Source: Candidatus Poribacteria bacterium (GTDB lineage Bacteria; Poribacteria; WGA-4E; WGA-3G). Taken from it: DNA of 64,000 nucleotides. Below are positions 1-64,000 of this stretch, piece after piece (within the stretch, counting starts at the first letter, position 1; every line of letters begins with the position of its first letter). The translations under genes and the position numbers were made by a program. The stretch covers positions 158,706 to 222,705 of the forward strand of contig OZ242325.1 in NCBI GenBank assembly GCA_965208245.1. The letters run 5' to 3'. The notes beneath the pieces were generated by a model that saw only the letters and a list, made by a program, of their open reading frames with translations, was not told where the DNA came from and ran no database searches.

Positions 1-12
1 TCGGTCTAACAG

Positions 13-846
13 ATGTATTACTTGACGCGTCAGACTGCTTTTGAAGCATCCCATTTCAATCGGATACCTGAGTTGAACGATGCAGAGAACTTTCAACTGT
101 TCGGTGCAGCAACTAATCCAAATAGCCACGGACACAATTATGTCCTTGAAGTAATGGTCAAAGGTCATTTAGACACTCATGGCGGGATGGTCATCAATTT
201 AACGGACTTGGATGCTTTGTTGAAAACAGAAGTACAGCCACACTATGACCACAAACTTTTGAATAAACAGCATCCGGTATTTGCAAAAAACCCGCGTTTA
301 CAAACGACTTGTGAGAACATCACGATAGATATATGGCAGAGACTCGTTTCTGCTCTACCTAATGGATTACTGCATCGCGTGCGACTCTATGAAAGTTCCA
401 CACATTTTACTGACTATTATGGAGAGGACATAATGGTTTATCTCACAAAAACTTATGAGTTCAGTGCTGCACACCGTCTGCATAGCCAACAACTTTCAGA
501 TAAGGAAAACCTTGAAATCTTTGGAAAATGTAATAATCCCGCTGGACATGGACATAACTATGTGCTTGAAGTGACTATTAAAGGTACTGTTGATCCTAAA
601 ACAGGATTGGTCGCAGACTTGAACCTGCTTGATGAAGTGGTTGAAAAAGAGGTATTTTTACGCTTTGACTACAAACATCTGAATCTTGATACGTCAGAAT
701 TTGAAACTGTTAATCCAACATCTGAAAACTTTGTCAAAGTACTTTGGGATGTTCTGGAACCGAATTTACGACCTGCACTCTTACACAGAGTGCGATTGCA
801 GGAAACACCCAAAAATCATTTTGATTATTACGGAGAAGACGCATAA
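13..846 (+). CDS. Tandem-domain 6-pyruvoyl-/6-carboxy-tetrahydropterin synthase (PTPS/QueD family), two fused PTPS domains
   Basis: The 277 aa split into two ~135-aa halves that align to each other. Half 2 has the family motif CNNPAGHGHNYVLEV (Cys plus HGH). Half 1 has ATNPNSHGHNYVLEV (HGH kept, Cys lost). Both halves end in LLHRVRL-x-E. Confidence 0.8.
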   Translation: MYYLTRQTAFEASHFNRIPELNDAENFQLFGAATNPNSHGHNYVLEVMVKGHLDTHGGMVINLTDLDALLKTEVQPHYDHKLLNKQHPVFAKNPRLQTTCENITIDIWQRLVSALPNGLLHRVRLYESSTHFTDYYGEDIMVYLTKTYEFSAAHRLHSQQLSDKENLEIFGKCNNPAGHGHNYVLEVTIKGTVDPKTGLVADLNLLDEVVEKEVFLRFDYKHLNLDTSEFETVNPTSENFVKVLWDVLEPNLRPALLHRVRLQETPKNHFDYYGEDA

Positions 847-849
847 TCC

Positions 850-1449
850 ATGAAGACTAAACAGGAAAGTGAAACAGATATTAAACCTGAGGCACCAAAC
901 AGCGCAAATGATTTAGAATTCCTCTATGCACAGATTATTGAAAAGATTGGGGAAGATCCAAACCGTCAAGGTTTAGAAAGAACGCCACTCCGAGCAGCAA
1001 CAGCCATGGAGTTCTTAACAAGCGGCTACAAACATGACTTGACTAAGATATTAAATCAGGCGATCTTTGACGAAGATTATGATGAAATGGTCATTGTCAA
1101 GGATATTGAGTTTTATAGCCTTTGTGAACATCATATACTCCCCTTTTGGGGGAAATGTCACGTCGGCTATCTACCGAGAAAACGTATTATCGGTTTGAGT
1201 AAAATACCGAGAATTGTTGATATGTTTTCACGGCGTTTACAAGTCCAGGAAAGGTTAACGCGCGAGATCGCTGAGACATTGGAATCAGCAATAGAACCGA
1301 CAGGTGTAGGTGTTGTGATGGAAGCACAACATATGTGTATGATGGCACGCGGGGTAGAGAAACAGGCTTCAAAGATGACAACTAACGCAATGCTTGGGAC
1401 ATTCCGGGATGACAGTTCTACCCGTGCAGAGTTTCTGAGATGTATTTAG
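850..1449 (+). CDS. folE: GTP cyclohydrolase I
   Basis: Has [22 protein letters not shown] and QVQERLT motifs typical of FolE. Starts 3 nt after the PTPS stop. Confidence 0.92.
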
Positions 1450-1483
1450 GAATCTTTCGGTTTACCGGACACTATAGAATATT

Positions 1484-2212
1484 ATGTTAACACAAAACAG
1501 TATTGAAGGAAAGGTTGCTATTGTTACAGGGGCATCTAAAGGTATTGGTAAAGCAATAGCAGACGTTTTTGCAAATGCGGGGGCAAAGGTGGTTTTGGCA
1601 GCGAGAACGCGCAAAGTCGTTGAAAAAATCGCTAATGATTTAAAGGGAATAGGCGCGGATGTGCTGGCAATTCCGACTGATGTTACAAATGTTGACGCAG
1701 TTCAATTTCTGATCACAGAAACGTTTGATGTCTATCAAAGAATAGACATATTGATAAACAACGCCGGGGTAGGGGTCTTTGGCCATGTTATGGATTATGA
1801 CTACACAGATTGGGATACAGTTATCAATTCAAACTTAAAAGGTGTGTTTCTCTGCTCCAAATTTGCACTGCCGCATCTGATCGCAGACGATGGTGGACAG
1901 ATAATAAATGTGCTATCTATCGCTGCAAAAGTCCCCTTTCCTGCTTCAGGAGCATATTGTGCAGCAAAAGCAGGAGCACTCGCCTTGACAAAGGTAATGG
2001 CAACCGAAGTGCAACAACAAAACGTTCGCGTAACAGCAGTTCTACCCGGTTCAGTTGAAACAACGTTTTGGGATGATATACCAGAGCATCCAGACTTTGA
2101 CAAGATGCTCAAACCGGAACATATTGCAGATGCGGTTTTGTCTGTATGTCAACAACCTAACGGCATGGTCACGGAAGAGATAGTCGTGATGCCACCACTT
2201 GGAATTTTGTAA
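1484..2212 (+). CDS. Short-chain dehydrogenase/reductase (SDR), possibly a pterin (sepiapterin-type) reductase
   Basis: Has TGASKGIGKA Rossmann motif, NNAG, and the catalytic Y-CAAK. The pterin role rests on genomic context only. Confidence 0.8.
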   Translation: MLTQNSIEGKVAIVTGASKGIGKAIADVFANAGAKVVLAARTRKVVEKIANDLKGIGADVLAIPTDVTNVDAVQFLITETFDVYQRIDILINNAGVGVFGHVMDYDYTDWDTVINSNLKGVFLCSKFALPHLIADDGGQIINVLSIAAKVPFPASGAYCAAKAGALALTKVMATEVQQQNVRVTAVLPGSVETTFWDDIPEHPDFDKMLKPEHIADAVLSVCQQPNGMVTEEIVVMPPLGIL

Positions 2213-2265
2213 GGATTTCATAGTACAGTTATTTTGGAAAGTTATTGGACAGAGTGTAGAAGTGG

Positions 2266-3597
2266 TTACGTTTTGAATCTCCCCAGACGATGCCGAATCC
2301 GTATTTTTTTGATGGCTCGTGTATCTGCATCTAATATCGTAATAACTGAGTCACCAAGTTCCAATTCTGTTCCGGTTTCCGGTATCGTACCGGTCCGTTC
2401 AAGGATATAACCTGCAATAGTTTCATAGTCGCCTTCAGGAATAGATAATCCATACTGTTCATCTAAAATGTCGATTTCAGCTCTACCTTCACATTCAATG
2501 ATGACTGGTGAGATCAGATGTATGGAATCGGGATCATCTCGTTCATCGGCAAATTCACCAACGATTTCTTCTACAAGGTCTTCAACGGTTAAAAGTCCAA
2601 CAATGCCACTGTATTCATCAACCGCAAATACCATCGTATGCTGGGTTTGCTGAATTTCTTTAAGGAGGGCGTTTATATTTTTCGATTCTGGAACAACATG
2701 TAAGTCTGTACGGATAAAGGATTCAATTGTATCAGGTAGATTCTCTGCATAGATCACATCTAAAAGGTTGACAATTCCAATAATGTCGTATATCCGTTCA
2801 TCGTAAACTGGCAGACGAGAGTATCCTGAATCAACAGCAATCTGAAAAAAATCTTCACAAGTGGTTGTTTTTTCAATCGCTACGATATCAACAAGCGGCA
2901 CCATTACCTGCCGTACTGTTCGGTTTTGAATATTAAGCAAACGGTGAATCATACGCCGCTGTTCAGCATGTAGATTTCCTGATTGTTCCCCCATAGTTGC
3001 AACCAAACGTAATTCTTCCCGCTGCACATCAACATTAGGTTCAGAAGGCCCCCTATCAATGATCCTAACAAGGACTTTCGTTACTGTTTGCACAAAGTAG
3101 ATAAGCGGGGCTAAAATATAATCAGAAAATCTCAATAGATAGGCATACCGTAAAGCAAGTATATCCGCTTTTACGCGAAATACGGTCTTGGGTAATATCT
3201 CTCCGAAGATAAGAAGGAGTATCGTTACATAAAGGATAGAGATAACCCCTTGTATTCTATCTGATATATTTGTATCTGACAAGACATGTTCAGTCAATCG
3301 GTCCCCGTATTGTGCAATGAGTATATTCACAAGATTAGTACCCACTAATGTGAGAGCAAGCATCTTATCAGGCGATGCAACTAAACGGTGGATAATCCTT
3401 GCCTTTTTGTCTTTAGACTCAACAAGTTGATTTATCCGCAGTTTATTTACAGAGACGAGAGCAGTTTCTGAACCGGAGTAGAATGCCGAACAGATAAGAC
3501 AGATAAGTATAGCAACAGTGAACGAAGTGATCAGTAAAGCGGATTGTGTTGCACTACCTGCACCAATTAGAAAAAGGGATAAAATTAGGATTTGCAA
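2266..3597 (-). CDS. CNNM/HlyC-CorC family transporter (DUF21 + CBS pair + CorC_HlyC domain)
   Basis: Has N-terminal TM helices with GSETAL, a central CBS-like region, and a C-terminal GDYETIAGYILE...G motif. Confidence 0.8.
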   Translation of the reverse strand: MQILILSLFLIGAGSATQSALLITSFTVAILICLICSAFYSGSETALVSVNKLRINQLVESKDKKARIIHRLVASPDKMLALTLVGTNLVNILIAQYGDRLTEHVLSDTNISDRIQGVISILYVTILLLIFGEILPKTVFRVKADILALRYAYLLRFSDYILAPLIYFVQTVTKVLVRIIDRGPSEPNVDVQREELRLVATMGEQSGNLHAEQRRMIHRLLNIQNRTVRQVMVPLVDIVAIEKTTTCEDFFQIAVDSGYSRLPVYDERIYDIIGIVNLLDVIYAENLPDTIESFIRTDLHVVPESKNINALLKEIQQTQHTMVFAVDEYSGIVGLLTVEDLVEEIVGEFADERDDPDSIHLISPVIIECEGRAEIDILDEQYGLSIPEGDYETIAGYILERTGTIPETGTELELGDSVITILDADTRAIKKIRIRHRLGRFKT

Positions 3598-3612
3598 AAT
3601 AAAAGTACTCGG

Positions 3613-4962
3613 TTAATTTTCTTCTTCTGGTTCATCAGATTCAGGCACGCAGATTAGCAGACTTGTGATTAAGTTTCCTTCTGTCTCAATGATTTTAAAC
3701 TCTAAACCGTATTCATTCACTTGTGTTTCGCCTTCAGAAGGGATTCGTCCAAACAGTCCGTAAGCGTAACCACCGATTGTATCCGCATCATTTTCCTGAA
3801 TATCGAGTCCATATTGATAGTTCAGATCACGAATGCTCATGCGTCCTGTAGTTTCTATTATTAATGGGTTTTCTGAGTGTATTATACATCCATTTTCAGA
3901 ATTGGCTTTATCATGTTCATCAACGATATCACCGACAACTTGTTCAACGATATCTTCTGTGGTGACGATGCCGGCGAATCCGCCATATTCATCGTGGAGG
4001 ACAGCTAATTTAGTTTTCTCACGTTTCAGTCTTAACAACAGCATCCCGATTTTGCGGATTTCAAGTGCAGTGACAGGTTCGCGTATGAGGGGGGCTTGCT
4101 CAAATATCTCTGCAAACTGTTCTCTTTTTTTAAGGAACACCTCAATCGTTAGAGAGTTGACATCTTTATGACGCCATTTTGCAATATCTTTGACGTAGAA
4201 AACTCCGCATATTTTGTCAATTTCTTCTTGATAGACAAGTATGCGAGAACAGCCGAATTGCTTTGCTTGAGTCAATGTTTCTTGGATAGTGTGCAAGGTG
4301 GACACAGCAACGACTTCAGTCCTGGGAACCATGATTTCTTTCGCTTCTATATCTTGCAATTCAAGGATATTGCTGACAATTTCACGTTCGTCTGGGGGAA
4401 GTGTCTCTTCGTGATATGTTTTGAAAAACTCTTGCAAATCTTCTGCTGTGAATTCTTCGTCTTCTAATGGGTTTCCACCGAATATGGGAACAAGTTGGTC
4501 GATAATCCTTCGAAGCAGTGAACGTAAAGGAGTAATACAGATTGAAAAGCCCCATAAAGGTGGCGCAGCTATTTTCGCAAAAGTTATAGGATACTTTATA
4601 GCATAGGTCTTTGGTGCCATCTCACCAAAGATGAGCATCGGCACAACAGTGAATAGTAACGCAAGTGATTGAAGAATATTCTCGCTTTCTATGGAATCCG
4701 AGAATATTGACAGGACAAGTCGGAGAACAAGTATCGCAAAAGAAACATTAACCAGATTGTTACCAAGTAGAACAGTGATAAACAGTCGACGAGGATTGTC
4801 AACAAAATTGACAATTGCAGAGGTCCCTCCTCGCTCAAGCCGTAACTTTTCTATCTGCACACGAGTCAAAGCACAGAGAGCAGTTTCAGAACCAGAGAAA
4901 AAACCCGATAGGATGAGTAAACCTACTAATCCAATAAAATAAGGTAGTAGTGGAACTTCCAT
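3613..4962 (-). CDS. CNNM/HlyC-CorC family transporter, tandem paralog
   Basis: Same architecture as the neighbour (GSETAL, REIMVPRTE, DADTIGGYAYGLFGRIP). Confidence 0.8.
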   Translation of the reverse strand: MEVPLLPYFIGLVGLLILSGFFSGSETALCALTRVQIEKLRLERGGTSAIVNFVDNPRRLFITVLLGNNLVNVSFAILVLRLVLSIFSDSIESENILQSLALLFTVVPMLIFGEMAPKTYAIKYPITFAKIAAPPLWGFSICITPLRSLLRRIIDQLVPIFGGNPLEDEEFTAEDLQEFFKTYHEETLPPDEREIVSNILELQDIEAKEIMVPRTEVVAVSTLHTIQETLTQAKQFGCSRILVYQEEIDKICGVFYVKDIAKWRHKDVNSLTIEVFLKKREQFAEIFEQAPLIREPVTALEIRKIGMLLLRLKREKTKLAVLHDEYGGFAGIVTTEDIVEQVVGDIVDEHDKANSENGCIIHSENPLIIETTGRMSIRDLNYQYGLDIQENDADTIGGYAYGLFGRIPSEGETQVNEYGLEFKIIETEGNLITSLLICVPESDEPEEEN

Positions 4963-5174
4963 GCATTTGTATGGACGAAGTATAGTCAGATATTCGCCCG
5001 GGAGTATCAGACCTAAATTCCGTTTGTTGTATGATATACTAATGTAAAAACAACTATATGAATGACTTGATACTTATGTTAACATGTTAAGAGATTAAAA
5101 GCAACAAAAAAATCCTACATATTAATAGATTCAGATTCAAGTGTTCAACAAGAACGTGTTACAACTGAAAACAA

Positions 5175-5222
5175 CTATTGATCAAAAAATAATCTAATCT
5201 ATTGGTCAAAAAATAATCTAAT
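5175..5222. repeat. Tandem 24-bp direct repeat (ctattg[a/g]tcaaaaaataatctaat x2) abutting the eda ORF
   Basis: Read directly: two adjacent copies with one mismatch. Confidence 0.85.
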
Positions 5223-5235
5223 AATGAGGCAGCGT

Positions 5236-5877
5236 ATGACAAAATTAGAACAGATGCACCGTATTGAAGAATGTGGTATTGTGGGAATAATTCGTGCCAA
5301 CAACTCAAATGAACTGATTGAAGCAGCAGAGGCTATTCAAACTGGAGGCATTAACGTTATCGAAATAACGATGACAATACCAGACGCGTTACGTGTAATC
5401 ACTGAAGTGTCTACAAGGTTTGGGAATACGGTATTAATTGGTGTTGGGTCCGTTTTGGACTCTGAAACGGCGCGCACTGCAATGCTTGCAGGTGCTGAAT
5501 TTGTCGTCAGTCCAGTTACAAAACCAGAAGTAATTGAAATCTGCAACCGCTACGGTAAAGTCGTCATACCTGGAGCATTTACCCCTACAGAGATTTTGAC
5601 AGCCTGGGAACTTGGTGCGGATTATGTCAAAGTTTTTCCTTCAACTGTCATGGGGCCGTCCTATATCAAAGATATTAAGGCACCGCTACCCCAGATTCCA
5701 CTAATTCCAACCGGCGGCATCAACCCAGAAAATGCAGCCGAATATATGTCTGCAGGGGCAGCCGCTTTAGGGGTAGGAAGTTTTCTGGTAAGTAGGAGTC
5801 TCATTGAAGCTCGCGATTTCAATGAACTTACCGTAAGAGCAAAAAAATTGGCAATTGCCGTTAATTCTAGGCAATAA
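5236..5877 (+). CDS. eda: 2-dehydro-3-deoxyphosphogluconate / 4-hydroxy-2-oxoglutarate aldolase
   Basis: Has VIEITMT, EFVVSPV, IPGAFTPTE, VKVFP and PTGGI motifs. The ATG at 5236 has a GAGG 6 nt upstream. The ORF-track start at 5224 has no RBS. Confidence 0.85.
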   Translation: MTKLEQMHRIEECGIVGIIRANNSNELIEAAEAIQTGGINVIEITMTIPDALRVITEVSTRFGNTVLIGVGSVLDSETARTAMLAGAEFVVSPVTKPEVIEICNRYGKVVIPGAFTPTEILTAWELGADYVKVFPSTVMGPSYIKDIKAPLPQIPLIPTGGINPENAAEYMSAGAAALGVGSFLVSRSLIEARDFNELTVRAKKLAIAVNSRQ

Positions 5878-5985
5878 TTCAAAATCAAATTATTAACGTT
5901 GACAGTTCTTGCTATATTTGCTAATTTAAAAAGCGTTATCTACACCGTCTGATTTTCTGTACGATTCAACATAAGATCCGCCACC

Positions 5986-7983
5986 ATGAAGATTAACCAA
6001 TTAATATTAGGTAAATACAGATTAGAGGAATATCTGAGTTCAGGTAGTTTCTCGTCAGTCTTTCGCGCCCGTGAAGAAATGACAGAACGCATCGTTGCAA
6101 TCAAAGCAGTATCTAAAGATGCCTATCCTGCAGATAGACTACGTTATTTGCGAACTGAACTCCAATCAATGTCAAAGATAGGAGGACACCCGAATATTGT
6201 CGCTATTCATACTGTTGAACCCGGTAGGGATAACTGTCTCGCTTGGATAGTTATGGAATATATTGAAGGGGCAAACCTACATCAACTTGTGCAACAGGAT
6301 GACCTAACTATTAACGACGTACTTAATATCGGGATAGGTATATGCAACGGATTGAAAGCCGCACATGCAGAAAATATTTTACACCGTGACATTAAACCGC
6401 AGAATATATTGCTTACGGCTGATAAAGAGGCAAAAATAGCGGACTTTGGCATCGCACGAATATTTGGTGACGCTTCAAAATTTGCCTCCACAATGACAGG
6501 GACAAGACGTTACATGGCACCAGAACAACACTACGGTGCCTATGATTACCGAGCTGACCTATACGCTACAGGACTGCTCTTATGTGAAGCACTCACAAAA
6601 CAATACCCTTTCTCGGGTGAAGCATATGAAATTGATAGAAAGAAAGCCGCAGGTGAAATTGAGAACTTTGAAAAATGTCCAGAGGAATTCAGGAATTTTG
6701 CTGTAAAAGCTCTCAATAGGGATGTAGATAAACGATATCAAACCGCAGCTGAAATGTATGATGAACTCGATAGAATCCGACGTTGGAAATATGAACAGCA
6801 AGCATCTATACTCATAGCCGAAAGTACTAATTCCCCCGCTACTGAATTGGCAAAAGCTCTTGAACGATGTAGAAAAACTTTCCGTTTAGAGATTGATGTT
6901 GCCGAACTGATCAACCACACACTCTTCTTTGAAACACGCAACAGACAGGAAACGGAAAAAGAAGAAAAACGGAAAATTCGCATTAAACAACACTATACCA
7001 ATGCTATTGAATACATCGAAAGTGGATCTGTTGATGAGACACTAAGAGAGTTACATAAAGCACACAATCTCAGTTTACAAGAAGCCGACCTCGAAGCACA
7101 AGCAAATACCATCTTTAAGAAAGTGACAGATGCAACATCGCTTCCAGATAGGTTAACAGTTCAAGACATCGTCCAATTAATTGAAAAGTTATCCGAAACG
7201 GAAAAAGCTAACCTACAGGATATGTTGACTGTATCAGAAAATGAATCAAACCCTACTGTTTACTACGATGAACCTGATGTACACCATGAAGAACCTGAAA
7301 TTGTCCATGAAGACTTAGATAATTTCCTTGCTCCTCAGACGCAGATGCAACAAGAAAGAAGTTACCGGGTATTAATTGAGGAAGCACCGCCTGAGTTTTT
7401 ATTGGATAAGGTGCACGAGGATATTCAATATCCGCATGAAAGAGAAGCAGCACATATTTATCAGCAGGCACAAATATATATGCAACAAGAGAATATACGT
7501 CGATGTTTGATTCAATATAGTAGACTCGGATCATTTTACAACAGACACGCCAAAAAGTTCATAAGAGTGAATGAAATTGAACTTGTAGCAAACTGTTATA
7601 CACGGGCACGATTCTCGTATGCCGCAGCAAAAAAGCAACGTCATGCAAGAAAAAATGCAAAAAACGGTGCTATTTATTATGTTCGTTTGGCACGACAGTT
7701 AGAAATGCAACGAGCATGGACAGAGGCAGGAAAATCGTTTATACTAGCAGCAGATAATTACCGGTTTGCACAACTCAATCCAGAAGTTCAAAAGTGTAAA
7801 GTTTCTGCTACCGTCTGCTATTTCAATGCAGCCGAAATTGCACATTTCAACGGTGATTTACAGACAGCTTATGATTATTATATGCAAATATTATCAATTG
7901 GTGAGAAATTATCAAATCCACCAAGATCTGTGATTGAAGCACAGAAATTGGTGGACGAAATACGGATGGAAAGCATTGGATAA
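5986..7983 (+). CDS. Ser/Thr protein kinase with long helical (TPR-like) C-terminal region
   Basis: Has Hanks kinase motifs VAIK, HRDIKPQNILL, DFGIAR and APE. Confidence 0.85.
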   Translation: MKINQLILGKYRLEEYLSSGSFSSVFRAREEMTERIVAIKAVSKDAYPADRLRYLRTELQSMSKIGGHPNIVAIHTVEPGRDNCLAWIVMEYIEGANLHQLVQQDDLTINDVLNIGIGICNGLKAAHAENILHRDIKPQNILLTADKEAKIADFGIARIFGDASKFASTMTGTRRYMAPEQHYGAYDYRADLYATGLLLCEALTKQYPFSGEAYEIDRKKAAGEIENFEKCPEEFRNFAVKALNRDVDKRYQTAAEMYDELDRIRRWKYEQQASILIAESTNSPATELAKALERCRKTFRLEIDVAELINHTLFFETRNRQETEKEEKRKIRIKQHYTNAIEYIESGSVDETLRELHKAHNLSLQEADLEAQANTIFKKVTDATSLPDRLTVQDIVQLIEKLSETEKANLQDMLTVSENESNPTVYYDEPDVHHEEPEIVHEDLDNFLAPQTQMQQERSYRVLIEEAPPEFLLDKVHEDIQYPHEREAAHIYQQAQIYMQQENIRRCLIQYSRLGSFYNRHAKKFIRVNEIELVANCYTRARFSYAAAKKQRHARKNAKNGAIYYVRLARQLEMQRAWTEAGKSFILAADNYRFAQLNPEVQKCKVSATVCYFNAAEIAHFNGDLQTAYDYYMQILSIGEKLSNPPRSVIEAQKLVDEIRMESIG

Positions 7984-7998
7984 TGGAGACTTAGGAAC

Positions 7999-9867
7999 AT
8001 GAAAACACGCGAACTAACGATGGGACAAGCCATCGTCCAATTTCTCAAACAGCAGTACGTTGAACGAGATGGCATCAAAACGGAATTCTTCGCTGGAATG
8101 TTTGGAATCTTTGGACATGGAAATGTCGCAGGTATTGGACAAGCACTACACCAATACTCAGATGAATTTCGTTTTTATCAAACACGGAACGAACAGTCTA
8201 TGGTACATACCGCAGCTGCTTTTGCAAAGATGTCTAACCGACTCAAAACCTTTGCTTGTACCTCTTCTATTGGTCCGGGGGCAACAAATATGCTCACAGG
8301 TGCCGCGGGAGCCACTATCAACAGACTACCTGTGCTCCTGTTACCAGGAGACATCTTTTCTACACGGTTAGTTGCACCTGTCCTGCAACAGTTGGAATCT
8401 CCGCATTCACAAGATATCTCAGTTAACGATTGCTTCAAACCTATTTCTCAATATTGGGACCGCATAAATCGCCCTGAGCAGATTATCACTGCATTACCAG
8501 AGGCAATGCGCGTGCTAACGTCACAAGCCAATACGGGTACAGTAACATTAGCATTACCACAAGATGTTCAAGCAGAAGCATTTCCATACCCGGTAAAACT
8601 TTTTGAGAAACGTGTCTATACTATCCCAAGACCGCGCGCTGATGAAAACCTATTCAACCGGGCAGTAAAATGGATTGCAAGTAGCGAAAAACCTATCATC
8701 ATTGCCGGCGGTGGGGTGAGCTATAGTGAAGCAACTGAACAGTTAGCACAATTTGTTGAGAAAACTGGCATCCCTGTTGGAGAGACCTTTGCAGGTAAAG
8801 GTTCATTACGGTATGACCACCCACAAAACCTCGGTGCCATTGGCACAACAGGAACACCAAGTGCAAACATCACTGCCCGTGAAGCAGACCTGGTCATAGC
8901 CATCGGAACAAGATTGAGCGATTTCACGACTGCATCAAAAACCGCTTTCCAAAATCCGAACGTTAGATTCATCAATATTAACATTGCTGAGTTTGATGCT
9001 GCCAAACACGATGCACTACCTTTAATTACCGATGCTCGTGTTACGCTATCCGAATTGACAGATGCTATTGGAAATTATAGAATCAGCACCGATTATGCAT
9101 CTCGAATAAAAAAATATAGAGATACATGGGATGAGGAAGTGGACAGATTATTTCATCTTGACCTTCAACCACTGCCGAGTCAGAGTGAAGTTATAGGTGT
9201 TGTCAATGAATTTTCACGTCCCGAAGATGTCGTCGTGTGTGCTGCGGGTAGTCTACCCGGCGACCTACACAAACTCTGGCGGACACGCAATCCGAAACAG
9301 TTCCATCTTGAATACGGATACTCTTGCATGGGATATGAAATCGCTGGTGGACTAGGCATAAAAATGGCTGACCCGATACGTGATGTCTATGTGCTTGTCG
9401 GCGACGGTTCATATCTCATGTTAGCACAGGAAATCGTTACCTCAATTCAGGAAAACTATAAGTTGATTATTGTCCTAATCAATAACGACGGACATAGCAG
9501 TACCGGTGAATTATCTGAAGCAATAGGCGCACAAGGCTTTGCAACCAGATTCAGATATAGAGACGACAACTCAGGAAAACTTCATGGAGATTTTTTACCC
9601 GTTAACCTCGCAGCAAATGCTGAAAGTCTCGGGGCAAACGCCATTCAAGCAACGACACCACATACCCTAAAAATGGCACTACAGGAAGCACGGGATGCTG
9701 ATAAGACTACTGTTGTAAAGATTGATGTTGATTTTGACGTGAGAGTACCACAATATGAATCATGGTGGGATGTTCCTGTCGCGGAAGTCTCTGAAGTAGA
9801 ATCTGCTGAAAAAGCATATCAAACGTATACGGAAGCAAAGAAAAAGGAACGATATTTTCTTGGATAG
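7999..9867 (+). CDS. iolD: 3D-(3,5/4)-trihydroxycyclohexane-1,2-dione acylhydrolase-like thiamine-diphosphate enzyme
   Basis: 622 aa. The N-terminus (LTMGQAIVQFLKQQYVERDG) and the GDGSYLM TPP motif resemble IolD. Confidence 0.7.
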   Translation: MKTRELTMGQAIVQFLKQQYVERDGIKTEFFAGMFGIFGHGNVAGIGQALHQYSDEFRFYQTRNEQSMVHTAAAFAKMSNRLKTFACTSSIGPGATNMLTGAAGATINRLPVLLLPGDIFSTRLVAPVLQQLESPHSQDISVNDCFKPISQYWDRINRPEQIITALPEAMRVLTSQANTGTVTLALPQDVQAEAFPYPVKLFEKRVYTIPRPRADENLFNRAVKWIASSEKPIIIAGGGVSYSEATEQLAQFVEKTGIPVGETFAGKGSLRYDHPQNLGAIGTTGTPSANITAREADLVIAIGTRLSDFTTASKTAFQNPNVRFININIAEFDAAKHDALPLITDARVTLSELTDAIGNYRISTDYASRIKKYRDTWDEEVDRLFHLDLQPLPSQSEVIGVVNEFSRPEDVVVCAAGSLPGDLHKLWRTRNPKQFHLEYGYSCMGYEIAGGLGIKMADPIRDVYVLVGDGSYLMLAQEIVTSIQENYKLIIVLINNDGHSSTGELSEAIGAQGFATRFRYRDDNSGKLHGDFLPVNLAANAESLGANAIQATTPHTLKMALQEARDADKTTVVKIDVDFDVRVPQYESWWDVPVAEVSEVESAEKAYQTYTEAKKKERYFLG

Positions 9868-9910
9868 TTGTAATTGTTCTGTGGCATAACCTTTAATTAT
9901 TTTATGGGAT

Positions 9911-10030
9911 ATGAAAACCAGTAAACATATCCGCACACTATCGGGACATACGGAAAAAATCAGATGCGTCACATTTAGTCCAGATGGAAACATGATCATT
10001 AGCGGAAGTGATGATAAAACCCTTATATAA
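9911..10030 (+). pseudogene. Isolated single WD40 blade (relic of a WD40-repeat gene)
   Basis: Hand translation gives MKTSKHIRTLSGHTEKIRCVTFSPDGNMIISGSDDKTLI*. This is one canonical WD40 repeat with nothing on either side. Confidence 0.6.
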
Positions 10031-10867
10031 GATTATTTTTCATATTACTCTCCAACCACTTCTGAATCTGTGCTAACTTGTCAGCGGCGATGTGAACGAC
10101 ATTTTCATCTGTTGGAAAGTCGCCGTTTTCTACCTCCTGCTTGTATTGACATATCGCCTCAAGCGTAAATTGGTTGTAATCCTGATAACGTTTTGCATGT
10201 CTGAAAGGAGTCCCTATCCCCAATATATCGTTGATAACGAGTACCTGTCCATCACAGTATCTACCTGCACCGATACCTATTGTCGGAATGTCAAGCGTCT
10301 CCGTGATAATTTGGCTAATCTCTTCTGTGATTTTCTCAAGCACGATGAGTTTCGCACCGGCAGCTTCAAGTGCTGATGCGGTTTGAATGAGTTCCTTTGC
10401 TTTCGCAACCGTTTTGCCGTGTGTTGATACTCTTGTACCGTGAATCTGTGGGGTGTGTCCGATGTGTGTACAGACATCTATTCCTTGATCGGTGAGTGCA
10501 GTAACAATAGGAACCTTCTCTGTGCCACCTTCTAATTTAATACCATCAGCTCCGTTGTCTAAGAAAATATTGCATTGGCAACAACTTGCTTAGAATTACG
10601 ATCAGATGCATAAGGCATATCGACGAGGAGGTAGGCATGAGTTACACCGCGACGCACAGCTTTGAGGTGATGAAGCATATCCGCCATCGTCACCTCCATC
10701 TCGCTTTTGTAGCCGAGGATATTCGTGCCGACGCTATCCCCGACAAAAACGATGTCTATCTCTGCTTCATCTTGCATGCAAGCAGTGGGATAATCGTAGC
10801 AAGTTAGCACGGTGATCGGTTGGTACTGCTGTTTTTTAGTCTGAAGGTAAGCGATGTCTTTCTTCAT
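10023..10867 (-). pseudogene. panB: 3-methyl-2-oxobutanoate hydroxymethyltransferase, interrupted by a frameshift near 10556-10575
   Basis: The N-terminal ORF (10559-10867) stops at ...VVANAIFS*. The next frame continues NIFLDNGADGIKLEGG...CTHIGHTPQ... to 10023. This is either a sequencing error or a real pseudogene. Confidence 0.8.
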
Positions 10868-10878
10868 TGTTGAATTTG

Positions 10879-11751
10879 CTACCTCAATACCTTTGCAACG
10901 GTTTCACCAATGGTAGTAAGATCGTCTGCAACAGCAATTCCTGCTTCTTTGAGAGATTCTATTTTATCTGCGGCAGTGCCTTTTCCACCAGAGATGATGG
11001 CACCTGCATGTCCCATCCGTTTGCCGGGTGGTGCAGTCTGGCCAGCGACGAAACCGATAACAGGTTTCGTCATGTGTTCCTGAACAAATTGTGCTGCTGT
11101 CTCCTCTGCTGTTCCTCCGATTTCACCGATTAAGACGACAGCGTGTGTGTCAGCATCTGTCTCAAAAAGTTTGAGTGCATCAACGAAGCTTGTCCCAATC
11201 ACTGGGTCTCCTCCGATACCGACACAAGTGGATTGCCCAATACCGAGTTGCTTGAGTTGATATGCGGCTTCATAGGTCAACGTCCCGCTTCGTGAGACTA
11301 TTCCGACGTTTCCAGGTGAATAAGCAAATGCTGGCATCACACCGATTTTGCATTCACCGGGAGTGATGATACCCGGACAGTTCGGACCAATTAACCGTGT
11401 CTGTTTACCATTTAAGAAAGCTTTTGCCTTCACCATATCAAGGATAGGGATATGCTCAGAGATACAGACAATTAATTCAACCCCCGCATCTGCAGCTTCC
11501 ATAATAGAATCTGCGGCGTTGAAACGTGCGGGAACAAATATAAGAGAGGTATCTGCTCCTGTTTCCGCAATACCTTGTACAACGGTATCAAAAACAGGGA
11601 TACCATTGACATCGGTTCCACCTCTACCCGGGACAGCACCAGCAACAATTTGCGTGCCGTAATCCACACACTGTTCCGTGTGAAAACGTCCTGAACGCCC
11701 AGTGATACCTTGAACTATTACTTTTGTGTTTTTGTTGACGAGTATGCTCAT
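10879..11751 (-). CDS. sucD: Succinyl-CoA ligase (ADP/GDP-forming) alpha subunit
   Basis: 290 aa with [16 protein letters not shown] and MGHAGAII (catalytic His loop). Confidence 0.92.
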
Positions 11752-11756
11752 ATTTC

Positions 11757-12035
11757 TTAATCTATAACGAGATAACTAACGCTTTTTGCCTCCATTTTGA
11801 TAGGAATTTCAACGTTGTAGTTTCGGTCAATTTTATACTGTTTCGGATCCCCCTCTTTCTCACGAATGTTAACGGTTTCAGACAATCCAGTATAATATAA
11901 CGGCAGTTTCAGAGTGGTCTCTTGCGTTATCCGTGTAGAATTGTAGAGCATCACGAGTCCACAGGGATTGATTTGGGGGTTAACGTGTAGCATACAATCA
12001 ACGGAACGGCCATCTGGACATCGCACGTGAATCAC
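11757..12035 (-). CDS. Hypothetical 92-aa ORF, probably a C-terminal fragment of a larger protein
   Basis: No recognisable motif. The upstream in-frame region is closed by stops, and it sits where sucC would be expected. Confidence 0.2.
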
Positions 12036-12240
12036 ATCAGACTCTAATATTGTACGATACTTTTTCCGGCTGTTAAGTATTACTGCTTTGAATAAAGTCT
12101 AACATAACTATTGGACATTATATATGCACAATCTAACAGATTGTGCTACAAAGATAGCAACTTGGGTTATAGGAAGTGGTAACCTTGTTTCCATAAAAAG
12201 AGAGTCGCCAGTTTGGATTGACGACCTATCAATGATAACG

Positions 12241-12600
12241 TTATTCTTTTGATTTTTCCTGCGGTTGTGTCGGCGGTGGTTCAGTAAATTCCTCACCCCG
12301 ATTTTCGGCTTCCTTTCGCCTGCGATCCCACGCTGCAACTTCTTCGTACACTTCCGCTTTTGCATGAACTCTCACCTGCGCTTTCATTTCTTCTTCTCTT
12401 CGGAGAAAATCCCTGAGACGTCGTAACATAATATCTATTCCTTCCCCAAAAACAACCAATCCCGTTGAGGCCGCTACTATTTTTGAGATATTATTGACTA
12501 CAAAGTAAAACAAATCAACTACTTTGTAGTTTTTGAGAAAACATTGGTGTAAAATGACACAAACGGTAAGCACAACAACATAAAAGCAGAACCACAACAC
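12241..12600 (-). CDS. Small membrane protein, member 1 of the W-x-RRR...GE-x-F-x-EPPP tail family (no tetrapeptide expansion)
   Basis: GTG start. Has hydrophobic helices and the C-terminal EVYEEVAAWDRRRKEAENRGEEFTEPPPTQP, shared with 39820-40452 and 49619-50143. Confidence 0.6.
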   Translation of the reverse strand: MLWFCFYVVVLTVCVILHQCFLKNYKVVDLFYFVVNNISKIVAASTGLVVFGEGIDIMLRRLRDFLRREEEMKAQVRVHAKAEVYEEVAAWDRRRKEAENRGEEFTEPPPTQPQEKSKE

Positions 12601-12704
12601 AGCATTTTCAGCATCTTTGACGGTAAAAATTGATGATCGCTTATTTTCTCTTCTACTATGTGTTCTTCTTCTCGATTTTCTATCATCTCGTTACTTTTGC
12701 TTAT

Positions 12705-12748
12705 ATAGTAGCATATTTTAGACTAAATAGTAGCATATTTTAGACTAA
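12705..12748. repeat. Tandem 22-bp duplication (atagtagcatattttagactaa x2)
   Basis: Read directly in the intergenic region upstream of 12241-12600. Confidence 0.85.
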
Positions 12749-13018
12749 AATTCAAGAAAACTTTATTATAAGGGTGTATAAAGTTTTTGGCATGAAAATG
12801 CATAGAGTTGTTGCATAGAATGTCCGTATTTGGTATCCTACCCTAATAATTAATAAATAGTAATTAATTATAATCCTATTTTTAGGAGAGGATACCAACG
12901 TCAAGTATATCATTAAATACTTTTGAAAGCAACGATTGCAAAGGCAACTTGGGTTATTGTAGACAAATATATTTCACATGTGCTACAATATACCGAAATG
13001 TATAAGAAGGAGCATTAA

Positions 13019-13813
13019 GTGACAATAGAACTGTTTTCAATCGGCACAGAGTTAATACTCGGACAGATCCAAGACACAAACGCGCATTGGATTGCACAAC
13101 AGATCTTTCAAATGGGTGGGAAACTCAGACGTGTAACAATGCTACGAGATGATTTTGATGAAATCACTGAGGCATTGGATGCTGCAACAAAACGTAATAC
13201 AGCACTCATTTTAACCACTGGCGGTCTTGGTCCAACACCTGACGATATGACTGTCGCAGTCGTCGCATCGATCATCGATACCGAACTTGTCATAAGCCAG
13301 GAAACAGTCACAGAATATAAAAAACGACGGGAAATGTCTGAAGATGACATCTTAAATGATGCTCTCATAAAAATGGCTACAGTTCCGAACACAGCAGAAG
13401 TACTACAGAATCCTGACGGATGGGCTCCCTGTATCAGTGTAAATCATAAACAATCAACGATCATGATGATGCCAGGCCCACCAAGAGAAATGAAAGCAAT
13501 ATTTAAGACCCACATACAACCACGCATAGTCGAACAATACCACTCAGAAATTAATACGGCTCGTGTTTATGTAAGTATGTTTGAAGCGGAAGTTTCTCCC
13601 CTCATGCAAAAAGTCATGCAACGTCATCCTAATGTATACCTAAAAGCTTATGTTGCTCTTCGGAATATAGAAGAAAACAAAATGCCAATTGATATTGTAT
13701 CAACAAGCACCAACAAAATGGAATCCGAAACACAACTCAACCAATCAATTCAGTATTTCCAACAACTTGTTACACAAACTGGAAAAACATTCAGTTTAGA
13801 TGGCAACTCATAA
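13019..13813 (+). CDS. CinA-like / MoCF-type molybdopterin-binding domain protein
   Basis: GTG start. Has IELFSIGTELILGQIQDTNAHWIAQQ and LTTGGLGPTPDD motifs. Confidence 0.7.
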   Translation: MTIELFSIGTELILGQIQDTNAHWIAQQIFQMGGKLRRVTMLRDDFDEITEALDAATKRNTALILTTGGLGPTPDDMTVAVVASIIDTELVISQETVTEYKKRREMSEDDILNDALIKMATVPNTAEVLQNPDGWAPCISVNHKQSTIMMMPGPPREMKAIFKTHIQPRIVEQYHSEINTARVYVSMFEAEVSPLMQKVMQRHPNVYLKAYVALRNIEENKMPIDIVSTSTNKMESETQLNQSIQYFQQLVTQTGKTFSLDGNS

Positions 13814-13873
13814 CGCCACTTCGTTCAACACTTATGTTAACGATACTAATTAATCTATAAGGAGATATATATT

Positions 13874-14236
13874 TTGAAACGTAAACCTGCAGGGAATAGA
13901 AGAAATTTTAAAGGAAGATCAGGCAACAGAAGCAATACCAATCGTAGGCAAAAAACTAAAAAACGTAAAGATGAAAATAAGGATACTGATCCTAATCAGG
14001 AAGAGACCCTTGAACGTAACACTAAACAGAAAAATAAAATTGAGGTAGAGGGAGTTGTTGTTGAACCTTTACCAAATGCTATGTTCCGAGTTGAATTAGA
14101 GAATAAGCATGAAATCCTCGCACACATTTCAGGTAGAATGCGTAAGCATTACATCAAAATTGAACCAGGAGATAAAGTCACCGTTGAACTATCACCTTAT
14201 GATCTGACAAGAGGACGGATCACATATCGGAAGTAA
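13874..14236 (+). CDS. infA: Translation initiation factor IF-1 with ~55-aa Lys/Arg-rich N-terminal extension
   Basis: The C-terminal 65 aa ([63 protein letters not shown]) form a canonical IF-1 S1 fold. TTG start with AAGGAG upstream. No in-frame ATG/GTG/TTG lies closer to the core. Confidence 0.85.
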
Positions 14237-15090
14237 TGAAAACCCCTACATTAGTTTACATCAATAGATATGAAGAAAAAGAACTTGACAGATTGTTTCA
14301 TGCTATTGAAGAAAAACGAAAACAGGTCGAAGACCTAACTGTTACTTTTGAACAGTTAAAGAAAGAGGTAGACCTGTTTCAACATAAGTATAATTCTTAC
14401 GTAGGACAATTCTACCTTGAGCTAGATCAAATTGATCTTGAAGCACAAGAATATCGTCTAAGACTTAAATTACAGCAAGAAAACGTCAGTGTTGAGGAAA
14501 TAGAAAAACGGGTAGAAGCTTGTTTCAAAAAGAATCGCGCACGTTTCAATACTGTTGATAACGAAAAAAAATACAAAAAGATGGCTAAGAAAAAACAATT
14601 ACCTGATAAGGAAGAAAAATACGTAAAGAATCTCTATCGGAAACTTGCCAAGAGATTCCACCCAGACAAAGTAGAACACCCTGATGAGAAAAATAGGCAT
14701 GAACAACTCATGCCACTTATAAACAAGGCGTATGAAGACCAAGATCTGCTGATTTTGGAACGATTAAATATCGGTGAGACTGACTTAACGGAAGCAACTG
14801 AACAAACCCATAAAGATAAAAGGGAACAACTCCATCAGAATCTACGAAATCTTAACAGAATTATGAGTGAATTACGATCTGAGATAAATCGTGTAAAAGC
14901 AGGACGCACATATCAACTAAAACAGCAAGTAGAAAACGCTGAGAAAAATGGTAATGACCTATTATCTACGCTTGCTGCTGACCTAAAAAGAAGGGTTAAA
15001 TCAAGTAAAATACAACTGACAAATTTAATAAATATCTGGAAGCTTAAAAACCAAAATCTTAATAGTAGTAGGCACACGCATGAAGATTAA
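14236..15090 (+). CDS. J-domain (DnaJ-like) coiled-coil protein
   Basis: Has an internal J-domain (LYRKLAKRFHPDK...INKAYEDQ). The start overlaps the infA stop (TAATG). Confidence 0.75.
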   Translation: MKTPTLVYINRYEEKELDRLFHAIEEKRKQVEDLTVTFEQLKKEVDLFQHKYNSYVGQFYLELDQIDLEAQEYRLRLKLQQENVSVEEIEKRVEACFKKNRARFNTVDNEKKYKKMAKKKQLPDKEEKYVKNLYRKLAKRFHPDKVEHPDEKNRHEQLMPLINKAYEDQDLLILERLNIGETDLTEATEQTHKDKREQLHQNLRNLNRIMSELRSEINRVKAGRTYQLKQQVENAEKNGNDLLSTLAADLKRRVKSSKIQLTNLINIWKLKNQNLNSSRHTHED

Positions 15091-15214
15091 ATAAATATTT
15101 TAGGTAATCCAATCCATCAAAATGATCGTAGGGGCGAGGTTACCCCGCCCGCATATTTCCAGATTAACCACACACATATTACCCAATTTAAGTCTTAATC
15201 TTCATCCGTGTGCC
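15071..15214. repeat. MITE-like unit: 20-bp inverted repeat (ggcacacgcatgaagattaa / ttaatcttcatccgtgtgcc) enclosing a GGGGCGAGG-type REP core (15127-15152)
   Basis: Arms lie at 15071-15090 and 15195-15214 with 1 mismatch. The left arm supplies the last codons and stop of the J-protein. Confidence 0.6.
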
Positions 15215-15232
15215 GTACATAAGGACTCATAC

Positions 15233-15418
15233 ATGCAACGCAAAGATAAAGTAGCTATAGTTACAGGTAGTGGACGCGGAATAGGTAAAGCAATTGCGGT
15301 TGCATACTCAACTGAAGGCGCAAAAGTCGTTGATTCGACTGTCTTCCTCACAGCACAACCCACAGATAGCGGTATGACAGGTCAAATACTGAGTATCATG
15401 AAGAGAAATAGTCCATAG
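15233..15418 (+). pseudogene. SDR relic with internal deletion (Rossmann N-terminus fused to C-terminal tail)
   Basis: Sequence is MQRKDKVAIVTGSGRGIGKAIAVAYSTEGAKVV followed directly by an SDR C-terminal-like ...FLTAQPTDSGMTGQIL. Only 61 aa. Confidence 0.6.
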
Positions 15419-15483
15419 TGACTATGGCATGAACGGCATTTTCACATGCTGGAAAAAACCTACACAACCGCTTAACTCTACCT

Positions 15484-16554
15484 TTACGTCAATGGAAACG
15501 AGATCCGTTTGCCATCTTCCGCAGAACGGTAAGCTCCCAATACCATCTCTACAGAAACCCTGCCATCTTCTACCGTGACATCTGACTCAGTATCATCCTT
15601 AAGACAATCAATAAACGGACGAGGAACTCCAGAGATACGTTCACCATGACTATTCGGTATATCTATACCAAGGTCTTTCCATGACGGCTCATCGCCTATA
15701 TACAATTTCAAGGCAATCGCATCTTCAGAACGCGGTATATTACATGAAGGTCCATCACCGTAATTCTGTATAATCACACCTTCATCACCATAGATTTCAG
15801 TTGTATTCTCTCCAGCGAGTGTAACTGAATTGTTAATCAGAATAGCCATAGTTCCACTCGGAAACCGATATACAGCAATACCGGAATCGTCAGGAGCGAC
15901 ATCAGTCAGAACGTTATCAATCTCAGCAATCACACTAATTGGTTTGCCGAGCATCCAATAGATAAAGTCTGTTGCATGGGAGGCATCATCCATAAACATC
16001 CCCATATTCTTCACTGGATCTATGTGCCAACGACTCGGTCCTGTAACAAATGCTTCGTTAAAGAGAACATTGATACAGTGTCTTCTACGCAACAGACCGA
16101 TTTTTCCCAAAACGCCGCTGTCAATAAGTTCTTTCATCGCAATGTTTGCAGGATCCCGCCGCATCTGATGAGCCATCATAAACTTAACACCAGACTTTTG
16201 CACAGCACCGCCAATAATATCGCAATCTTCTAATGTTAGAGCTAACGGCTTTTGACATAGAATATGTTTTCCAGATGACGCAGCAACTGTGACCATTTCA
16301 GCATGACGGTTCGTTTCACATGTCACTATCACAGCATCAATTTCAGCATGATTGACAACATCCTCAAGGTGAGGACTATACGTCATACCAAACTGTGAAG
16401 CAGCATTCTCACCACGTTCAATATTATCATCCCAACATGCAACAAGATTTACATCCTCAAACGTCTTCATCTTGTTGCAATATGCGTTAGCATGTCCATG
16501 TGCAAAACTGATTAAGCCAATACCAATTTTCGAGTTCATGTCCGTATTATCCAA
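15484..16554 (-). CDS. Gfo/Idh/MocA family oxidoreductase
   Basis: Has an N-terminal Rossmann region (IGIGLISFAHGHANAY), a CQKPLA motif, and typical length. Confidence 0.8.
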   Translation of the reverse strand: MDNTDMNSKIGIGLISFAHGHANAYCNKMKTFEDVNLVACWDDNIERGENAASQFGMTYSPHLEDVVNHAEIDAVIVTCETNRHAEMVTVAASSGKHILCQKPLALTLEDCDIIGGAVQKSGVKFMMAHQMRRDPANIAMKELIDSGVLGKIGLLRRRHCINVLFNEAFVTGPSRWHIDPVKNMGMFMDDASHATDFIYWMLGKPISVIAEIDNVLTDVAPDDSGIAVYRFPSGTMAILINNSVTLAGENTTEIYGDEGVIIQNYGDGPSCNIPRSEDAIALKLYIGDEPSWKDLGIDIPNSHGERISGVPRPFIDCLKDDTESDVTVEDGRVSVEMVLGAYRSAEDGKRISFPLT

Positions 16555-16711
16555 TCTCTAAGTGTTTGTTGTGAATCGGTTTCTAGATTAAAGACTAATA
16601 GACCCTCTTGCTGTGCAACTCTGATGAGACGTTGGTCTGAAGCAATCAGTATTAAGGCATCATCTGAACTATGGAGCTCACCATAATCCTTATCTCGGAA
16701 TCTACATCCTT
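16552..16711 (-). pseudogene. Possible C-terminal relic of a PIN-domain (VapC-like) toxin
   Basis: Hand translation gives ...DYGELHSSDDALILIASDQRLIRVAQQEGLLVFNLE.... There is no start codon, and its stop overlaps the ATG of the downstream oxidoreductase. Confidence 0.3.
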
Positions 16712-17010
16712 TTCACTCTAACGTTTGTAGTAGCACAATTCATTGTGCGTTCTTTGCAATATACGTTCAATTAACCATGAAATCCGACATTTTGCGTAAG
16801 TCCTGCTATAGAATCAATTGCGTTTCTATCTGATTATACCACATCCACTGCGTTTTACAAAGCAAATAAGTTGTGTAACGAACGATCGTGTAGGAACAAT
16901 ACTTTTACATATCCACTTAACAAAAAACTTGAAACTCACAACCACACATGCTATAATAAATTTGCTCAATTCATCAAAACTTAGAAAATATCTGTTAGTA
17001 GAGAATTATA

Positions 17011-18561
17011 ATGAAATATTTCACATACTTCGGCAATCACCTAATCAATGCAAATATACCGGATAATTCTGAGGTATATTATGCAAAACCGCCTCTACCG
17101 GGAATTAAACGCGCCGCACTAAGTGAGCATACGCAACATGCTTTTGAGAATCCACTTGATATGACACCCTTAAGAGAACTAGTAGATGGCAATTCTAAAG
17201 TGTTGATCCTATTTGATGACAACTGCCAGCCGTTTCCATCAACAAAAAAACCTGACATGCGTCAGATAATGATTGAGACACTATTGAAACTTCTTTATGA
17301 GTATGGTGTAGAAAAGAAAAACATTCAACTTATCTGTGCTGTTGCATTACATAGGAAGATGAAAGAACATGAACTCGCATTTATGTTAGGGAAAGACATT
17401 ATGGACGAATTCTATCCGCATCAACTTCGAAATTTTGATGCTGAAAATGCAGAACAGATCGTTGAGGTAGGAAAAACAGAACACGATGAAATCGTAGAGA
17501 CAGATAAGGCAGTTCTTGAATCGGATTTAGTGATATATATTGACATGATTCAGATTCCACTCAATGGGGGACATAAATCTGTTGCTGTCGGTTTAGGCAC
17601 ATATAACTCTATCGCACCCCACCATTCTCCACACATGACATCTGAAAGTCCCCATGTGATGCAGCCAGAAGGGTCGCACATGCATGCATGTATTGAGCGA
17701 ATGAGTCACCTTATACAGAAAGAAACTCCGATTTTCATGATTGAGGCAGCAATGAACAGTGCTATCTATCCATTCCATCTTAAGTATGTTGGAAAACCGA
17801 ATAGAGACTGTAATATTGCTGAGAAAATCATAAAAGCATTTACTCCCGCAACATTATCTCTACTCCCTGAATCTGTAAGGTTTAAAATCCTTAAGAGTGT
17901 ACAGACCGACTATGAGCCGATGACAGTCAATGGGGGTGATATTGATGCTGTTCACACAAAAACGCTTGATCTGATGAAAGATCAGTTAGCAATTGATATC
18001 CCTCGCCAATTCAGCACGATGGTCTTTGGGCTGCCAGATATGAGTCCTTATGCAGTAGATGCTCGTATTAATCCTGTCCTAGTAGTCAGTGACATCTTGG
18101 GATATGTATTTAACTGGTTCTACAATAAGCCGATAATCAAGAAGGGTGGGGTCGTCATCATCATGAATCCTACTTACGAGATTTTCCATGAAGAATATCA
18201 CGTCGCGTATAAGATGTTCTATGATGAGGTGTTAACGGATACGACTGAACCTTTCGAAATGCAAGAAAAATACCAAGAGAAATATGCTAAAGACGAATAT
18301 CTGATTGACTGTTATAGGAACAGATATGCACATCACGGTTTTCATCCTTTTACGGTGTGGTACTGGGCAACTTATCCGCTGAAATATCTGTCAAAAGTGA
18401 TTCTGGTTGGTCCGAAGGAACCGAGCGTTGCACAGCGATTAGGTGTTGAATGGGCAAAAAACTTAGACGATGCACTTGCTATGGCGCGCGCTGTTTCAGG
18501 TGAAGACGATGTCGTTGCTTTGACAATGCCACCATTCTTTTATGCACATGTCAAAGAGTAA
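17011..18561 (+). CDS. LarA-like (lactate racemase / DUF2088) family protein
   Basis: From memory of L. plantarum LarA, the pattern matches: ENPLD..PLRELV, KVLILFDD(NCQ)PFP, AVALHRKM.EHE, and NGGHKSV (the LarA GGRKSV position). Confidence 0.55.
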   Translation: MKYFTYFGNHLINANIPDNSEVYYAKPPLPGIKRAALSEHTQHAFENPLDMTPLRELVDGNSKVLILFDDNCQPFPSTKKPDMRQIMIETLLKLLYEYGVEKKNIQLICAVALHRKMKEHELAFMLGKDIMDEFYPHQLRNFDAENAEQIVEVGKTEHDEIVETDKAVLESDLVIYIDMIQIPLNGGHKSVAVGLGTYNSIAPHHSPHMTSESPHVMQPEGSHMHACIERMSHLIQKETPIFMIEAAMNSAIYPFHLKYVGKPNRDCNIAEKIIKAFTPATLSLLPESVRFKILKSVQTDYEPMTVNGGDIDAVHTKTLDLMKDQLAIDIPRQFSTMVFGLPDMSPYAVDARINPVLVVSDILGYVFNWFYNKPIIKKGGVVIIMNPTYEIFHEEYHVAYKMFYDEVLTDTTEPFEMQEKYQEKYAKDEYLIDCYRNRYAHHGFHPFTVWYWATYPLKYLSKVILVGPKEPSVAQRLGVEWAKNLDDALAMARAVSGEDDVVALTMPPFFYAHVKE

Positions 18562-18637
18562 CGTCAATCATGCATTAACATCAACTGTTATATGAGGTGT
18601 GTGCACATTTGTAAATACCAATGTAAAATATGCTCTT

Positions 18638-18666
18638 AAAAGTAGTAGGCACACTCCGTGTGCCGT
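18638..18666. repeat. Hairpin repeat aaaagtagtaGGCACACtccGTGTGCCgt (family 2)
   Basis: A near-identical copy lies at 28837-28865. The 7-bp stem was read directly. Confidence 0.7.
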
Positions 18667-18705
18667 TATGCAAACCCCTCAGTTATGTGAAGGATATTGA
18701 GATCA

Positions 18706-20292
18706 ATGGCAACAGACAGAACACTCCCAACACCAGAAGAAATTGAAAAGGAATTCCAAGAGTTCTTCCAAAAAAAATACGGAGACGGTGTAAGTGTTCG
18801 CCTCGGATATGTAGGCGGACAACAAGCAACTTCTGAACAAACGGAAACAGAGATACCGGAACCACAAAAAACGTTCGATCTAAAATTTGACCTTAAACCG
18901 AAGGATATTAAGAAATACTTGGATAGGTACGTCATCAAACAGGATGAGGCAAAGAAAGCACTTGCGATCGCTGTCTGTGATCATTACAACCATGTCCGAG
19001 AGTGCCATGAAAATCCTGACGCTACCGATGCAGATTATTCCAAACAGAACATTGTTATGCTCGGTCCTACAGGCGTAGGTAAAACATACCTAATAAGACA
19101 CATCGCTAAGCTGATCGGTGTTCCATTTGTCAAAGCAGATGCCACCCGTTTTAGTGAAATAGGCTATGTGGGAGCAAATGTTGATGACCTAATTCGTGAA
19201 CTAGTTACACAAGCGGAAGATAACTTTGAATTAGCACAATACGGTATCATCTATCTGGATGAAGCGGACAAGATCGCTACGCCTCCTAATATTATAGGTC
19301 GAGATGTCAGTGGTCGGGGTGTTCAGATAGGATTGCTTAAATTAATGGAAGAAACTGAAGTAGACCTTAGCGGAGGACATGATGTCGCATCACAAATGCG
19401 GGCTGTTATGGAATTTCAGAAACGTGGAAAGGTGAATAAGCAAGTAATAAATACTCGACATATCCTCTTTATCATCAGCGGTGCTTTCACTGGTATGGAA
19501 GATATAATCAAAAAACGTACGCATCAGACACGGATCGGTTTTAATGTGGAAGTTACAAGTCAAAAAGACGCTGATGCGGAGTATTTCACGCATGTTACAC
19601 CCAAAGACTTTATTGATTTCGGTTTTGAACCAGAATTTATAGGTAGACTCCCCGTACATGTCGTATGTACTGAGTTGGAAGTTGATGATCTCTATCACAT
19701 ATTAAAACACGCTGAAGGATCCATTATCCGACAATATGAAAATGCCTTCAGATCCTACGGGATTAATGTGCTGTTTTCAGACGATGGATTACAACGGATC
19801 GCAGAAAAAGCAATTGAACAAAAAACCGGCGCACGCGCGTTGATGACCGTCTGTGAGAAAGTTCTGCGAAACTATAAATTCGAACTGCCATCTACAGGGA
19901 TTGTAGAGTTTGTAGTGACAACTGACGTAGTTGATACACCAGATAATGAACTGAAAAAAATCATGAGTGACCCTGAATATAACAAGATAAGTGTCATGAA
20001 AGAACAGATACGGAGATATGAAGGAAAATTCCAGGATGACCACAACCTGAAGATTGAATTTGATGACGAGGCAGTTGCAGCAATCTGTCAGAGTACTATC
20101 AAACAAGAACTTTCCATTCAACAGATTTGTGATGAGATACTTAAAAGTTATCAACACGGGTTGAACCTAATTAAGCAGAATACAAGGCAGACATCGTTCA
20201 GTTTGCCAAAACAGGTCGTGGATAATCCTGATCCAGTACTTGAGAAATGGATTCGGGATTCTTATCACACCAAAGATGAAGTAAAGGAATAA
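18706..20292 (+). CDS. ClpX-like AAA+ ATPase lacking the N-terminal zinc finger, with C-terminal extension
   Basis: Has YVIKQDEAKKALAIAV, Walker A GPTGVGKT, Walker B IIYLDEADKI, RIGF (IGF-loop position), EFIGRLPV and KTGARAL. No CxxC pairs at the N-terminus. About 100 extra C-terminal aa. Confidence 0.8.
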   Translation: MATDRTLPTPEEIEKEFQEFFQKKYGDGVSVRLGYVGGQQATSEQTETEIPEPQKTFDLKFDLKPKDIKKYLDRYVIKQDEAKKALAIAVCDHYNHVRECHENPDATDADYSKQNIVMLGPTGVGKTYLIRHIAKLIGVPFVKADATRFSEIGYVGANVDDLIRELVTQAEDNFELAQYGIIYLDEADKIATPPNIIGRDVSGRGVQIGLLKLMEETEVDLSGGHDVASQMRAVMEFQKRGKVNKQVINTRHILFIISGAFTGMEDIIKKRTHQTRIGFNVEVTSQKDADAEYFTHVTPKDFIDFGFEPEFIGRLPVHVVCTELEVDDLYHILKHAEGSIIRQYENAFRSYGINVLFSDDGLQRIAEKAIEQKTGARALMTVCEKVLRNYKFELPSTGIVEFVVTTDVVDTPDNELKKIMSDPEYNKISVMKEQIRRYEGKFQDDHNLKIEFDDEAVAAICQSTIKQELSIQQICDEILKSYQHGLNLIKQNTRQTSFSLPKQVVDNPDPVLEKWIRDSYHTKDEVKE

Positions 20293-20300
20293 ATTCGACC

Positions 20301-21056
20301 ATGAACACTTCTCAACAGAAACCATCACACCCAGAACCTTTAGACCTTAGGGAAGTCGGTGCTCCGATTGATGACGAAACGCAGTTAAGCGATATACGAC
20401 TCTTCTTTCAACTCCACGTTTTTTCACACTGCTACCATCCAGAAGTATTTATTGATCATATTCAACAGAGCAATTATAGTCCAACCAGTGCCATTTTCTA
20501 CGATGATTTAAATAATCCTATAGGTTTCGGCGTGCTGCTAATAGCACCCGATCCAACATCCTTGATGGATCAATCGCTTGTCTTAAAAGATATGCAACGT
20601 AAATACGATCGTGATATCACATATCGTCCAGAAATGACGATGATTGGTCGCACGTATTCAAGTGGAAGAGAACCTGATTTGGAAGAATGGCTTTTCAATA
20701 AACCGCTTAAGAATGTCTTCAATCCAAAATTCCCTTGGGCAATTTGGTATCCTCTTCGTAGAAAACCGGAATTCTATCAACTCGAACAACGTGAACGAGG
20801 CAGAATCTTAGGTGAACATGCAATGCTCGGTAGAAGCTACGCTGCAGATGGATACGCAAGTGATATCCGATTAACATGCTTCGGGTTAGATACAAATGAC
20901 AACGAATTCCTTATAGGATTAGTCGGTCCAGAACTCTATCCACTATCACGACTAATACAGGATATGCGCCAAACAGAACAGACAACCAAATACATTGAAT
21001 CACTCGGACCCTTCTTTATCGGCAAAGTTCGGAAGAGATGGGTGAATGAATCCTAA
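20301..21056 (+). CDS. Chlorite dismutase / HemQ(ChdC)-family protein
   Basis: 251 aa. Has GEHAMLGRSY (proximal His region) and the family-like C-terminal half (DNEFLIGLVGPELYPLSRLIQDMRQTEQTTKY). Confidence 0.55.
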   Translation: MNTSQQKPSHPEPLDLREVGAPIDDETQLSDIRLFFQLHVFSHCYHPEVFIDHIQQSNYSPTSAIFYDDLNNPIGFGVLLIAPDPTSLMDQSLVLKDMQRKYDRDITYRPEMTMIGRTYSSGREPDLEEWLFNKPLKNVFNPKFPWAIWYPLRRKPEFYQLEQRERGRILGEHAMLGRSYAADGYASDIRLTCFGLDTNDNEFLIGLVGPELYPLSRLIQDMRQTEQTTKYIESLGPFFIGKVRKRWVNES

Positions 21057-21149
21057 TTAGAGACATTTGACTTGTAGAGGAACAGTTAACATATTGCTGG
21101 ACGATTTCCAACTCTCAATCTGATATTTCACCATAATCAAGAACCAAAG

Positions 21150-21872
21150 ATGAGAAATATACTTGCTATCTGTTCAAAAGAACTCTATACCTATTTTGTA
21201 TCGCCGATTGCATATTTCGTGATTGTCGTATTTTCAGCACTATCAGGTTTCATTTTCTCGCTCTGGTTAATATCGTATTCAGGTCATGTTTCAGGAACAG
21301 ATGTGATGCAGGTTGTCTTCGGAAATCTTGCAATTATTCTTCTCTTTTTCACACCTGTTTTAACAATGAAACTGTTCGCGGAAGAGAGAAAATCAGGAAC
21401 GATCGAATTACTACTCACTTCTCCCGCAACGGATGGCCAAGTCGTCATAGGAAAGTTCCTCGCAAGTTGGACACTTGTGCTGATTATGCTCGGACTTACA
21501 CTACTATTCCCATTTTTGACATCCCGTTTCGGACCGTTAGACCTCGGTGTATTAGGCAGCGGCTATCTCGGTCTCATACTTATCAGTTCCTGTTTCCTTG
21601 CATTCGGATTACTCATGTCCTCAATGAGCAAAAATCAGATCGTTGCAGCACTAACTAGTTTCGGTTTTTTTTTGATTCTATGGACAATAGGCAACTTGTC
21701 AAATAAGGCAGGTTTCATCGGCAAAATGTTGAGCTATCTTTCTTTTATTGACCATTACAACGACTTTGCTCGCGGTGTCATCAAACTAAATGACGTTACA
21801 TACTATCTCAGTTTCTTATGTGTATGTCTGTTCTGCACATTAAAGTCAATTGAGTCTTCAAAATGGAGATAA
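21150..21872 (+). CDS. ABC-2 type transporter permease (GldF-like)
   Basis: Six predicted TM segments. The N-terminus (ILAICSKELYTYFVSPIAYFV) is typical of this permease family. Confidence 0.75.
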   Translation: MRNILAICSKELYTYFVSPIAYFVIVVFSALSGFIFSLWLISYSGHVSGTDVMQVVFGNLAIILLFFTPVLTMKLFAEERKSGTIELLLTSPATDGQVVIGKFLASWTLVLIMLGLTLLFPFLTSRFGPLDLGVLGSGYLGLILISSCFLAFGLLMSSMSKNQIVAALTSFGFFLILWTIGNLSNKAGFIGKMLSYLSFIDHYNDFARGVIKLNDVTYYLSFLCVCLFCTLKSIESSKWR

Positions 21873-21875
21873 GGT

Positions 21876-23489
21876 ATGGCTGATGATAAGAAAATGGTAG
21901 GACCAGTATTCGGTTTTCTAACGCTAATTCTCTGTTTTCTATCAGTAACCTGTCTATTCCTGAATACCTGGTTTGGCTTTTGGATTTCTTTGGTTTTCTT
22001 TGTTGCATCACTAACAATATTCGTTGTTGTCCGTTTGGATGAAATCCGCGCTCTTTTTCATAGTAGACAAATGCGATATGGCACTAATGTCGCATTGAGT
22101 ATTCTCGGTATCATTGGTATTGCAGTCTTCGTTAATGTCATTATTGCACAAAGGTTTAATAAGAGAATAGATTTAACAGAATATAAACGGCATTCTCTCT
22201 CTGAACAAACAAGACAAGTTCTTAAATCCATTGATAAAGAAATGAAAATAATAGCATTCTTTACTGAAAGCAACCGTTCTATACCGAACGTTAAGCACTA
22301 CTTAAATTTATACGCACATGAAACAAAGAACATCAAAGTGTCGCTTATTGATCCAGATCATGAAAATAACTTAGCTGACAAATACGGCATTAAAAGAGAT
22401 GGATATACAGTTTTTGACAACGGAGAAAGGCATGAAATAACTGCTATCGTCAGTGAACAAGCATACACAAACACCTTACTAAAAGTCATCAAGAATGAAA
22501 CTAAGAGAGTGTATTTTCTTACTGGACACGAAGAACGTAGTATTGATGACTTCAGTAGTAGGGGATATCAACAAGTAAAAACGGAATTACAGAAGATCAA
22601 TTACGAAGTCCTCTCACTTTCACTCTTGAAAGAACAACAGATACCTGCTGATTGTAATGTTCTTGTTGTTGCTGCTCCAACCAAACCGATAAGAAAGGAT
22701 GAGATAGAAACTATTGAAAAATTCTTAGATAAAAACGGCAAACTGCTACTGTTATTGGACCCTTCACACAATTCCCCTAACGATGTAAATGGTGAACTAG
22801 TTCAACTTATGAAAAAATGGGGAGTAAAGATAGGAAATGACTTAGTCTTTGATCGGGTAAATGCATTCTTATTATTAGGAGGACCAACTGCACTGGATTT
22901 ACAATTTGAACCACATGAAATAACACGTAATTTTATGCAATTGCAGATACCATTTAACTATTGCCGTTCCGTCACACCTCTACAAGATATACCTGATCAC
23001 ATCAGTGTAAAAACAATAGCAAAAACAGTTAGTCCAAATGGCGTTAGTTGGGCAGAAACGGAACGTCAAGCAGATGGCACCTTCAGCGATAATGGGTATA
23101 CACCGAATGTAGATATGCCTGCCCCTGTTTCGGTCGCTGTTGCAGTTGAAGAAGATATAAGTCGTAACCTTGTGGAAAAAGAAACAGCAACACCTACACG
23201 CATTGTTGTAATCGGAGATTCAGATTTTGCTTCAGATGTGTTTTTTGCATCAAACAATCCTAATATTCCTGCATATACGCCTATTTTTAACGCTATCGTA
23301 AACTGGTTGACATTAGAAGATGATCTAGCCACCATTGCTGAGACTGATCCCAGCAAACGCTCTTTACACAGACTGAATAATTATCAGGCGCAACTTATTC
23401 AAATAATATCAGTGTTTCTCATCCCTTTACTCGTATTTATCACAGGAATTGTTGTTTGGTGGTTTCGACGAGAAGGAGGTACAAGGTGA
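21876..23489 (+). CDS. GldG-like ABC transporter auxiliary component
   Basis: Has N- and C-terminal TM anchors and a YFLTGHEE motif. It follows the ABC-2 permease by 3 nt. Confidence 0.7.
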   Translation: MADDKKMVGPVFGFLTLILCFLSVTCLFLNTWFGFWISLVFFVASLTIFVVVRLDEIRALFHSRQMRYGTNVALSILGIIGIAVFVNVIIAQRFNKRIDLTEYKRHSLSEQTRQVLKSIDKEMKIIAFFTESNRSIPNVKHYLNLYAHETKNIKVSLIDPDHENNLADKYGIKRDGYTVFDNGERHEITAIVSEQAYTNTLLKVIKNETKRVYFLTGHEERSIDDFSSRGYQQVKTELQKINYEVLSLSLLKEQQIPADCNVLVVAAPTKPIRKDEIETIEKFLDKNGKLLLLLDPSHNSPNDVNGELVQLMKKWGVKIGNDLVFDRVNAFLLLGGPTALDLQFEPHEITRNFMQLQIPFNYCRSVTPLQDIPDHISVKTIAKTVSPNGVSWAETERQADGTFSDNGYTPNVDMPAPVSVAVAVEEDISRNLVEKETATPTRIVVIGDSDFASDVFFASNNPNIPAYTPIFNAIVNWLTLEDDLATIAETDPSKRSLHRLNNYQAQLIQIISVFLIPLLVFITGIVVWWFRREGGTR

Positions 23490-25318
23490 GTTTCCGTTCT
23501 ACCGTTCTGATAATTGTCACGCTTACAGTTGTTGCCGCAAGTTATTTTCTCTTCTTTAACAAACCTACTGATGACAACACAAAAAACAAAAAACCAAGAA
23601 TCTTTCAAGTATACGATATATCTGTTGAAGAAATCAGTAAAGTCAAACTCTCTTTCTCAAATGAATCTTTTCAGAACTTCTCTATTGAAAAAAACAATAA
23701 AAATACCTATATGTTCACAGTACCAATCAATGCACATGCAGATTACGAAAAGGTCAAGTTACTGTTAGATGATTTTCTAAATAAACGCATAAGGAAAACC
23801 CTTAACGTATCAGATTATGGGCAATACGGTTTAGATGAACCAACAATTACTATTGAACTGTGGAAAAAACGATCAAGTAAACCAAAAACCTTCTTTATAG
23901 GAAAAAAGGGCGTAAATTTTGCTGTCTATATAAAAGAGAAGTCAGAAAAACATATATTTCTGATTGAGTCTAGTGCACTTGATGACCTGTCAAAGTCTCC
24001 ATCAGATTTGCGTGATAGAGCAATCATTAGGTTTGATCCGGATGCAATCACAGAAATCAAGTTTGAGAAACCTGAACAGATACATTGTAAGAAAAAGGGT
24101 GATAGATGGATCATGACACATCCACTTGCTGCAAACGCCGATACACACAGAATTCAATACATACTCAGTGAGTTAAGTAAATCACACGTCCTCTCGTTTG
24201 AAGCTGACGGTGAAGATGTAGCACCCTTGTTAGAAAAATACGGGCTAAAGAATCCCCGCATCATGTTCTCACTGAATGATGGGGAATCTACTTACGGACT
24301 CAAAATAGGGTCTGATGACCAGTCTGCTCAAAATTATGAGAGAGCATATAAAAAAGTCAACGCACAGTCAATACATCAAGGTAGTATATTTACAATATCA
24401 GACAGGATTGTTCAGATTCTAAACAGATCAGTTTTTGATTTACGTGATAAACGGATACTGGATTTTCAGAGAACTGATACAACGAAGTTTGAAATTCAAT
24501 TTGGGACACAAAAGATAGAGGCTATCAAACTAGGTCAGGATAGATGGCACCTCAATGCACAGAACAGATTCAGGGCGGATCCGATGGCAGTTAGCGATCT
24601 ACTCTTCGGTGTTGACTCGCTACAAGCTGTAGCGTTTGTATCAGACGCTACAGACAACCTGAGGAACTTTGGATTGCACCCGCCAAGAATGCAAGTCTCA
24701 TTCACGGTCCAAGGTGAAAATAATCCCGCTGTGCTTCTCATTGGCAAAGATGCAAAGAATAATACAGTATACGTGAAAGCAGCAAACAGCCAGCAGGTGA
24801 CTACTGTTAAACGCGACCTAATAGATAAAATCTTTAAGGGTGTAGCATGGTTAAGAGATAAGCAGATATTCGATTTTAGGACTGAAGATCCAACCCGTTT
24901 AACAGTAAAATATAATGATGAACAAGACTCGGATAAAAGTATCACTTTCACATGCCAACGCCTCGGTAGTGACTGGAGATTAACCGCACCCGTTAAGGAG
25001 AATGCAAATAATGCAGCAGTCAATGAGATTCTATACGAACTAATTGACTTAAGTGCGGATGAGTTTATTACTGGAACATGGATAGATAATAAAAGCAGAC
25101 TTTCAGATGATAATACGGGTCTGAATTCACCCATCTTACAAATTACAGTGGAATTGAAGTCAAAGAAGTTAGATTCGGTTCAGATAGGAAAAACTGACGC
25201 ATTGGGACGCTATCATGCACGTTTAACCCATGAACCAAATCAGATTTTCATGATTAACCCAGAAGTAATTCAGAGAATAAAGGCACAACTTAATTGGCTT
25301 CGCACAACAGAAAACTAA
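23486..25318 (+). CDS. DUF4340-like protein (usual partner of GldF/GldG-type modules)
   Basis: GTG start overlaps the upstream stop (GTGA), with AAGGAGG 7 nt upstream. Has an N-terminal TM helix. The family call rests on context and size. Confidence 0.5.
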   Translation: MSFRSTVLIIVTLTVVAASYFLFFNKPTDDNTKNKKPRIFQVYDISVEEISKVKLSFSNESFQNFSIEKNNKNTYMFTVPINAHADYEKVKLLLDDFLNKRIRKTLNVSDYGQYGLDEPTITIELWKKRSSKPKTFFIGKKGVNFAVYIKEKSEKHIFLIESSALDDLSKSPSDLRDRAIIRFDPDAITEIKFEKPEQIHCKKKGDRWIMTHPLAANADTHRIQYILSELSKSHVLSFEADGEDVAPLLEKYGLKNPRIMFSLNDGESTYGLKIGSDDQSAQNYERAYKKVNAQSIHQGSIFTISDRIVQILNRSVFDLRDKRILDFQRTDTTKFEIQFGTQKIEAIKLGQDRWHLNAQNRFRADPMAVSDLLFGVDSLQAVAFVSDATDNLRNFGLHPPRMQVSFTVQGENNPAVLLIGKDAKNNTVYVKAANSQQVTTVKRDLIDKIFKGVAWLRDKQIFDFRTEDPTRLTVKYNDEQDSDKSITFTCQRLGSDWRLTAPVKENANNAAVNEILYELIDLSADEFITGTWIDNKSRLSDDNTGLNSPILQITVELKSKKLDSVQIGKTDALGRYHARLTHEPNQIFMINPEVIQRIKAQLNWLRTTEN

Positions 25319-25322
25319 ATAT

Positions 25323-26540
25323 TTGGAAATGAATACCATGAGTACTTATATAATCGCCGTTTCCTACTTGCTGTTTATTCTTGAAATGTTGTTGATTAGT
25401 CAATCTTTTTTCTACACACGACGCGAACGGAAAACCGATAGACCCACATATACACCAAAAGTAGCTATTATTGCACCCCACTACGGTTGGGATGACGAAA
25501 CTGCTGAACATGCAAAAACCTTACTTGATCAGGATTACAAAGGAGACTTTACAATACACTTCGTTACACACGATAAAGTCGGTCCAGGTTACGATGTGTC
25601 ATATCCACATTTACAAGACATTGCAAAAGATGCCCCCCACGCGGATGTCCGTTTAGCACCAAATATCGTTGATAATAACCTACCACGTTCACAGAAAGTC
25701 CAGAACCTTATCACAGTGATAGAGAGTTTAACTGAGGATGTAGAGATAATTGCATTCGTGGATGCTGATGTGGCAATTCAGAGAAACTGGCTACGTCTTC
25801 TTGTGAACCCGCTCCAAGACGATAGAATAGGGGCAACCGTTGGCGGCAGATTCTATTTTCCGCAAACACGGAATTTCGCATCACTCGTTGAAGCCGCTTG
25901 GGTCAATTTTCAGATGTCGTTACAAGGAGACCATTGGCTTACTATGGTATGGGGAGGATCTAATGCTTTTCGTCGTGAGTTACTTGAAAAAGGACAAATA
26001 TTGGAACGATGGGAACAAGCAGCAATTGAAGATCTAAACACAACCCGCGCAGTACGAGATATTAAACTTAAGATTCACTTCGTACCCGATTGCGTAGCAG
26101 TCACCAAAACTGCAAATCGTACGTGGAGACAGATATTTGAATTTACAAATAGACAAATGATAATGACGAAACACATGGGACTATGGGCGCAATGGTTCGG
26201 CAGCCTATCCATCTTCTTGCCAAAGGCAGTTCTCGTTTTTGGTTCAATTCCATTTATTGGCACGCTACCAGGACTCCTACCCGTTCTTTTTATACCCTTA
26301 CTTGAAGCGATGAGTTTCCAACTTTGTAGCCGAAACCTACCTAAATGGCTTCGGGACATGCCAAAAGTTCAGGACACACTTCGCATCAGTAAATACGCTG
26401 CACCATTTTGCATCTTCCTTGCAGGTATCAACGCATTCTATGCAATATTTCAACGAAAAATCGTATGGGGGGGCGTGAAATACGAGATACTGTCTGATAC
26501 TACCTGCAGAGTATTAACACCAGTGAAAGACAGAGAATAG
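25323..26540 (+). CDS. Family 2 (GT2/GT21-like) membrane glycosyltransferase
   Basis: Has an N-terminal TM helix, VAIIAPHYG, FVDADV (DxD) and C-terminal TM helices. Confidence 0.6.
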   Translation: MEMNTMSTYIIAVSYLLFILEMLLISQSFFYTRRERKTDRPTYTPKVAIIAPHYGWDDETAEHAKTLLDQDYKGDFTIHFVTHDKVGPGYDVSYPHLQDIAKDAPHADVRLAPNIVDNNLPRSQKVQNLITVIESLTEDVEIIAFVDADVAIQRNWLRLLVNPLQDDRIGATVGGRFYFPQTRNFASLVEAAWVNFQMSLQGDHWLTMVWGGSNAFRRELLEKGQILERWEQAAIEDLNTTRAVRDIKLKIHFVPDCVAVTKTANRTWRQIFEFTNRQMIMTKHMGLWAQWFGSLSIFLPKAVLVFGSIPFIGTLPGLLPVLFIPLLEAMSFQLCSRNLPKWLRDMPKVQDTLRISKYAAPFCIFLAGINAFYAIFQRKIVWGGVKYEILSDTTCRVLTPVKDRE

Positions 26541-26623
26541 GACTTTAGATTACCAGATATATCAAACTATCTTGCATTTTTTTAGAAAATATGGAATAGT
26601 ATACAGAAGGTTAGGAGAGAAAA

Positions 26624-27061
26624 ATGGATACAGAGAAAATAACGAAATCAAAGAAAGAATGGAAAGAGCAACTGTCACCTGAAGAATATAAGGTTACACG
26701 AAAGAAAGGAACTGAACCTGCTTTCTCAGGTAGATATCACGATTGTAAAGAGGAAGGAACATACCATTGCATCTGTTGTGGCAGCCCGCTTTTTGCATCA
26801 CAGACAAAATACGATTCTGGTACTGGGTGGCCCAGTTTTTGGGACCCGGTTTCGCCTGACAGTGTTGAGACAAAAGCAGATTTCAGGATCTTTTTCATGC
26901 CTCGTACAGAAATTGTATGTAGGCGATGTGATGCACATCTGGGACATGTGTTTAATGACGGACCCGATCCAACAGGAAAAAGGTATTGTCTCAATTCCGC
27001 AGCCCTTACACTTATTAAATCCGGTGAAGAAACCGATGTATGTAGTAAAGTTAAAAATTAA
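26624..27061 (+). CDS. msrB: Peptide-methionine (R)-S-oxide reductase
   Basis: Has CICCGSPLF...GWPSFW...CRRCDAHLGHVFNDGP...RYCLNS. Confidence 0.95.
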   Translation: MDTEKITKSKKEWKEQLSPEEYKVTRKKGTEPAFSGRYHDCKEEGTYHCICCGSPLFASQTKYDSGTGWPSFWDPVSPDSVETKADFRIFFMPRTEIVCRRCDAHLGHVFNDGPDPTGKRYCLNSAALTLIKSGEETDVCSKVKN

Positions 27062-27063
27062 AG

Positions 27064-27123
27064 ACATTTCAACGTTTTTGATAACCACACAGCGTAGAGA
27101 CGAAGTCTCCTCGCCCAACGTGG
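27064..27123 (+). repeat. Degenerate REP core copy (acatttcaacgttt...agcgtagagacgaagtctcctcgcccaacgtgg)
   Basis: Aligns by eye to 28419-28480 and to the inner part of the 44606-44791 element. Confidence 0.6.
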
Positions 27124-27168
27124 AATGTATTAATAATTCTGAAGACCACTAAGATCAAAGGAGTATAA

Positions 27169-28389
27169 ATGACACTAAGGAGCAGAGTATCATCACGGTT
27201 TCTTGTAAATCAACTAGCAACCGCTGTAAAAGAGGACTGGAGCACATCACGTAAATTCATGCAATACCAACTGGCAAAAGAGACTTTCAACATGCGACAC
27301 CCATTCGGCGCAAAACACGGCAAAGGTGACGCTATTCAGCTAGTAAGTCTTCGCATAACAGATATGTGTAATCTACGTTGTCATTCTTGTGGACAATGGG
27401 GTGATAACGGGTATCTGCTTGGTAAATCTCTCAAGGAATTAAAACAACGCGAAGTTCCTGTAGAAATATATAAAAACCTTGTCGATCAAGTAGTCAATGC
27501 AGGTTGGTCCCCTGTCTGGTATATCTGGGGTGGGGAACCTATGCTATACCCTGGCATCATAGAATTGATGCATTATATCAAGGAAAAAGGGATGCCTATC
27601 TCTCTTGTGAGTAACGCTACAAATATTGCCAGAAGAGCGGCGGATATACTTGAAACTTGTAAAATAATTTACCTTAGCGTAGATGGTCCGAATGAGGAAA
27701 TTCATAACACACAACGACCCGGAGTGTCAAAAAATTACGACAACTTCAAGGATGTCAAAGCAGCATTGGAAACGTTAAGTGCTGAAAAGGAACACCGTAA
27801 CGCCTCATTTCCATACATTATTCCACTCAGTTGTGTCACAATGTATAACATTGACGTTGTGGTTGACCTATATAAGTTCACCAGTCAATTCGCAGACGCA
27901 CAGATATTCTATCTCACTTGGTGGATAGATGCTGAATCAGCTCAGCAACATTCAGAAGACTTTGAGAGTCGTTTTGGATTCAAACCGCAAACACATTTTG
28001 GATGGATTGGTACTTGGAAAGACTTTGATCACGGTGTGATTTTAGACCGATTTCAGGAGATGGAAAAGTTGTATGACGATCAAAAACGATGTCCACCTGT
28101 TATGATGCCAAGATTGAATTCAAAGGGTGAAATCCAGCGATACTATACGAATCATCAGGAGACCTTCGGATACAACCAATGTGTCAGTATCTATATGACA
28201 TTAGAAATTGACAGCAATGGCGATGTGAGTTTATGTCGAGATTACCACGACTATATCATCGGCAATATCAAAGAGGACAAGGTAGTTGACATGTGGAACA
28301 ACCATAAAGCGTTGAAATTCCGACAATCAATTAGCAGAGACGGTCCAATGCCAGTTTGTCGTCGTTGTTGCGGATTGATGGGATTCTAA
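27169..28389 (+). CDS. Radical SAM protein with C-terminal SPASM-like Cys cluster
   Basis: Has CNLRCHSC (CxxxCxxC) and C-terminal motifs CRDYHDYIIGNI and PVCRRCCG. Good RBS (AAAGGAG). Confidence 0.8.
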   Translation: MTLRSRVSSRFLVNQLATAVKEDWSTSRKFMQYQLAKETFNMRHPFGAKHGKGDAIQLVSLRITDMCNLRCHSCGQWGDNGYLLGKSLKELKQREVPVEIYKNLVDQVVNAGWSPVWYIWGGEPMLYPGIIELMHYIKEKGMPISLVSNATNIARRAADILETCKIIYLSVDGPNEEIHNTQRPGVSKNYDNFKDVKAALETLSAEKEHRNASFPYIIPLSCVTMYNIDVVVDLYKFTSQFADAQIFYLTWWIDAESAQQHSEDFESRFGFKPQTHFGWIGTWKDFDHGVILDRFQEMEKLYDDQKRCPPVMMPRLNSKGEIQRYYTNHQETFGYNQCVSIYMTLEIDSNGDVSLCRDYHDYIIGNIKEDKVVDMWNNHKALKFRQSISRDGPMPVCRRCCGLMGF

Positions 28390-28418
28390 TTAGTGTAGTA
28401 AAGTTAATTTCCAATGTT

Positions 28419-28480
28419 ACATTTCAACGTTTGCTTAGACCAAGCCTGCGTAGGGGCGAGGTCCCCTCGCCCGTTGAGCG
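28419..28480 (+). repeat. REP core copy (acatttcaacgttt...gcgtaggggcgaggtcccctcgcccgttgagcg)
   Basis: Has the palindromic core GGGGCGAGG-N4-CCTCGCCC, in the same orientation as 27064-27123. Confidence 0.7.
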
Positions 28481-28542
28481 TTTCATTTGTTCTGAAATAC
28501 GTTACATAGATTTTCATTTGAAACAGAAGGATAGGAGATTAT

Positions 28543-28848
28543 ATGAAAATAGGTTTACGCATTCCTGGCACTGCACGTCAGAAGAAGCGATGTATTTGCA
28601 CGGCAATTTAGGACCGAGTTTTACGAGTCCACGCGGATTCGGTGAAGATTGGTGACGATACACAATTCATGGTGATGGCGTAGTCGACTGGTTGAAGGTC
28701 GACCAGATATTGGAAGATGAAGAATTTGATGGCATCGTCAGCGTTGAGCTTGAGGATTACCGTTATTGGAGAACATGGGAATCAGAATCTGAAGGACTTA
28801 TTAGGTCTCATGAATTCTTGTCCTATTTTGTGCGTTAAAAGTAGCAGG
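28543..28848 (+). pseudogene. Relic of a xylose-isomerase-like TIM-barrel (sugar phosphate isomerase/epimerase) gene with internal deletion/frameshift
   Basis: MKIGLRIPG... opens at 28543 and stops after 22 codons. A different frame (28656-28848) reads IHGDGVVDWLKVDQILEDEEFDGIVSVELEDYRYW...GLIRSHEFL, a typical C-terminus for this fold. Confidence 0.45.
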
Positions 28849-28865
28849 CACACTCCGTGTGCCGT
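28837..28865. repeat. Hairpin repeat aaaagtagcaGGCACACtccGTGTGCCgt (family 2)
   Basis: Second copy of the 18638-18666 element. Confidence 0.7.
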
Positions 28866-28905
28866 CTGTGCGACTCCTCATACCTTTCGCAGTAAGAGAA
28901 AATAA

Positions 28906-29850
28906 ATGCCAATATTTAGATTAGAAGACGATACACTCTTCATAGCACAGGAAACTAACCTTGAACTTGAAAGCCATCTGGAGGATTGGCTTGAAAATAG
29001 TCCTCCCGCACTTGTCCAAGAACCTATCCTTTGGATTGATAGGCAACCAAGTGCAAAGGATGAAGATGGAACTATTTTTCCTGACCTTTTAGGGTTGGAT
29101 TCTAATGGAAACCTTGTTATTGTTGAATTAAAACGCGACAAAGCACCGCGTGACGTAGTCGCGCAGTTGATGGAATATGCATCATGGGGAAATGAGCTAA
29201 CTGAAAAGCAAATTCAGGTTATTGCAGAAGAGTATTTTGCAAAGAGAAAAGAATATAATGATAGAGATTTCCTTGATGTATTCAAAGAAGTGTTTGACAT
29301 ACCAGATTCTGATGAAGTTCCACCGTTAAATCAGAACTTACGACTATTCATTGTAGCAGCAGATATACCAGAAAGAGTCTCCCGTGTTTGCCGATTTCTT
29401 CGCACTTCACACGGTATGGACATCAATTGTATCACGGTTTCTACTTTTGAAACAGAATCCGGAGAGAGACTTGTCAGTTTAGAATTAATTGTTGGAAATG
29501 AAAACGTTGTTCTTCCAAAGACTCATAGACAATCTACATTGCATACCTCAAGGTGGTCAGGTGAAAAATTAGTTAAAGAAGTAGTTTGGGAAGCAGTTGA
29601 AGAACTGATGCAAGGAGAGAAAAACTATTTCGCGCCCAAAGAGGTCACATCTCTGATCTTAGAAAAATATCCAGATTTTAATTCTTCCACTGTCAGTTGT
29701 CAAATCGCTTCAGACTGTGTAAATCATACATCGCGCCATTATTATCCTGGAGGTACAGATAGATATTGGCGTGTAGAAAGAGGTAAATACCGTCTGTTTG
29801 ATCCAGAAAAAGATAAAATAGAAGATTTAGACGATTCAATTCAAACTTAG
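28906..29850 (+). CDS. NucS/DUF91-like PD-(D/E)XK nuclease-domain protein
   Basis: The N-terminal ~95 aa match the pattern E..LEDWL...P..L.....I...Q......G..PDLLGLD..GNLVIVELKRDKAPRDVVAQLMEYASW. The C-terminal 200 aa are unassigned. Confidence 0.55.
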   Translation: MPIFRLEDDTLFIAQETNLELESHLEDWLENSPPALVQEPILWIDRQPSAKDEDGTIFPDLLGLDSNGNLVIVELKRDKAPRDVVAQLMEYASWGNELTEKQIQVIAEEYFAKRKEYNDRDFLDVFKEVFDIPDSDEVPPLNQNLRLFIVAADIPERVSRVCRFLRTSHGMDINCITVSTFETESGERLVSLELIVGNENVVLPKTHRQSTLHTSRWSGEKLVKEVVWEAVEELMQGEKNYFAPKEVTSLILEKYPDFNSSTVSCQIASDCVNHTSRHYYPGGTDRYWRVERGKYRLFDPEKDKIEDLDDSIQT

Positions 29851-29857
29851 AAGTCGA

Positions 29858-30049
29858 ATGTCCATACTTGATCAAGCAAAAGTAGTCTATTTTGAAAAAG
29901 AAGATATTTTATACATTCTGATTTCTGAAGGACCTCAAAGTGGTAGTTTGGAATTAACGCCTAATATCACTGCTGAACTGAACGATAAAGGTGAACTCAT
30001 CGGCATTGAGATTCTGAACGCAAGCAACTTCATTCAGGAAACACCATGA
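29858..30049 (+). CDS. DUF2283-like small protein
   Basis: 63 aa. Has YFEKEDILYI...ELNDKGELIGIEILNAS, the typical DUF2283 pattern. Confidence 0.6.
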   Translation: MSILDQAKVVYFEKEDILYILISEGPQSGSLELTPNITAELNDKGELIGIEILNASNFIQETP

Positions 30050-30244
30050 ACATTGACAGTAAGTGTGAATTTCAATTGGGTGTGTATATTTTTATAGAAA
30101 CACATGAGTAAAGAGAGGAATAAGGCTTTTGAGGAGAATATCAAGCCCCAGAGGGGAGAAAGGCTATAGAAAACGTTGATGTAACCAGAGTAAGCATTCA
30201 GAGGGGTGAAAGGTATATCATGTAGGGAATTAAATGCACATGTT

Positions 30245-30364
30245 CTATACCCCTGTCAAACCCAAACCGCTGGTGCTTGGAATTTTGATGTTCACATGTT
30301 CTCCATCAGTAAATATTGCAATAACGATGTTCGTGTCTAATAGAAATCTATCCCTCTGATTCAT
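30245..30364 (-). pseudogene. Truncated PIN-domain (VapC-like) toxin, first ~20 residues only
   Basis: Hand translation gives MNQRDRFLLDTNIVIAIFTDGEH... then unrelated sequence and a stop at codon 40. The ATG overlaps the 3' end of the upstream antitoxin-like gene. Confidence 0.4.
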
Positions 30365-30572
30365 AGACTTGTTCACAACCTTCCGCAATTGCTTGTTTCA
30401 TTTGTTCAAGGTCTTCTGATGGAATCGTACCTGCAAATTTAAGCAATTCCTTAAGCGGTGTACCTTCTGGTAGATCACCCGAAAGTTCCAACACAAAATC
30501 CAAAACTTGTTTCTGTTGCGACAGAGTTAGTTTTTCTATTTGTTCTAAGAGTTCTGTCTTTAGATTTTCCAT
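30348..30572 (-). CDS. Small antitoxin-like protein (partner of the degraded PIN gene)
   Basis: 74 aa from the ATG at 30572, with GGAG upstream. Sequence MENLKTELLEQIEKLTLSQQKQVLDFVLEL.... The ORF-track N-terminal extension lacks an RBS. Confidence 0.45.
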   Translation of the reverse strand: MENLKTELLEQIEKLTLSQQKQVLDFVLELSGDLPEGTPLKELLKFAGTIPSEDLEQMKQAIAEGCEQVYESEG

Positions 30573-30949
30573 CGTATTGTCTCCTTTTTGATTAAGAGAC
30601 GGTGTTTTTCTGTTTATGCATAAAGTTCCCATCAATAGAGGTGTGAAATTAGCAATCTTCTCTGTCTTTTGCTTACAGAGAACCTGATGGCTGTGAAAAA
30701 AACCTGAAATTACCAAAACCCCTTCCGCGTCTTCCGTGTTCTCCGCGTAATCCGCGATTCTGACAATAAGGGAACAAAGTCTTTACACACCTTTCCTATA
30801 TTTAAGGGTTGCATTTTCTAAGTCAATTCTGATAAAATAAGTATACCAGCATTGCTCGAAATAGCAAACCATTTAATAAGCGAGAATCTGAGTTCCTCCT
30901 ACAACTCAGATTGTATGATTAATTGTACAGTCCACCATAGATACAATCA

Positions 30950-31249
30950 ATGCATATCATTACACGAAAACGTCTAAATGAGTTCGTTGAGAAGAAAGAC
31001 AAGACTGCGAAACCCGCAATTGAACGTTGGTATAGAAAGATGAAGCAAAACACTTTTCGAAATCCAAGTGAACTTCTGCAGATGTTTTCATCCCATGAAG
31101 TAGATAAAGTTGGTAAGTTCACAGTATTTAACATTGGGGGTAAAACAACTTCTCGTCTTATCACGGTTATACATTATAATAGACAAAAAGTCTACATCCG
31201 TGATGTTTTGACCCATAGTGAATATGAGACTGGAAAATGGAAGGAATAA
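30950..31249 (+). CDS. higB: Type II toxin HigB (HigB_toxin / RelE-fold mRNA interferase)
   Basis: Sequence MHIITRKRLNEFVEKK...AIERWYRKMKQNTFRNPSEL...FNIGGKTTSRLITVIHYNRQKVYIRDVLTHSEYE matches the family end to end. Confidence 0.85.
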   Translation: MHIITRKRLNEFVEKKDKTAKPAIERWYRKMKQNTFRNPSELLQMFSSHEVDKVGKFTVFNIGGKTTSRLITVIHYNRQKVYIRDVLTHSEYETGKWKE

Positions 31250-31252
31250 CTC

Positions 31253-31615
31253 ATGCTAAAAGAGAAACAGATTAGCGAGGTTACAGATGAATTACCAGTA
31301 TTTCAAAATCTGAACGTATCTGACCAAAGTACTGTATCTGCTTCACAATCAATTGTGGCTGCCGTAGAAAACTTAATAGAAGTAGTTGGTGTAAATGAAA
31401 CTAAAATCTTTTCACAACTGACTGAACAAGATTATCAAGAACTTGTCCGGATTTTGGATGACCTGATAGATGTGGTAGGAGAGGATGAAAACCACATGTT
31501 AGCTGCAGTTATGGATTTCATTAGTATTCTCATAGAGAATTATGAAAATGAAAACGTACCGGAATTAATAAATGATTCTGTATCTGATTCTATTATGGAT
31601 GTAGAGATACAATGA
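31253..31615 (+). CDS. HigA-like antitoxin N-terminal module without a recognisable HTH domain
   Basis: Starts 3 nt after higB. Has EQDYQELVRILDDLIDVVGEDENHMLAAVMDFISILIENYENENVP, like the pre-HTH part of HigA-type antitoxins. No HTH follows. Confidence 0.45.
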   Translation: MLKEKQISEVTDELPVFQNLNVSDQSTVSASQSIVAAVENLIEVVGVNETKIFSQLTEQDYQELVRILDDLIDVVGEDENHMLAAVMDFISILIENYENENVPELINDSVSDSIMDVEIQ

Positions 31616-31865
31616 TGGTAAGGTTTAATCCATGAATATTATCCTTTCTTTTATTTGTGCTTCTTATTTTTCCATCCGTCTGATTCAGTTTTTCTGCCGT
31701 TTAAAAAATAAAGACTACAAATACAAAAAAGCAGATTCAGCAGATGAACTTGATATGATTATGATGGCGATTTATTTCTTAACGCAGTAATGTAATCCTA
31801 TTGTTGTTTCATACCCAAAAATGTTATAATTGTTCGTACAAATAACACAATAGGAGTGACACACT

Positions 31866-32597
31866 ATGAAACCAAAGATCGCAATTACATGTAAGAGAAG
31901 CAGCGATGTGGAAAACTACATAAAAACTGTTGAGGAATATGGCGGAGAACCAGTTCTGCTTGTATCTCTACAAATTCCAACCCACCAACACAATTCAATA
32001 ATTCCTGAAATCTTGGATGATTATGACGGTATTCTTTTAACAGGGGGTGGCGACATTGATCCAACTCACTATTTTGAAGAGAGACGTTCCGCAACCGCTG
32101 TGAGTAGATCACGTGATGCTTTAGAGATACGTTTGTGTCAAAAAGCTCTGGAAACGGACATCCCAGTTTTTGGTATATGTCGTGGTATCCAAATAATGAG
32201 TGTTGCCATGTGGGGAAACTTATATCAAGATATAGACGATGAACATCCGAAACCCGTGCTCAGACACCCAAAGTTGAATGGAGAGGATGCTCGACATGAA
32301 ATCAAAATCCAACCTGATAGTCTGTTGTATGAAATTGTTGGGAAAAGTGTAGACGAAGTGAATTCAGCACATCATCAAGCAGTTGACGATATAGGTAAAA
32401 ATTTTGTTGTAACTGCTCGTTCATCGGATGGAGTCATAGAAGCAATAGAAAACGAATCTAAACCGTTTGTAATAGGTGTTCAATATCATCCAGAAAGGAT
32501 GATCGCAAATGACGGTTTTCTTGAGCATAGACGAAAACTCTTTAGCGCATTTATCAAAAGTACTAAAAACTGGCAATCAATGAAAAACGGTTCGTAA
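31866..32597 (+). CDS. Gamma-glutamyl-GABA hydrolase-like class I glutamine amidotransferase (peptidase C26)
   Basis: Has LTGGGDIDP, GICRGIQIM (nucleophile Cys) and VQYHPE. Confidence 0.8.
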   Translation: MKPKIAITCKRSSDVENYIKTVEEYGGEPVLLVSLQIPTHQHNSIIPEILDDYDGILLTGGGDIDPTHYFEERRSATAVSRSRDALEIRLCQKALETDIPVFGICRGIQIMSVAMWGNLYQDIDDEHPKPVLRHPKLNGEDARHEIKIQPDSLLYEIVGKSVDEVNSAHHQAVDDIGKNFVVTARSSDGVIEAIENESKPFVIGVQYHPERMIANDGFLEHRRKLFSAFIKSTKNWQSMKNGS

Positions 32598-33507
32598 GTC
32601 CTAACGCCCCGTAAGGAACAAGTGCATAGTCAATCTGGAACCGTCGCAATGTCAGTCCAAACCCTGCTCTGAGTCCTGATATGGTGACTAAATCATTTCC
32701 ACCGAGTTTATAGATGTAACCAGACCGCAATTGCAGAATATTCAAAATTGTATATCCGAAACCTACACCGAAGGAATTATGATTATCTGTAGGACGAATG
32801 AAATCCATGGTAACCAAAAAAGACTCATTCCATAATCTATAGGCTGCCCCGATTCTCAGTGTAAACGGTAGCAGAAACGCTTCCTCAACATACTTGATAC
32901 GGGGGCCAATGTGTTGTGCATTGATTCCAAATGAGAAAGGTAAATCAGGCATAGTATACATCCCTCCGAAATCAAATGCAAATCCACTACCGTTTTCATC
33001 TGCGATCTGTTCCCGTAATAGTTTGGCATTCACACCAACTGCTAAAGAATCTCCGAAACCACGTGCATAAGAGATCACCATCGCTAAGTCATAAGCGTTG
33101 AATAACTCTGTTTCATTTCCTTCTTGGTCTCGTCCCTGCATTTCTCCATAAGACTGATAATTTACGCTGGCTCCTACACTGTTTCTCTCTCCTATTGGAA
33201 ACGCAACACCGATATGTTCATAGTTAATGTCAGCGAATCGTTCAGTGTGCATAAGTGCAAGCTGCGGTTTCTGTAGTTTGACGAGACCAGCTGGATTCCA
33301 ATAGGAAGCATACAGATCATCAGCAGCTGCAACATGGGACTCACCCATTCCTATTGCTTTTGCACCGATACCGATCTTGAGGAAAGTCATAGCACGTGTG
33401 CCAGCGTTTTCGTGAATATCAGAGTTGGCAGCAGCATATGATAACGTTGGTGTAATACTAGCTAAGATAAACAGTAGCGTAAAAACATACTTCATTAAAT
33501 GTTTCAT
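32563..33507 (-). CDS. PorV/PorQ-family outer-membrane beta-barrel (T9SS-associated)
   Basis: Signal peptide from MKHLMKYVFTLLFILA. Has GTRAMTFLKIGIGAKAIGMGESHVAAADDLYASYWNPAGL and a terminal aromatic F. The 3' end overlaps the convergent gene by 35 nt. Confidence 0.6.
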   Translation of the reverse strand: MKHLMKYVFTLLFILASITPTLSYAAANSDIHENAGTRAMTFLKIGIGAKAIGMGESHVAAADDLYASYWNPAGLVKLQKPQLALMHTERFADINYEHIGVAFPIGERNSVGASVNYQSYGEMQGRDQEGNETELFNAYDLAMVISYARGFGDSLAVGVNAKLLREQIADENGSGFAFDFGGMYTMPDLPFSFGINAQHIGPRIKYVEEAFLLPFTLRIGAAYRLWNESFLVTMDFIRPTDNHNSFGVGFGYTILNILQLRSGYIYKLGGNDLVTISGLRAGFGLTLRRFQIDYALVPYGALGLTNRFSLIASF

Positions 33508-33570
33508 ATTTCGGTTGAATTCAGTCCTTATGATAAGTAGGTTCTTCCAATCTTGCATTCTTCCAATTAT

Positions 33571-35148
33571 CTAACTCGTTTCTGATTCTCCGTAGCCTCC
33601 GCCGCCAGGTGTTCTAATCTCAATAATATCACCATCTTGAATAACCATAGTCGCTTTTGCTGAAATAGGTTGTTCCTTACCATCACGGATGAGAATATTT
33701 TCACCTGACGCTCCATTTTCTCCACCTTGCAATCCATAGGGGCTGAAAACACGACGTTCAGATAGTATGGTAACTTCAGCATCAGTTAAGAGACGTAAGG
33801 ATCGGACAATGCCGTCACCCCCCTTGAATTTCCCTTCCCCTCCAGTCCCTCTACGAATAGCGTACTGTTCTACTTGCATCGGGTAACTTGTTTCAATTGC
33901 CTCAATAGGCGTATTCATTGTGTTTGTCATGTGTGTGTGAATAGCATGTATCCCATCACAAGTTGTTCGCGCTCCCATTCCACCTGCAATAGTTTCGTAA
34001 TATGTAAAATCTCGATTCCTTTCATTATCATATCCACCGACAGTGATATTGCTCATGGACCCCGAACTTGCAGCTGGAATTTGATCAGGACATGCTTTTG
34101 CTAAAGCACCGAATAATATATCAACAATCCGTTGTGATGTCTCAACATTTCCGCCTGCTACAGCAGCAGGAAAATTCGCATTGATAACTGTACCCTTCGA
34201 TGAAATAATGTGGATAGGTTCAAGACATCCAGCATTTGATGGAACATCTTCACCAGCAATACAGCGGAATGTGTAGAAAACAGCAGATACTGTGATGGCA
34301 TATATAGCGTTTACAGAACCCCGAACTTGTTTAGAAGTACCCGCAAAATCTACTATTGCGGTATCACCCTCGATTTCAATTGATACACAGATTTTGATAG
34401 GTGTATCTGTTATGCCATCATTATCCATATAGTCAGAAAATTCATATTTCCCATCAGGTATCTTTCGCAGAAAGGCACGCACCATCCGACTTGCATAAGC
34501 ACAGAGTTCTTGCATATATAAATTGATTTCTTCTATACCGTATTTCTGCGTAATCTCCTGTAATCGTCTTTCACCTATACGGTTTGCTGCAAGTTGTGCC
34601 TCAATATCTCCCTGTCTCTCTATCGGTGTCCGTACGTTCGCGAGTATAAGACTCAATACATCATCGTTTATTTTTCCGTTTTGTAGCAACTTAACAGGCG
34701 GTATGCGGATACCTTCCTGAATCACACTTGTCGCAAGCGGCATTGAACCGGGAGTCATTCCCCCAATATCAGCATGATGGGCGCGGTTAGCAACATAGAA
34801 GTCTGGTTCACTATTGGAATTGTCGATAAACACAGGAGTGACCAAAGTTATATCCGGTAAGTGTGTTCCGCCACAAAAAGGATCATTCAGAACAACGACA
34901 TCTCCCTGACCCATCTGGGTGTTTTCAATTGCTGCTAACACAGAGAGCGGCATTGATCCGAGATGTACAGGAATATGCGCAGCTTGCGCAACCATACCAC
35001 CAATCGCATCAAAAACAGCACAAGAAAAATCCAATCGCTCTTTGATATTCGGTGAAAATGCAGTCCTCTGCAGGGTAACACCCATCTCTTCCGCAACTGA
35101 GGTAAGTATGTTCTTGTAGAGTTCTAATTTTATCGGATCAAAATTCAT
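33571..35148 (-). CDS. Hydantoinase B / 5-oxoprolinase family protein
   Basis: Has DPIKLELYKNILTSVAEEMGVTLQRTAFSPNIKERLDFSCAVFD. Likely start is MNFDP at 35148. Confidence 0.88.
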   Translation of the reverse strand: MNFDPIKLELYKNILTSVAEEMGVTLQRTAFSPNIKERLDFSCAVFDAIGGMVAQAAHIPVHLGSMPLSVLAAIENTQMGQGDVVVLNDPFCGGTHLPDITLVTPVFIDNSNSEPDFYVANRAHHADIGGMTPGSMPLATSVIQEGIRIPPVKLLQNGKINDDVLSLILANVRTPIERQGDIEAQLAANRIGERRLQEITQKYGIEEINLYMQELCAYASRMVRAFLRKIPDGKYEFSDYMDNDGITDTPIKICVSIEIEGDTAIVDFAGTSKQVRGSVNAIYAITVSAVFYTFRCIAGEDVPSNAGCLEPIHIISSKGTVINANFPAAVAGGNVETSQRIVDILFGALAKACPDQIPAASSGSMSNITVGGYDNERNRDFTYYETIAGGMGARTTCDGIHAIHTHMTNTMNTPIEAIETSYPMQVEQYAIRRGTGGEGKFKGGDGIVRSLRLLTDAEVTILSERRVFSPYGLQGGENGASGENILIRDGKEQPISAKATMVIQDGDIIEIRTPGGGGYGESETS

Positions 35149-35207
35149 AGGACGTAGATTGTCAGAAATGCATGCAAATATGTCTAATGAAATACCTAAA
35201 ATGCTGT

Positions 35208-36231
35208 TCACAAAGAAGTCAGTTGCATTTTAACATGTTCTCTTGTAATATACAAGAAAAACTGACTGATAATGTCACTATCCAAATTGAAATCTATACC
35301 CTCATCATAAGAAACGATTTTCATAAGAAATAACTCAAACCTCCGGTCCCTACGGACATTGGTTATCAGATGATCAATGTTCGTATGTCCTTCACGAAGG
35401 AGTTTGACATGTGCCTTGGAGAAGTGTACCATTGTGATTGGTTCACTTTGAGGAATGTCCAATTCCTCTGTAAGAATTTGTGCAAACCGATTGACAAGGA
35501 CAGGTTGTCCAACTGTCTGTTTGTGGGATAGATTCAATGACATCGGGAAGGAAAGGCTGCCCAACTTCGTCTGTGTATTGTGAAAGCAGTTCATTCACTT
35601 GATCGTTTGTGAAATTGGGTAATTTGAACTCATCTTGGATTTTGAAGGGGGAAATAGATCGATCATAGTTCAGTTGGGTAATACTCTTTACCCCAACGAT
35701 GCCAACACTATACGGACATCGATGCCTGCCAGATATGTAGATGTGTCGGAGTGTGTATAGAAAATCGCTCAGAACTGTTCGAGGGATAGCATCAAATTCG
35801 TCAATGATAAGGACAACTTTCTGATCTTCAAGCACATCTGAAAGTCGTCTAAAAAACCTTCGCATAGAAATATGGTTGGTGAGTTTCGTGGTATTTAATA
35901 ACTGTTCTAAAACTTCAGAGGGTGGGTTGCCACGTCTTTGAAGAACACGCTCTATCTCCTCACGAATTTCCTCGTAAATATCTTCATAAAACTCGGCAGG
36001 TTCAAGATTGTTAGACGATTGAAAATCAACCTGAATTGGAAAGTATACATCGGATGCAAGCAAATCTAAAGCACTGCGGAAGAACGTGGTCTTTCCAGTT
36101 TGCCGCGGCGCAAAAAGGACGATATATCGCCCTTTTTCCAGTCGATTAACAAAATCTAAAAGTTCATCTGTGCGCACAACGACGTAGTTTTCTTCTGGAT
36201 ATACAGGTCCACGGGTTTCAAAACATCTCAT
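35208..36231 (-). pseudogene. AAA-like-domain ATPase, frameshifted around 35520-35590
   Basis: Has Walker A (FAPRQTGKTTFF) and Walker B (VLIIDEFD) in the 36231-35443 frame. The expected continuation (HKQTVGQPVLVNRFAQIL...) lies in another frame, down to 35208. Confidence 0.65.
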
Positions 36232-36250
36232 TTTTGTGCTCCATTGAATA

Positions 36251-38107
36251 CTACTTAACAACTATCAACCGTCGCGTCTGCTGGAATGACTCTGTCGTCA
36301 ACTGGTAGAAATAAAAACCGCTTGCGACACTTTCACCGTAGGTGTTCTTGCCATCCCAGTAAACAGCACGACCCCGATCTTGATAGTACCCTACCGATTG
36401 GAAACCGAGTGAGAAAGTACGGATAATACTACCTGTTGCGTCATATATCGTGATAGATACGTTGCTGTCTTCTGATAGACGATAGGGTATCCACGTCTCT
36501 GGGTTGAACGGGTTTGGATAATTTTGTAAGAGGTGGCTGTGTTTCGGTGTGCCAATATTCTCAAGGGTGACAGATAGAAACGCGTTTGCCAGATCGATGG
36601 GTGCCACCTGAAAACTGTACTTGTCCGAGACAGTAGAGCCGTCTGTATCAGTGATGGTTACTTCAACTGTATCACCGACCTGTACAACATTTCTGTAACT
36701 AAGGTCAGCTGTGGCAGCGGCGAAGTAATTATCCTGAACCTGTGTTGTCATCACGTTGTTTGTTCGTAAGTTTCTGACTGTTATTTGATACCCGTCATAT
36801 TCTTGCTTACCTGTCAAATGTCCACTGACCACAAATGCCCAGGTTCCCTTGGACGTTACTCCGGATACGGCAGGTGGTGCTGCAGCGGACTCCTCCGTAG
36901 TGTCTGTCCAAGGTGCTCCGACGAAAGCAAAATTGCGAGTTTTTGGGACGTTAACAATATAACCCTGACCGCCTTCAATTGCAAAACCGTCGTCAGGTGC
37001 GTTTGGTGTCCAACCGATGAAACGTTGACTTTCAGCATCAAGTGCAATTACCATAGTTGCTCCCGCCATCCCCACGAGTGATTTTGCAGTCATCGGTTTC
37101 GGTGATGCTAAAGGAACAGAAAGCATGTTTAAACCTTTCGCCAACATAACATTGTAGTAGTTACCAAAATGATCGCTTGCTGCTTTATCAACAGGTATTC
37201 CGACAAAACCGTGTACTCGACCATCCGCTGTGTCATAGAAACCGACGATAGAACCATCCTGATTGACATTTCGGACGACAGTGATAACGCTGCCTGGAAG
37301 CCGCACTTCATGGAGGATGCCACTGGGTAGAAGGATATAAGACCTTAGAAGGTCGTTTACAACTTTGGCTCTGAATCCGATAACACCAGCATCAGTGATG
37401 GTGTTCACAAATAGATATTCAAGGTTCAACATTTCTGGGAGATCTATAGTGCTGAAACTACCATCAGGGTTACGTATGAACCCATGAAACATGCCATCGA
37501 CATCAATGTAACTGCCAACAACAGCACCTGCGGCATTGACAAAGTCCCCATAAGTTGCAACTGCACCAGGGAATGTAATTATCAGATCCCCTGAGAAGGC
37601 GTGGAAGATTCCCGATGCATCAACAATGTTACCGCTCAACACTCCTGTTTCATCACTAATCCCGAAGATGAACGTCTGGACAGCACCTGGAAAATCGTAC
37701 TGTTTTAACTCGCCATTTTCGTCTAACACAACACCGTGGTAGAGTCCATCAGTGCCCTGGTAGTGCCCCGCAGCGACTCCATTATTGCCGAGGGCAAAGA
37801 AATGCGTTTTCTGTGAATCGGGAAAATCGTAGGTTGTAAAAACACCGTCAATTAGTGTAAAGGCAATCTCTTTTCCATTATCAGCACTGCGCGTATAGCC
37901 TGCGTAATCTCCAAAGTCGCTACTTGCTGTCAACGCTAAAAAATCTACACCCGGCAAGTTGACGGTTTCAAAAGTATAATATGGAATGTAGGATTCGGAG
38001 ATCAGAACGGGAACAGGTTGAGGATTTGCTTCTGCGGGGATGTACCACGCAAGACATAAGATAAAACATAATAGGAGAATGGGTTTAGTTAGTATATTGT
38101 GATTCAT
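36251..38107 (-). CDS. Secreted repeat protein (HAF-like G-x-Y-x-D-x-x-G-x-x-HGF repeats) with T9SS/FlgD-Ig-type C-terminal sorting domain
   Basis: Signal peptide MNHNILTKPILLLCFILCLAWYIPAEA. Has repeats such as GSYIDVDGMFHGFIRNPDG. C-terminal LLQNYPNPFNPETWIPY...YWDGKN..GE.VASGFYFYQL. Confidence 0.75.
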   Translation of the reverse strand: MNHNILTKPILLLCFILCLAWYIPAEANPQPVPVLISESYIPYYTFETVNLPGVDFLALTASSDFGDYAGYTRSADNGKEIAFTLIDGVFTTYDFPDSQKTHFFALGNNGVAAGHYQGTDGLYHGVVLDENGELKQYDFPGAVQTFIFGISDETGVLSGNIVDASGIFHAFSGDLIITFPGAVATYGDFVNAAGAVVGSYIDVDGMFHGFIRNPDGSFSTIDLPEMLNLEYLFVNTITDAGVIGFRAKVVNDLLRSYILLPSGILHEVRLPGSVITVVRNVNQDGSIVGFYDTADGRVHGFVGIPVDKAASDHFGNYYNVMLAKGLNMLSVPLASPKPMTAKSLVGMAGATMVIALDAESQRFIGWTPNAPDDGFAIEGGQGYIVNVPKTRNFAFVGAPWTDTTEESAAAPPAVSGVTSKGTWAFVVSGHLTGKQEYDGYQITVRNLRTNNVMTTQVQDNYFAAATADLSYRNVVQVGDTVEVTITDTDGSTVSDKYSFQVAPIDLANAFLSVTLENIGTPKHSHLLQNYPNPFNPETWIPYRLSEDSNVSITIYDATGSIIRTFSLGFQSVGYYQDRGRAVYWDGKNTYGESVASGFYFYQLTTESFQQTRRLIVVK

Positions 38108-38187
38108 AAGTGTCCTTTCTTGTAGATTGAGTTGAATTGCAAAAAATAACATATGTTACTGACTTCTGACAACTGAATACTACTGGA

Positions 38188-38277
38188 TAGTGAACTGTAG
38201 AATTAATGAAACACGCCACAACGGGCAAGGTGACATCACCCGTTGTGAAATGTCTCATTAATTCTAATGTTCACTAT
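38188..38277. mobile_element. MITE-like palindromic element (degenerate copy)
   Basis: The sequence atagtgaactgtagaattaatgaaacacgccacaacggg...cccgttgtgaaatgtctcattaattctaatgttcactat folds on itself over ~40 bp arms. Confidence 0.65.
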
Positions 38278-38521
38278 AACAAGCTTAAACAAAATGTTGA
38301 AACCAATCTATACATATATGGATCCTTGCTGCGGGGACATTCTTGTAAAAAAAAGCTTTCTATTCTTTGCGGTTTCTGATAAAATGGAAAATCTGAACAA
38401 TGCCACATTGGGTTGCGTTCTATTTGTAAAGAGGTAACGTCTGTCCAACATGGTGAATCGTCGTTACTATTATCATTTATTAATTTAAAATTATCAAGTC
38501 ATTTCTATAATAAGATATACT

Positions 38522-39289
38522 ATGCAAAACTTAATCACAGTAATTGGTCGTGGCCACTCTGGGACACGTGCTATATCACATACGCTCTATGCTAGTGGGG
38601 TATATATGGGGAGTCAGTTGAATCCTTCAGGTGATAAGATTCCACCGCATGATATGTATGATGCATGTAGAATGTTGGCAAAATATGTCACATGGAAGGG
38701 CGGATTATCATGGAACTTTGAACCGCTCTTTACCATGCCGATTGACCCGGATTTTGAACGACTGATCACTACATATTTGTCTGATGTGCTGCATGCATCA
38801 TCTACGTATAAAGGTTGGAAGATTCCAGAGACAACACTAGTATATCCTTGGATAATGCGGATGTTTCCAGATACCCGTTATATTCATTGGATACGCGATC
38901 CCAGAGATTGTATTTTGGGAAGTCATAAAACAGATAACTTGCGCGATTTTGGTATTGATTATCCACAAACAGATGATATCTATGAACGTCGCGCAATCTC
39001 GTGGTACTACCAGTATCAATTGATGAAAGCAACACCTAAACCAAAACATGTTATCCAAGTACGCTTTGAGGATTTTGTGCTAAATCAGGAACAAACGCTT
39101 GAACGACTAGAAGCGTTTTTAAATATGTCGTTAGGTCGAATCATCGTAAGACCGGAGGCAGTTGAACGATGGAAAAGGGTTGAGAAGCCAAAACCACTCC
39201 CATTTGATTTTTTACGTGATGCGATTCTTGAAAACGGCTATTCATTATCAGTGAATAGTTTCAGTTCGTTCCCTGTGTGTACATCGTAA
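38522..39289 (+). CDS. Sulfotransferase family protein
   Basis: Has a 5'-PSB-like motif (VIGRGHSGTRAIS) and a 3'-PB-like motif (YIHWIRDPRD). Confidence 0.6.
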   Translation: MQNLITVIGRGHSGTRAISHTLYASGVYMGSQLNPSGDKIPPHDMYDACRMLAKYVTWKGGLSWNFEPLFTMPIDPDFERLITTYLSDVLHASSTYKGWKIPETTLVYPWIMRMFPDTRYIHWIRDPRDCILGSHKTDNLRDFGIDYPQTDDIYERRAISWYYQYQLMKATPKPKHVIQVRFEDFVLNQEQTLERLEAFLNMSLGRIIVRPEAVERWKRVEKPKPLPFDFLRDAILENGYSLSVNSFSSFPVCTS

Positions 39290-39555
39290 AGCCAAGTGCC
39301 AATAGCACTGCCTATGCTACTATCTACATACAACCGTGTTCCATCGACTGAAAACGTCAAATTCTGTACACTTCCTTTGCCAAGACGTAATTTTGCACCT
39401 TCAGGTAGTTCCCAGCGTGTATAGTCTTGTGCGAAAACCTTTGGTATAAAGAGACTCATAAGAGGAAGATATGATAATAATATGATAATAAGTGGATAAT
39501 TATTATATCGTTTATCTTCTTTTTTGCGGTTCAGATTCAGGAAATATTCAGGCAC
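39238..39555 (-). pseudogene. N-terminal fragment (signal/TM + first blade) of a WD40-repeat protein
   Basis: The segment WELPEGAKLRLGKGSVQNLTFSVDGTRLYV...GTWLYDVHTGNEL parallels the N-terminus of 40550-43438 (LPINALTRIGKGRLIEVKYSTDGS...GVWLYNTQTYEE). It ends after one blade. Confidence 0.5.
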
Positions 39556-39781
39556 CTTATGCTCCCATTCAATATGACTTAGCCAGTTATAAGCAAAATT
39601 GATGTCAATTTTGGGTTTGGTAAGAAAATGAGAAATACAATGCAGGACAGGAGATTTTGCTGTTGCTTAAGGGATTTATTCAACAGAATGTGACATGTTT
39701 GTGTTCATATGCTGGACAAATAAAGTTTTAGATTTAAGTTGGGTAATTTGCGGATCCAGGAGCACCTTCAGATAAGTTGTG

Positions 39782-39810
39782 GGTCGTCAGTTAAAACTGA
39801 CGACCTTTTT
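39782..39810 (+). terminator. Intrinsic-terminator-like hairpin (ggtcgtcag-ttaaaa-ctgacgacc + TTTTT)
   Basis: 9-bp perfect stem. The T-run is on the plus strand only, and the hairpin lies 10 nt below the stop of the minus-strand gene 39820-40452. Confidence 0.5.
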
Positions 39811-39819
39811 GTGAAACCT

Positions 39820-40452
39820 TTATTCTTCTGAATTATTTTTTGGTTGTGTTGGCGGGGGGTCTGTGAACTTTTCACCCCGTTCCTCCGCTTCTCTTCTCCT
39901 GCGGTTCCATTCTTCGATCTCGCGATACACTTCCGCTTTACCAACTGCTATGCCTTCTGCTATGCCTTCTGCTTTGCCTTCTGCTATGCCTTCTGCTATG
40001 CCTTCTGCTTTGCCTTCTGCTTTGCCTTCTGCTTTGCCTTCTGCTTTGCCTTCTGCTATGCCTTCTGCTTTGCCTTCTGCTATGCCTTCTGCTTTGCCTT
40101 CTGCTATGCCTTCTGCTATGCCTTCTGCTTTGCCTTCTGCTTTGGCAATTGCTTCGGCAGCTGCTATCCGCTTCTGACGTCTAGCATCTATAAAGTCTGA
40201 CAATAACATCATTAGATCTATGCCTCCGATTATCATTGCGACGAATGTCGCGTCAACAGGTATAAACGTTGATATGTCTTTTATGACATTTTGAACGGAT
40301 ACATGTCCATTCCAGCCTTGTGTCAATTCATGCTCCAATGCAATATATCCGTATATGAGCGCAAAAAGAGAAATGAGAAATAGTACAACGCCTGTTTTTC
40401 CGGTTCTCCAGAAGTCACGAACGGCTTGCCAGAATGTGCTGTATCTTTTCAA
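39820..40452 (-). CDS. 2-TM membrane protein with ~17 x (K/I)AEG tetrapeptide repeats and conserved ...EWNRRRREAEERGEKFTDPPP tail (family member 2)
   Basis: Two hydrophobic helices, a basic stretch (ARRQKR), a 12-nt repeat tract, then the tail shared with 12241-12600 and 49619-50143. Confidence 0.7.
   Translation of the reverse strand: MKRYSTFWQAVRDFWRTGKTGVVLFLISLFALIYGYIALEHELTQGWNGHVSVQNVIKDISTFIPVDATFVAMIIGGIDLMMLLSDFIDARRQKRIAAAEAIAKAEGKAEGIAEGIAEGKAEGIAEGKAEGIAEGKAEGKAEGKAEGKAEGIAEGIAEGKAEGIAEGIAVGKAEVYREIEEWNRRRREAEERGEKFTDPPPTQPKNNSEE
39945..40145 (-). repeat. In-frame 12-nt tandem repeat (gccttctgct[a/t]t), about 17 units
   Basis: Read directly. Encodes KAEG/IAEG units. Confidence 0.9.
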
Positions 40453-40549
40453 AATGTCCCCCTAACTATTATTAAAATACTATTATTAAAATATACCATT
40501 TGCGTTGTGAAATGTCAATCTAAAAACTGTATTATATCTAAAATACTAA

Positions 40550-43438
40550 CTATTTGAGAATGAGCATTTTTCGTGTTGCAGTGAATTGGTCTGCTTTCAA
40601 GGTGTAGTAATAGATTCCACTTGCTACAGTTTCACCAAGTTGATTTTTTCCATCCCAATAGGCAGCACGACTAAAGTTTTGATAGCTTCCCGCTGTCTGA
40701 TGCCCCAACGTTAGGGTTCGGATCAACTGTCCATCTACTGTGTAAATACGAAGTGTTACATCGGCTGCTTCTGCCAATTGATAGGGTATCCAAGTTTCAG
40801 GATTGAATGGATTCGGATAATTGGGTAGGAGCGTAGTTTTTTGCGGTGTGAATAAGGCAAGCAACTGCTGTAGCACTAATATTCCTCGTTGGAATGTAGG
40901 ATCAGTTAATGTTAATTGTTGTGCTTCGGTTAACCATTTTTCAACTTGTGATTTAGTCAGCGTTGTCTCAAGGTTAGGGATCCGATATGCTGGCGCATCT
41001 GCGGAGTTTGCCATTGCTGCAGCAACCAACGTCAAATCTATGATGTCAACAATACCATCACCGTTAACATCAGCAAAGTTATCACCTTCTTGTGTGAAGT
41101 TTGAAGCGACTAAGGTTAGGTCTTGAATGTTAACCTTTCCATCTCCGTTTATGTCGCCATATTGGAGTGATGGTGCAGTGATCTGTCCATTTTCAACACG
41201 TGCATAATAGACCTGACCGGACTTGTCGGTTAACCGCACGTTGGATATAGTGAGTAGTGAAGCTTTAGGAGCAACGATCACAAAGGTTAGGTTCACAAGG
41301 GTGCCGGAACCTGAACTCTCCTCATTTAGGGAAGTAGCACCAACGGTAATGGTATTGTCTCCAAGAACGGGTGGGACAACAAACGCACCTGATGGCAAAA
41401 AGGTTGAATTTGAACTTTCAAAAAAACGGAGCGCGGTAGGATCATACCTTATAGTTGCTTGATATCCAGCGATATTGACAGCATCTGTAATGTTAAGTGA
41501 AAGTGTAAGGTACCAACCAATTGCAAGAGATTCAGTTACTTGTGGTGAAAAGTTGACTGTTGCATACATGTTGGATGAAGGTGTATAGTTCCATATAAGA
41601 GCAGTCCCATCTGCTCCGCTACTTGCGATAGTGTTACCAGTTGGACTGAATGCAACGCTGAGAACAGTATTTGTATGTCCAGTGAGGGTTTGTAGGTGTT
41701 GTCCAGAAATCGTATCCCATAATCGAACAGTGTTATCACTACTACCACTCGCGAGTGTATCTCCATTATGACTAAATGCAATGCTCCAGATCGAATTTGT
41801 ATGACCTGTGAGTATATCAAGTTCTACACCGAAAAAAGTATCCCATAACCGTACTGTTCCATCTACGCTACCGCTTGCAAGTATATCCCCGTTCGGACTG
41901 AATGCAACACTCCTGACATAATCTTCATGTCCAACAAGTGTTTTTATAGGTACTCCAGTTTCTGCGTTCCATAACTGTACGGTATCGTCTGCGCTTCCGC
42001 TTGCGATTGTTTTTCCATCTGGACTAAATGCTACACTGAGCACGGCACTAGTATGTCCCCGCAATGTGTATAGGTTTTCACCATGGATGGTATCCCATAC
42101 TCGTACTGTTCCATCTTGGCTTCCACTTGCGATAGTGTTCCCGTTTGGACTAAATGCAATACGCCATACCCAATCGGTATGTCCTGTGTATGTTCTGATG
42201 TGTTCACCGGTAGCGGCATCCCATAGTTTGACAGTTCCATCATCACTGCTGCTTGCGATTCTTGTTCCATCCGGACTGAATTCGATGCTCCATACCCAAT
42301 CGGTATGTCCTATCAATGTCTGCTGTAGTTCCCCTGTTGATGTATTCCAAAGGCTGATATTGTTGTCTGAACCGCCTATTGCTACCACGTTGCTGTCAGT
42401 CGTATTATAGGCAATTCCTAACATATAGTCATTGTATCCGGTAATAGTTTGTCTTTGTCTCCCGAACACAGCATCCCAGAGTCGAACAGTTCCATCGGCA
42501 CTTGCACTTGCAATAGTTCCCCCGCTCGCGTTGAATGCGACACTTCGTACAGCATTTGTGTGTCCTGTTAGTAATTGCTGAGGTCGTCCCGAAACAGCAT
42601 CCCACAATAGTATGGTGCCATCGGCACTTCCGCTAGCAATTGTATCTCCACTTGGACTATAGGTAACGCTTAACACAGCCCCTTGATGGTCTGGAAGTGT
42701 CTGTGTTAGTGTGCCGAATGCGGTGAACCATAGCCTAATTGTACCATCTCTACTTGCGCTTGCAAGTCTTCCTTCATTTGGACTGAAAGCGACACTGTAG
42801 ACAGCATCTTCATGTTCTCTCAGGATATGTAATTGTTCTCCAGTAGCGGTATCCCATAGTTGTACTGATGTATCTAAGCTGCAGCTCGCAAGTGTTGCAC
42901 CTGTTGCACTAAAAGCAACACTTGTTACAGTATCAAAATGTCCATCAAGTGTTCGCAAATGATCATTTGTAAACATATCCCATAACCTGATTGATCCATC
43001 TGCACTACCACTTGCCAGCAATTGTCCATTTCTGCTGAAGGTAACGGTTGTAGCAGCATCTGTATGTCCAGTAAGTGTATCTTGCAATTCTCCTGTTGAA
43101 GTATTCCAAAGATGTATAGACCCATCTCCATTAGCACTTGCAAGTGTTTGTCCATTAGGACTAAACGCAGCACCGAAGACATTCTGTGTGTCTTTAGTGA
43201 ATAGAGCCGCTTCTTCATAGGTTTGTGTGTTATAGAGCCATACCCCGATAGAACTTACGACTGCCATCATTGATCCATCGGTTGAATATTTTACTTCAAT
43301 GAGTCTGCCTTTGCCGATTCGTGTAAGTGCGTTAATTGGTAGGTTGAATTGTGTAGAAGTTTGAGAAAATGTGTCGTGAAGGAAAAGTGTCGTGAGAAAA
43401 ATAAAGGTTAAAAATACAATTGAAAGATGCTTTTTCAT
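40550..43438 (-). CDS. Secreted WD40-repeat protein (~14 blades) + cohesin-like domain + dockerin repeats + T9SS/FlgD-Ig-type C-terminal domain
   Basis: Has a signal peptide and 14 GH...SVAFSP.G..LASGS.DGT.RLWD units. Has the cohesin-like segment NIAGYQATIRYDPTALRF and dockerin GDINGDGKVNIQDL...DVNGDGIVDIIDL. C-terminal LLPNYPNPFNPETWIPY...YWDGKN. Confidence 0.85.
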   Translation of the reverse strand: MKKHLSIVFLTFIFLTTLFLHDTFSQTSTQFNLPINALTRIGKGRLIEVKYSTDGSMMAVVSSIGVWLYNTQTYEEAALFTKDTQNVFGAAFSPNGQTLASANGDGSIHLWNTSTGELQDTLTGHTDAATTVTFSRNGQLLASGSADGSIRLWDMFTNDHLRTLDGHFDTVTSVAFSATGATLASCSLDTSVQLWDTATGEQLHILREHEDAVYSVAFSPNEGRLASASRDGTIRLWFTAFGTLTQTLPDHQGAVLSVTYSPSGDTIASGSADGTILLWDAVSGRPQQLLTGHTNAVRSVAFNASGGTIASASADGTVRLWDAVFGRQRQTITGYNDYMLGIAYNTTDSNVVAIGGSDNNISLWNTSTGELQQTLIGHTDWVWSIEFSPDGTRIASSSDDGTVKLWDAATGEHIRTYTGHTDWVWRIAFSPNGNTIASGSQDGTVRVWDTIHGENLYTLRGHTSAVLSVAFSPDGKTIASGSADDTVQLWNAETGVPIKTLVGHEDYVRSVAFSPNGDILASGSVDGTVRLWDTFFGVELDILTGHTNSIWSIAFSHNGDTLASGSSDNTVRLWDTISGQHLQTLTGHTNTVLSVAFSPTGNTIASSGADGTALIWNYTPSSNMYATVNFSPQVTESLAIGWYLTLSLNITDAVNIAGYQATIRYDPTALRFFESSNSTFLPSGAFVVPPVLGDNTITVGATSLNEESSGSGTLVNLTFVIVAPKASLLTISNVRLTDKSGQVYYARVENGQITAPSLQYGDINGDGKVNIQDLTLVASNFTQEGDNFADVNGDGIVDIIDLTLVAAAMANSADAPAYRIPNLETTLTKSQVEKWLTEAQQLTLTDPTFQRGILVLQQLLALFTPQKTTLLPNYPNPFNPETWIPYQLAEAADVTLRIYTVDGQLIRTLTLGHQTAGSYQNFSRAAYWDGKNQLGETVASGIYYYTLKADQFTATRKMLILK

Positions 43439-43625
43439 TACAGAGATGCTCCTTGCTATTTCATTTGCTAATATTTTTAGTGGAAAATAGAATTGATGTA
43501 TTCTATTAATAGTGTATCACAAGAATAGTGGTAATGTCAAAATTGTCAAGCATTTTATATTCACTTGACAAATCTGATAGAATATGGAATTATAGTATCA
43601 TATCATTATGAGATGTTTTGTTTAG

Positions 43626-44510
43626 ATGAATATACCGAACTACTATCAAATATTAGAGTTAGGACCCGATGCAACTGCCTTAGAAATAAAATATGCGTTC
43701 AGGAAACTCGCGAAACGTTATCATCCTGATAAACTTGATATCGGTTCCGAACCCGATCAGATTGCTGATGCTAAGCGGATGTTCCGAGAAGTATGCAGTG
43801 CTTACGATGTGTTACAGGACAAAAAACGCAAATCTGATTATGACCGTAGATTACAATATATAGAACGGCAGACTAATCCAAATCGTTCGTTCTATGATAA
43901 GTTCAATAACGTTAGCCAGGATTATGCAAAGTTAGAATTGTTATTTCAATCGCTTCTACATCAGAACTACGAAATAGGTATATCCATGTATGAACAGTTG
44001 TGCAGTAATTGTGAGAAGAAGGGAGGTGAATGGTGTATTGACGATTTTTTCAACTATGAAGATAGCAGAGATTGTGAGTTTCTCATCGCGGAGGCGTATC
44101 AGAAACTCGGTTTTGCCCATGGGAATTCTTCTGTTGCTGAACGGTATCGTAAAATTGAAAGAGCAATGCAAATTTATGAATCCTTGCTGTCCGCTGAGAG
44201 GAGACATCCCTGTTTTAAGCATTTTATTAGGGAGGTGAAAGATCGTCTTAAGAGAATCTATCTATTTCATTTTAGTACTGAGGGGTACCAAAAATCATCA
44301 AGAATACCTTTGTCAAAAATCAGTGCTTTAGAGTTACCGAAACGTGAAACTGCTTGGATGTATAAAAAGATCGCAGAGTTCTACGTTGAAATCGAGTTGT
44401 ATCCCAAAGCACGCAAAGTATTGTTGATGGCGTTTGAACTGCAACCGAAACTTGTTGGTGCAAAAAAAATATGTAGGATTTTGAATATCGGGAATCAGCA
44501 GATGTCGTAA
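43626..44510 (+). CDS. J-domain protein with helical/TPR-like C-terminal region
   Basis: Has NYYQILELGPDATALEIKYAFRKLAKRYHPDK. Confidence 0.8.
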   Translation: MNIPNYYQILELGPDATALEIKYAFRKLAKRYHPDKLDIGSEPDQIADAKRMFREVCSAYDVLQDKKRKSDYDRRLQYIERQTNPNRSFYDKFNNVSQDYAKLELLFQSLLHQNYEIGISMYEQLCSNCEKKGGEWCIDDFFNYEDSRDCEFLIAEAYQKLGFAHGNSSVAERYRKIERAMQIYESLLSAERRHPCFKHFIREVKDRLKRIYLFHFSTEGYQKSSRIPLSKISALELPKRETAWMYKKIAEFYVEIELYPKARKVLLMAFELQPKLVGAKKICRILNIGNQQMS

Positions 44511-44605
44511 CAGATAAATACTACATGTTTTTTCTTGACAAATAAATGTGTTTTTTTTAGAATGAGTTTGTTCGTAAAATGACATGTCAGTCCCCCATAC
44601 AAAAT

Positions 44606-44791
44606 TATAGTAAAGTTAATGATTAATGAGACGTTTCACTGTTTACCAAGACACCTAGCGTAGGGGCGAGGTCACCTCGCCCGTTGTGGCGCGGTGTAGG
44701 GGCGAGGTCACCTCGCCCGTTGTGGCGCGGTGTAGGGGCGAGGTCACCTCGCCCGTTGTGGCGTGTCTCATTAATTCTATAGTTTACTATA
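44606..44791 (+). mobile_element. MITE/REP element with terminal inverted repeats (attaatgagac / gtctcattaat) and three tandem 36-bp palindromic cores
   Basis: Cores (gtaggggcgaggtcacctcgcccgttgtggcgcggt) lie at 44660-44695, 44696-44731 and 44732-~44764. The outer flanks (tatagtaaag...tttactata) are also inverted. Confidence 0.75.
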
Positions 44792-45194
44792 AGTTGATCC
44801 CAATTGGTATTAAGGGCTGACCACAGAATAAGACCTATTGGTCAATTAATGATTATTGAAACCTGATAATACCGAAGTCTTTTGCATTCCACCAATACCG
44901 ATACGGAGACGTGAACTCCACCGACAAAATCCACAGAAGGGTGGAAAGCGTCCACGGTATGGTGGCACAATGTGTTTGAGGATTGTCAAGAATACACCTA
45001 TGAAAAACGTCAAACACGGATTGCTACGCGTGACACGGTATGATACAAAAGACGGACTCAATCTCAGTGAAATTTTTAGTAGCAAACGAGTTGTAAGAGG
45101 TGCAAAGGGTGAGGATCATTTCCAGAATTTTACCGCTGTGTCAAATCCATTTCCGTTATCAGAATAGTGGTGATCCTATATTGGAAACGTAAGA

Positions 45195-46328
45195 ATGCAG
45201 AGTCACATTTACGATGTAATCGTTATTGGCGCAGGTGGTATGGGGAGCGCATCTGCCTATCACATCGCTAAAACTAATGCTGATGTTCTAGTGTTAGAAC
45301 AGTTTCAACATGGACATAAATTCGGAAGCTCACACGGTGAGACACGCATCATTCGCTTCTTCTATGATAAACCCTACTATGTAGAATTGATGAAAACTGC
45401 TTATAGTGAATGGAGGAAACTTGAATCCGCTTCTAAGAAACAACTGTTGTTCACTACTGGAAGTGTCAATCTAGGTGCCAATTTAAGTGAAAATGGCAAC
45501 CCTTATCTACAGTCTATTAAGAAAAGATTAGACGCTGCGGGGGTAGCATGTGAGTGGTGGGAACAGACACAATTGTCAGAACGTTTCCCGCAATTTAACG
45601 CCTCTGACGATATCAATATACTCTGGCAGAAAGATACCGGTTTTCTGTATGCCTCCGAATGTGTCTTAACACATCTGCAATCGGCTGAACAGCACGGTGC
45701 AACGGTCTTAGAAAATACACGTGCCAATCATATTGATTGGCAAAAGGGGTTTCCTATTGTCTACACTAAAGGAAAGCAATTTCAAGGTAGAAAAATCGTA
45801 TTGACTGCGGGGGCATGGACCTCTGATCTGCTTAAAGAACTCAACTTAACCCTCTCTGTGACGAAGCAACAAGTCTGTTATTATAGACCTACTGATACCG
45901 CGCTGTTCCAACCGAACCAATTTCCTGTTTTCACTGAGATTACAAAAAGGGGTGAGTTTCTTTACGGTATACCATGTTTTGGAAAAAACGGTGTCAAGGT
46001 TGCACGACACGGATCGGACACTAACGTATTACCTGATACATGTGATCGCACACCTGATGCTGACTATATCCAGCGGATAGATGGTTACGTCACTGAACGC
46101 CTCCCCTCACTCGGTAAAACCGTTTCCGCAGAAGTGTGCCTTTACACCGAAACCCCTGACGAAGACTTCATTATTGACACTCACCCAGAATGTCATAATC
46201 TACTGATAGCTGCCGGTTTTTCTGGCCACGGCTTTAAGTTCTGTTCTCTCGTTGGACGGATTATGAGCGAGTTAGTATCAAGAGAAGAGACAGATTTTGA
46301 CATCAGTCCATTTCGTATAAACAGATAA
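45195..46328 (+). CDS. solA: N-methyl-L-tryptophan oxidase / monomeric sarcosine oxidase family flavoprotein
   Basis: Has YDVIVIGAGGMGSASAY, GSSHGETRIIR, CLYTETPDEDFIID (covalent-FAD Cys position) and GFSGHGFKF. Confidence 0.8.
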   Translation: MQSHIYDVIVIGAGGMGSASAYHIAKTNADVLVLEQFQHGHKFGSSHGETRIIRFFYDKPYYVELMKTAYSEWRKLESASKKQLLFTTGSVNLGANLSENGNPYLQSIKKRLDAAGVACEWWEQTQLSERFPQFNASDDINILWQKDTGFLYASECVLTHLQSAEQHGATVLENTRANHIDWQKGFPIVYTKGKQFQGRKIVLTAGAWTSDLLKELNLTLSVTKQQVCYYRPTDTALFQPNQFPVFTEITKRGEFLYGIPCFGKNGVKVARHGSDTNVLPDTCDRTPDADYIQRIDGYVTERLPSLGKTVSAEVCLYTETPDEDFIIDTHPECHNLLIAAGFSGHGFKFCSLVGRIMSELVSREETDFDISPFRINR

Positions 46329-46395
46329 CAGACAGACAATGAATTTCCCTACTACGAACCACCCATTTGTAGTAGGAAAATTCATTGCACGTCAA

Positions 46396-46908
46396 TTAAA
46401 TCCCCATTCTGAGTGCAACTGCAGCCAATATTATTAACAATGAGACTACACCCATTGCACTCGAAACAATAGCCATCTGTTTGCGAAGCGAATTAACGTT
46501 TGCTGGTAGTTTTTCTGTTTCTGGAGATAAATCTTCCATTGCTTTGGACAATTTCGGACCGTAGAAAAAACTGTGGAGTCCAGTTAGAATGATTAAGGTG
46601 AAGAACAGCAACAGTTTAATCACCAACGTTCGCATAAAGGTACCTACAAGTAGAGAATCGTTAGTAGAGAATAGATCCACAGAATTGAATATATTGACTA
46701 TTCCAGTGAAAAACAGAATGAGAACACATAACCATACGATTGGTTCAAACCGTTTACCTATCAGTGTCAATATCTGTATGCATTGAACGGGGAGTAAGTT
46801 CTGTCTGAAATGTGGCACTATTACCATTGCTAAAATCAGGTTACCACCTATCCATACCACAGCGGCGATAACATGTATCCATCGAATAAATAACCAAAAT
46901 ATATCCAT
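46396..46908 (-). CDS. Integral membrane protein (CopD/DUF2269-like, 4-5 TM)
   Basis: Hydrophobic throughout. The N-terminus (IRWIHVIAAVVWIGGNL) resembles CopD-type proteins. Weak call. Confidence 0.35.
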   Translation of the reverse strand: MDIFWLFIRWIHVIAAVVWIGGNLILAMVIVPHFRQNLLPVQCIQILTLIGKRFEPIVWLCVLILFFTGIVNIFNSVDLFSTNDSLLVGTFMRTLVIKLLLFFTLIILTGLHSFFYGPKLSKAMEDLSPETEKLPANVNSLRKQMAIVSSAMGVVSLLIILAAVALRMGI

Positions 46909-46934
46909 ATAGGGTGTCCCTTCTTAACAAAAAA

Positions 46935-48719
46935 TCAGGTGCTTTCAATTGTGTTAATGACTGTTTCTACTCGTGAGATTAATGATGTTCGTTCATCCTC
47001 AGTAAGTGGCACAGGTGCAAATCTGTGATAATTGCATTTCGTAACGATATCTAATATTTCCTTCTGATCAGTCTCTGATATCCCTATCTGTTTACCTATA
47101 TCTTGAACGTTTTGCGGTGTCAATTGCTGTAAAACCGTTTCCTGTCGATCATCTGGATTCCGGTCAGATAGATATCGATGAATGATTCCTGTGAGTGACT
47201 CTACAAAGGAACTCGGGTCTATTGCCGTTTCATCAGTATCCAAGAATTGCAGGGATGAAATTGCTCGGACAGATGGGGCCATCGATACCTCGAACAGACT
47301 TTGGTCGTTTCCTGAATTTGTCCAAAAACGATAGATCTGAAAACGATAGAATAGATACCCACCTACTACTAAAACTAATATAGGAATGCTAAGAAGTAAC
47401 CATAGTACCCGATGTAAGGAATCAGATTCAGTACCAACCGTTCCATTCGGGTTCGGTGTTACAGTTAACGAAATTGGAGCTGTTTTTGATGTCTGATATA
47501 TCTCTTGGGTTGGGTTAAAGTAAGAGAATTCGATTCCGGGTAACTGCAATATGCCTGATTTTAGTGGAATTATCACGTATCGATAAATTCGTGTATTAGC
47601 ACTGTTACGCTGTGCAAGGATTGGTGTGTCTGTTCTAAAACCGCTCACCGGTGAAATCTTGGGTGCCGTTACCGTGTTGATATTTCCAGTTCCTGTACCA
47701 GTTCCTGTAATTGTGACAAACAGTGTCAGTGCCTTACGAACTTCAAACCTTCGTCTATCAACCGATGCACTTATATCATATTCACCGATAGCACCATCAA
47801 AATTAGCGGGTTTTCCTATTTCTGGTAAGGTTTGAACGTTGAGCACAACCGGCTTTGTTTTTAGTGTCTTAGGATTTCCTTTGATGGGTAGTTTTAACTG
47901 TACCGGTGGAATAAGGATTTTACCAATCTTTTGTGGATACAGACGTCTCACGTATTCATCTACATGATATGTTCTTCCATTTATCCGTGTCGTTGTTGAT
48001 GCATTCTCGGGCAGTTTTTCTACTACGAAACCTGAAAGTGTAGGAAGTACATAAGAGGGCGATTCGCTTGTAGGTAAAACTGTTGTATATAAGTAACGGA
48101 ATTGATATTCAATTGCCTGATTCAGATACGGTTTGCTGTTGCTGACGGTGGCTTCTACTTTGTGTATACCGTCTGTTGCGGTATCTATGTAACTATCAAC
48201 AGAACCTACTGTAATTATACCCGGATTTGCATTATAGGGAATACCTTGATATGAGAAACGCACGTTGGAAAGTGCAATTTGACCTGTTTTCTGCGGTATA
48301 AGTTCATAGACCCATGCCATAGATACTGTAAGTCTATTATCAACTAAATAGGGTGTCGTTTTCGAATGCAACGGAACGGCGAGAAAGTTCGGTAAAAAGT
48401 TGAATGACGGAGTCCCGATATGCTTCAGCAACGTATTACCTGATATTTTGAGCTCTAACGTTGCTCTTTCATTCAGTTGGATATGTCGTGGTGTAACAGA
48501 TGCTTCAACTTTGACATTATTGCTTTGGACATCTGTTGTGAAAACTATCAACAGCACCAGGCAGATCCAAATAGTCGGGAATCGGAGTTCCCTCTTACAA
48601 AGAAATCCGTTCTGTAGGAGCGATCTCCGAATCGCAACCTTTGCCAGCAAAATTAAAACGGATACTCTAATGGGAATATTAAAACTACCAATCTTTATCA
48701 CGTCTATATCCGCTATCAA
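46935..48719 (-). CDS. BatD-like (aerotolerance-operon type) membrane-anchored protein
   Basis: Has a signal/TM, a long beta-rich ectodomain, a late TM helix (VLWLLLSIPILVLVVGGYLFY) and a cytoplasmic tail. It follows a BatC-like TPR gene. The start codon is uncertain. Confidence 0.45.
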   Translation of the reverse strand: MIADIDVIKIGSFNIPIRVSVLILLAKVAIRRSLLQNGFLCKRELRFPTIWICLVLLIVFTTDVQSNNVKVEASVTPRHIQLNERATLELKISGNTLLKHIGTPSFNFLPNFLAVPLHSKTTPYLVDNRLTVSMAWVYELIPQKTGQIALSNVRFSYQGIPYNANPGIITVGSVDSYIDTATDGIHKVEATVSNSKPYLNQAIEYQFRYLYTTVLPTSESPSYVLPTLSGFVVEKLPENASTTTRINGRTYHVDEYVRRLYPQKIGKILIPPVQLKLPIKGNPKTLKTKPVVLNVQTLPEIGKPANFDGAIGEYDISASVDRRRFEVRKALTLFVTITGTGTGTGNINTVTAPKISPVSGFRTDTPILAQRNSANTRIYRYVIIPLKSGILQLPGIEFSYFNPTQEIYQTSKTAPISLTVTPNPNGTVGTESDSLHRVLWLLLSIPILVLVVGGYLFYRFQIYRFWTNSGNDQSLFEVSMAPSVRAISSLQFLDTDETAIDPSSFVESLTGIIHRYLSDRNPDDRQETVLQQLTPQNVQDIGKQIGISETDQKEILDIVTKCNYHRFAPVPLTEDERTSLISRVETVINTIEST

Positions 48720-49308
48720 GGTTCTGTTTCAGTATCATTTGTCGACGTTGGTCTTCATTCTTAGTCAACTGTTCAAGGAGTTGGTCTGTTTCCGCTTTGG
48801 AAAGGTTGGTCGGATTACTTTCTGCTTCTTCCGCCTTCTCTCCACTCGCTTTCTGCTGTTGTGTCATGTGTAGTTGTTGTTTAAGAAACTGTCGTGCTAA
48901 TGTCAGGTTATGTTTTGCATCAGAATCATGAGGGTTTAAGTGCAAGGCGTTCTCATAAGACTTTATCGCTGCAGTATAATCTCTCAATTGAAATTGTGCA
49001 TTACCCAAATTATAATGGACATCTGCTGAATTGTGAATGTCTCCCTTTAGGAGAGATGTTTGGAAAGCATCGGATGCTTTTCTAAAGTTGCCTATTTTAT
49101 AGTATGCAGTCCCGAGATTATGATAGGTAATTGGGTTATCAGGTTTGTCGGATACAGCAGTTTGATAAGCATTTACTGCTGTATCATATTCTTGTTTCCA
49201 ATATGCATCGTTTCCCGCTCTGATAGATTGTTTCCAACTTCCGATCCATCCAACAAGGCACATAAACAAGAGTATAGAGCATAAGCAAAGCAATCTCCTA
49301 TTGAGCAT
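48685..49308 (-). CDS. TPR-repeat protein (BatC-like)
   Basis: Has a signal anchor, 3-4 TPR units (AYYKIGNFRKASDAF..., YNLGNAQFQLRDYTAAIKSYENAL) and an acidic C-terminal tail. Confidence 0.55.
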   Translation of the reverse strand: MLNRRLLCLCSILLFMCLVGWIGSWKQSIRAGNDAYWKQEYDTAVNAYQTAVSDKPDNPITYHNLGTAYYKIGNFRKASDAFQTSLLKGDIHNSADVHYNLGNAQFQLRDYTAAIKSYENALHLNPHDSDAKHNLTLARQFLKQQLHMTQQQKASGEKAEEAESNPTNLSKAETDQLLEQLTKNEDQRRQMILKQNLDSGYRRDKDW

Positions 49309-49375
49309 ATTTAATTTATTGTTGTGATTCCTACAGACATGTCAATTATTAGAAGTCTGTTTAAACGAAGTATAT

Positions 49376-49491
49376 TATAGTGAACTTCAGAATTAATGAA
49401 ACACGCCACAACGGGCGAGGTGACCTCGCCCCTACGCTGGATGGTTTTCGTAAACGGTGAAAATGCCTCATTAATTATTGACTTTACTATA
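49376..49491 (-). mobile_element. MITE/REP element, single-core copy, inverted relative to 44606-44791
   Basis: Sequence is tatagtgaacttcagaattaatgaaacacgccacaacgggcgaggtgacctcgcccctacgc...gcctcattaattattgactttactata. Confidence 0.7.
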
Positions 49492-49618
49492 TATCATAGT
49501 TTAGTGTTTAGTTGCTATTTCATGACTGATTGCTGTATTTGTTGATCCGGTATCAAGTATTAGCATTACATTTACCCAAGTTGCTACCCACAAGATTTAG
49601 ACTTGGAAACACTAACTT

Positions 49619-50143
49619 TTAGCAAATATTTGTAGCGTCCACTGGAGGCGGTTCACTGAAATCTTCACCTTTCGCTTCCGCTGCAAGGCGTCGGTTATTC
49701 CAATTTATCCATAAATGCCGTTCTTCAGCTATACCTTCAGCTATACCTTCAGCTATACCTTCAACTATACCTTCAGCTTTTGCTCGCTGAATTTGGCGTT
49801 GAAGGCGTTCTTTATAGATTTGTGTAAGAAACATAATGAAATCAACTCCTTGAAATAAAATGAGAGTGAATCCTGTCGCTACGGCAATAAAAGCTGCAAG
49901 TTGCATAACAATAACCTGTACTGTTTCCATTATAGGTTGTGCTTTCGCTGCTTCATAACGAATCAAAAAGATTGTATAAACTATTACCTCGATTGAAAAT
50001 ACTTTTAGCGCAACATCAACCCAAATTCTACGTATACTGAGGATGCCAACTCTATCGTCTTTTTTATCGTCTTTTTGCATTAACTTTAGATATCTTTTGT
50101 AATTTAATTGTAGCACATTCATTGAGAAGATGCAACACATCAA
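49619..50143 (-). CDS. 2-TM membrane protein, family member 3, with 5 x (K/I)(A/V)EG units and ...WNNRRLAAEAKGEDFSEPPP tail
   Basis: Same layout as 39820-40452. Repeat tract at about 49725-49790. The start is uncertain (several Met). Confidence 0.6.
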   Translation of the reverse strand: MMCCIFSMNVLQLNYKRYLKLMQKDDKKDDRVGILSIRRIWVDVALKVFSIEVIVYTIFLIRYEAAKAQPIMETVQVIVMQLAAFIAVATGFTLILFQGVDFIMFLTQIYKERLQRQIQRAKAEGIVEGIAEGIAEGIAEERHLWINWNNRRLAAEAKGEDFSEPPPVDATNIC

Positions 50144-50290
50144 ACAGACTAAAACAGGGATCCCGCGGATGCGAGACCCCTTGCTTTAGATAGGTTAGTT
50201 CGTAATTCCATATTGGAATACGGAACGGAAGGGATTATGCACGGCAACTTGCAAATATCCCTTTAAATAGAGATAGGTTAGTAAGATTTT

Positions 50291-50328
50291 CCTCAAGAAG
50301 CCACACAAAATGTGGCTTCTTGTTGAGG
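50291..50328 (-). terminator. Strong hairpin downstream of the LTD-protein gene (cctcaagaagccaca-caaaa-tgtggcttcttg(t)tgagg)
   Basis: About 15-bp stem, 33 nt after the stop at 50361. No clear U-tract. Confidence 0.45.
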
Positions 50329-50360
50329 AGATTAGTTAAATTATCCCTGAAATTTAACCC

Positions 50361-53300
50361 TTATTGTGCAGCGTTTTTGATGTCGCCCCACGACGTTGTA
50401 AGTTTTCCTTTCGCTGATATTAAGCCTTTCAACTTGGTTACAGCGAGTTGATTGTGCTGACCTGAGAATGAGATGTCTTCGATCTGATAGTAGTAAATAG
50501 CACCGGGCTTTGCTGTTGTATCAATCCATTTATAGGTGGTACGTTCTGCCGTTGTGCCTTTACCTTGTATCATCTGTTCGTTGACTTGTGTGAATTCACC
50601 GTCGCGGGTTTCGCTACGGAGGATATTGAATCCAGCGTTGTCAAGTTCGGATTCCGTTGTCCATTGGATAGTAACTTTTCCGTTTTCCGATGTTGGACGG
50701 AAGAAGGATAACTCAACGGGTAGTGCTGTGCCGCTGGTATGTAAGGGGGTGCCGAAATCATCACTGCTTCCATACCAGATTTCTTTTGCGGTTGCTAATG
50801 CGGTATCAACAGCATGAACCCATGCAGCCTTCATATTTTTTTCTGCACGTATAAGACTTCCAGATGTACTCATAGGTATCACAGAACCTGTCATATCCCC
50901 TTCCATAGTACGATCAGGGACACCTTTACGCGCCATGCCAGCTTTTCCGAAAACAGTGCCTTGCACACCTCGTGTGCCGCCATCCATGAGACGAATCAAA
51001 GATGTGCGTTTATCATCTGTTGTTAGGGCAGTGGGCCAACGCCAACTGTATGGATCGTCGAGCTCGATACCTTCACGGAGATCAGCTTCTTTCCCATCAA
51101 GGTTACCGATCTCATCAGATACATTTCCAGCACCATCAACAATCTTGATATAGAAACCGCCTGCAGCATTTAACATGTCCTGCCTGCTATTTTTCATATC
51201 CAAAGCTGCTCTGGCACTGTTCGTTCCCCATACACTTGCAACTCTGTGACTTGGGAAGTGACCCGTACCTGAGCTATGCCGTCCAGAGCGAGAAGCGATC
51301 AACACAGTCTGGTTAGGTGGAATGAACTCGATACCCTCAAAATCTTTCAAGTTAATTGTGGCATTGAGTTTACGGTTACTATCTAACCATGAACCGGAGT
51401 TATGGTTTTCAATAATCATACGCCATCCAGCATCTTTGGCACTTTTATCTGCATCACTTCCATCTACTGTAAGGTTAATACCTTTCGTTCTGGATGTGTT
51501 GTGAAGTTCAATCCATTGTGGGTAGCGTCCATTGTCGCTTGTGAGCATCAATTCACTAATGATCAAGCCACCATCATCAATATCTCCAGTTTTACCTTTC
51601 ACGACATCGTTATGGTATCCTGGCGTTCCGGCACCCATGACATCACGGTCATAACCGAGACCGCCTGAGTAGCCGACAATGGCTCCGCCACCTTTACGCC
51701 ATCCGTGTAATGTGCCATTACGTGCCCAGACTTCACCGCTCTTAAATGCATGGGCAGGATCCAGAGATGCATTGTTGTTATTGGAATCACCTGCATTATG
51801 TGCTCGGTAATTATTGCCTGTATGCCCGTTGATGGGCCATGCAAGCGTATTCCAGTAACTGCCGTTTTCAGGTTCCGTTATTTTAGCTGTAACACCAAGC
51901 GTGTTCTTTGTAACTCTTGCAGAACCTGCAACATCGTGCATATGTGTTCGGCTAGTTTTGAATTTATTATCAGCATGGCTTCGCAATATAAGGAAACCAC
52001 CTGCATCCAGTGATGCCGGAATATTCAGAGCTGTGTTATGACTCGCTTTAATATTCAGATATTTATGCTGCCCGGCACCAAGTGTTTGGTTTGCTCTGGC
52101 TTCTCTAATATTCTGTCCTGCAGCAAGACCGGTATCTTCAGGGTCACTATTGACAATTAACAACACTTCACCAGCAGGAATCTTTATATCCCAATTGAAA
52201 TGGATAATGTTCTGTTCATCAGCTTGATCATCCGTACTCGTATTAGTAACCGTTGCGCCGCCAGTGTGATTAAGTCTCCAGCCCTTAAGATTCACCTCAC
52301 CAGTGCTCACATTACGAAATTCAATCCAATCTAAACTATCATCACTACTATGATTAAAGACTTCGTTGATAATAACTTTGTCTTTAGGTGGTGTGTAAGC
52401 AGTAGGACCCGTACGTACTGATGGAAGTCCCTCACGTTCATTTGCTGTACCGGGCGTTCCCTTAAAACCGGGGAAATAGAAACGGTCAGAGGCTTTCCAA
52501 TGTGCAGCATTTGCACCATCGCCATCCTGTTTACTACGATAAATGGAAACAAACGCAGGATCCGCACCGATAATTGCTGGTGTATCACCAGTACTTCGAG
52601 TTGCTGTACCACTACTACCTTTTATAGCTGGATTCCATACATTTTGATGTCCAGCAATATTAGTGATCCTATCAACAACACCAGTTACTTTAGGAGGTGC
52701 TGGGAATGTATCATCAGTAAATATAAATGTAGGATTGGGAACAGGGGTAGTCTTACGATTATAGACTTCAATCCACTGCTGATTTGTATAACCATCTTGT
52801 CCAACACGTGAATTATCAACACCCCACATGATTTCGTTGATAATAACATCAAAATTCTCTGCAGCAGCAGTAGTAACTGCGTCAGCACCCGTGCCTGTAG
52901 TCGTAGTAATAACTAAGTCAATCGTTCCACCACCGACATTGAAGAATTCTTCAAGGTCTGGCATAGCTACATTTGAATTACCGGTAGTTGTTGTAGGGTC
53001 AATTGCAGCTAAATTAGCCTCACCTAGAGTGGATGGTAACACTGGACGAGCTGTTTCAACAGGAAGTGTAGCATCACCAGATCTCAAATAAACACGATAC
53101 GCGTAACCAGCAAGATGATTGGTTGCAAGGACAAGTGAAGTTGCACCTGCCAAATCAGTACCAAGACCTGAATCAAGACCAGTGCTATAACCTTTTAGGG
53201 TTAACCCTGCTGGAACAGTAACGTCCGAATCTGCATCTTCAAGTGTGAGTGTAACGGTTTTACCACTACTAGTAATTTTAGCAGTCGTAGCACCAGCAGC

Positions 53301-53594
53301 ACCACTAACAAAACTTGCTTTCAGTACATCACGATCACCGCCATCGTCATCAGTCGCACCGATCTGTCCATCAGTAGCTGTAAAATCAGAAAGGACTGGT
53401 ACAGGATCCGGATCCTCGGAATATGTAAACGTTATAACGACTTTCCCTTTAACCACAGGAGGTCCTGCAGCATAAGTGGTTGACTCAATATACGCAGTCA
53501 CTGTCACCTGTGCCATTGCGGTTGGCGCGACGACAAGCGCAGCAACGAGTAATATAGAAAAAATAGAAAATGTCAATCTATTTGACAAGTACAT
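50361..53594 (-). CDS. Large secreted protein with three lamin-tail-domain (LTD)-like modules and a C-terminal LPVELSFF... beta-sandwich domain
   Basis: Signal peptide ...VVAPTAMA. Has LTD-type motifs VIINEIMWG...QWIEVYN, VIINEVFNH...DWIEFRN and LIISELMLT...QWIELHN. C-terminal LPVELSFFRPTSENGKVTIQWTTESELDNAGFNILRSE. Confidence 0.7.
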   Translation of the reverse strand: MYLSNRLTFSIFSILLVAALVVAPTAMAQVTVTAYIESTTYAAGPPVVKGKVVITFTYSEDPDPVPVLSDFTATDGQIGATDDDGGDRDVLKASFVSGAAGATTAKITSSGKTVTLTLEDADSDVTVPAGLTLKGYSTGLDSGLGTDLAGATSLVLATNHLAGYAYRVYLRSGDATLPVETARPVLPSTLGEANLAAIDPTTTTGNSNVAMPDLEEFFNVGGGTIDLVITTTTGTGADAVTTAAAENFDVIINEIMWGVDNSRVGQDGYTNQQWIEVYNRKTTPVPNPTFIFTDDTFPAPPKVTGVVDRITNIAGHQNVWNPAIKGSSGTATRSTGDTPAIIGADPAFVSIYRSKQDGDGANAAHWKASDRFYFPGFKGTPGTANEREGLPSVRTGPTAYTPPKDKVIINEVFNHSSDDSLDWIEFRNVSTGEVNLKGWRLNHTGGATVTNTSTDDQADEQNIIHFNWDIKIPAGEVLLIVNSDPEDTGLAAGQNIREARANQTLGAGQHKYLNIKASHNTALNIPASLDAGGFLILRSHADNKFKTSRTHMHDVAGSARVTKNTLGVTAKITEPENGSYWNTLAWPINGHTGNNYRAHNAGDSNNNNASLDPAHAFKSGEVWARNGTLHGWRKGGGAIVGYSGGLGYDRDVMGAGTPGYHNDVVKGKTGDIDDGGLIISELMLTSDNGRYPQWIELHNTSRTKGINLTVDGSDADKSAKDAGWRMIIENHNSGSWLDSNRKLNATINLKDFEGIEFIPPNQTVLIASRSGRHSSGTGHFPSHRVASVWGTNSARAALDMKNSRQDMLNAAGGFYIKIVDGAGNVSDEIGNLDGKEADLREGIELDDPYSWRWPTALTTDDKRTSLIRLMDGGTRGVQGTVFGKAGMARKGVPDRTMEGDMTGSVIPMSTSGSLIRAEKNMKAAWVHAVDTALATAKEIWYGSSDDFGTPLHTSGTALPVELSFFRPTSENGKVTIQWTTESELDNAGFNILRSETRDGEFTQVNEQMIQGKGTTAERTTYKWIDTTAKPGAIYYYQIEDISFSGQHNQLAVTKLKGLISAKGKLTTSWGDIKNAAQ

Positions 53595-54157
53595 TGTAAT
53601 CTCCTTAAAAAAATTAAGTTCAAAAAAATCATGTTAAGGATTCAGGGAATGAAATCCTGTTAACCTATTCTCAAATATCAACTATTGATATCTGTTTACG
53701 TCAAAATGTTCCTAAAACTTTCATATTCTGTGGTGTTCAATAATCATCTTGACACACCACATTTGCCAAAAAATATTATTTAGTTAATTATACGTCAATA
53801 ACTTAAATTAAGCAAATTAATTTTCATATTAACTTATCATCAAACAGTAAATAAGTCCAAAAATCTATAAAATTTGTAAGATGTATCGGGCACTTCTGTT
53901 CATCTACACTTCTGTTCATCTATTTGTGCTAAATTGCCATTTTTGTAACATAATAGATAGTGCGCCATACATAGTTATGTAAAATATAATAACGTATAAA
54001 ATTAAATTAAGCAACAACTTTTTTCATTTTTTGCCTTAATTTATGAAAACATTCTATAGTATTATACACCCTAATATTTGGGATGTCAAGGGAAAAATAC
54101 ACCGCTTTCAAGGAATAGAAGATTGGAAGAGGGGAAGGTTCTATCTACGGTTTTGGG

Positions 54158-55135
54158 TTAGCTGTGTGTTTGTAAACGTTGCAATTGTTCTCGGAGTCGT
54201 GCGACTTCAGTTTCAGCGTTCTCAGCACGGGCTGCTTCCTGTTCAGCAAGTGTTTCAGCGTTCTCAGCACGGGCTGCTTCCTGTTCAGCAAGTGTTTCAG
54301 CGTTCTCAGCACGGGCTGCTTCCTGTTCAGCACGGGATGCCTCCTGTTCAGCACGGGATGCCTCCTGTTCAGCAAGTGTTTCAGCACTCTCAGCACGGGC
54401 TGCTTCCTGTTCAGCACGGGCTGCCTCTTGTTCAGCACGGGCTGCCTCTTGTTCAGCAAGTGTTTCAGCACTCTCAGCACGGGCTGCTTCCTGTTCAGCG
54501 CGTGTTGCTTCCTGTTCAGCACGGGCTTCGGCTGCTTCGGTTGGGGTCTGCAGCCATGCACCCGCAACAGGATCATAGAAACCTAAACCTTCATCATCCA
54601 CATGGAAATCTAAACTGAGAACATCAGAATGTAGACCCCCATCTGCATGCTCAGATATCGGAACATAAACACCACCAACTAATGTCCAACCCATCAGTTG
54701 AGATGCCAAAAATAAACCTTCCGCATCATATAAAAAGTAATCTTGGATACCTAAAGAGGTATAGAGGTCCATTTTTTTCCCTAAATCTTCAGCATAAGTG
54801 GTTTTGCTACTGAACTCCATCACAAAATCAGGCAGTTTACCTTCCACCCAAACAAGATACGTATTCCGCCTTTTTTTATCTAATCCGAAAGAGACTAACA
54901 CATCCGGGGCAACGACTCGGTGCGGATCACCCTCCACATAATACATCAGTATATCACCAGAAACATAAACATCCGGTTGTTGTGTGTAATGTGCCTTAAG
55001 TGTATCTATTGTGCAATTGAGTATATCTCTGTGCAGATCGCTCGCAGCCATGGGTTTACCATCCGTATCAGGGTAATATATCGGTATGTCTGTTGGAGCA
55101 GAAGATATTTTCTGCTTATCTGTATAGGTTGTCAT
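54158..55135 (-). CDS. Uma2 (DUF820) family PD-(D/E)XK endonuclease, copy 1, 325 aa, 14 tail heptads
   Basis: Has VVAPDVLVSFG, LPDFVMEFSSKTT and KMDLYTSLGIQDYFLYD. RBS is AAGGAG. The tail ends NAETEVARLREQLQRLQTHS. Confidence 0.88.
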   Translation of the reverse strand: MTTYTDKQKISSAPTDIPIYYPDTDGKPMAASDLHRDILNCTIDTLKAHYTQQPDVYVSGDILMYYVEGDPHRVVAPDVLVSFGLDKKRRNTYLVWVEGKLPDFVMEFSSKTTYAEDLGKKMDLYTSLGIQDYFLYDAEGLFLASQLMGWTLVGGVYVPISEHADGGLHSDVLSLDFHVDDEGLGFYDPVAGAWLQTPTEAAEARAEQEATRAEQEAARAESAETLAEQEAARAEQEAARAEQEAARAESAETLAEQEASRAEQEASRAEQEAARAENAETLAEQEAARAENAETLAEQEAARAENAETEVARLREQLQRLQTHS

Positions 55136-55205
55136 CGGTGTTTCTCCTTTTAGTCAAATACATGAAAGTATTTTAATACTTGAACCGTGGAGACTGCTTT
55201 TGCTA

Positions 55206-55235
55206 ATTATAACTGAGAATCGATAAAAATAACAA
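55206..55235 (-). promoter_or_regulatory. Candidate sigma70-type promoter of an array unit (TTGTTA-N18-TATAAT on the minus strand), repeated in every full-length spacer
   Basis: Read directly, ~70 nt upstream of the ATG. Not tested. In the two short spacers the -35 part is deleted. Confidence 0.3.
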
Positions 55236-55493
55236 GCACTTTAAAGTCCTATGCTAAAAATATGATTTTATCAGTCCGCAGGTCGGGTAGAGGGTAGCGT
55301 CATTAAAATATTAACTGGCGACACGATCAAACTTCTGTCGGGGGTCGCTACACTCAAACCAAACTACAAAGTCTACTATTAGCCCTACACAAAAACTGAC
55401 AATCTCTTAAAACTGAAGAACCCTGCCGACCTACGAAGAAAACTTGACAAGGTATTAGCTTACAAAAACTTTACACACCCTTATGGGTTTGGG

Positions 55494-56387
55494 TTAGCTA
55501 TGTGTTTGTAAACGTTGCAATTGTTCTCGGAGTCGTGCGACTTCAGTTTCAGCCGCCTCAGCACGGGATGCTTCCTGTTCAGCACGGGCTGCTTCTTGTT
55601 CAGCAAGTGTTTCAGCACTCTCAGCACGGGCTGCCTCCTGTTCAGCACGGGCTGCCTCCTGTTCAGCACGGGCTGCTTCCTGTTCAGCACGGGCTGCCTC
55701 TTGTTCAGCAAGTGTTTCAGCGTTCTCAGCACGGGCTGCTTCCTGTTCAGCGCGTGTTGCTTCCTGTTCAGCACGGGCTTCGGCTGCTTCGGTTGGGGTC
55801 TGCAGCCATGCACCCGCAACAGGATCATAGAAACCTAAACCTTCATCATCCACATGGAAATCTAAACTGAGAACATCAGAATGTAGACCCCCATCTGCAT
55901 GCTCAGATATCGGAACATAAACACCACCAACTAATGTCCAACCCATCAGTTGAGATGCCAAAAATAAACCTTCCGCATCATATAAAAAGTAATCTTGGAT
56001 ACCTAAAGAGGTATAGAGGTCCATTTTTTTCCCTAAATCTTCAGCATAAGTGGTTTTGCTACTGAACTCCATCACAAAGTCAGGCAGTTTACCTTCCACC
56101 CAAACAAGATACGTATTCCGCCTTTTTTTATCTAATCCGAAAGAGACTAACACATCCGGGGCAACGACTCGGCGCGGATCACCCTCCACATAATACATCA
56201 GTATATCACCAGAAACATAAACATCCGGTTGTTGTGCGTAATGTGCCTTAAGTGTATCTATTGTGCAATTGAGTATATCTCTGTGCAGATCGCTTGCAGC
56301 CATGGGTTTACCATCCGTATCAGGGTAATATATCGGTATGTCTGTTGGAGCAGAAGATATTTTCTGCTTATCTGTATAGGTTGTCAT
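55494..56387 (-). CDS. Uma2 family endonuclease, copy 2, 297 aa, 10 tail heptads
   Basis: Same core as copy 1. Confidence 0.88.
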   Translation of the reverse strand: MTTYTDKQKISSAPTDIPIYYPDTDGKPMAASDLHRDILNCTIDTLKAHYAQQPDVYVSGDILMYYVEGDPRRVVAPDVLVSFGLDKKRRNTYLVWVEGKLPDFVMEFSSKTTYAEDLGKKMDLYTSLGIQDYFLYDAEGLFLASQLMGWTLVGGVYVPISEHADGGLHSDVLSLDFHVDDEGLGFYDPVAGAWLQTPTEAAEARAEQEATRAEQEAARAENAETLAEQEAARAEQEAARAEQEAARAEQEAARAESAETLAEQEAARAEQEASRAEAAETEVARLREQLQRLQTHS

Positions 56388-56745
56388 CGGTATTTCTCCT
56401 TTTAGTCAAATACATGAAAGTATTTTAATACTTGAACCGTGGAGACTGCTTTTGCTAATTATAACTGAGAATCGATAAAAATAACAAGCACTTTAAAGTC
56501 CTATGCTAAAAATATGATTTTATCAGTCCGTAGGTCGGGTAGAGGGTAGCGTCATTAAAATATTAACTAGCGACACGATCAAACTTCTGTCGGGGGTCGC
56601 TTCGCTCAAACCAAACTACAAAGTCCACTATTAGCCCTACACAAAAACTGACAATCTCTTAAAACTGAAGAACCCTGCCGACCTACGAAGAAAACTTGAC
56701 AAGGTATTAGCTTACAAAAACTTTACACACCCTTATGGGTTTGGG

Positions 56746-57618
56746 TTAGCTATGTGTTTGTAAACGTTGCAATTGTTCTCGGAGTCGTGCGACTTCAGTT
56801 TCAGCCGCCTCAGCACGGGATGCTTCCTGTTCGGCACGGGCTGCTTCTTGTTCAGCAAGTGTTTCAGCACTCTCAGCACGGGCTGCTTCCTGTTCAGCAC
56901 GGGCTGCCTCTTGTTCAGCACGGGCTGCCTCTTGTTCAGCAAGTGTTTCAGCACTCTCAGCACGTGTTGCTTCCTGTTTTGCAAGTGTTTCAGCGTTCTC
57001 AGCGCGTGCTTCGGCTGCTTCGGTTGGGGTCTGCAGCCATGCACCCGCAACAGGATCATAGAAACCTAAACCTTCATCATCCACATGGAAATCTAAACTG
57101 AGAACATCAGAATGTAGACCCCCATCTGCATGCTCAGATATCGGAACATAAACACCACCAACTAATGTCCAACCCATCAGTTGAGATGCCAAAAATAAAC
57201 CTTCCGCATCATATAAAAAGTAATCTTGGATACCTAAAGAGGTATAGAGGTCCATTTTTTTCCCTAAATCTTCAGCATAAGTGGTTTTGCTACTGAACTC
57301 CATCACAAAATCAGGCAGTTTACCTTCCACCCAAACAAGATACGTATTCCGCCTTTTTTTATCTAATCCGAAAGAGACTAACACATCCGGGGCAACGACT
57401 CGGCGCGGATCACCCTCCACATAATACATCAGTATATCACCAGAAACATAAACATCCGGTTGTTGTGTGTAATGTGCCTTAAGTGTATCTATTGTGCAAT
57501 TGAGTATATCTCTGTGCAGATCGCTTGCAGCCATGGGTTTACCATCCGTATCAGGGTAATATATCGGTATGTCTGTTGGAGCAGAAGATATTTTCTGCTT
57601 ATCTGTATAGGTTGTCAT
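56746..57618 (-). CDS. Uma2 family endonuclease, copy 3, 290 aa, 9 tail heptads
   Basis: Same core as copy 1. Confidence 0.88.
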   Translation of the reverse strand: MTTYTDKQKISSAPTDIPIYYPDTDGKPMAASDLHRDILNCTIDTLKAHYTQQPDVYVSGDILMYYVEGDPRRVVAPDVLVSFGLDKKRRNTYLVWVEGKLPDFVMEFSSKTTYAEDLGKKMDLYTSLGIQDYFLYDAEGLFLASQLMGWTLVGGVYVPISEHADGGLHSDVLSLDFHVDDEGLGFYDPVAGAWLQTPTEAAEARAENAETLAKQEATRAESAETLAEQEAARAEQEAARAEQEAARAESAETLAEQEAARAEQEASRAEAAETEVARLREQLQRLQTHS

Positions 57619-57975
57619 CGGTGTTTCTCCTTTTAGTCAAATACATGAAAGTATTTTAATACTTGAACCGTGGAGACTGCTTTTGCTAATTATAACTGAG
57701 AATCGATAAAAATAACAAGCACTTTAAAGTCCTATGCTAAAAATATGATTTTATCAGTCCGCAGGTCGGGTAGAGGGTAGCGTCATTAAAATATTAACTA
57801 GCGACACGATCAAACTTCTGTCGGGGGTCGCTACACTCAAACCAAACTACAAAGTCCACTATTAGCCCTACACAAAAACTGACAATCTCTTAAAACTGAA
57901 GAACCCTGCCGAACTACGAAGAAAACTTGACAAGGTATTAGTTACAAAAACTTTACACACCCTTATGGGTTTGGG

Positions 57976-58974
57976 TTAGCTATGTGTTTGTAAACGTTGC
58001 AATTGTTCTCGGAGTCGTGCGACTTCAGTTTCAGCCGCCTCAGCACGGGATGCTTCCTGTTCGGCACGGGCTGCTTCTTGTTCAGCAAGTGTTTCAGCGT
58101 TCTCAGCACGGGCTGCCTCCTGTTCAGCACGGGCTGCTTCTTGTTCAGCAAGTGTTTCAGCGTTCTCAGCACGGGATGCTTCCTGTTCAGCAAGTGTTTC
58201 AGCGTTCTCAGCACGGGCTGCCTCTTGTTCAGCACGGGCTGCCTCTTGTTCAGCACGGGCTGCCTCTTGTTCAGCACGGGCTGCCTCTTGTTCAGCAAGT
58301 GTTTCAGCGTTCTCAGCACGGGATGCTTCCTGTTTTGCAAGTGTTTCAGCGTTCTCAGCACGTGCTTCGGCTGCTTCGGTTGGGGTCTGCAGCCATGCAC
58401 CCGCAACAGGATCATAGAAACCTAAACCTTCATCATCCACATGGAAATCTAAACTGAGAACATCAGAATGTAAACCACCATCTGCATGCTCAGATACAGG
58501 AACATAAACACCATCAACTAATGTCCAACCCATCAGTTGAGATGCCAAAAATAAACCTTCCGCATCATATAAAAAGTAATCTTGGATACCTAAAGAAGCA
58601 TAGAGGTCCATTTTTTTCCCTAAATCTTCAGCATAAGTGGTTTTGCTACTGAACTCCATCACAAAATCAGGCAGTTTACCTTCCACCCAAACAAGATACG
58701 TATTCCGCCTTTTTTTATCTAATCCGAAAGAGACTAACACATCCGGGGCAACGACTCGGTGCGGGACACCTTTCACGTAATACATCAGTATATCACCAGA
58801 AACATAAACATCCGGTCGTTGTGCGTAATGTGCCTTAAGTGTTTCTAGTGTGCAATTGAGTATATCTCTGTGCAGGTCGCTCGCAGCCATGGGTTTACCA
58901 TCCGTATCAGGGTAATATATCGGTATGTCTGTTGGAACAGAAGATATTTTCTGCTTAGCTGTATAGGTTGTCAT
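57976..58974 (-). CDS. Uma2 family endonuclease, copy 4, 332 aa, 15 tail heptads
   Basis: Same core, variant haplotype (LETL, AQR, KGVPH, ASLG, DGVYVPVS). Confidence 0.88.
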   Translation of the reverse strand: MTTYTAKQKISSVPTDIPIYYPDTDGKPMAASDLHRDILNCTLETLKAHYAQRPDVYVSGDILMYYVKGVPHRVVAPDVLVSFGLDKKRRNTYLVWVEGKLPDFVMEFSSKTTYAEDLGKKMDLYASLGIQDYFLYDAEGLFLASQLMGWTLVDGVYVPVSEHADGGLHSDVLSLDFHVDDEGLGFYDPVAGAWLQTPTEAAEARAENAETLAKQEASRAENAETLAEQEAARAEQEAARAEQEAARAEQEAARAENAETLAEQEASRAENAETLAEQEAARAEQEAARAENAETLAEQEAARAEQEASRAEAAETEVARLREQLQRLQTHS

Positions 58975-59332
58975 CGGTGTTTCTCCTTTTAGTCAAATAC
59001 ATGAAAGTATTTTAATACTTGAACCGTGGAGACTGCTTTTGCTAATTATAACTGAGAATCGATAAAAATAACAAGCACTTTAAAGTCCTATGCTAAAAAT
59101 ATGATTTTATCAGTCCGTAGGTCCGGTAGAGGGTAGCGTCATTAAAATATTAACTGGCGACACGATCAAACTTCTGTCGGGGGTCGCTACACTCAAACCA
59201 AACTACAAAGTCCACTATTAATCCTACACAAAAACTGACAATCTCTTAAAACTGAAGAACCCTGCCGAACTACGAAGAAAACTTGACAAGGTATTAGCTT
59301 ACAAAAACTTTACACACCCTTATGGGTTTGGG

Positions 59333-60247
59333 TTAGCTATGTGTTTGTAAACGTTGCAATTGTTCTCGGAGTCGTGCGACTTCAGTTTCAGCCGCCTCAG
59401 CACGGGATGCTTCCTGTTCAGCACGGGCTGCTTCTTGTTCAGCAAGTGTTTCAGCACTCTCAGCACGGGATGCTTCCTGTTCAGCAAGTGTTTCAGCGTT
59501 CTCAGCACGGGCTGCCTCTTGTTCAGCACGGGCTGCCTCTTGTTCAGCACGGGCTGCTTCTTGTTCAGCAAGTGTTTCAGCGTTCTCAGCACGTGTTGCT
59601 TCCTGTTTTGCAAGTGTTTCAGCGTTCTCAGCGCGTGCTTCGGCTGCTTCGGTTGGGGTCTGCAGCCATGCACCCGCAACAGGATCATAGAAACCTAAAC
59701 CTTCATCATCCACATGGAAATCTAAACTGAGAACATCAGAATGTAGACCCCCATCTGCATGCTCAGATATCGGAACATAAACACCACCAACTAATGTCCA
59801 ACCCATCAGTTGAGATGCCAAAAATAAACCTTCCGCATCATATAAAAAGTAATCTTGGATACCTAAAGAGGTATAGAGGTCCATTTTTTTCCCTAAATCT
59901 TCAGCATAAGTGGTTTTGCTACTGAACTCCATCACAAAATCAGGCAGTTTACCTTCCACCCAAACAAGATACGTATTCCGCCTTTTTTTATCTAATCCGA
60001 AAGAGACTAACACATCCGGGGCAACGACTCGGTGCGGATCACCCTCCACATAATACATCAGTATATCACCAGAAACATAAACATCCGGTCGTTGTGTGTA
60101 ATGTGCCTTAAGTGTATCTATTGTGCAATTGAGTATATCTCTGTGCAGATCGCTTGCAGCCATGGGTTTACCATCCGTATCAGGGTAATATATCGGTATG
60201 TCTGTTGGAGCAGAAGATATTTTCTGCTTATCTGTATAGGTTGTCAT
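59333..60247 (-). CDS. Uma2 family endonuclease, copy 5, 304 aa, 11 tail heptads
   Basis: Same core as copy 1. Confidence 0.88.
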   Translation of the reverse strand: MTTYTDKQKISSAPTDIPIYYPDTDGKPMAASDLHRDILNCTIDTLKAHYTQRPDVYVSGDILMYYVEGDPHRVVAPDVLVSFGLDKKRRNTYLVWVEGKLPDFVMEFSSKTTYAEDLGKKMDLYTSLGIQDYFLYDAEGLFLASQLMGWTLVGGVYVPISEHADGGLHSDVLSLDFHVDDEGLGFYDPVAGAWLQTPTEAAEARAENAETLAKQEATRAENAETLAEQEAARAEQEAARAEQEAARAENAETLAEQEASRAESAETLAEQEAARAEQEASRAEAAETEVARLREQLQRLQTHS

Positions 60248-60502
60248 CGGTGTTTCTCCTTTTAGTCAAATACATGAAAGTATTCTAATACTTGAACCGT
60301 GGAGACTGCTTTTGCTAATTATACTGGCGACACGATCAAACTTCTGTCGGGGGTCGCTACACTCAAACCAAACTACAAAGTCCGCTATTAGCCCTACACA
60401 AAAACTGACAATCTCTTAAAACTGAAGAACCCTGCCGAACTACGAAGAAAACTTGACAAGGTATTAGCTTACAAAAACTTTACACATCCTTATGGGTTTG
60501 GG

Positions 60503-61438
60503 TTAGCTATGTGTTTGTAAACGTTGCAATTGTTCTCGGAGTCGTGCGACTTCAGTTTCAGCCGCCTCAGCACGGGATGCCTCCTGTTCAGCACGGGCTG
60601 CTTCTTGTTCAGCAAGTGTTTCAGCACTCTCAGCACGGGCTGCCTCTTGTTCAGCACGGGCTGCCTCTTGTTCAGCAAGTGTTTCAGCACTCTCAGCACG
60701 GGCTGCCTCTTGTTCAGCACGGGCTGCCTCTTGTTCAGCAAGTGTTTCAGCGTTCTCAGCGCGTGTTGCTTCCTGTTCAGCGCGTGTTGCTTCCTGTTCA
60801 GCGCGTGTTGCTTCCTGTTCAGCGCGTGCTTCGGCTGCTTCGGTTGGGGTCTGCAGCCATGCACCCGCAACAGGATCATAGAAACCTAAACCTTCATCAT
60901 CCACATGGAAATCTAAACTGAGAACATCAGAATGTAAACCACCATCTGCATGCTCAGATACAGGAACATAAACACCATCAACTAATGTCCAACCCATCAG
61001 TTGAGATGCCAAAAATAAACCTTCCGCATCATATAAAAAGTAATCTTGGATACCTAAAGAAGCATAGAGGTCCATTTTTTTCCCTAAATCTTCAGCATAA
61101 GTGGTTTTGCTACTGAACTCCATCACAAAATCAGGCAGTTTACCTTCCACCCAAACAAGATACGTATTCCGCCTTTTTTTATCTAATCCGAAAGAGACTA
61201 ACACATCCGGGGCAACGACTCGGTGCGGATCACCCTCCACATAATACATCAGTATATCACCAGAAACATAAACATCCGGTCGTTGTGTGTAATGTGCCTT
61301 AAGTGTTTCTAGTGTGCAATTGAGTATATCTCTGTGCAGATCGCTTGCAGCCATAGGTTTACCATCCGTATCAGGGTAATATATCGGTATGTCTGTTGGA
61401 GCAGAAGATATTTTCTGCTTATCTGTATAGGTTGTCAT
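60503..61438 (-). CDS. Uma2 family endonuclease, copy 6, 311 aa, 12 tail heptads
   Basis: Same core as copy 1. Confidence 0.88.
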   Translation of the reverse strand: MTTYTDKQKISSAPTDIPIYYPDTDGKPMAASDLHRDILNCTLETLKAHYTQRPDVYVSGDILMYYVEGDPHRVVAPDVLVSFGLDKKRRNTYLVWVEGKLPDFVMEFSSKTTYAEDLGKKMDLYASLGIQDYFLYDAEGLFLASQLMGWTLVDGVYVPVSEHADGGLHSDVLSLDFHVDDEGLGFYDPVAGAWLQTPTEAAEARAEQEATRAEQEATRAEQEATRAENAETLAEQEAARAEQEAARAESAETLAEQEAARAEQEAARAESAETLAEQEAARAEQEASRAEAAETEVARLREQLQRLQTHS

Positions 61439-61692
61439 CGGTGTTTCTCCTTTTAGTCAAATACATGAAAGTATTTTAATACTTGAACCGTGGAGACTGC
61501 TTTTGCTAATTATACTGGCGACACGATCAAACTTCTGTCGGGGGTCGCTACACTCAAACCAAACTACAAAGTCCACTATTAGCCCTACACAAAAACTGAC
61601 AATCTCTTAAAACTGAAGAACCCTGCCGACCTACGAAGAAAACTTGACAAGGTATTAGCTTACAAAAACTTTACACATCTTATGGTTTTGGG

Positions 61693-62649
61693 TTAGCTAT
61701 GTGTTTGTAAACGTTGCAATTGTTCTCGGAGTCGTGCGACTTCAGTTTCAGCCGCCTCAGCACGGGATGCCTCCTGTTCAGCACGGGCTGCTTCTTGTTC
61801 AGCAAGTGTTTCAGCACTCTCAGCACGGGCTGCCTCTTGTTCAGCACGGGCTGCCTCTTGTTCAGCAAGTGTTTCAGCACTCTCAGCACGGGCTGCCTCT
61901 TGTTCAGCACGGGCTGCCTCTTGTTCAGCACGGGCTGCCTCTTGTTCAGCAAGTGTTTCAGCGTTCTCAGCACGTGTTGCTTCCTGTTCAGCGCGTGTTG
62001 CTTCCTGTTTTGCAAGTGTTTCAGCGTTCTCAGCACGTGCTTCGGCTGCTTCGGTTGGGGTCTGCAGCCATGCACCCGCAACAGGATCATAGAAACCTAA
62101 ACCTTCATCATCCACATGGAAATCTAAACTGAGAACATCAGAATGTAAACCACCATCTGCATGCTCAGATACAGGAACATAAACACCATCAACTAATGTC
62201 CAACCCATCAGTTGAGATGCCAAAAATAAACCTTCCGCATCATATAAAAAGTAATCTTGGATACCTAAAGAGGTATAGAGGTCCATTTTTTTCCCTAAAT
62301 CTTCAGCATAAGTGGTTTTGCTACTGAACTCCATCACAAAATCAGGCAGTTTACCTTCCACCCAAACAAGATACGTATTCCGCCTTTTTTTATCTAATCC
62401 GAAAGAGACTAACACATCCGGGGCAACGACTCGGTGCGGATCACCCTCCACATAATACATCAGTATATCACCAGAAACATAAACATCCGGTCGTTGTGTG
62501 TAATGTGCCTTAAGTGTATCTATTGTGCAATTGAGTATATCTCTGTGCAGATCGCTTGCAGCCATGGGTTTACCATCCGTATCAGGGTAATATATCGGTA
62601 TGTCTGTTGGAGCAGAAGATATTTTCTGCTTATCTGTATAGGTTGTCAT
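61693..62649 (-). CDS. Uma2 family endonuclease, copy 7, 318 aa, 13 tail heptads
   Basis: Same core as copy 1. Confidence 0.88.
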   Translation of the reverse strand: MTTYTDKQKISSAPTDIPIYYPDTDGKPMAASDLHRDILNCTIDTLKAHYTQRPDVYVSGDILMYYVEGDPHRVVAPDVLVSFGLDKKRRNTYLVWVEGKLPDFVMEFSSKTTYAEDLGKKMDLYTSLGIQDYFLYDAEGLFLASQLMGWTLVDGVYVPVSEHADGGLHSDVLSLDFHVDDEGLGFYDPVAGAWLQTPTEAAEARAENAETLAKQEATRAEQEATRAENAETLAEQEAARAEQEAARAEQEAARAESAETLAEQEAARAEQEAARAESAETLAEQEAARAEQEASRAEAAETEVARLREQLQRLQTHS

Positions 62650-63007
62650 CGGTGTTTCTCCTTTTAGTCAAATACATGAAAGTATTTTAATACTTGAACC
62701 GTGGAGACTGCTTTTGCTAATTATAACTGAGAATCGATAAAAATAACAAGCACTTTAAAGTCCTATGCTAAAAATATGATTTTATCAGTCCGCAGGTCGG
62801 GTAGAGGGTAGCGTCATTAAAATATTAACTGGCGACACGATCAAACTTCTGTCGGGGGTCGCTACACTCAAACCAAACTACAAAGTCCACTATTAGCCCT
62901 ACACAAAAACTGACAATCTCTTAAAACTGAAGAACCCTGCCGAACTACGAAGAAAACTTGACAAGGTATTAGCTTACAAAAACTTTACACATCCTTATGG
63001 TTTTGGG

Positions 63008-64000
63008 TTAGCTATGTGTTTGTAAACGTTGCAATTGTTCTCGGAGTCGTGCGACTTCAGTTTCAGCCGCCTCAGCACGGGATGCTTCCTGTTCGGCACG
63101 GGCTGCTTCTTGTTCAGCAAGTGTTTCAGCACTCTCAGCACGGGATGCCTCCTGTTCAGCACGGGATGCCTCTTGTTCAGCAAGTGTTTCAGCACTCTCA
63201 GCACGGGATGCCTCCTGTTCAGCAAGTGTTTCAGCGTTCTCAGCACGGGCTGCCTCTTGTTCAGCACGGGCTGCCTCTTGTTCAGCACGGGCTGCCTCTT
63301 GTTCAGCACGGGCTGCCTCTTGTTCAGCAAGTGTTTCAGCGTTCTCAGCACGGGATGCTTCCTGTTTTGCAAGTGTTTCAGCGTTCTCAGCGCGTGCTTC
63401 GGCTGCTTCGGTTGGGGTCTGCAGCCATGCACCCGCAACAGGATCATAGAAACCTAAACCTTCATCATCCACATGGAAATCTAAACTGAGAACATCAGAA
63501 TGTAAACCACCATCTGCATGCTCAGATACAGGAACATAAACACCATCAACTAATGTCCAACCCATCAGTTGAGATGCCAAAAATAAACCTTCCGCATCAT
63601 ATAAAAAGTAATCTTGGATACCTAAAGAAGCATAGAGGTCCATTTTTTTCCCTAAATCTTCAGCATAAGTGGTTTTGCTACTGAACTCCATCACAAAATC
63701 AGGCAGTTTACCTTCCACCCAAACAAGATACGTATTCCGCCTTTTTTTATCTAATCCGAAAGAGACTAACACATCCGGGGCAACGACTCGGTGCGGGACA
63801 CCTTTCACGTAATACATCAGTATATCACCAGAAACATAAACATCCGGTCGTTGTGCGTAATGTGCCTTAAGTGTTTCTAGTGTACAATTGAGTATATCTC
63901 TGTGCAGATCGCTCGCAGCCATGGGTTTACCATCCGTATCAGGGTAATATATCGGTATGTCTGTTGGAACAGAAAATATTTTCTGCTTATCTGTATAGGT
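63008..64000 (-). CDS. Uma2 family endonuclease, copy 8, 5' end cut by the window (about 2 codons missing), 15 tail heptads
   Basis: The reverse complement of the last bases reads TYTDKQKIFSVPTDIPIYYPDTDGKPMAAS, so the CDS continues to the edge. The ORF track shows only the internal-Met part. Confidence 0.85.
   Translation of the reverse strand, partial: TYTDKQKIFSVPTDIPIYYPDTDGKPMAASDLHRDILNCTLETLKAHYAQRPDVYVSGDILMYYVKGVPHRVVAPDVLVSFGLDKKRRNTYLVWVEGKLPDFVMEFSSKTTYAEDLGKKMDLYASLGIQDYFLYDAEGLFLASQLMGWTLVDGVYVPVSEHADGGLHSDVLSLDFHVDDEGLGFYDPVAGAWLQTPTEAAEARAENAETLAKQEASRAENAETLAEQEAARAEQEAARAEQEAARAEQEAARAENAETLAEQEASRAESAETLAEQEASRAEQEASRAESAETLAEQEAARAEQEASRAEAAETEVARLREQLQRLQTHS

Follow-up and report, generated by a model that had tools for sequence, protein, structure and literature searches.

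Comparison with Rpn systems

The closest described counterparts of the genes reported here are the Rpn long/short systems RpnA-E and RpnP2 (Zhong et al., PNAS 2023, PMC10400941). These carry an internal translation start, and their four-residue repeats, encoded by DNA dodecamers, lie in a long helix at the dimer interface. The long product (L) pairs with the short product (S) only when the two have an equal number of repeats (PMC10400941). Separate downstream S genes arise via tandem duplication, and the systems occur in multiple copies and are subject to horizontal transfer (PMC10400941). RpnS, which corresponds to DUF4351 (PF14261), has repeats that start 8-20 residues past its Met (PMC10400941).

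We analysed a 64-kb stretch of DNA from Candidatus Poribacteria (the window), which contains three small membrane-protein genes, W1 (12241-12600), W2 (39820-40452) and W3 (49619-50080), all on the minus strand. Like Rpn, each appears to combine two products in one gene by means of an internal start, a likeness that in this family is seen at the level of signals. As in Rpn, 12-nt units that encode a single hydrophobic residue along with charged residues or glycine vary in number within a long helix, extra S genes are found downstream of the long gene with repeats ~10-20 residues past the S start, and the family is multi-copy and horizontally mobile. Unlike Rpn, the proteins have a hairpin of two transmembrane (TM) helices in place of the PD-(D/E)XK nuclease, and W1-W3 have no nuclease match in Pfam or NCBIfam. 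The C-terminal end, W-RR-A-G-F-(E/D)PPP, is modelled by AlphaFold2 as helix and coil rather than as the three-helix bundle of DUF4351, and PF14261 gives no match. Also, the variable part is the C-terminal domain in Rpn, whereas in W1-W3 and their homologs conservation is highest in the tail, and it is the membrane domain that varies. We consider the chances about even that each locus encodes two products on the Rpn long/short plan, with a small membrane domain replacing the nuclease.

A large family of small membrane proteins

W1, W2 and W3 share one layout, in which two TM helices are followed by a basic stretch, a tract of 12-nt units encoding the four residues (K/I)AEG, and a conserved tail (Table 1). 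Much of this had been recognized in the initial annotation, whose placement of three ORFs on the minus strand held up. Kyte-Doolittle windows and AlphaFold2 helices agree on two hydrophobic helices per ORF, the second ends in G(I/V)D(I/L/F)(M/I)M in all three as described there, and the tail sequences are those it quoted. The repeat tract does separate a conserved core from a conserved C-terminal peptide, and its length differs among the paralogs. The third ORF had been given as 49619-50143, which is indeed the mechanical ORF, but based on homologs the start of W3 is most likely ATG 50080, which shortens the protein from 174 to 153 aa. The topology check proposed at the same time is consistent with two TM helices, and the K/R counts favour an N-in/C-in arrangement with both ends cytoplasmic.

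Table 1. Positions of features of W1, W2 and W3 in the window.
Feature	Position	Strand	Basis
W1 family homology range; sole in-frame start GTG 12600; long form interrupted	12241..12654	-	
W1 predicted short form, 62 aa, MLRRLRDFLRREEE...	12241..12429	-	prediction from sequence
W1 conserved tail, ...KAEVYEEVAAWDRRRKEAENRGEEFTEPPP	12271..12366	-	
W1 internal GAAGGA, 9 nt upstream of internal ATG	12439..12444	-	
W1 A-run, apparently one A short relative to 148-aa ortholog P0002	12644..12647	-	
Hairpin of 11 pairs, 3' of W2 stop; T-run on plus strand	39781..39806	.	
W2 long form, 210 aa, TTG start, two TM, 17 units, tail	39820..40452	-	ORF read, AlphaFold2, hydropathy
W2 predicted short form, 130 aa from Met81, MMLLSDF... 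+ repeat + tail	39820..40212	-	prediction from sequence
W2 conserved tail, KAEVYREIEEWNRRRREAEERGEKFTDPPP	39850..39939	-	
W2 repeat tract, 17 x 12 nt: 9 KAEG, 7 IAEG, 1 IAVG	39940..40143	-	
W2 TM2, ~residues 64-84, end GGIDLMM	40201..40263	-	AlphaFold2 + hydropathy
W2 internal GGAGG in codons of a conserved Gly-Gly pair, 10 nt upstream of internal ATG	40223..40227	-	
W2 TM1, residues 21-39	40336..40392	-	AlphaFold2 + hydropathy
W2 ribosome-binding site AGGGGGA, 5 nt upstream of TTG start	40457..40463	-	read from sequence
W2 sigma-70-like promoter match TTGACA-17-TATATT, 11/12 positions, TG extension	40490..40518	-	consensus match only
W3 long form, 153 aa from ATG 50080; mechanical ORF reaches 50143	49619..50080	-	start by homologs
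W3 predicted short form, 71 aa, MFLTQIYKERLQ...	49619..49834	-	prediction from sequence
W3 conserved tail, ...ERHLWINWNNRRLAAEAKGEDFSEPPP	49643..49732	-	
W3 repeat tract, 4 units KAEG/IVEG/IAEG/IAEG, GCT/GGT codons, then partial IAEE unit	49733..49780	-	
W3 internal AAGGAG, 11 nt upstream of internal ATG	49846..49851	-	

The three genes had been viewed as a three-member family, but an exhaustive search recovers 1,479 cluster representatives, and the family is large, unnamed and spread over at least three phyla. The proposal to look for the motif in related metagenome-assembled genomes (MAGs) proved productive, as a codon-pattern scan finds the tail in MAGs of Chloroflexota, Ca. Poribacteria and Gammaproteobacteria, many of which have sponge- or coral-style names. 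This distribution points to gene flow and to a common selective pressure in holobionts. Several chromosomal paralogs occur per genome.

The initial annotation assigned these proteins to no named family, and we concur: Pfam, NCBIfam, PADLOC and PHROGs return only low-complexity or sub-threshold matches, Foldseek against the PDB finds nothing below E=3, and a profile search of the PDB is likewise empty. The N-terminal domain has no similarity to known toxins or effectors, with nothing significant in PADLOC or PHROGs. Exact-sequence look-up of the window proteins and of the predicted short forms gave no match in the searched collection, and a literature search found no paper describing the family. 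When neighbouring ORFs were clustered, no recurrent neighbour emerged; the best one, an ordinary short-chain dehydrogenase, was present in 8 of 120 loci, and thus the locus is self-contained. Neighbours of the three window genes are housekeeping or secreted-protein genes. Given the T-run on the plus strand, the hairpin 3' of W2 may act as a bidirectional terminator.

Tail, repeat tract and predicted structure

The tail consensus is W-x2-RR-x2-A-x3-G-x2-F-x-(E/D)-PPP. Among 177 distinct tails, W0, R3, R4, A7, G11, F14, E16 and P17-19 are near-invariant, and conservation ends directly after PPP. The tail had been likened to a short linear interaction motif, a description that captures only part of it: W0, R4, A7, G11 and F14 share one helix face within a helical module of ~30 residues. 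Its register relative to the repeats is fixed, with the last repeat Gly at -11 in 172/184 cases. It had been asked whether the tail similarity might not be significant; the codon pattern of the invariant residues occurs exactly three times in the window and in 0 of 100 dinucleotide-preserving shuffles. The W1 and W2 tails are identical at 21 of 32 residues, 10 of which are encoded by different synonymous codons in the two genes, indicating conservation at the level of the protein rather than of a DNA repeat.

Unit numbers are 0 in W1, 17 in W2 and 4 in W3, and homologs have 1-17 in-register Gly. Earlier counts of about 1, 17 and 5 were right for W2, but W3 has four full units and a partial fifth, and W1 has no true unit. 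In W2, 16 of the 17 units differ solely by AAA versus ATA. The same residues are encoded by GCA/GGC in W2 and by GCT/GGT in W3, and the expansions in the two genes are apparently independent. The repeat DNA also opens ORFs on the opposite strand.

AlphaFold2 models the repeat tract of W2 and W3 as helix, with low confidence inside the tract. W2 is almost all helix (tail pLDDT 85-86), and W3 has a helix at residues 11-45, one continuous helix at 50-137 and then coil over EDFSEPPP (tail pLDDT 83-89, repeat pLDDT ~60). We considered a Trp-cage-like packing of PPP on the Trp; AlphaFold2 gives a straight helix followed by coil.

Helices with glycine at every fourth residue, or with a variable number of short units, are found in other proteins. 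In the type I restriction specificity subunits EcoR124I/II, cited in PMC10400941, the number of four-residue helical repeats (TAEL) likewise acts as a specificity-setting spacer, although there the repeats space two DNA-binding domains within one protein, and these subunits are unrelated in family, context and output. Proteins with the Yae1/Lto1 deca-GX3 motif (Yae1_N, PF09811) also have a pairing helix with Gly at every fourth residue over ~40 residues. They differ in being eukaryotic Fe-S adaptor proteins of fixed length that lack both a membrane domain and a tail of this kind; the score of W2 with PF09811 is 25.5 bits, below the Pfam cutoff of 27.5, and W1 and W3 have no match. A helical run of (A/G)xxxG repeats of variable length is shared with FliH/YscL. 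One S form has been given the name FliH in a source, and NCBIfam FliH models match the W2 repeat, but with 26-42 bits against cutoffs of 180-293 and covering the repeat only. Unlike FliH, the W1-W3 family lacks the FliH C-terminal domain and a flagellar or type III secretion context.

An internal start signal at the end of the second helix

In 97 of 114 full-length genes, an ATG lies between -12 and +6 relative to where TM2 ends. At -18 to -4 from this codon, a Shine-Dalgarno (SD) core of at least 5 nt is present in 69/97 genes, 2.6-fold above the 26.5 ± 4.0 expected when synonymous codons are resampled according to the codon usage of the locus itself (at most 39 in any of 300 runs), the counted sequences being related to one another and hence non-independent. 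Non-redundant representatives give 53/77 versus 21.2 ± 3.2 by synonymous resampling. By comparison, none of 38 ATGs at the preceding 10 codon positions, in the TM2 interior, has an SD core. W1, W2 and W3 all have the internal SD-like core and ATG.

Based on these signals, the ATG that ends TM2 is the apparent start of a soluble short form, which is a new finding. The initial annotation of the three genes had overlooked the internal SD and ATG, as well as the stand-alone short copies described below and the parallel to Rpn long/short systems. Some observations run against a short form: 17/114 genes have no ATG in the scanned window, 28/97 lack a 5-nt core, and in Poribacteria genes the SD-to-ATG spacing is long (9-13 nt). 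The internal SD-like sequences could have a role other than starting a short form.

Stand-alone short copies and module exchange

Copies beginning at the TM2-end Met are located 200-1,300 bp downstream of full genes in ~20 related loci (for example L083, L027, L080 and L102); within the 64-kb window there is no separate short copy. The number of units is unequal in 19 of 24 adjacent copy pairs, and 27 of 46 S-only copies keep the SD. The best 120 tail-only profile matches are all 48-74 aa long and begin at the TM2-end Met. Repeats set in at a median of 19 residues past this Met. Gene callers are inconsistent at family loci and often predict the S form alone.

Repeat and tail are also joined to other domains. 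At L084:5320-6192 a soluble N-terminal domain is fused to the family repeat and tail, with GGAGG-5 nt-ATG just ahead of these two parts. The Rpn model TIGR01784 is the sole family that this N-terminal domain matches, with E=0.036 and 13.9 bits versus a cutoff of 52.1; Pfam gives no match. P0246 has the two-TM core with a different C-terminal end, and P0248, P0259 and P0316 consist of soluble tandem repeat-and-tail modules. DUF4351 was not detected by Pfam in the hybrids P0246 and P0311. Domain swapping at the repeat helix is evident in the hybrids.

Alternative explanations

The proteins could instead be single-product membrane tethers, in which a flexible or rod-like Gly-x3 stalk of variable reach extends into the cytoplasm and offers the W/RR/F-EPPP head for docking of a conserved cytoplasmic partner or for self-association. 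The partial copies found downstream would then be duplicates in decay, and the SD-like sequence inside the gene would be incidental or would mark a pause site. Both the topology and the long helix are compatible with a tether, the invariant residues occupy one helix face as a docking site would, and the occurrence of the tail in soluble proteins and tandem modules also fits. The lack of a travelling partner gene would suit a universal host partner or self-pairing. We nevertheless regard a tether as rather unlikely, since it leaves unexplained an SD enrichment placed exactly upstream of the conserved Met, S-only copies that start at this Met and often retain the SD, and unequal unit numbers in adjacent copies. 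Holin/antiholin-like or phage-derived lysis or exclusion proteins, which would form membrane lesions and have a second start providing an inhibitor as in lambda S105/S107, seem improbable. As in lambda S105/S107 and phage 21 S68/S71, the membrane protein is small and charged at its cytoplasmic C-terminus, and a single frame holds two start signals whose products could be opposed; two TM helices with both ends cytoplasmic match the class II holin layout, which is a resemblance only. P0033 weakly matches the phage membrane-protein family phrog_944 (E=1.8e-5), and a phage virion-module protein contains a single instance of the tail motif. However, in those holins 2-3 codons separate the starts and each product is a membrane protein, whereas the short form in the W1-W3 family would be left without either TM helix, which sets it apart from known antiholins. 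A lysis cassette is absent, endolysin and phage genes are neither nearby in the window nor recurrent in 120 loci, there is no significant PHROG match, and genomes carry several chromosomal paralogs. Among 2.9 million viral contigs there is a single match, inside an unrelated 737-aa protein at L124:1296-3509.

We rejected two further explanations. One is a force-sensing translation-arrest peptide of the SecM, MifM, VemP and RAPP class, in which the ribosome would stall on the conserved 20-30 residues ending in PPP, and the peptide would thereby report on membrane insertion and control a gene downstream. EPPP is an EF-P-dependent context, the conserved stretch is roughly as long as the ribosomal exit tunnel and stops right at PPP, and the TM segments are N-terminal to it. 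Against arrest, each gene is monocistronic, with a promoter match of its own and a terminator hairpin after the stop codon, and no conserved gene follows. Known arrest peptides are located upstream of protein-localisation genes (PMC12992588). Among homologs, TM2 and PPP are ~45 to 115 residues apart, implying no fixed force geometry; in addition, the motif appears in soluble and tandem contexts and its invariant residues have a helical a/d-like spacing. This makes an arrest peptide very improbable. The other, that the ORFs are spurious, non-functional products of low-complexity repeat DNA, has a negligible probability: it could draw on the frameshift in W1 and on the opposite-strand ORFs, but it is contradicted by hundreds of homologs that keep the protein sequence through synonymous changes, by tail residues that are invariant across three phyla, and by the presence of promoter, ribosome-binding site and terminator signals.

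A possible long/short mechanism

If the loci are two-product genes of the Rpn kind, L would be a helical hairpin with both termini in the cytoplasm, and its TM2 would run on into a cytoplasmic helix of four-residue units, each consisting of one hydrophobic or basic residue, Ala, Glu and Gly. This helix would end in the one-faced W/RR/A/G/F segment, and (E/D)PPP would close the conserved part. S would start at the conserved TM2-end Met, behind the SD-like sequence in Gly/Glu codons, and would comprise a soluble repeat helix plus the tail. The long helix would mediate L-S and L-L pairing, and the conserved tail would set the register. The number of units would then determine how the membrane-proximal ends align, so that each paralog would pair solely with its own S. 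Slippage of the 12-nt repeats would shift the unit number, and tandem duplication would yield the extra S-only genes.

By analogy with Rpn, L and S would pair with length-matched specificity, the membrane domain would be toxic, and the system would act in phage defence or in some other conflict. In its most specific form, this suggests a widespread, horizontally exchanged conflict system of sponge and coral holobionts, in which a two-TM toxin carries an intragenic antitoxin, the unit number works like a vernier, keeping dozens of paralogs insulated from one another, and the W-RR-F-EPPP cap acts as a registration or trigger site that some phages possibly mimic; we offer this tentatively, as possible though doubtful.

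If the two-product reading is true, the "antitoxin within a toxin" of Rpn and its length-coded pairing are not bound to a nuclease, and the Rpn-style design would be a portable regulatory cassette able to drive a membrane effector. A working model would also be gained for ~1,500 protein clusters, which are mostly annotated as hypothetical or split into fragments. The family raises a testable question, namely how the number of four-residue repeats is translated into protein-protein specificity.

The W1 locus and a second repeat family in the window

W1 is truncated at its N-terminus. Homology runs upstream to 12654, where there is no in-frame start codon, and the upstream ATG 12686 is in a different frame, split from the rest of the gene. 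This is consistent with the loss of 1 nt in the A-run relative to P0002 (Table 1). The apparent upstream frameshift leaves the predicted W1 short form intact.

The initial annotation had also drawn a parallel between the (K/I)AEG tracts and the tails of Uma2 proteins encoded in the same window. As an observation this parallel is well founded, as eight tandem Uma2 genes differ from one another by 7-aa units.

Three membrane-hairpin genes with a common tail

The three minus-strand open reading frames that the initial annotation had placed in the window (W1, W2 and W3) are all present, and they share the single layout proposed for them: a pair of hydrophobic helices, the motif G(I/V)D-x-(I/M)M and a tail at the C-terminus, all of which can be aligned. 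Hydropathy predicts two transmembrane (TM) segments in each protein, and the Lys/Arg counts (in W2, 5 ahead of TM1, 1 in the loop and 4 right behind TM2) favor a topology in which both ends would be cytoplasmic.

The invariant tail columns are W, RR, AE, GE, F and PPP. A codon pattern restricted to invariant residues (W-x2-R-R-x2-A-x3-G-x2-F-x-[E/D]-P-P-P) has exactly three matches in the window and none in 100 shuffles. The W1 and W2 tails are identical at 21 of 32 residues, 10 of which use different synonymous codons, indicating that selection acts on the protein.

The tracts are genuine tandem arrays with a 12-nt repeat. The 17 units reported for W2 were confirmed (16 are distinguished only by AAA (Lys) vs ATA (Ile)), but the counts of about 1 for W1 and 5 for W3 change to no real unit and to 4 units plus a partial fifth. 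Repeat length does vary between paralogs, as claimed, and ranges from 1 to 17 units across homologs, W2 being the highest seen. Because the repeat is encoded by GCT/GGT in W3 and by GCA/GGC in W2, the two arrays expanded independently, in a slippage-type manner.

From its sequence, W2 looks like a complete transcription unit, with a promoter match (TTGACA-17-TATATT), a ribosome-binding site (AGGGGGA) ahead of a TTG start and a hairpin beyond the stop. By comparison with homologs, W3 starts at ATG 50080 and encodes 153 aa; near this N-terminus, a second 12-nt duplication yields KDDKKDDR where homologs have KDDR. Homology of W1 extends upstream to 12654 with no start codon along the way, and the ATG at 12686 is in a different frame from the rest of the gene. 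An A-run in this interval is apparently one A short relative to the 148-aa ortholog P0002, and the interruption (12644-12686) may be either a genuine frameshift or a homopolymer error. A 22-nt sequence (ATAGTAGCATATTTTAGACTAA) is perfectly duplicated in tandem, in two copies, a short way upstream of the W1 start region.

Family genes and other features of the window
Feature	Position	Strand	Details
W1 open reading frame	12241-12600	minus	Neighbors: succinyl-CoA ligase gene; molybdopterin-binding (MoCF_biosynth) gene
W1 SD-like core	12444-12439	minus	GAAGGA
W1 internal ATG	12429-12427	minus	Predicted short form, 62 aa
W1 A-run	12644-12647
22-nt tandem duplication	12705-12749
J-domain (DnaJ) gene	14236-15090
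Putatively secreted large protein	36251-38152		633 aa
W2 open reading frame	39820-40452	minus	Neighbors: WD40 protein; sulfotransferase
W2 internal ATG	40212-40210	minus	Met81; predicted short form, 130 aa
W2 SD-like core	40227-40223	minus	GGAGG
Sigma-70-like match inside W2	40229-40256	minus	TTGACG-16-GATAAT (10/12)
Putatively secreted large protein	40550-43438
J-domain (DnaJ) gene	43626-44510
36-nt tandem repeat	44660-44763		2.9 copies
W3 open reading frame	49619-50143	minus	Neighbors: 1,077-aa protein; TPR/BatD cluster
W3 internal ATG	49834-49832	minus	Predicted short form, 71 aa
W3 SD-like core	49851-49846	minus	AAGGAG
W3 12-nt duplication	50053-50076
Putatively secreted large protein	50361-53594
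Uma2-like genes	54158-63922	minus	Eight in tandem

A large family across several phyla

No fitting family was found in Pfam, NCBIfam, PADLOC or PHROGs, and a profile search of PDB sequences and Foldseek against the PDB returned no relative, in line with the initial view that the proteins belong to no named family. The low-complexity repeat was the sole source of family-database matches, scoring 25.5 bits with Yae1_N (cutoff 27.5) and far under the cutoffs with FliH models. The family is much larger than the three members first recognized: among 1.84 billion cluster representatives searched exhaustively with HMMER, 1,479 match at E≤1e-3 and 498 still do so at E≤1e-10. Homologs of W1 and W3 number more than 230 proteins in several subfamilies, with several paralogs per contig, and all the named ones are from Candidatus Poribacteria.

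Across 177 distinct tails, W0, R3, R4, A7, G11, F14, E16 and P17-19 are 94-100% conserved, and conservation drops off directly past PPP. These positions have a 4-3-4-3 spacing, so that they share a single helix face. The last repeat Gly lies exactly 11 residues before the Trp in 172/184 cases, which indicates that repeat and tail form one helix in fixed register. The description of the tail as a short linear motif was therefore too narrow. An AlphaFold2 model of W3, built on a 99-sequence alignment, predicts a helix at 11-45 and, past a short turn, an unbroken helix at 50-137 that takes in TM2, the repeat and the tail as far as the conserved Gly, EDFSEPPP being coil (mean pLDDT 79.7; tail 83-89; repeat about 60). 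The W2 model agrees, with low pLDDT (42-59) in the 17-unit tract and 85-86 in the tail.

A codon-pattern scan for the invariant tail residues, using one genome per GTDB species, found at least 120 loci. Among these listed matches, about 85 are, by record title, from Dehalococcoidia or other Chloroflexota (including one Anaerolineaceae and one Tepidiformaceae record), 27 from Ca. Poribacteria, two from Pseudomonadales and one from Arenicellales. The tail occurs in related MAGs, where the initial annotation had proposed to look, and reaches further, into Chloroflexota, Pseudomonadales and Arenicellales. All listed loci translate to one layout: an N-terminal motif (R-x-S-[ILW]-[WFL]-[ST]-[VIL]), TM1, loop, TM2, basic stretch, (x-x-E-G)n units such as REEG, RAEG, LEQG and RQEG, and the tail. 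Records of Pseudomonadales and of Dehalococcoidia share one subfamily, …LLMSLYQAMVNRF…, an indication of horizontal transfer. Many isolate names among the listed loci follow a sponge or coral style. According to PMC7883664, the SB06xx bins, to which SB0675_bin_22 (locus L033) belongs, are sponge-associated Entoporibacteria; for other records, the names suggest such a habitat.

The only viral match to the tail pattern is on IMG/VR contig IMGVR_UViG_3300045256_000126 (L124:1296-3509), an uncharacterized 737-aa protein with an internal YQRAFRNWDARRQAAANAGRPFNDPPP and a tail-fiber gene just downstream. The phage may here be mimicking the tail module.

A start signal at the end of TM2

At its cytoplasmic end, TM2 has a conserved position that is either acidic or Gly-Gly, and in almost every member a Met lies a few residues past it. 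The repeat starts a median of 19 residues after this Met. In 97/114 full-length genes, an ATG lies close to the TM2 end (-12 to +6 codons), and 69 of these 97 have a core of ≥5 nt matching TAAGGAGGTGA at positions -18 to -4. When codons were resampled synonymously by each locus's own usage, with amino acids kept and an identical best-of-candidates rule, 26.5 ± 4.0 cores were expected (maximum 39 in 300 runs); for non-redundant representatives the core is found in 53/77 vs 21.2 ± 3.2 expected. The 10 codon positions ahead of this, in the TM2 interior, contain 38 ATGs, none with such a core. The core is encoded by conserved residues, Glu + Gly/Ala/Val giving GAGG and Gly-Gly giving GGAGG. All three window genes carry it, and the predicted short form of W1 is unaffected by the upstream frameshift. 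A sigma-70-like match lies immediately upstream of the internal SD/ATG of W2; it is weak evidence, since the scan gave 8 sites vs 5.1 expected.

A tail-only profile search returned 413 proteins, and the best 120 of the 413 are all 48-74 aa long and start at the TM2-end Met (MVLA…, MFQRIRD…, MSLYQ…, MLLSD…). Gene callers thus already predict the short form alone. At about 20 loci, one or two copies of only the 3' part, starting where TM2 ends, follow 200-1,300 bp downstream of a full-length gene. These short-only copies start at the TM2-end Met and retain a core of ≥5 nt in 27/46. Locus L083 is a head-to-tail array with a 224-nt unit (identities 100%, 95% and 66%), and P0398, a tail-profile match, is its short-only copy. 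Unit number is unequal between adjacent copies in 19/24 pairs (7 vs 3 in L083; 2 vs 4 in L102; 5, 6 and 10 in L027).

The repeat and tail also move as a module. A soluble 290-aa Poribacteria protein (L084:5320-6192) joins LEQG/ITKG units and the family tail to a different, soluble N-domain. This hybrid has GGAGG-5 nt-ATG immediately upstream of its repeat, just before ESPFYQ. Its sole family match is to the Rpn model TIGR01784 (E=0.036), making the N-domain weakly Rpn-like by sequence. Conversely, P0246 has the two-TM core joined to a different helical C-end, in which Pfam did not confirm DUF4351. P0248, P0259 and P0316 are soluble tandem repeat+tail modules, and P0026 and P0358 carry the module twice each; some of these five tandem homologs lack the membrane domain.

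Resemblance to Rpn and a possible mode of action

The rpn genes encode a toxic nuclease, RpnL, and, from an internal start, its C-terminal domain RpnS (DUF4351), which binds and blocks RpnL (Zhong et al., PMC10400941). Rpn repeats start 8-20 residues past the RpnS start and vary widely in number among strains, and RpnC-L is blocked by RpnC-S only at equal repeat number; some rpn genes have extra S genes downstream, and arrays arise from tandem direct duplication (PMC10400941). Judged by sequence, our family appears to reproduce each of these architectural features. The rpn genes have an internal promoter, for which the sigma-70-like match inside W2 is a weak candidate. The family lacks the PD-(D/E)XK domain and DUF4351, the two features that define Rpn membership, and has instead a two-TM hairpin and a W-RR-A-G-F-(E/D)PPP helix. 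By analogy, then, the genes may work like an Rpn L/S locus without being Rpn family members. The Yae1/Lto1 deca-GX3 motif, FliH GxxxG repeats, EcoR124 TAEL repeats and dual-start holins show only partial likeness.

We propose that the short form (S) would be made as a separate product from the internal start and would pair with the long form (L) along the repeat helix, with the register set by the conserved tail. Whether the membrane-proximal ends meet would then depend on unit number, so that paralogs such as those in the window, with 0, 17 and 4 units, would be insulated from one another. The membrane domain may be harmful when unpaired, and the system may serve phage defense or another conflict. 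Against this two-product reading, the tail is conserved rather than variable, and nothing marks the N-domain as a toxin. The main rival, a membrane tether made as a single product, explains the anatomy but leaves the start signal and the short-only copies without explanation. An arrest peptide, a holin or spurious ORFs are weaker candidates still than the tether. The locus would then be an Rpn-like gene-within-gene design with a membrane domain and a new tail. This two-product reading would generalize a recently discovered regulatory design and name a large family that spans phyla, and it can be tested directly.

Genomic neighborhood

The neighbors of W1, W2 and W3 are mutually unrelated. P0044, a W2 ortholog, keeps the WD40 and sulfotransferase synteny; W1 and W3 orthologs are found at other locations, often next to transposases or restriction-modification genes. 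Clustering of all ORFs within 4 kb of 120 loci gave no recurrent partner, the most frequent cluster (8/120 loci) being an ordinary short-chain dehydrogenase. The locus is self-contained.

Large, putatively secreted proteins lie beside W2 and W3, and no link between them and the family was found. FlgD_ig and Por_Secre_tail domains were confirmed in the 633-aa protein; the 1,077-aa protein and the WD40-repeat protein of 962 aa are putatively secreted by sequence, and the C-terminus of the WD40 protein beside W2 is, by resemblance, a candidate type IX secretion sorting tail. J-domain genes lie 2-3 kb from W1 and W2, probably by coincidence; J-domain proteins are absent from the Pfam-scanned neighbor clusters, none of which occurs in more than 8/120 related loci. 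A perfect 36-nt tandem repeat (GTAGGGGCGAGGTCACCTCGCCCGTTGTGGCGCGGT) with an internal palindrome has no spacers and is thus not a CRISPR array.

The window also carries eight tandem Uma2-like genes, whose main difference is how many 7-aa (21-nt) QEAARAE-type units stand ahead of a conserved ETEVARLREQLQRLQTHS end. The seven that are complete encode 290, 297, 304, 311, 318, 325 and 332 aa, in steps of 7; the eighth runs past the window end and, assuming that it is as complete as the others, would reach about 332 aa. The series may mean that a nuclease family uses the same length-coded logic.

Follow-up and report, generated by a model that had tools for sequence, protein, structure and literature searches.

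To our knowledge, Uma2 (COG4636, DUF820) is among the largest bacterial protein families without a demonstrated function, and its members have been suspected for about 20 years of being selfish or toxin-like nucleases. We found no biochemical characterisation and no nuclease activity reported for any Uma2 protein in the literature searched. A preliminary description of the DNA studied here took Uma2 genes to be dispersed and single. Tandem duplications in COG4636 are indeed rare, but the family includes many pairs and, in one case, four genes in a row, and massive proliferation has been described, to more than 2% of the genes of Gloeobacter (PMC551604). Makarova et al. (2009) list COG4636 as a solo gene and a likely toxin (PMC2701414). 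RPN/YhgA-like PD-(D/E)XK genes form tandem arrays of 11, 3, and 3 copies in Thermosynechococcus sp. TA-1, and the genomes with such arrays have also expanded uma2 to 15–17 copies (PMC9403480).

The window, a stretch of 64,000 nucleotides from Candidatus Poribacteria (a sponge-symbiont phylum), contains eight Uma2 genes between 54146 and 64000, all on the minus strand and arranged head-to-tail in units of 1.2–1.36 kb (Table 1). All eight had been listed as intact; seven are complete, and copy 8, cut off by the end of the window, lacks no more than its first two codons (a database protein with an identical ending is 332 aa long). A search of positions 1–54000 found no additional copy. Over the 621–630 nt that encode the head, the copies differ pairwise by 2–29 nt (95–99.7% identical), in agreement with the near-identical N-termini described before, and the motifs quoted there are present. 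The successive spacers measure 358/358/357/358/255/254/358 bp, matching the range given earlier, and are 97–99.6% identical (0.4–3.1% of positions differ between pairs). The 104-bp deletion of the short-type spacers is flanked by CAGTTA microhomologies; it removes the −35-like hexamer and leaves TATAAT, leader, and SD in place. The ribosome-binding site attributed to each copy (AAGGAG) lies 8 nt ahead of the ATG in every complete copy, and GACTAAAAGGAGAAA(C/T)ACCG immediately precedes the ATG in each of these. The upstream block includes a promoter-like TTGTTA-18-TATAAT (55235–55206) and is 79–90% identical to the region 5′ of the orthologs that other Poribacteria genomes carry at dispersed sites. 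The earlier suggestion that the array acts as a unit is conjectural: an SD and a promoter-like element belong to every unit, and no partner gene was found.

Table 1. Position of the array features in the window
Feature	Position	Strand	Description
Copy 1	54158..55135	-	325 aa; Uma2 head residues 1–205, then 14 heptads (54227–54520)
Copy 1 C-terminal tail	54158–54226	-	Conserved, 22 aa, after heptads
Copy 2	55494..56387	-	297 aa; 10 heptads (55563–55772)
Copy 3	56746..57618	-	290 aa; 9 heptads (56815–57003)
Copy 4	57976..58974	-	332 aa; 15 heptads (58045–58359); head haplotype 'B'
Copy 5	59333..60247	-	304 aa; 11 heptads (59402–59632)
Copy 6	60503..61438	-	311 aa; 12 heptads (60572–60823); head mosaic of two haplotypes
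Copy 7	61693..62649	-	318 aa; 13 heptads (61762–62034); head mosaic of two haplotypes
Copy 8	63008->64000	-	15 heptads (63077–63391); head haplotype 'B'
Proximal array boundary	54146..54157	-	Unit-to-unit homology stops about 12 nt past copy 1 stop codon
Long-type spacer	55136..55493, 56388–56745, 57619–57975, 58975–59332, 62650–63007	-	About 358 bp
Short-type spacer	60248..60502 (255 bp), 61439–61692 (254 bp)	-	104-bp deletion
Conserved upstream block	55136..55250	-	In every unit; SD, A/U-rich leader, TATAAT box

The N-terminal domain (about 205 aa) belongs to Uma2/COG4636, as had been proposed: the Pfam profile PF05685 matches with 47.7–49.7 bits (cut-off 27; E-values 1.6e-12 and 3.8e-13), and the plasmid-borne proteins retrieved by tblastn are all annotated 'Uma2 family endonuclease'. 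[quoted passage not shown] These residues map onto H43/D83/E111/K127, the active-site residues of all3650 (PMC551604), with the spacing off by 2–3 residues. A family alignment of 33 sequences shows no variation at H35, D78, E107, or K121, and the codons of these residues do not vary among the eight array copies. Of the same-contig paralogs, all 34 that could be aligned in register retain D78 and E107. The best PDB matches in both sequence and fold are Uma2-type structures (6okh, 9y1l, and 1wdj). The top four Foldseek matches to the PDB (9y1l/6okh) reach a probability of 1.00, but with E about 1e-3 and a TM score of only 0.39–0.47. The core of the model is weak; pLDDT of the AlphaFold2 head falls below 50 at residues 62–75 and 84–99. 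The sequence matches and the conserved residues support the head as a putative PD-(D/E)XK-type nuclease domain.

The C-terminal third contains 9–15 in-frame 21-bp repeats that encode AEQEAAR/AENAETL heptads and are built from only about 20 distinct 21-mers. The array proteins are 290–332 aa long and differ in length wholly by the number of heptads, of which there are seven different counts among the eight copies. AlphaFold2 predicts a single continuous helix for residues 198–323 (pLDDT 89–98 for 211–290), so modelled at about 126 residues and about 19 nm; more than one-third of each protein would thus be a helical rod. The stalk ends in a short, conserved cap (EVARLREQLQRL), which is amphipathic, leucine rich, and zipper-like. 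A canonical coiled coil was rejected for the repeat part, in which each possible a/d register is occupied by Ala, Glu, or Arg; by our own reading, the last two heptads, those of the cap, are alone in fitting a hydrophobic a/d pattern. Coiled-coil self-association is a guess because the repeat stalk has no hydrophobic a/d core. We also rejected a phase-variable contingency locus, since every 21-bp repeat keeps the frame; the reading frame is open in each of the eight copies and in every paralog retrieved. The tails have a median length of 118 aa here versus 72.5 aa in other genomes, and protein length equals 3 mod 7 in 78 of 96 homologs, which points to heptad-number variation across the family. 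The 21-bp repeats, the length differences, and the 104-bp spacer deletions do not figure in the preliminary description.

The neighbours of the array in the window are metabolic, transport, and repeat-protein genes, with no defence island context. The surroundings had been portrayed as littered with broken genes; in positions 1–54 kb, however, 86% of the sequence lies in ORFs of 100 aa or more, nearly all of them with near full-length Pfam matches, and only panB is clearly split (a further 1.2-kb stretch has no recognisable gene). Across 75 loci, no conserved neighbour or partner gene was found. A type II toxin–antitoxin module was rejected on this ground and because the spacers hold only chance ORFs of 21–28 aa. 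For an RNA antitoxin (type I/III), the spacer gave no Rfam match and no significant fold (z = −1.55), and the conserved leader showed no consensus RNA structure. Restriction–modification was likewise rejected, with no methyltransferase among the scanned window ORFs or the recurrent neighbours at related loci. No relatives were found in phage and viral collections.

From the same 4,252,156-bp contig, at least 36 different paralogs were retrieved (counting cluster members gives 41), totals that refer to the whole contig and not to location relative to the array; they fit the earlier statement that the array runs on past the window. These paralogs are 227–360 aa long with every 7-aa step filled, which corresponds to about 0–19 heptads, and about five of their clusters map to a 5.9-Mb relative. 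The related Poribacteria MAGs L004 and L009 each have one gene, of 241 and 248 aa, at the syntenic locus, which is conserved in the order Uma2 – LTD – TPR – BatD – CopD – DAO and in the 3′ flank. The proximal boundary was located near 54146, closer to the first stop codon than the roughly 20 bp given previously. Past this boundary, the DNA shares homology with the region downstream of the single-copy ortholog in each of these two MAGs, and copy 1 is the unit at the ancestral 3′ junction. As L004 and L009 have a single gene at this place, the array was amplified in place. An independent array of four copies, with heptads of its own, occurs in a further genome (L052).

Purifying selection acts on the head domains, and there is exchange of sequence between copies. 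dN/dS among the copies is 0.07–0.38 (dS reaches 0.10). Synonymous sites make up 22% of the total but account for 15 of the 28 changes, the other 13 being nonsynonymous (P = 3e-4). The view that selection maintains the array holds in so far as it rests on these values, not on the supposed contrast with decayed neighbours. All four gametes occur in 58 of 231 site pairs, and these failures of the four-gamete test indicate exchange between copies.

We consider that the array arose by lineage-specific, in-place tandem amplification of one ancestral single-copy gene for a solo nuclease, perhaps a defensive or a selfish one, with a probability of about 0.6. Unequal homologous recombination between units would alter the unit number, and heptads would be gained or lost as the 21-bp repeats slip or undergo unequal exchange; these heptad changes would generate the 227–360-aa ladder of paralogs in the genome. 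The protein would be a Mg-dependent nuclease of nucleic acids that needs no partner gene to act. Stalk and cap may serve self-association or may distance the head from a binding target of the cap. Amplification would supply a higher dose of a nuclease of the defence type or of the 'solo toxin'/selfish type, as proposed for cyanobacterial Uma2.

Proliferation of a selfish gene without host benefit, in which the nuclease gene is addictive or provokes breaks whose repair leads to duplication, and in which purifying selection acts on the element rather than the host, is rather unlikely. Feder & Bujnicki proposed precisely this for COG4636, which accounts for >2% of Gloeobacter genes (PMC551604), and the classification as a likely solo toxin (PMC2701414) agrees with it. 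So do the missing partner gene at the 75 loci, the movement of the gene with its own promoter/leader block to many loci and genomes, and the independent recurrence of expansions (L052). However, at the single unit boundary examined we noticed neither terminal repeats nor a transposase or target-site duplications, and the array expanded at the ancestral locus, not through insertion. Viral-contig and phage relatives are absent, only 13 plasmid matches were obtained, none of them from Poribacteria, and a dN/dS below 1 is equally compatible with host benefit. That the array and the other paralogs of this contig form a diversified nuclease battery of a previously undescribed kind, their slippage-made stalks serving as a within-cell 'ruler' against foreign DNA, is improbable; rigid stalks of about 5–25 nm would set identical Uma2 heads at graded distances relative to a common C-terminal anchor or partner, in the phage-rich habitat of a sponge. 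Much the same applies to functional length diversification as such, with graded stalk lengths that keep the heads at differing distances from a shared anchor or from one another and so widen the target range, which we hold to be a long shot. The filled 7-aa steps of the contig paralogs, the variety of heptad counts in the window, the long tails, and the 3 mod 7 rule would suit it, yet in-frame 21-bp slippage gives such a ladder neutrally once dozens of copies exist, the small set of distinct 21-mers is more in keeping with recent slippage than with long-standing length classes under selection, and the anchor or partner is hypothetical.

A non-catalytic structural or DNA-binding protein, with a head that binds nucleic acid, a helix that acts as scaffold, and amplification that supplies bulk protein, is harder still to credit. 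The predicted rod would suit a scaffold, an early paper considered Uma2 proteins to be possible DNA-binding proteins (PMC1274311), and PD-(D/E)XK folds without nuclease function exist (PMC551604). The retention of H, D, E, and K in 33 family members, and of D78 and E107 in 34 of 34 contig paralogs, counts against mere binding, which would not require conservation of that degree. It is very improbable that an assembler expanded or concatenated a locus of one or two copies, or strain variants. Tandem units of 1.2 kb at 95–99.7% identity are difficult for assemblers, but the copies are individually distinct (2–29 substitutions per 630 nt, differing heptad strings, and a 104-bp indel), and their differences are biased to synonymous sites with no frameshift or stop, unlike read errors. 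The array lies on a single 4.25-Mb contig of a size typical of long-read MAGs, from which we infer the technology, and the separate genome L052 has its four-copy array.

The locus shows that an uncultivated phylum of sponge symbionts has likewise seen an explosion of the Uma2 family, and that its expansion can run by in-place tandem amplification and copy exchange, not by scattered insertion alone. The heads stay under purifying selection while the length of the attached helical stalk varies freely. The array offers a natural series of near-identical proteins useful for probing tail function and is a candidate marker locus for strain-level variation in Poribacteria; by itself it does not reveal the substrate or role of the family.

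Single α-helix (ER/K) domains and alanine-based (EAAAR/EAAAK)n rigid linkers are known helix types. The stalk probably resembles them, in likeness only, as AEQEAAR gives i/i+3–i+4 Glu–Arg pairs in an Ala-rich helix, but differs in that its AENAETL units and leucine-rich cap may permit coiled-coil pairing. All four PADLOC PDC-S03 models match the head (E 3e-7 to 2e-4; best 2.8e-7 at 28 bits), and Uma2-like single genes have therefore already been nominated as defence candidates. PDC-S03 is unvalidated as far as we know, and no mention of it was found in the literature searched; its matches here are weak (19–28 bits) and the neighbourhood in the window is not a defence island. The RPN/YhgA-like genes of TA-1 share with the array a PD-(D/E)XK family expanded in lineage-specific tandem arrays, but they belong to a family other than Uma2, polymorphism in the length of internal repeats is not reported there, and the uma2 copies of such genomes are not described as arrays (PMC9403480). 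The closest likeness is to cyanobacterial and Thermus COG4636, which are solo genes of the same Pfam family with the same H...PD...EXX...K variant and show lineage-specific proliferation, with 15 copies in Thermus thermophilus and the four-gene run in Crocosphaera watsonii (PMC551604; PMC2701414). A cyanobacterial Uma2 protein from a Pseudanabaena plasmid (34% identity) likewise ends in a short helical RADQEKARADRLTEKLRKLG tail. The present array differs in its phylum, in a run of at least 8 copies versus 4, in heads that are near-identical with signs of exchange and a conserved spacer where the described paralogs are diverged, and in a C-terminal helix expanded to 9–15 heptads, giving a length ladder. 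That Uma2 genes proliferate and can stand in short tandem runs, of four genes at most, was already described in 2005–2009, and the array takes to an extreme the multiplication for which this gene family is known in bacteria.

The array is a real and well delimited feature. As the preliminary description claimed, eight minus-strand genes lie head to tail, with eight ORFs in 54146-64000 of the window. All had been called intact; seven are complete, encoding proteins of 290-332 aa, and copy 8 is without its first two codons at the window end. Its C-terminal sequence is identical to the end of P0015, a 332-aa database protein. In 7/7 complete copies, GACTAAAAGGAGAAA(C/T)ACCG stands immediately 5' of the ATG. 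The spacers measure 358, 358, 357, 358, 255, 254, and 358 bp along the array and differ pairwise by 0.4-3.1% (97-99.6% identical); over the first 630 nt, which include the head (the N-terminal ~205 aa), any two copies show 2-29 differing positions. Unit-to-unit homology does end downstream of copy 1, near 54146, ~12 nt past the stop and not ~20 nt as first given. No additional copy was located in a search of window positions 1-54000. The repeat tracts also show long plus-strand and alternative-frame ORFs (e.g., 54043-54618), which were rejected as by-products of the stop-free 21-bp repeats.

Coordinates of the array copies (numbered from 54158 upward) and of selected neighbouring genes
Feature	Position	Strand	Remark
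Copy 1	54158-55135	-	ORF
Copy 2	55494-56387	-	ORF
Copy 3	56746-57618	-	ORF
Copy 4	57976-58974	-	ORF
Copy 5	59333-60247	-	ORF
Copy 6	60503-61438	-	ORF
Copy 7	61693-62649	-	ORF
Copy 8	63008 to window end	-	ORF
Split panB (ketopantoate hydroxymethyltransferase)	10023-10867	-	Only clearly split gene in 1-54 kb
panB ORF piece	10559-10867		Pfam profile 2-100
panB ORF piece	10023-10343		Pfam profile 180-258
sucD	10879-11751		Intact
Lamin-tail-domain (LTD) protein	50361-53594	-	1077 aa, N-terminal signal-like segment; downstream neighbour of the array

The proposed Uma2 assignment was confirmed in a profile search, where the Pfam Uma2 model (PF05685; cut-off 27 bits) scores 47.7-49.7 bits on the head domain. 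Its top PDB sequence matches are the Uma2-type structures 6okh and 9y1l. Foldseek ranks 9y1l, 6okh, and then 1wdj/TT1808, all Uma2-type, with only modest structural scores owing to a poorly predicted model core. The family active site is a PD-EXX-K variant formed by H43, D83, E111, and K127 in the COG4636/Uma2 member all3650 (Feder & Bujnicki, PMC551604). The counterparts H35, D78, E107, and K121 are invariant in a 33-sequence alignment, with zero variation among the eight window copies; D78 and E107 are kept in 34/34 same-contig paralogs that could be aligned in register. Because of the Pfam match and the invariant active-site residues, the array proteins belong, by sequence, to Uma2/COG4636. 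NCBIfam has no matching model for the array protein; PDC-S03, a PADLOC phage-defence candidate that finds no mention in the searched literature, matches the head domain weakly. The searchable literature contains no demonstration of nuclease activity for any Uma2 member.

Length differences between the copies are all confined to the C-terminal third, and arise through heptad repeats that were missed in the earlier sequence-only description and are added here. This stalk consists of 9-15 in-frame 7-aa units, each encoded by 21 bp, and begins after ...WLQTPTEAAEAR. The heptads in the window copies are of the types AEQEA(A/S/T)R, AE(N/S)AETL, and AKQEA(S/T)R, followed by a conserved C-terminal tail, AE(A/N)AETEVARLREQLQRLQTHS. 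Only ~20 distinct 21-mers occur among the 107 repeat units. In the AlphaFold2 model (33-sequence alignment), residues 198-323 form a single unbroken helix, with pLDDT 89-98 over residues 211-290; the predicted helix of copy 1 is ~19 nm long. A leucine-zipper pattern can be read in the last two heptads only (EVARLREQLQRL). Since every possible a/d register of the repeat heptads is occupied by Ala, Glu, or Arg, the tract would resemble a rod of the single-alpha-helix or (EAAAR)n type rather than a classical coiled coil. Heptad number varies family-wide, the protein length being 3 mod 7 in 78/96 homologs from other genomes. L004, a locus from another Poribacteria genome, also contains a more distant Uma2 paralog, 31% identical to the head, at 5852-6670 (-), 3.3 kb from the ortholog syntenic with the array. 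Its tail is helical and E/Q/K-rich, of different composition (...QLHEEEKQLREEEQQLREIAEIKAEEQAEKIREQAAELERLRQQLGKQ), which suggests that more than one Uma2 lineage in Poribacteria has a helical tail. P0041, a homolog from another assembly, has the C-terminus ...TGSKHELNRKQHELRQPKRKSHNSENN, which corresponds to the heptad tract read in the alternative frame of the window shadow ORFs; this family member carries either a natural frameshift or a sequencing error.

Close homologs of the array protein all come from Candidatus Poribacteria MAGs. Two of their loci, L004 and L009, show synteny to window positions 50149-54290: the LTD, TPR, BatD, CopD, and DAO genes are shared, as is the sequence flanking copy 1 on its 3' side. 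At this place each locus has one Uma2 gene (241 and 248 aa, only 3-4 heptads), in MAGs that are, judging by contig names, apparently short-read assemblies and might collapse an array; the L009 contig starts 267 bp upstream of its Uma2 gene. From the single short-stalked gene at the syntenic locus, it follows that the array formed in situ, where the ancestor had a single copy, and that the stalks grew longer in the array-bearing lineage. For the source contig (4,252,156 bp), the protein database lists 24 protein clusters with 41 member sequences. From these, 36 distinct paralog sequences were recovered, with a head identity of 85-100% (median 94%) and lengths of 227-360 aa in which no 7-aa step is missing. 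A 5.9-Mb relative has ~5 clusters. Among 75 loci from other genomes, the gene is single copy in nearly all, with adjacent tandem pairs in three. One locus on another Poribacteria chromosome, L052 (OZ244616.1, 8235-11684), carries an independent four-copy head-to-tail array with intergenic gaps of only ~65-70 bp and the heptads TAQEATR/ADTAEAR, also variable in number. Scanning metagenomes brought just 7 more loci and zero new arrays.

The head domains give direct evidence of purifying selection: dN/dS between copies is 0.07-0.38 (dS up to 0.10), and 15/28 segregating changes are synonymous against 22% synonymous sites (binomial P = 3e-4). By head haplotype, copies 1, 2, 3, and 5 stand against copies 4 and 8, and copies 6 and 7 are mosaics. 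All four gametes occur in 58/231 informative site pairs, and spacer divergence is lower than that at synonymous sites between the most distant copies. Mosaic haplotypes, four-gamete pairs, and near-identical spacers together indicate ongoing unequal crossing-over or gene conversion. That the array was produced by the assembly is unlikely, as the units are individually distinct and their differences are skewed to synonymous changes, with no frameshifts or stops among them. Overall, the mechanism by which the array formed and is maintained is well supported.

Every long spacer contains a promoter-like TTGTTA-18-TATAAT. Terminator-like matches were discarded, as they sit within coding sequences and recur through unit repetition alone. 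With terminator-like sites absent between units, transcription may read through from one unit to the next. In two neighbouring spacers, those 5' of copies 5 and 6 (60248-60502 and 61439-61692), the same 104 bp are deleted between CAGTTA microhomologies. These spacers keep the TATAAT, the leader, and the Shine-Dalgarno sequence (AAGGAG); the deletion removes the -35-like hexamer, and expression of copies 5 and 6 may therefore rely on read-through transcription. The upstream block, the 75-115 nt immediately 5' of the ATG (55136-55250 and equivalents), comprises a TATAATTAAC-like box and the leader TTTTCACGCATCTTATGGAAAAGGAG. Dispersed orthologs from a range of Poribacteria genomes (L002, L005, L007, L008, L019, L066, and others) retain it at 79-90%; the gene thus spreads together with its control region. 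At the syntenic L004 and L009 orthologs, upstream similarity is limited to ~14-23 nt 5' of the ATG. The block may be a protein-binding operator or merely a co-duplicated promoter. No consensus RNA structure was obtained for the leader with RNAalifold, although its sequence conservation is clear; an Rfam search for an RNA element gave zero matches, and the spacer has no significant RNA fold and no meaningful ORF.

Selection on the array had been argued from a contrast with pseudogene-littered surroundings. The dN/dS values and the synonymous excess uphold the claim of selection; the contrast fails. Of 1-54 kb, 86% lies within ORFs of 100 aa or more, nearly all with near full-length Pfam matches. 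Clear signs of decay in 1-54 kb are limited to the panB split and 11757-12913, ~1.2 kb upstream of sucD that hold no recognisable gene or ORF, for which reason sucC appears missing or decayed. Neighbours in the window, which are in keeping with a Poribacteria origin, include a 962-aa WD40 protein, TPR and DnaJ proteins, a sulfotransferase, the LTD protein, and a PorV homolog. By eye, the C-terminus of the LTD protein resembles the Pfam sorting domain of a 633-aa protein (36251-38152). A perfect TTGACA-17-TATAAT lies at 54061-54089 (-), 467 bp upstream of the LTD start, and the AT-rich intergenic region between array and LTD gene contains a perfect 16-bp direct duplication (CACTTCTGTTCATCTA x2, 53891-53922). 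A 314-aa protein at 28906-29850 (+) matches DUF7669 and, weakly, a NucS_C-like endonuclease; the following ~2 kb (29850-31866) hold two 120-aa ORFs only, with no family match. The region 28906-31866 may represent a small island of foreign or decaying DNA.

Clustering of ORFs within ~4 kb of the homolog at the 75 loci revealed no recurrent neighbour gene, the clusters obtained being antisense shadow ORFs and families abundant in Poribacteria anyway. By these searches the gene is a solo unit, with no antitoxin gene or methyltransferase gene beside it. Searches of phages and IMG/VR for relatives gave zero matches, and plasmid matches are distant ones only, cyanobacterial and other. We can only infer a biochemical role, which might be that of a defence nuclease, a selfish toxin, or a scaffold.

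For the family, several pairs in tandem and a single four-gene run have been listed, tandem duplication being rare overall (Feder & Bujnicki, PMC551604). Thermosynechococcus strains have 15-17 uma2 genes and, in addition, tandem arrays of 11, 3, and 3 copies of a related nuclease family, RPN (PMC9403480). Microcystis type III CRISPR loci contain Uma2 genes, and a cyanobacterial plasmid Uma2 member has a short C-terminal helical tail in the same style as the array proteins. In the literature searched, Poribacteria are nowhere linked with Uma2, DUF820, or COG4636. Proliferation, solo status, small tandem runs, and the C-terminal helix are already known for Uma2, because the earlier literature and the cyanobacterial plasmid member show them. 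What is new is the phylum, an array of this size with copies so nearly identical, the evidence for exchange between copies combined with purifying selection, and the repeat-encoded ladder of stalk lengths. The array is notable for specialists in PD-(D/E)XK families and sponge-symbiont genomics.

Follow-up and report, generated by a model that had tools for sequence, protein, structure and literature searches.

Uma2/DUF820 proteins form one of the largest uncharacterised nuclease families and are massively expanded in cyanobacteria and Thermus. Nuclease activity is a prediction for the entire Uma2 family (PMC3424549), for which a likely 'solo' toxin role and an organisation in cassettes of paralogous genes have been proposed (PMC2701414). 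Stepwise control of a physical distance by the number of short in-frame repeats in a helical spacer is described for HsdS proteins (Type IC), in which the number of TAEL repeats decides whether the target gap is N6 or N7 (EcoR124I versus EcoR124II; PMC3874165). HsdS has two target-recognition domains per chain, an antiparallel coiled coil and a 4-aa repeat present two to three times, all in one gene. Rigid linkers and single alpha-helices of the ER/K and (EAAAK)n types are straight, isolated helices in which Ala, Glu and Arg predominate and i+3/i+4 charge pairs occur, ER/K spacers having a roughly balanced charge and being stable as monomers. The contingency-type minisatellites of bacterial surface proteins have repeat units that are multiples of 3 nt, and slippage or recombination gives rise to alleles of varying size. 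In the literature searched, no mention was found of a minisatellite-encoded helix of 0-19 heptads such as the one considered here.

The DNA analysed, a stretch of 64,000 nt referred to as the window, belongs to a 4,252,156-bp contig from Candidatus Poribacteria, and its positions 54158-64000 hold eight tandem genes, all on the minus strand, encoding Uma2-family PD-(D/E)XK nucleases. The region is best read as one end of a hyper-expanded PF05685 / COG4636 / DUF820 cassette in the chromosome of this sponge symbiont, with the following features.

50361-53594, minus strand: gene for a lamin-tail-domain protein, the neighbour beyond the unique flank
53595-54157, no strand: unique flank separating the array from the lamin-tail-domain protein gene
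54158-55135, minus strand: copy 1, 325 aa, 14 heptads, minisatellite 54221-54514, Pfam PF05685; most downstream gene of the array
55494-56387, minus strand: copy 2, 297 aa, 10 heptads, minisatellite 55557-55766
56746-57618, minus strand: copy 3, 290 aa, 9 heptads, minisatellite 56809-56997
57976-58974, minus strand: copy 4, 332 aa, 15 heptads, minisatellite 58039-58353; sister of copy 8
59333-60247, minus strand: copy 5, 304 aa, 11 heptads, minisatellite 59396-59626
60503-61438, minus strand: copy 6, 311 aa, 12 heptads, minisatellite 60566-60817; nuclease domain a mosaic of the array's two haplotypes
61693-62649, minus strand: copy 7, 318 aa, 13 heptads, minisatellite 61756-62028; identical to database protein P0121
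63008-64000, minus strand: copy 8, 15 heptads, minisatellite 63071-63385; the window end removes two codons, the full product being P0013 (332 aa)
55136-55493, 56388-56745, 57619-57975, 58975-59332, 60248-60502, 61439-61692 and 62650-63007, minus strand: seven inter-gene spacers

Similarity to the repeat unit ends about 10 nt past the stop codon of copy 1, which places this end of the array there, and no boundary was seen on the copy-8 side up to the window end (64000). The array contains no gene other than the nuclease copies and no partner gene; the Pfam-scanned flank showed no mobile-element genes and the Pfam-scanned neighbours no restriction-modification genes. Long plus-strand open reading frames over the tails (e.g. 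54043-54618) look, by eye, like repeat frames that happen to lack stops. The spacers measure 357-358 nt in five of seven cases and 254-255 nt in the other two, which have an identical 103-nt deletion in common, and are otherwise near-identical to one another, differing by scattered single bases. Every spacer ends in AAAGGAGAAA(C/T)ACCG followed by ATG, and a promoter-like TTGTTA-18-TATAAT was found in all three spacers scanned, and by alignment the two remaining full-length spacers share it. A small-ORF search, Rfam and a terminator scan gave no convincing small ORF, family match or terminator in the spacers, and folding indicated no strongly structured RNA (z = -1.55). A type II toxin-antitoxin pair was set aside, as the spacers offer neither a convincing ORF nor an Rfam match or strongly structured RNA; this result is consistent with the 'solo' description of the family (PMC2701414).

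The encoded proteins share an anatomy of a disordered N-terminus, a Uma2 nuclease domain, a long acidic Ala/Glu/Arg helix and an invariant two-heptad Leu zipper (EVARLREQLQRLQ). In copy 1, residues 31-140 match Pfam PF05685 (Uma2) with 47.7 bits against a gathering cut-off of 27, and PF05685 is present in 120/120 database relatives among the matches listed, the closest of which are all from Poribacteria. The AF2 model of the 290-aa copy 3 has an alpha/beta nuclease domain at about residues 33-188, with pLDDT mostly above 80 in the core, and Foldseek returned 9Y1L, 6OKH, 3OT2 (DUF820) and 1WDJ (TT1808) as its best matches at probability 1.00 and target-normalised TM-scores of 0.50-0.71; 6OKH was also matched in a profile search. 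Across 87 homologues no variation occurs at P77-D78, E98, K100, E107 or S109, conservation of D103 and K111 is at least 90%, and these acidic and Lys residues appear to fit the PD...(D/E)xK type. The array thus resembles described Uma2/DUF820/COG4636 proteins in Pfam score, predicted fold and conserved residues, and its tandem arrangement fits the 'cassettes of paralogous genes' of the literature (PMC2701414), but it comprises at least 41 near-identical copies per genome and occurs in Poribacteria rather than in cyanobacteria or Thermus. No NCBIfam match was obtained for the array protein. A phage origin was set aside, there being no relatives in viral contigs and only weak PHROGs matches, to groups whose function is not known. 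HMMs of PDC-S03, a candidate defence gene in PADLOC, matched at E = 1.7e-7 to 2e-4 (19-29 bits); the system is a candidate only, no description of PDC-S03 was found and the PADLOC paper does not describe PDC systems. As proposed for the family, the proteins most likely serve the cell by cleaving nucleic acid in a defence- or toxin-like manner.

Between the nuclease domain, which ends in ...PTEAAEARAE, and the terminal motif (A/N)AETEVARLREQLQRLQTHS, which begins with N instead of A in copy 1, lie units of exactly 7 aa (21 nt). The first-pass annotation had reported a length ladder of 290, 297, 304, 311, 318, 325 and 332 aa and, for copies 1-8, unit counts of 14, 10, 9, 15, 11, 12, 13 and 15, and both series were reproduced, the 21-nt period being detected by Tandem Repeats Finder as well; the copies differ almost solely by whole heptads and always in frame. 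The 15-unit tail does occur twice, as had been noted; the two tails differ by four single-residue substitutions (N/S, A/S) and not, as had been thought, in unit order. These copies, 4 and 8, differ at 5/615 nt in the nuclease domain and are sisters, so that the window holds seven lineages with seven lengths.

The tails are modelled by AF2, as single chains, as one continuous helix spanning residues 198-289 (92 residues, pLDDT 89-98) in the 290-aa copy and residues 198-330 (133 residues) in the 332-aa copy 4. The predicted helix lengthens with unit number, and its length would therefore change in discrete steps of about 10.5 Å, which bears out the stepwise stalk of the earlier annotation; the coiled coil envisaged there is doubtful from the sequence, with Ala and Glu at core positions and strong acidity. 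When the register is taken from the V-L-L-L zipper at the end, the QEAARAE units put Ala at a and Glu at d, the alternative Ala/Ala register makes e and g both Glu, and a reading of the sequence finds no hydrophobic a/d core along the helix except in the last two heptads, where it is canonical (V-L-L-L). Tail net charge is -10 to -18, Ala makes up 36% of residues, and every unit has E-to-R (i+3) and R-to-E (i+4) pairs. In these pairs, in composition and in the isolated straight helix of the model the tail is similar to ER/K and (EAAAK)n-type rigid linkers, unlike which it is strongly acidic (E:R 2:1) and has interspersed xAETLAE units and the terminal Leu zipper. The helix probably serves as a stiff spacer between nuclease head and zipper, of about 10.5 Å per unit and 0-200 Å overall. 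Whole heptads are kept in 41 paralogues and in 297 Poribacteria homologues, where the distance from zipper to nuclease domain is quantised in heptads, 248 sharing one phase and 44 a subfamily-specific phase, a quantisation that is also a trivial result of the 21-nt repeat unit.

A protein database search for the same 4,252,156-bp contig yielded at least 41 distinct close paralogues with 0-19 heptads, the number of copies per rung from 0 to 19 being 1, 1, 1, 1, 1, 2, 1, 2, 1, 2, 3, 2, 2, 2, 5, 5, 4, 2, 2 and 1. All 20 rungs are thus occupied and many are redundant, with five copies each at 14 and 15 heptads, and with this count the notion of a designed ladder of 9 to 15 units, complete and essentially free of repeated rungs, fails. 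Since the window stops inside the array, 'complete' and 'each once' apply to the window and not to the locus or the genome. Conservation of the ladder in related genomes, named beforehand as a test, was likewise not borne out: smaller arrays elsewhere in Poribacteria are gapped (2, 4, 5, 6, 8 in this order in L041; 6, 5, 8; 12, 8), and array orthologues of the L052 type change by whole units between related assemblies, while in length-stable singleton orthologues the repeats are degenerate. In arrays read directly from DNA, only 1/42 within-array pairs were of equal length. Metagenome contigs gave no match above 60% identity.

The further claim that the ladder is not random slippage cannot be established. 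The window statistic, at least seven distinct, gap-free values among eight copies, was chosen after the pattern had been noticed, so its p-values are post hoc. It has a probability of 0.025 under independent uniform draws on seven values, the most favourable case, of at most 0.014 under a discretised normal, of at most 0.007 on a Yule tree with stepwise mutation and of at most 0.03 under duplication-coupled slippage. The genome-wide gap-free series of 20 rungs among 41 copies has probabilities of 0.044 under a uniform, 0.006 under a smoothed empirical and 0.002 under a normal distribution. Neutral-model probabilities for gap-free patterns, roughly 0.001-0.04 and post hoc, are suggestive and not decisive. 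Any ladder would come out gap-free if slippage were coupled to duplication in steps of exactly one unit, yet this model is insufficient: with 41 copies it did not once attain a range of 19, and sister paralogues can be as much as 10 units apart.

Among the paralogues the tails change rapidly and by many units. Identical nuclease domains were found with 15, 18 and 8 heptads, two paralogues one residue apart have 15 and 5, and nearest relatives differ on average by 4.2 units compared with 5.7 for random pairs. The tails are mosaic, with 21-mer blocks common to different copies and each tail a distinct 'barcode' of 21-mer variants, and the nuclease domains of the array are mosaics of two haplotypes. 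Both parts are under purifying selection: the nuclease domain has a dN/dS of about 0.1-0.35, and variation in the tail affects five synonymous sites but a single residue position. The tail peptide is conserved despite abundant synonymous change, which indicates that the tail matters, and together with dN/dS and the 41 intact ORFs this conservation argues that the copies are maintained by selection, tail length being their main difference. The reading frame is intact in 8/8 window genes and 41/41 database paralogues, and with a unit of 21 nt this set aside a phase-variable contingency locus. The array has the in-frame unit and the putative slippage or recombination variants of surface-protein minisatellites, with alleles of different size in different assemblies, and it differs from them in encoding a predicted cytoplasmic nuclease and in that the variation exists as paralogues in one genome and not as alleles of one locus.

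The explanation that comes out ahead, if by little more than an even chance, is a hyper-expanded Uma2 cassette whose stalks are encoded by a minisatellite, the 9-15 ladder being a slice of the redundant 0-19 series and largely explicable by repeat slippage. The 21-nt minisatellite encoding the helix would gain or lose units, near-identical neighbouring copies would recombine or undergo gene conversion, and in-frame length variants would arise much faster than the nuclease domain diverges. With at least 41 paralogues on only 20 possible lengths, any eight neighbours are likely to show many different lengths. Slippage and recombination would then be the mechanism, and rung occupancy would mostly not have been selected.

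Against slippage as the main account, the window and the genome-wide series both show more evenness than simple neutral models would give, and copies kept by selection differ chiefly in tail length, with a single equal pair within arrays read from DNA. A less probable but tenable reading is a selected repertoire of lengths or 'ruler set' in which slippage of the minisatellite supplies variation and diversifying or balancing selection retains many lengths; the rigid stalk and common zipper would, with the same tentative standing, either link the heads into homo- or hetero-oligomers or tie them to one shared anchor, at graded distances of 0-20 nm or offsets. Such a set is also favoured by the purifying selection that acts on all copies and also on the tail peptide, the invariant zipper at a heptad-quantised distance in 297 homologues, the straight AF2 helix that scales with unit number, lengths that all differ in every smaller array (L041 even being in ascending order) and the precedent of the EcoR124I/II TAEL repeats, where repeat number in a helical spacer sets DNA-site spacing (PMC3874165). 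It has to contend with redundant rungs genome-wide, lengths that differ between related assemblies, gapped arrays elsewhere, marginal post hoc p-values, the trivial origin of heptad quantisation in a 21-nt unit and an array that lacks a partner gene. Unlike HsdS, the array proteins have one nuclease head per chain and 7-aa units in 0-19 copies across dozens of paralogues; a Type I HsdS repeat ruler as such was rejected, AF2 giving one globular domain per chain and the array holding no HsdM/HsdR or other genes. The fullest form of the idea, that the 0-19 series consists of selected molecular rulers with identical heads on a common C-terminal zipper, spanning 0-20 nm in 1-nm steps and giving graded cleavage geometries or pairing registers, is somewhat more doubtful still.

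Dosage or selfish amplification, in which copies serve gene dosage or form an addictive, solo-toxin-like element, tail length is functionally irrelevant and it is mainly gene conversion that keeps copies intact, would accommodate the proposed solo toxins in paralogous cassettes (PMC2701414), the homogenised spacers and nuclease domains and the lack of partner genes, but is improbable given a tail peptide conserved against abundant synonymous change, a Pfam-scanned flank free of mobile-element genes and the absence of viral relatives. Least probable is an artefact of assembly or population, with strain variants collapsed or concatenated or the repeat mis-assembled: the source is a metagenome-assembled genome and repeats of 1.2-1.4 kb at 96-99% identity are hard to assemble, yet all copies are intact ORFs differing by whole units only, each tail carries its own 21-mer 'barcode', the same kind of array recurs in independent assemblies of other Poribacteria, and the 4.25-Mb contig suggests long reads.

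The genome is a natural length series, in which at least 41 intact heads are almost the same and their stalks cover 0-19 heptads, and it permits a clean test of stalk length against oligomer state, cut spacing and target choice. If length does not matter, the array would be a clear bacterial case of an in-frame minisatellite diversifying paralogues faster than point mutation, and a warning that a tidy pattern in a fixed window can stem from where the window was cut. If length matters, it would represent a new bacterial route to enzyme diversification and a second repeat-number 'ruler' after the TAEL repeats of HsdS; a true ruler series could serve, for example, in defence against varied invading DNA, its diversity being generated by protein-length diversification in a bacterial nuclease family. 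With this genome, the massive expansion of Uma2/DUF820 is now seen in sponge symbionts too.

The stretch 54158-64000 (minus strand) holds eight genes in a head-to-tail array, copies 1-8 as numbered from its 54158 end, whose products of 325, 297, 290, 332, 304, 311, 318 and 332 aa carry C-terminal tails of 14, 10, 9, 15, 11, 12, 13 and 15 exact 7-residue units (heptads), a 21-nt period being detected by Tandem Repeats Finder in each of the eight genes. Tails were delimited by ...PTEAAEARAE on one side and (A/N)AETEVARLREQLQRLQTHS on the other and the units between were counted, which bore out every count in the first-pass annotation. The window end truncates copy 8, whose complete product of 332 aa is protein-database entry P0013. 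The heptad-length pattern is real and striking. It had been described as a complete ladder but, as the array runs on past the window end, "complete" applies to the window alone. Nor do the two 15-unit copies differ in unit order, as had been stated: copies 4 and 8 are sister copies with 5 differences in 615 nt of the nuclease domain and four single-residue changes in the tail. Every minisatellite is also crossed, antisense and in alternative reading frames, by long ORFs of 100-190 aa (e.g. 54043-54618, plus strand), which by inspection look like stop-free repeat frames, not genes.

A search of the protein database with the nuclease domain, in which 90% clusters were expanded and the sequences read, recovered the window products and many further close paralogues, all recorded on one 4,252,156-bp contig. 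The genome has at least 41 distinct paralogues; of those recovered, 39 are at 85-100% nuclease-domain identity and two form a more diverged pair at ~78%; the eight window copies were read as DNA and the other 33 as proteins. Tails form a gapless series from 0 to 19 heptads (1, 1, 1, 1, 1, 2, 1, 2, 1, 2, 3, 2, 2, 2, 5, 5, 4, 2, 2 and 1 paralogues per rung), or 227 to 360 aa, exceeding the 290-332 aa first noted. Since 290, 297, 304, 311, 318, 325 and 332 aa are all found again elsewhere in the genome, the near one-of-each ladder comes from the placement of the window, and a designed ladder of that kind is ruled out by the 41 paralogues. The check that the first-pass annotation had proposed, for redundant or random lengths, thus turned up repeated rungs in the same genome and gapped arrays in related ones. 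On the same contig, P0021 (227 aa) has zero heptads, its nuclease domain being fused straight to the terminal zipper, and in P0125 (333 aa) the C-terminus is altered (...LQTPQLTQNHKGV), a feature that a copy bordering a further array might show.

Smaller arrays in other Poribacteria assemblies have lengths that are all different, with gaps present. The five-copy Uma2 array at L041:6501-10822 (CAXXUA010000004.1) has 2, 4, 5, 6 and 8 heptads, strictly ascending along the direction of transcription; those at L052 and L011 have 6, 5, 8 and 12, 8 heptads; and a four-copy Uma2 array at L108:4331-8038 (ERZ21862620 ctg169407l) encodes 268, 254, 261 and 282 aa. The same length occurs in only one of 42 within-array pairs. 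Unequal crossover, by making hybrid copies, would be consistent with a gradient of length along arrays; window copies 5, 6 and 7 likewise step through 11, 12 and 13. The L108 array is flanked by the ribosomal protein L9 gene and by dnaB, indicating that insertion loci vary among Poribacteria, and the arrays appear to sit at different, housekeeping-type loci.

Tail length is almost uncoupled from divergence in the rest of the gene, the mean heptad difference being 4.2 units to the nearest relative and 5.7 for random pairs. Outside the window, P0009, P0010 and P0128 carry 15, 18 and 8 heptads on identical nuclease domains, and P0014 and P0123, one residue apart, have 15 and 5, so tail length seems to change fast and in large steps. 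Alternatively, the rest of the gene may have been homogenised by gene conversion. In the window copies the nuclease domains combine two haplotypes in mosaic form. Window tails are themselves mosaics of common 21-mer blocks (R-C-C-D-R in copies 1 and 3, B-K-A-C-C-C-E-A in 4 and 8, C-E-R-C-E-R-F-L in 6 and 7), their 99 units comprising 18 distinct 21-mers. Singleton orthologues in other Poribacteria have degenerate repeats and stay constant in length across many assemblies (13 of 15 members at 340 aa, 12 of 15 at 248 aa). Within the L052-type array cluster, lengths from different assemblies are whole heptads apart (281/295, 281/302, 274/302 and 295/302 aa). The mosaics, fast tail change and assembly differences are consistent with slippage and unequal recombination, which in a well-preserved minisatellite would generate tail-length variants.

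The array product matches Pfam Uma2 (PF05685, "putative restriction endonuclease"; 47.7 bits, cut-off 27) and, weakly, the PADLOC candidate defence gene PDC-S03. An alpha-helix rises 1.5 Å per residue. AlphaFold2 models the 290-aa copy (mean pLDDT 80.9) with residues 1-30 at the N-terminus disordered, followed by an alpha/beta domain (~33-188) and a single unbroken helix (198-289, pLDDT 89-98); the 332-aa copy is predicted to have the same domain and a helix spanning 198-330, so heptad number sets the predicted helix length, by a computed 10.5 Å per heptad. A profile of 87 homologues, in which P77-D78, E98, K100, E107 and S109 are invariant, matches the solved Uma2-like protein 6OKH, and the top Foldseek matches in the PDB are 9Y1L, 6OKH, 3OT2 (DUF820) and 1WDJ (TT1808). 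Uma2 is a predicted PD-(D/E)XK endonuclease (PMC3424549) expanded in Thermus (PMC1274311); in the literature searched, no paper connected Uma2 with Poribacteria or described a heptad series in it. In 297 Poribacteria homologues the distance from nuclease-domain end to zipper varies in steps of seven (248 in one phase, 44 in a subfamily-specific phase), making the heptad ladder a family property, not an array-specific one. Ala makes up ~36% of the tail, Glu 29% and Arg 10%, and net charge is -10 to -18. In the register of the terminal V-L-L-L zipper, QEAARAE units place Ala and Glu in the core, and the alternative Ala/Ala register puts Glu at both flanking positions; the tail would therefore be a stiff acidic single helix, or one requiring a basic partner, and probably not a canonical homodimeric coiled coil, being zipper-like only in its final two heptads. 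Of the coiled-coil stalk proposed earlier, the heptad steps and predicted helix stand, but a canonical coiled coil is disfavoured.

The close relatives all belong to Candidatus Poribacteria, a group of sponge symbionts. Flanking genes encode lamin-tail-domain, TPR, BatD and WD40 proteins, a Pfam scan of the flank found no mobile-element genes, and repeat-unit similarity stops ~10 nt past the copy 1 stop codon. Eukaryote-like repeat proteins, in which sponge symbionts are typically rich, abound nearby (962-aa WD40, TPR and 1077-aa lamin-tail-domain proteins at 40550-43438, 48685-49308 and 50361-53594). The near-identical spacers between array genes measure 357-358 nt, except for two of 254-255 nt, and each terminates in Shine-Dalgarno-like AAAGGAGAAA; a promoter-like TTGTTA-18-TATAAT site occurs in three scanned spacers and aligns in the other two full-length ones. 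An identical 103-nt deletion in adjacent spacers 60248-60502 and 61439-61692 removes the -35-like TTGTTA box present in the other five, and copies 5 and 6 may thus have no promoter of their own. In the spacer, neither a partner ORF nor an Rfam match turned up, and no RNA structure was convincing. Other repeats in the window are a perfect 36-nt tandem repeat (GTAGGGGCGAGGTCACCTCGCCCGTTGTGGCGCGGT, 2.9 copies, 44660-44763) containing a short palindrome, between DnaJ-domain and DAO oxidoreductase genes, and 12-nt in-frame repeats at 40000-40144 (ORF 39820-40452, Yae1_N-like) and 49723-49778 (ORF 49619-50143, encoding GIAEGIAEGIAEG); in another genome, one Uma2 paralogue (L069:2837-3797) has a GIAQGIAKG... 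tail instead of heptads, similar to these 12-nt-repeat ORFs.

The evenness of tail lengths was compared with chance models.

Probability of the observed evenness (window, at least seven distinct, gap-free values among eight copies; genome, 41 copies gap-free across 20 rungs)
Window, independent uniform draws on 7 values (most favourable): 0.025
Window, discretised normal: 0.014 at most
Window, Yule tree with stepwise mutation: 0.007 at most
Window, duplication-coupled slippage: 0.03 at most
Window, 8 draws from the 41 genome-wide values: 0.0009
Genome, uniform model: 0.044
Genome, smoothed empirical model: 0.006
Genome, normal model: 0.002

The figures lean towards over-dispersion, but they are post hoc and marginal and do not establish the earlier judgement that the lengths are not random slippage. 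A random walk that is fast and bounded tends towards the uniform model, the most favourable of those used.

Nuclease-domain dN/dS between window copies is ~0.1-0.35; across 69 QEAxRAE units, synonymous variation occurs at five third-codon positions, and in the protein the sole variable residue is number 4 (A/S/T); and ORFs are intact in 41 of 41 paralogues. The copies are therefore maintained and the tail peptide matters. Dosage or selfish amplification of the cassette is an improbable explanation, and an assembly artefact more improbable still. A selected ruler repertoire of tail lengths is a serious rival, to which we give appreciable but lesser weight; copy maintenance, together with the importance of the tail peptide, argues most strongly for a function tied to length, the copies' only real difference. 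The nearest functional analogy is HsdS, where the gap in the DNA target goes from N6 to N7 with one extra 4-aa TAEL repeat (PMC3874165), though the architecture here is different. The likeliest reading, which we favour at somewhat better than even, is that a Uma2 cassette has hyper-expanded and that its minisatellite-encoded stalk has been diversified by slippage and recombination.
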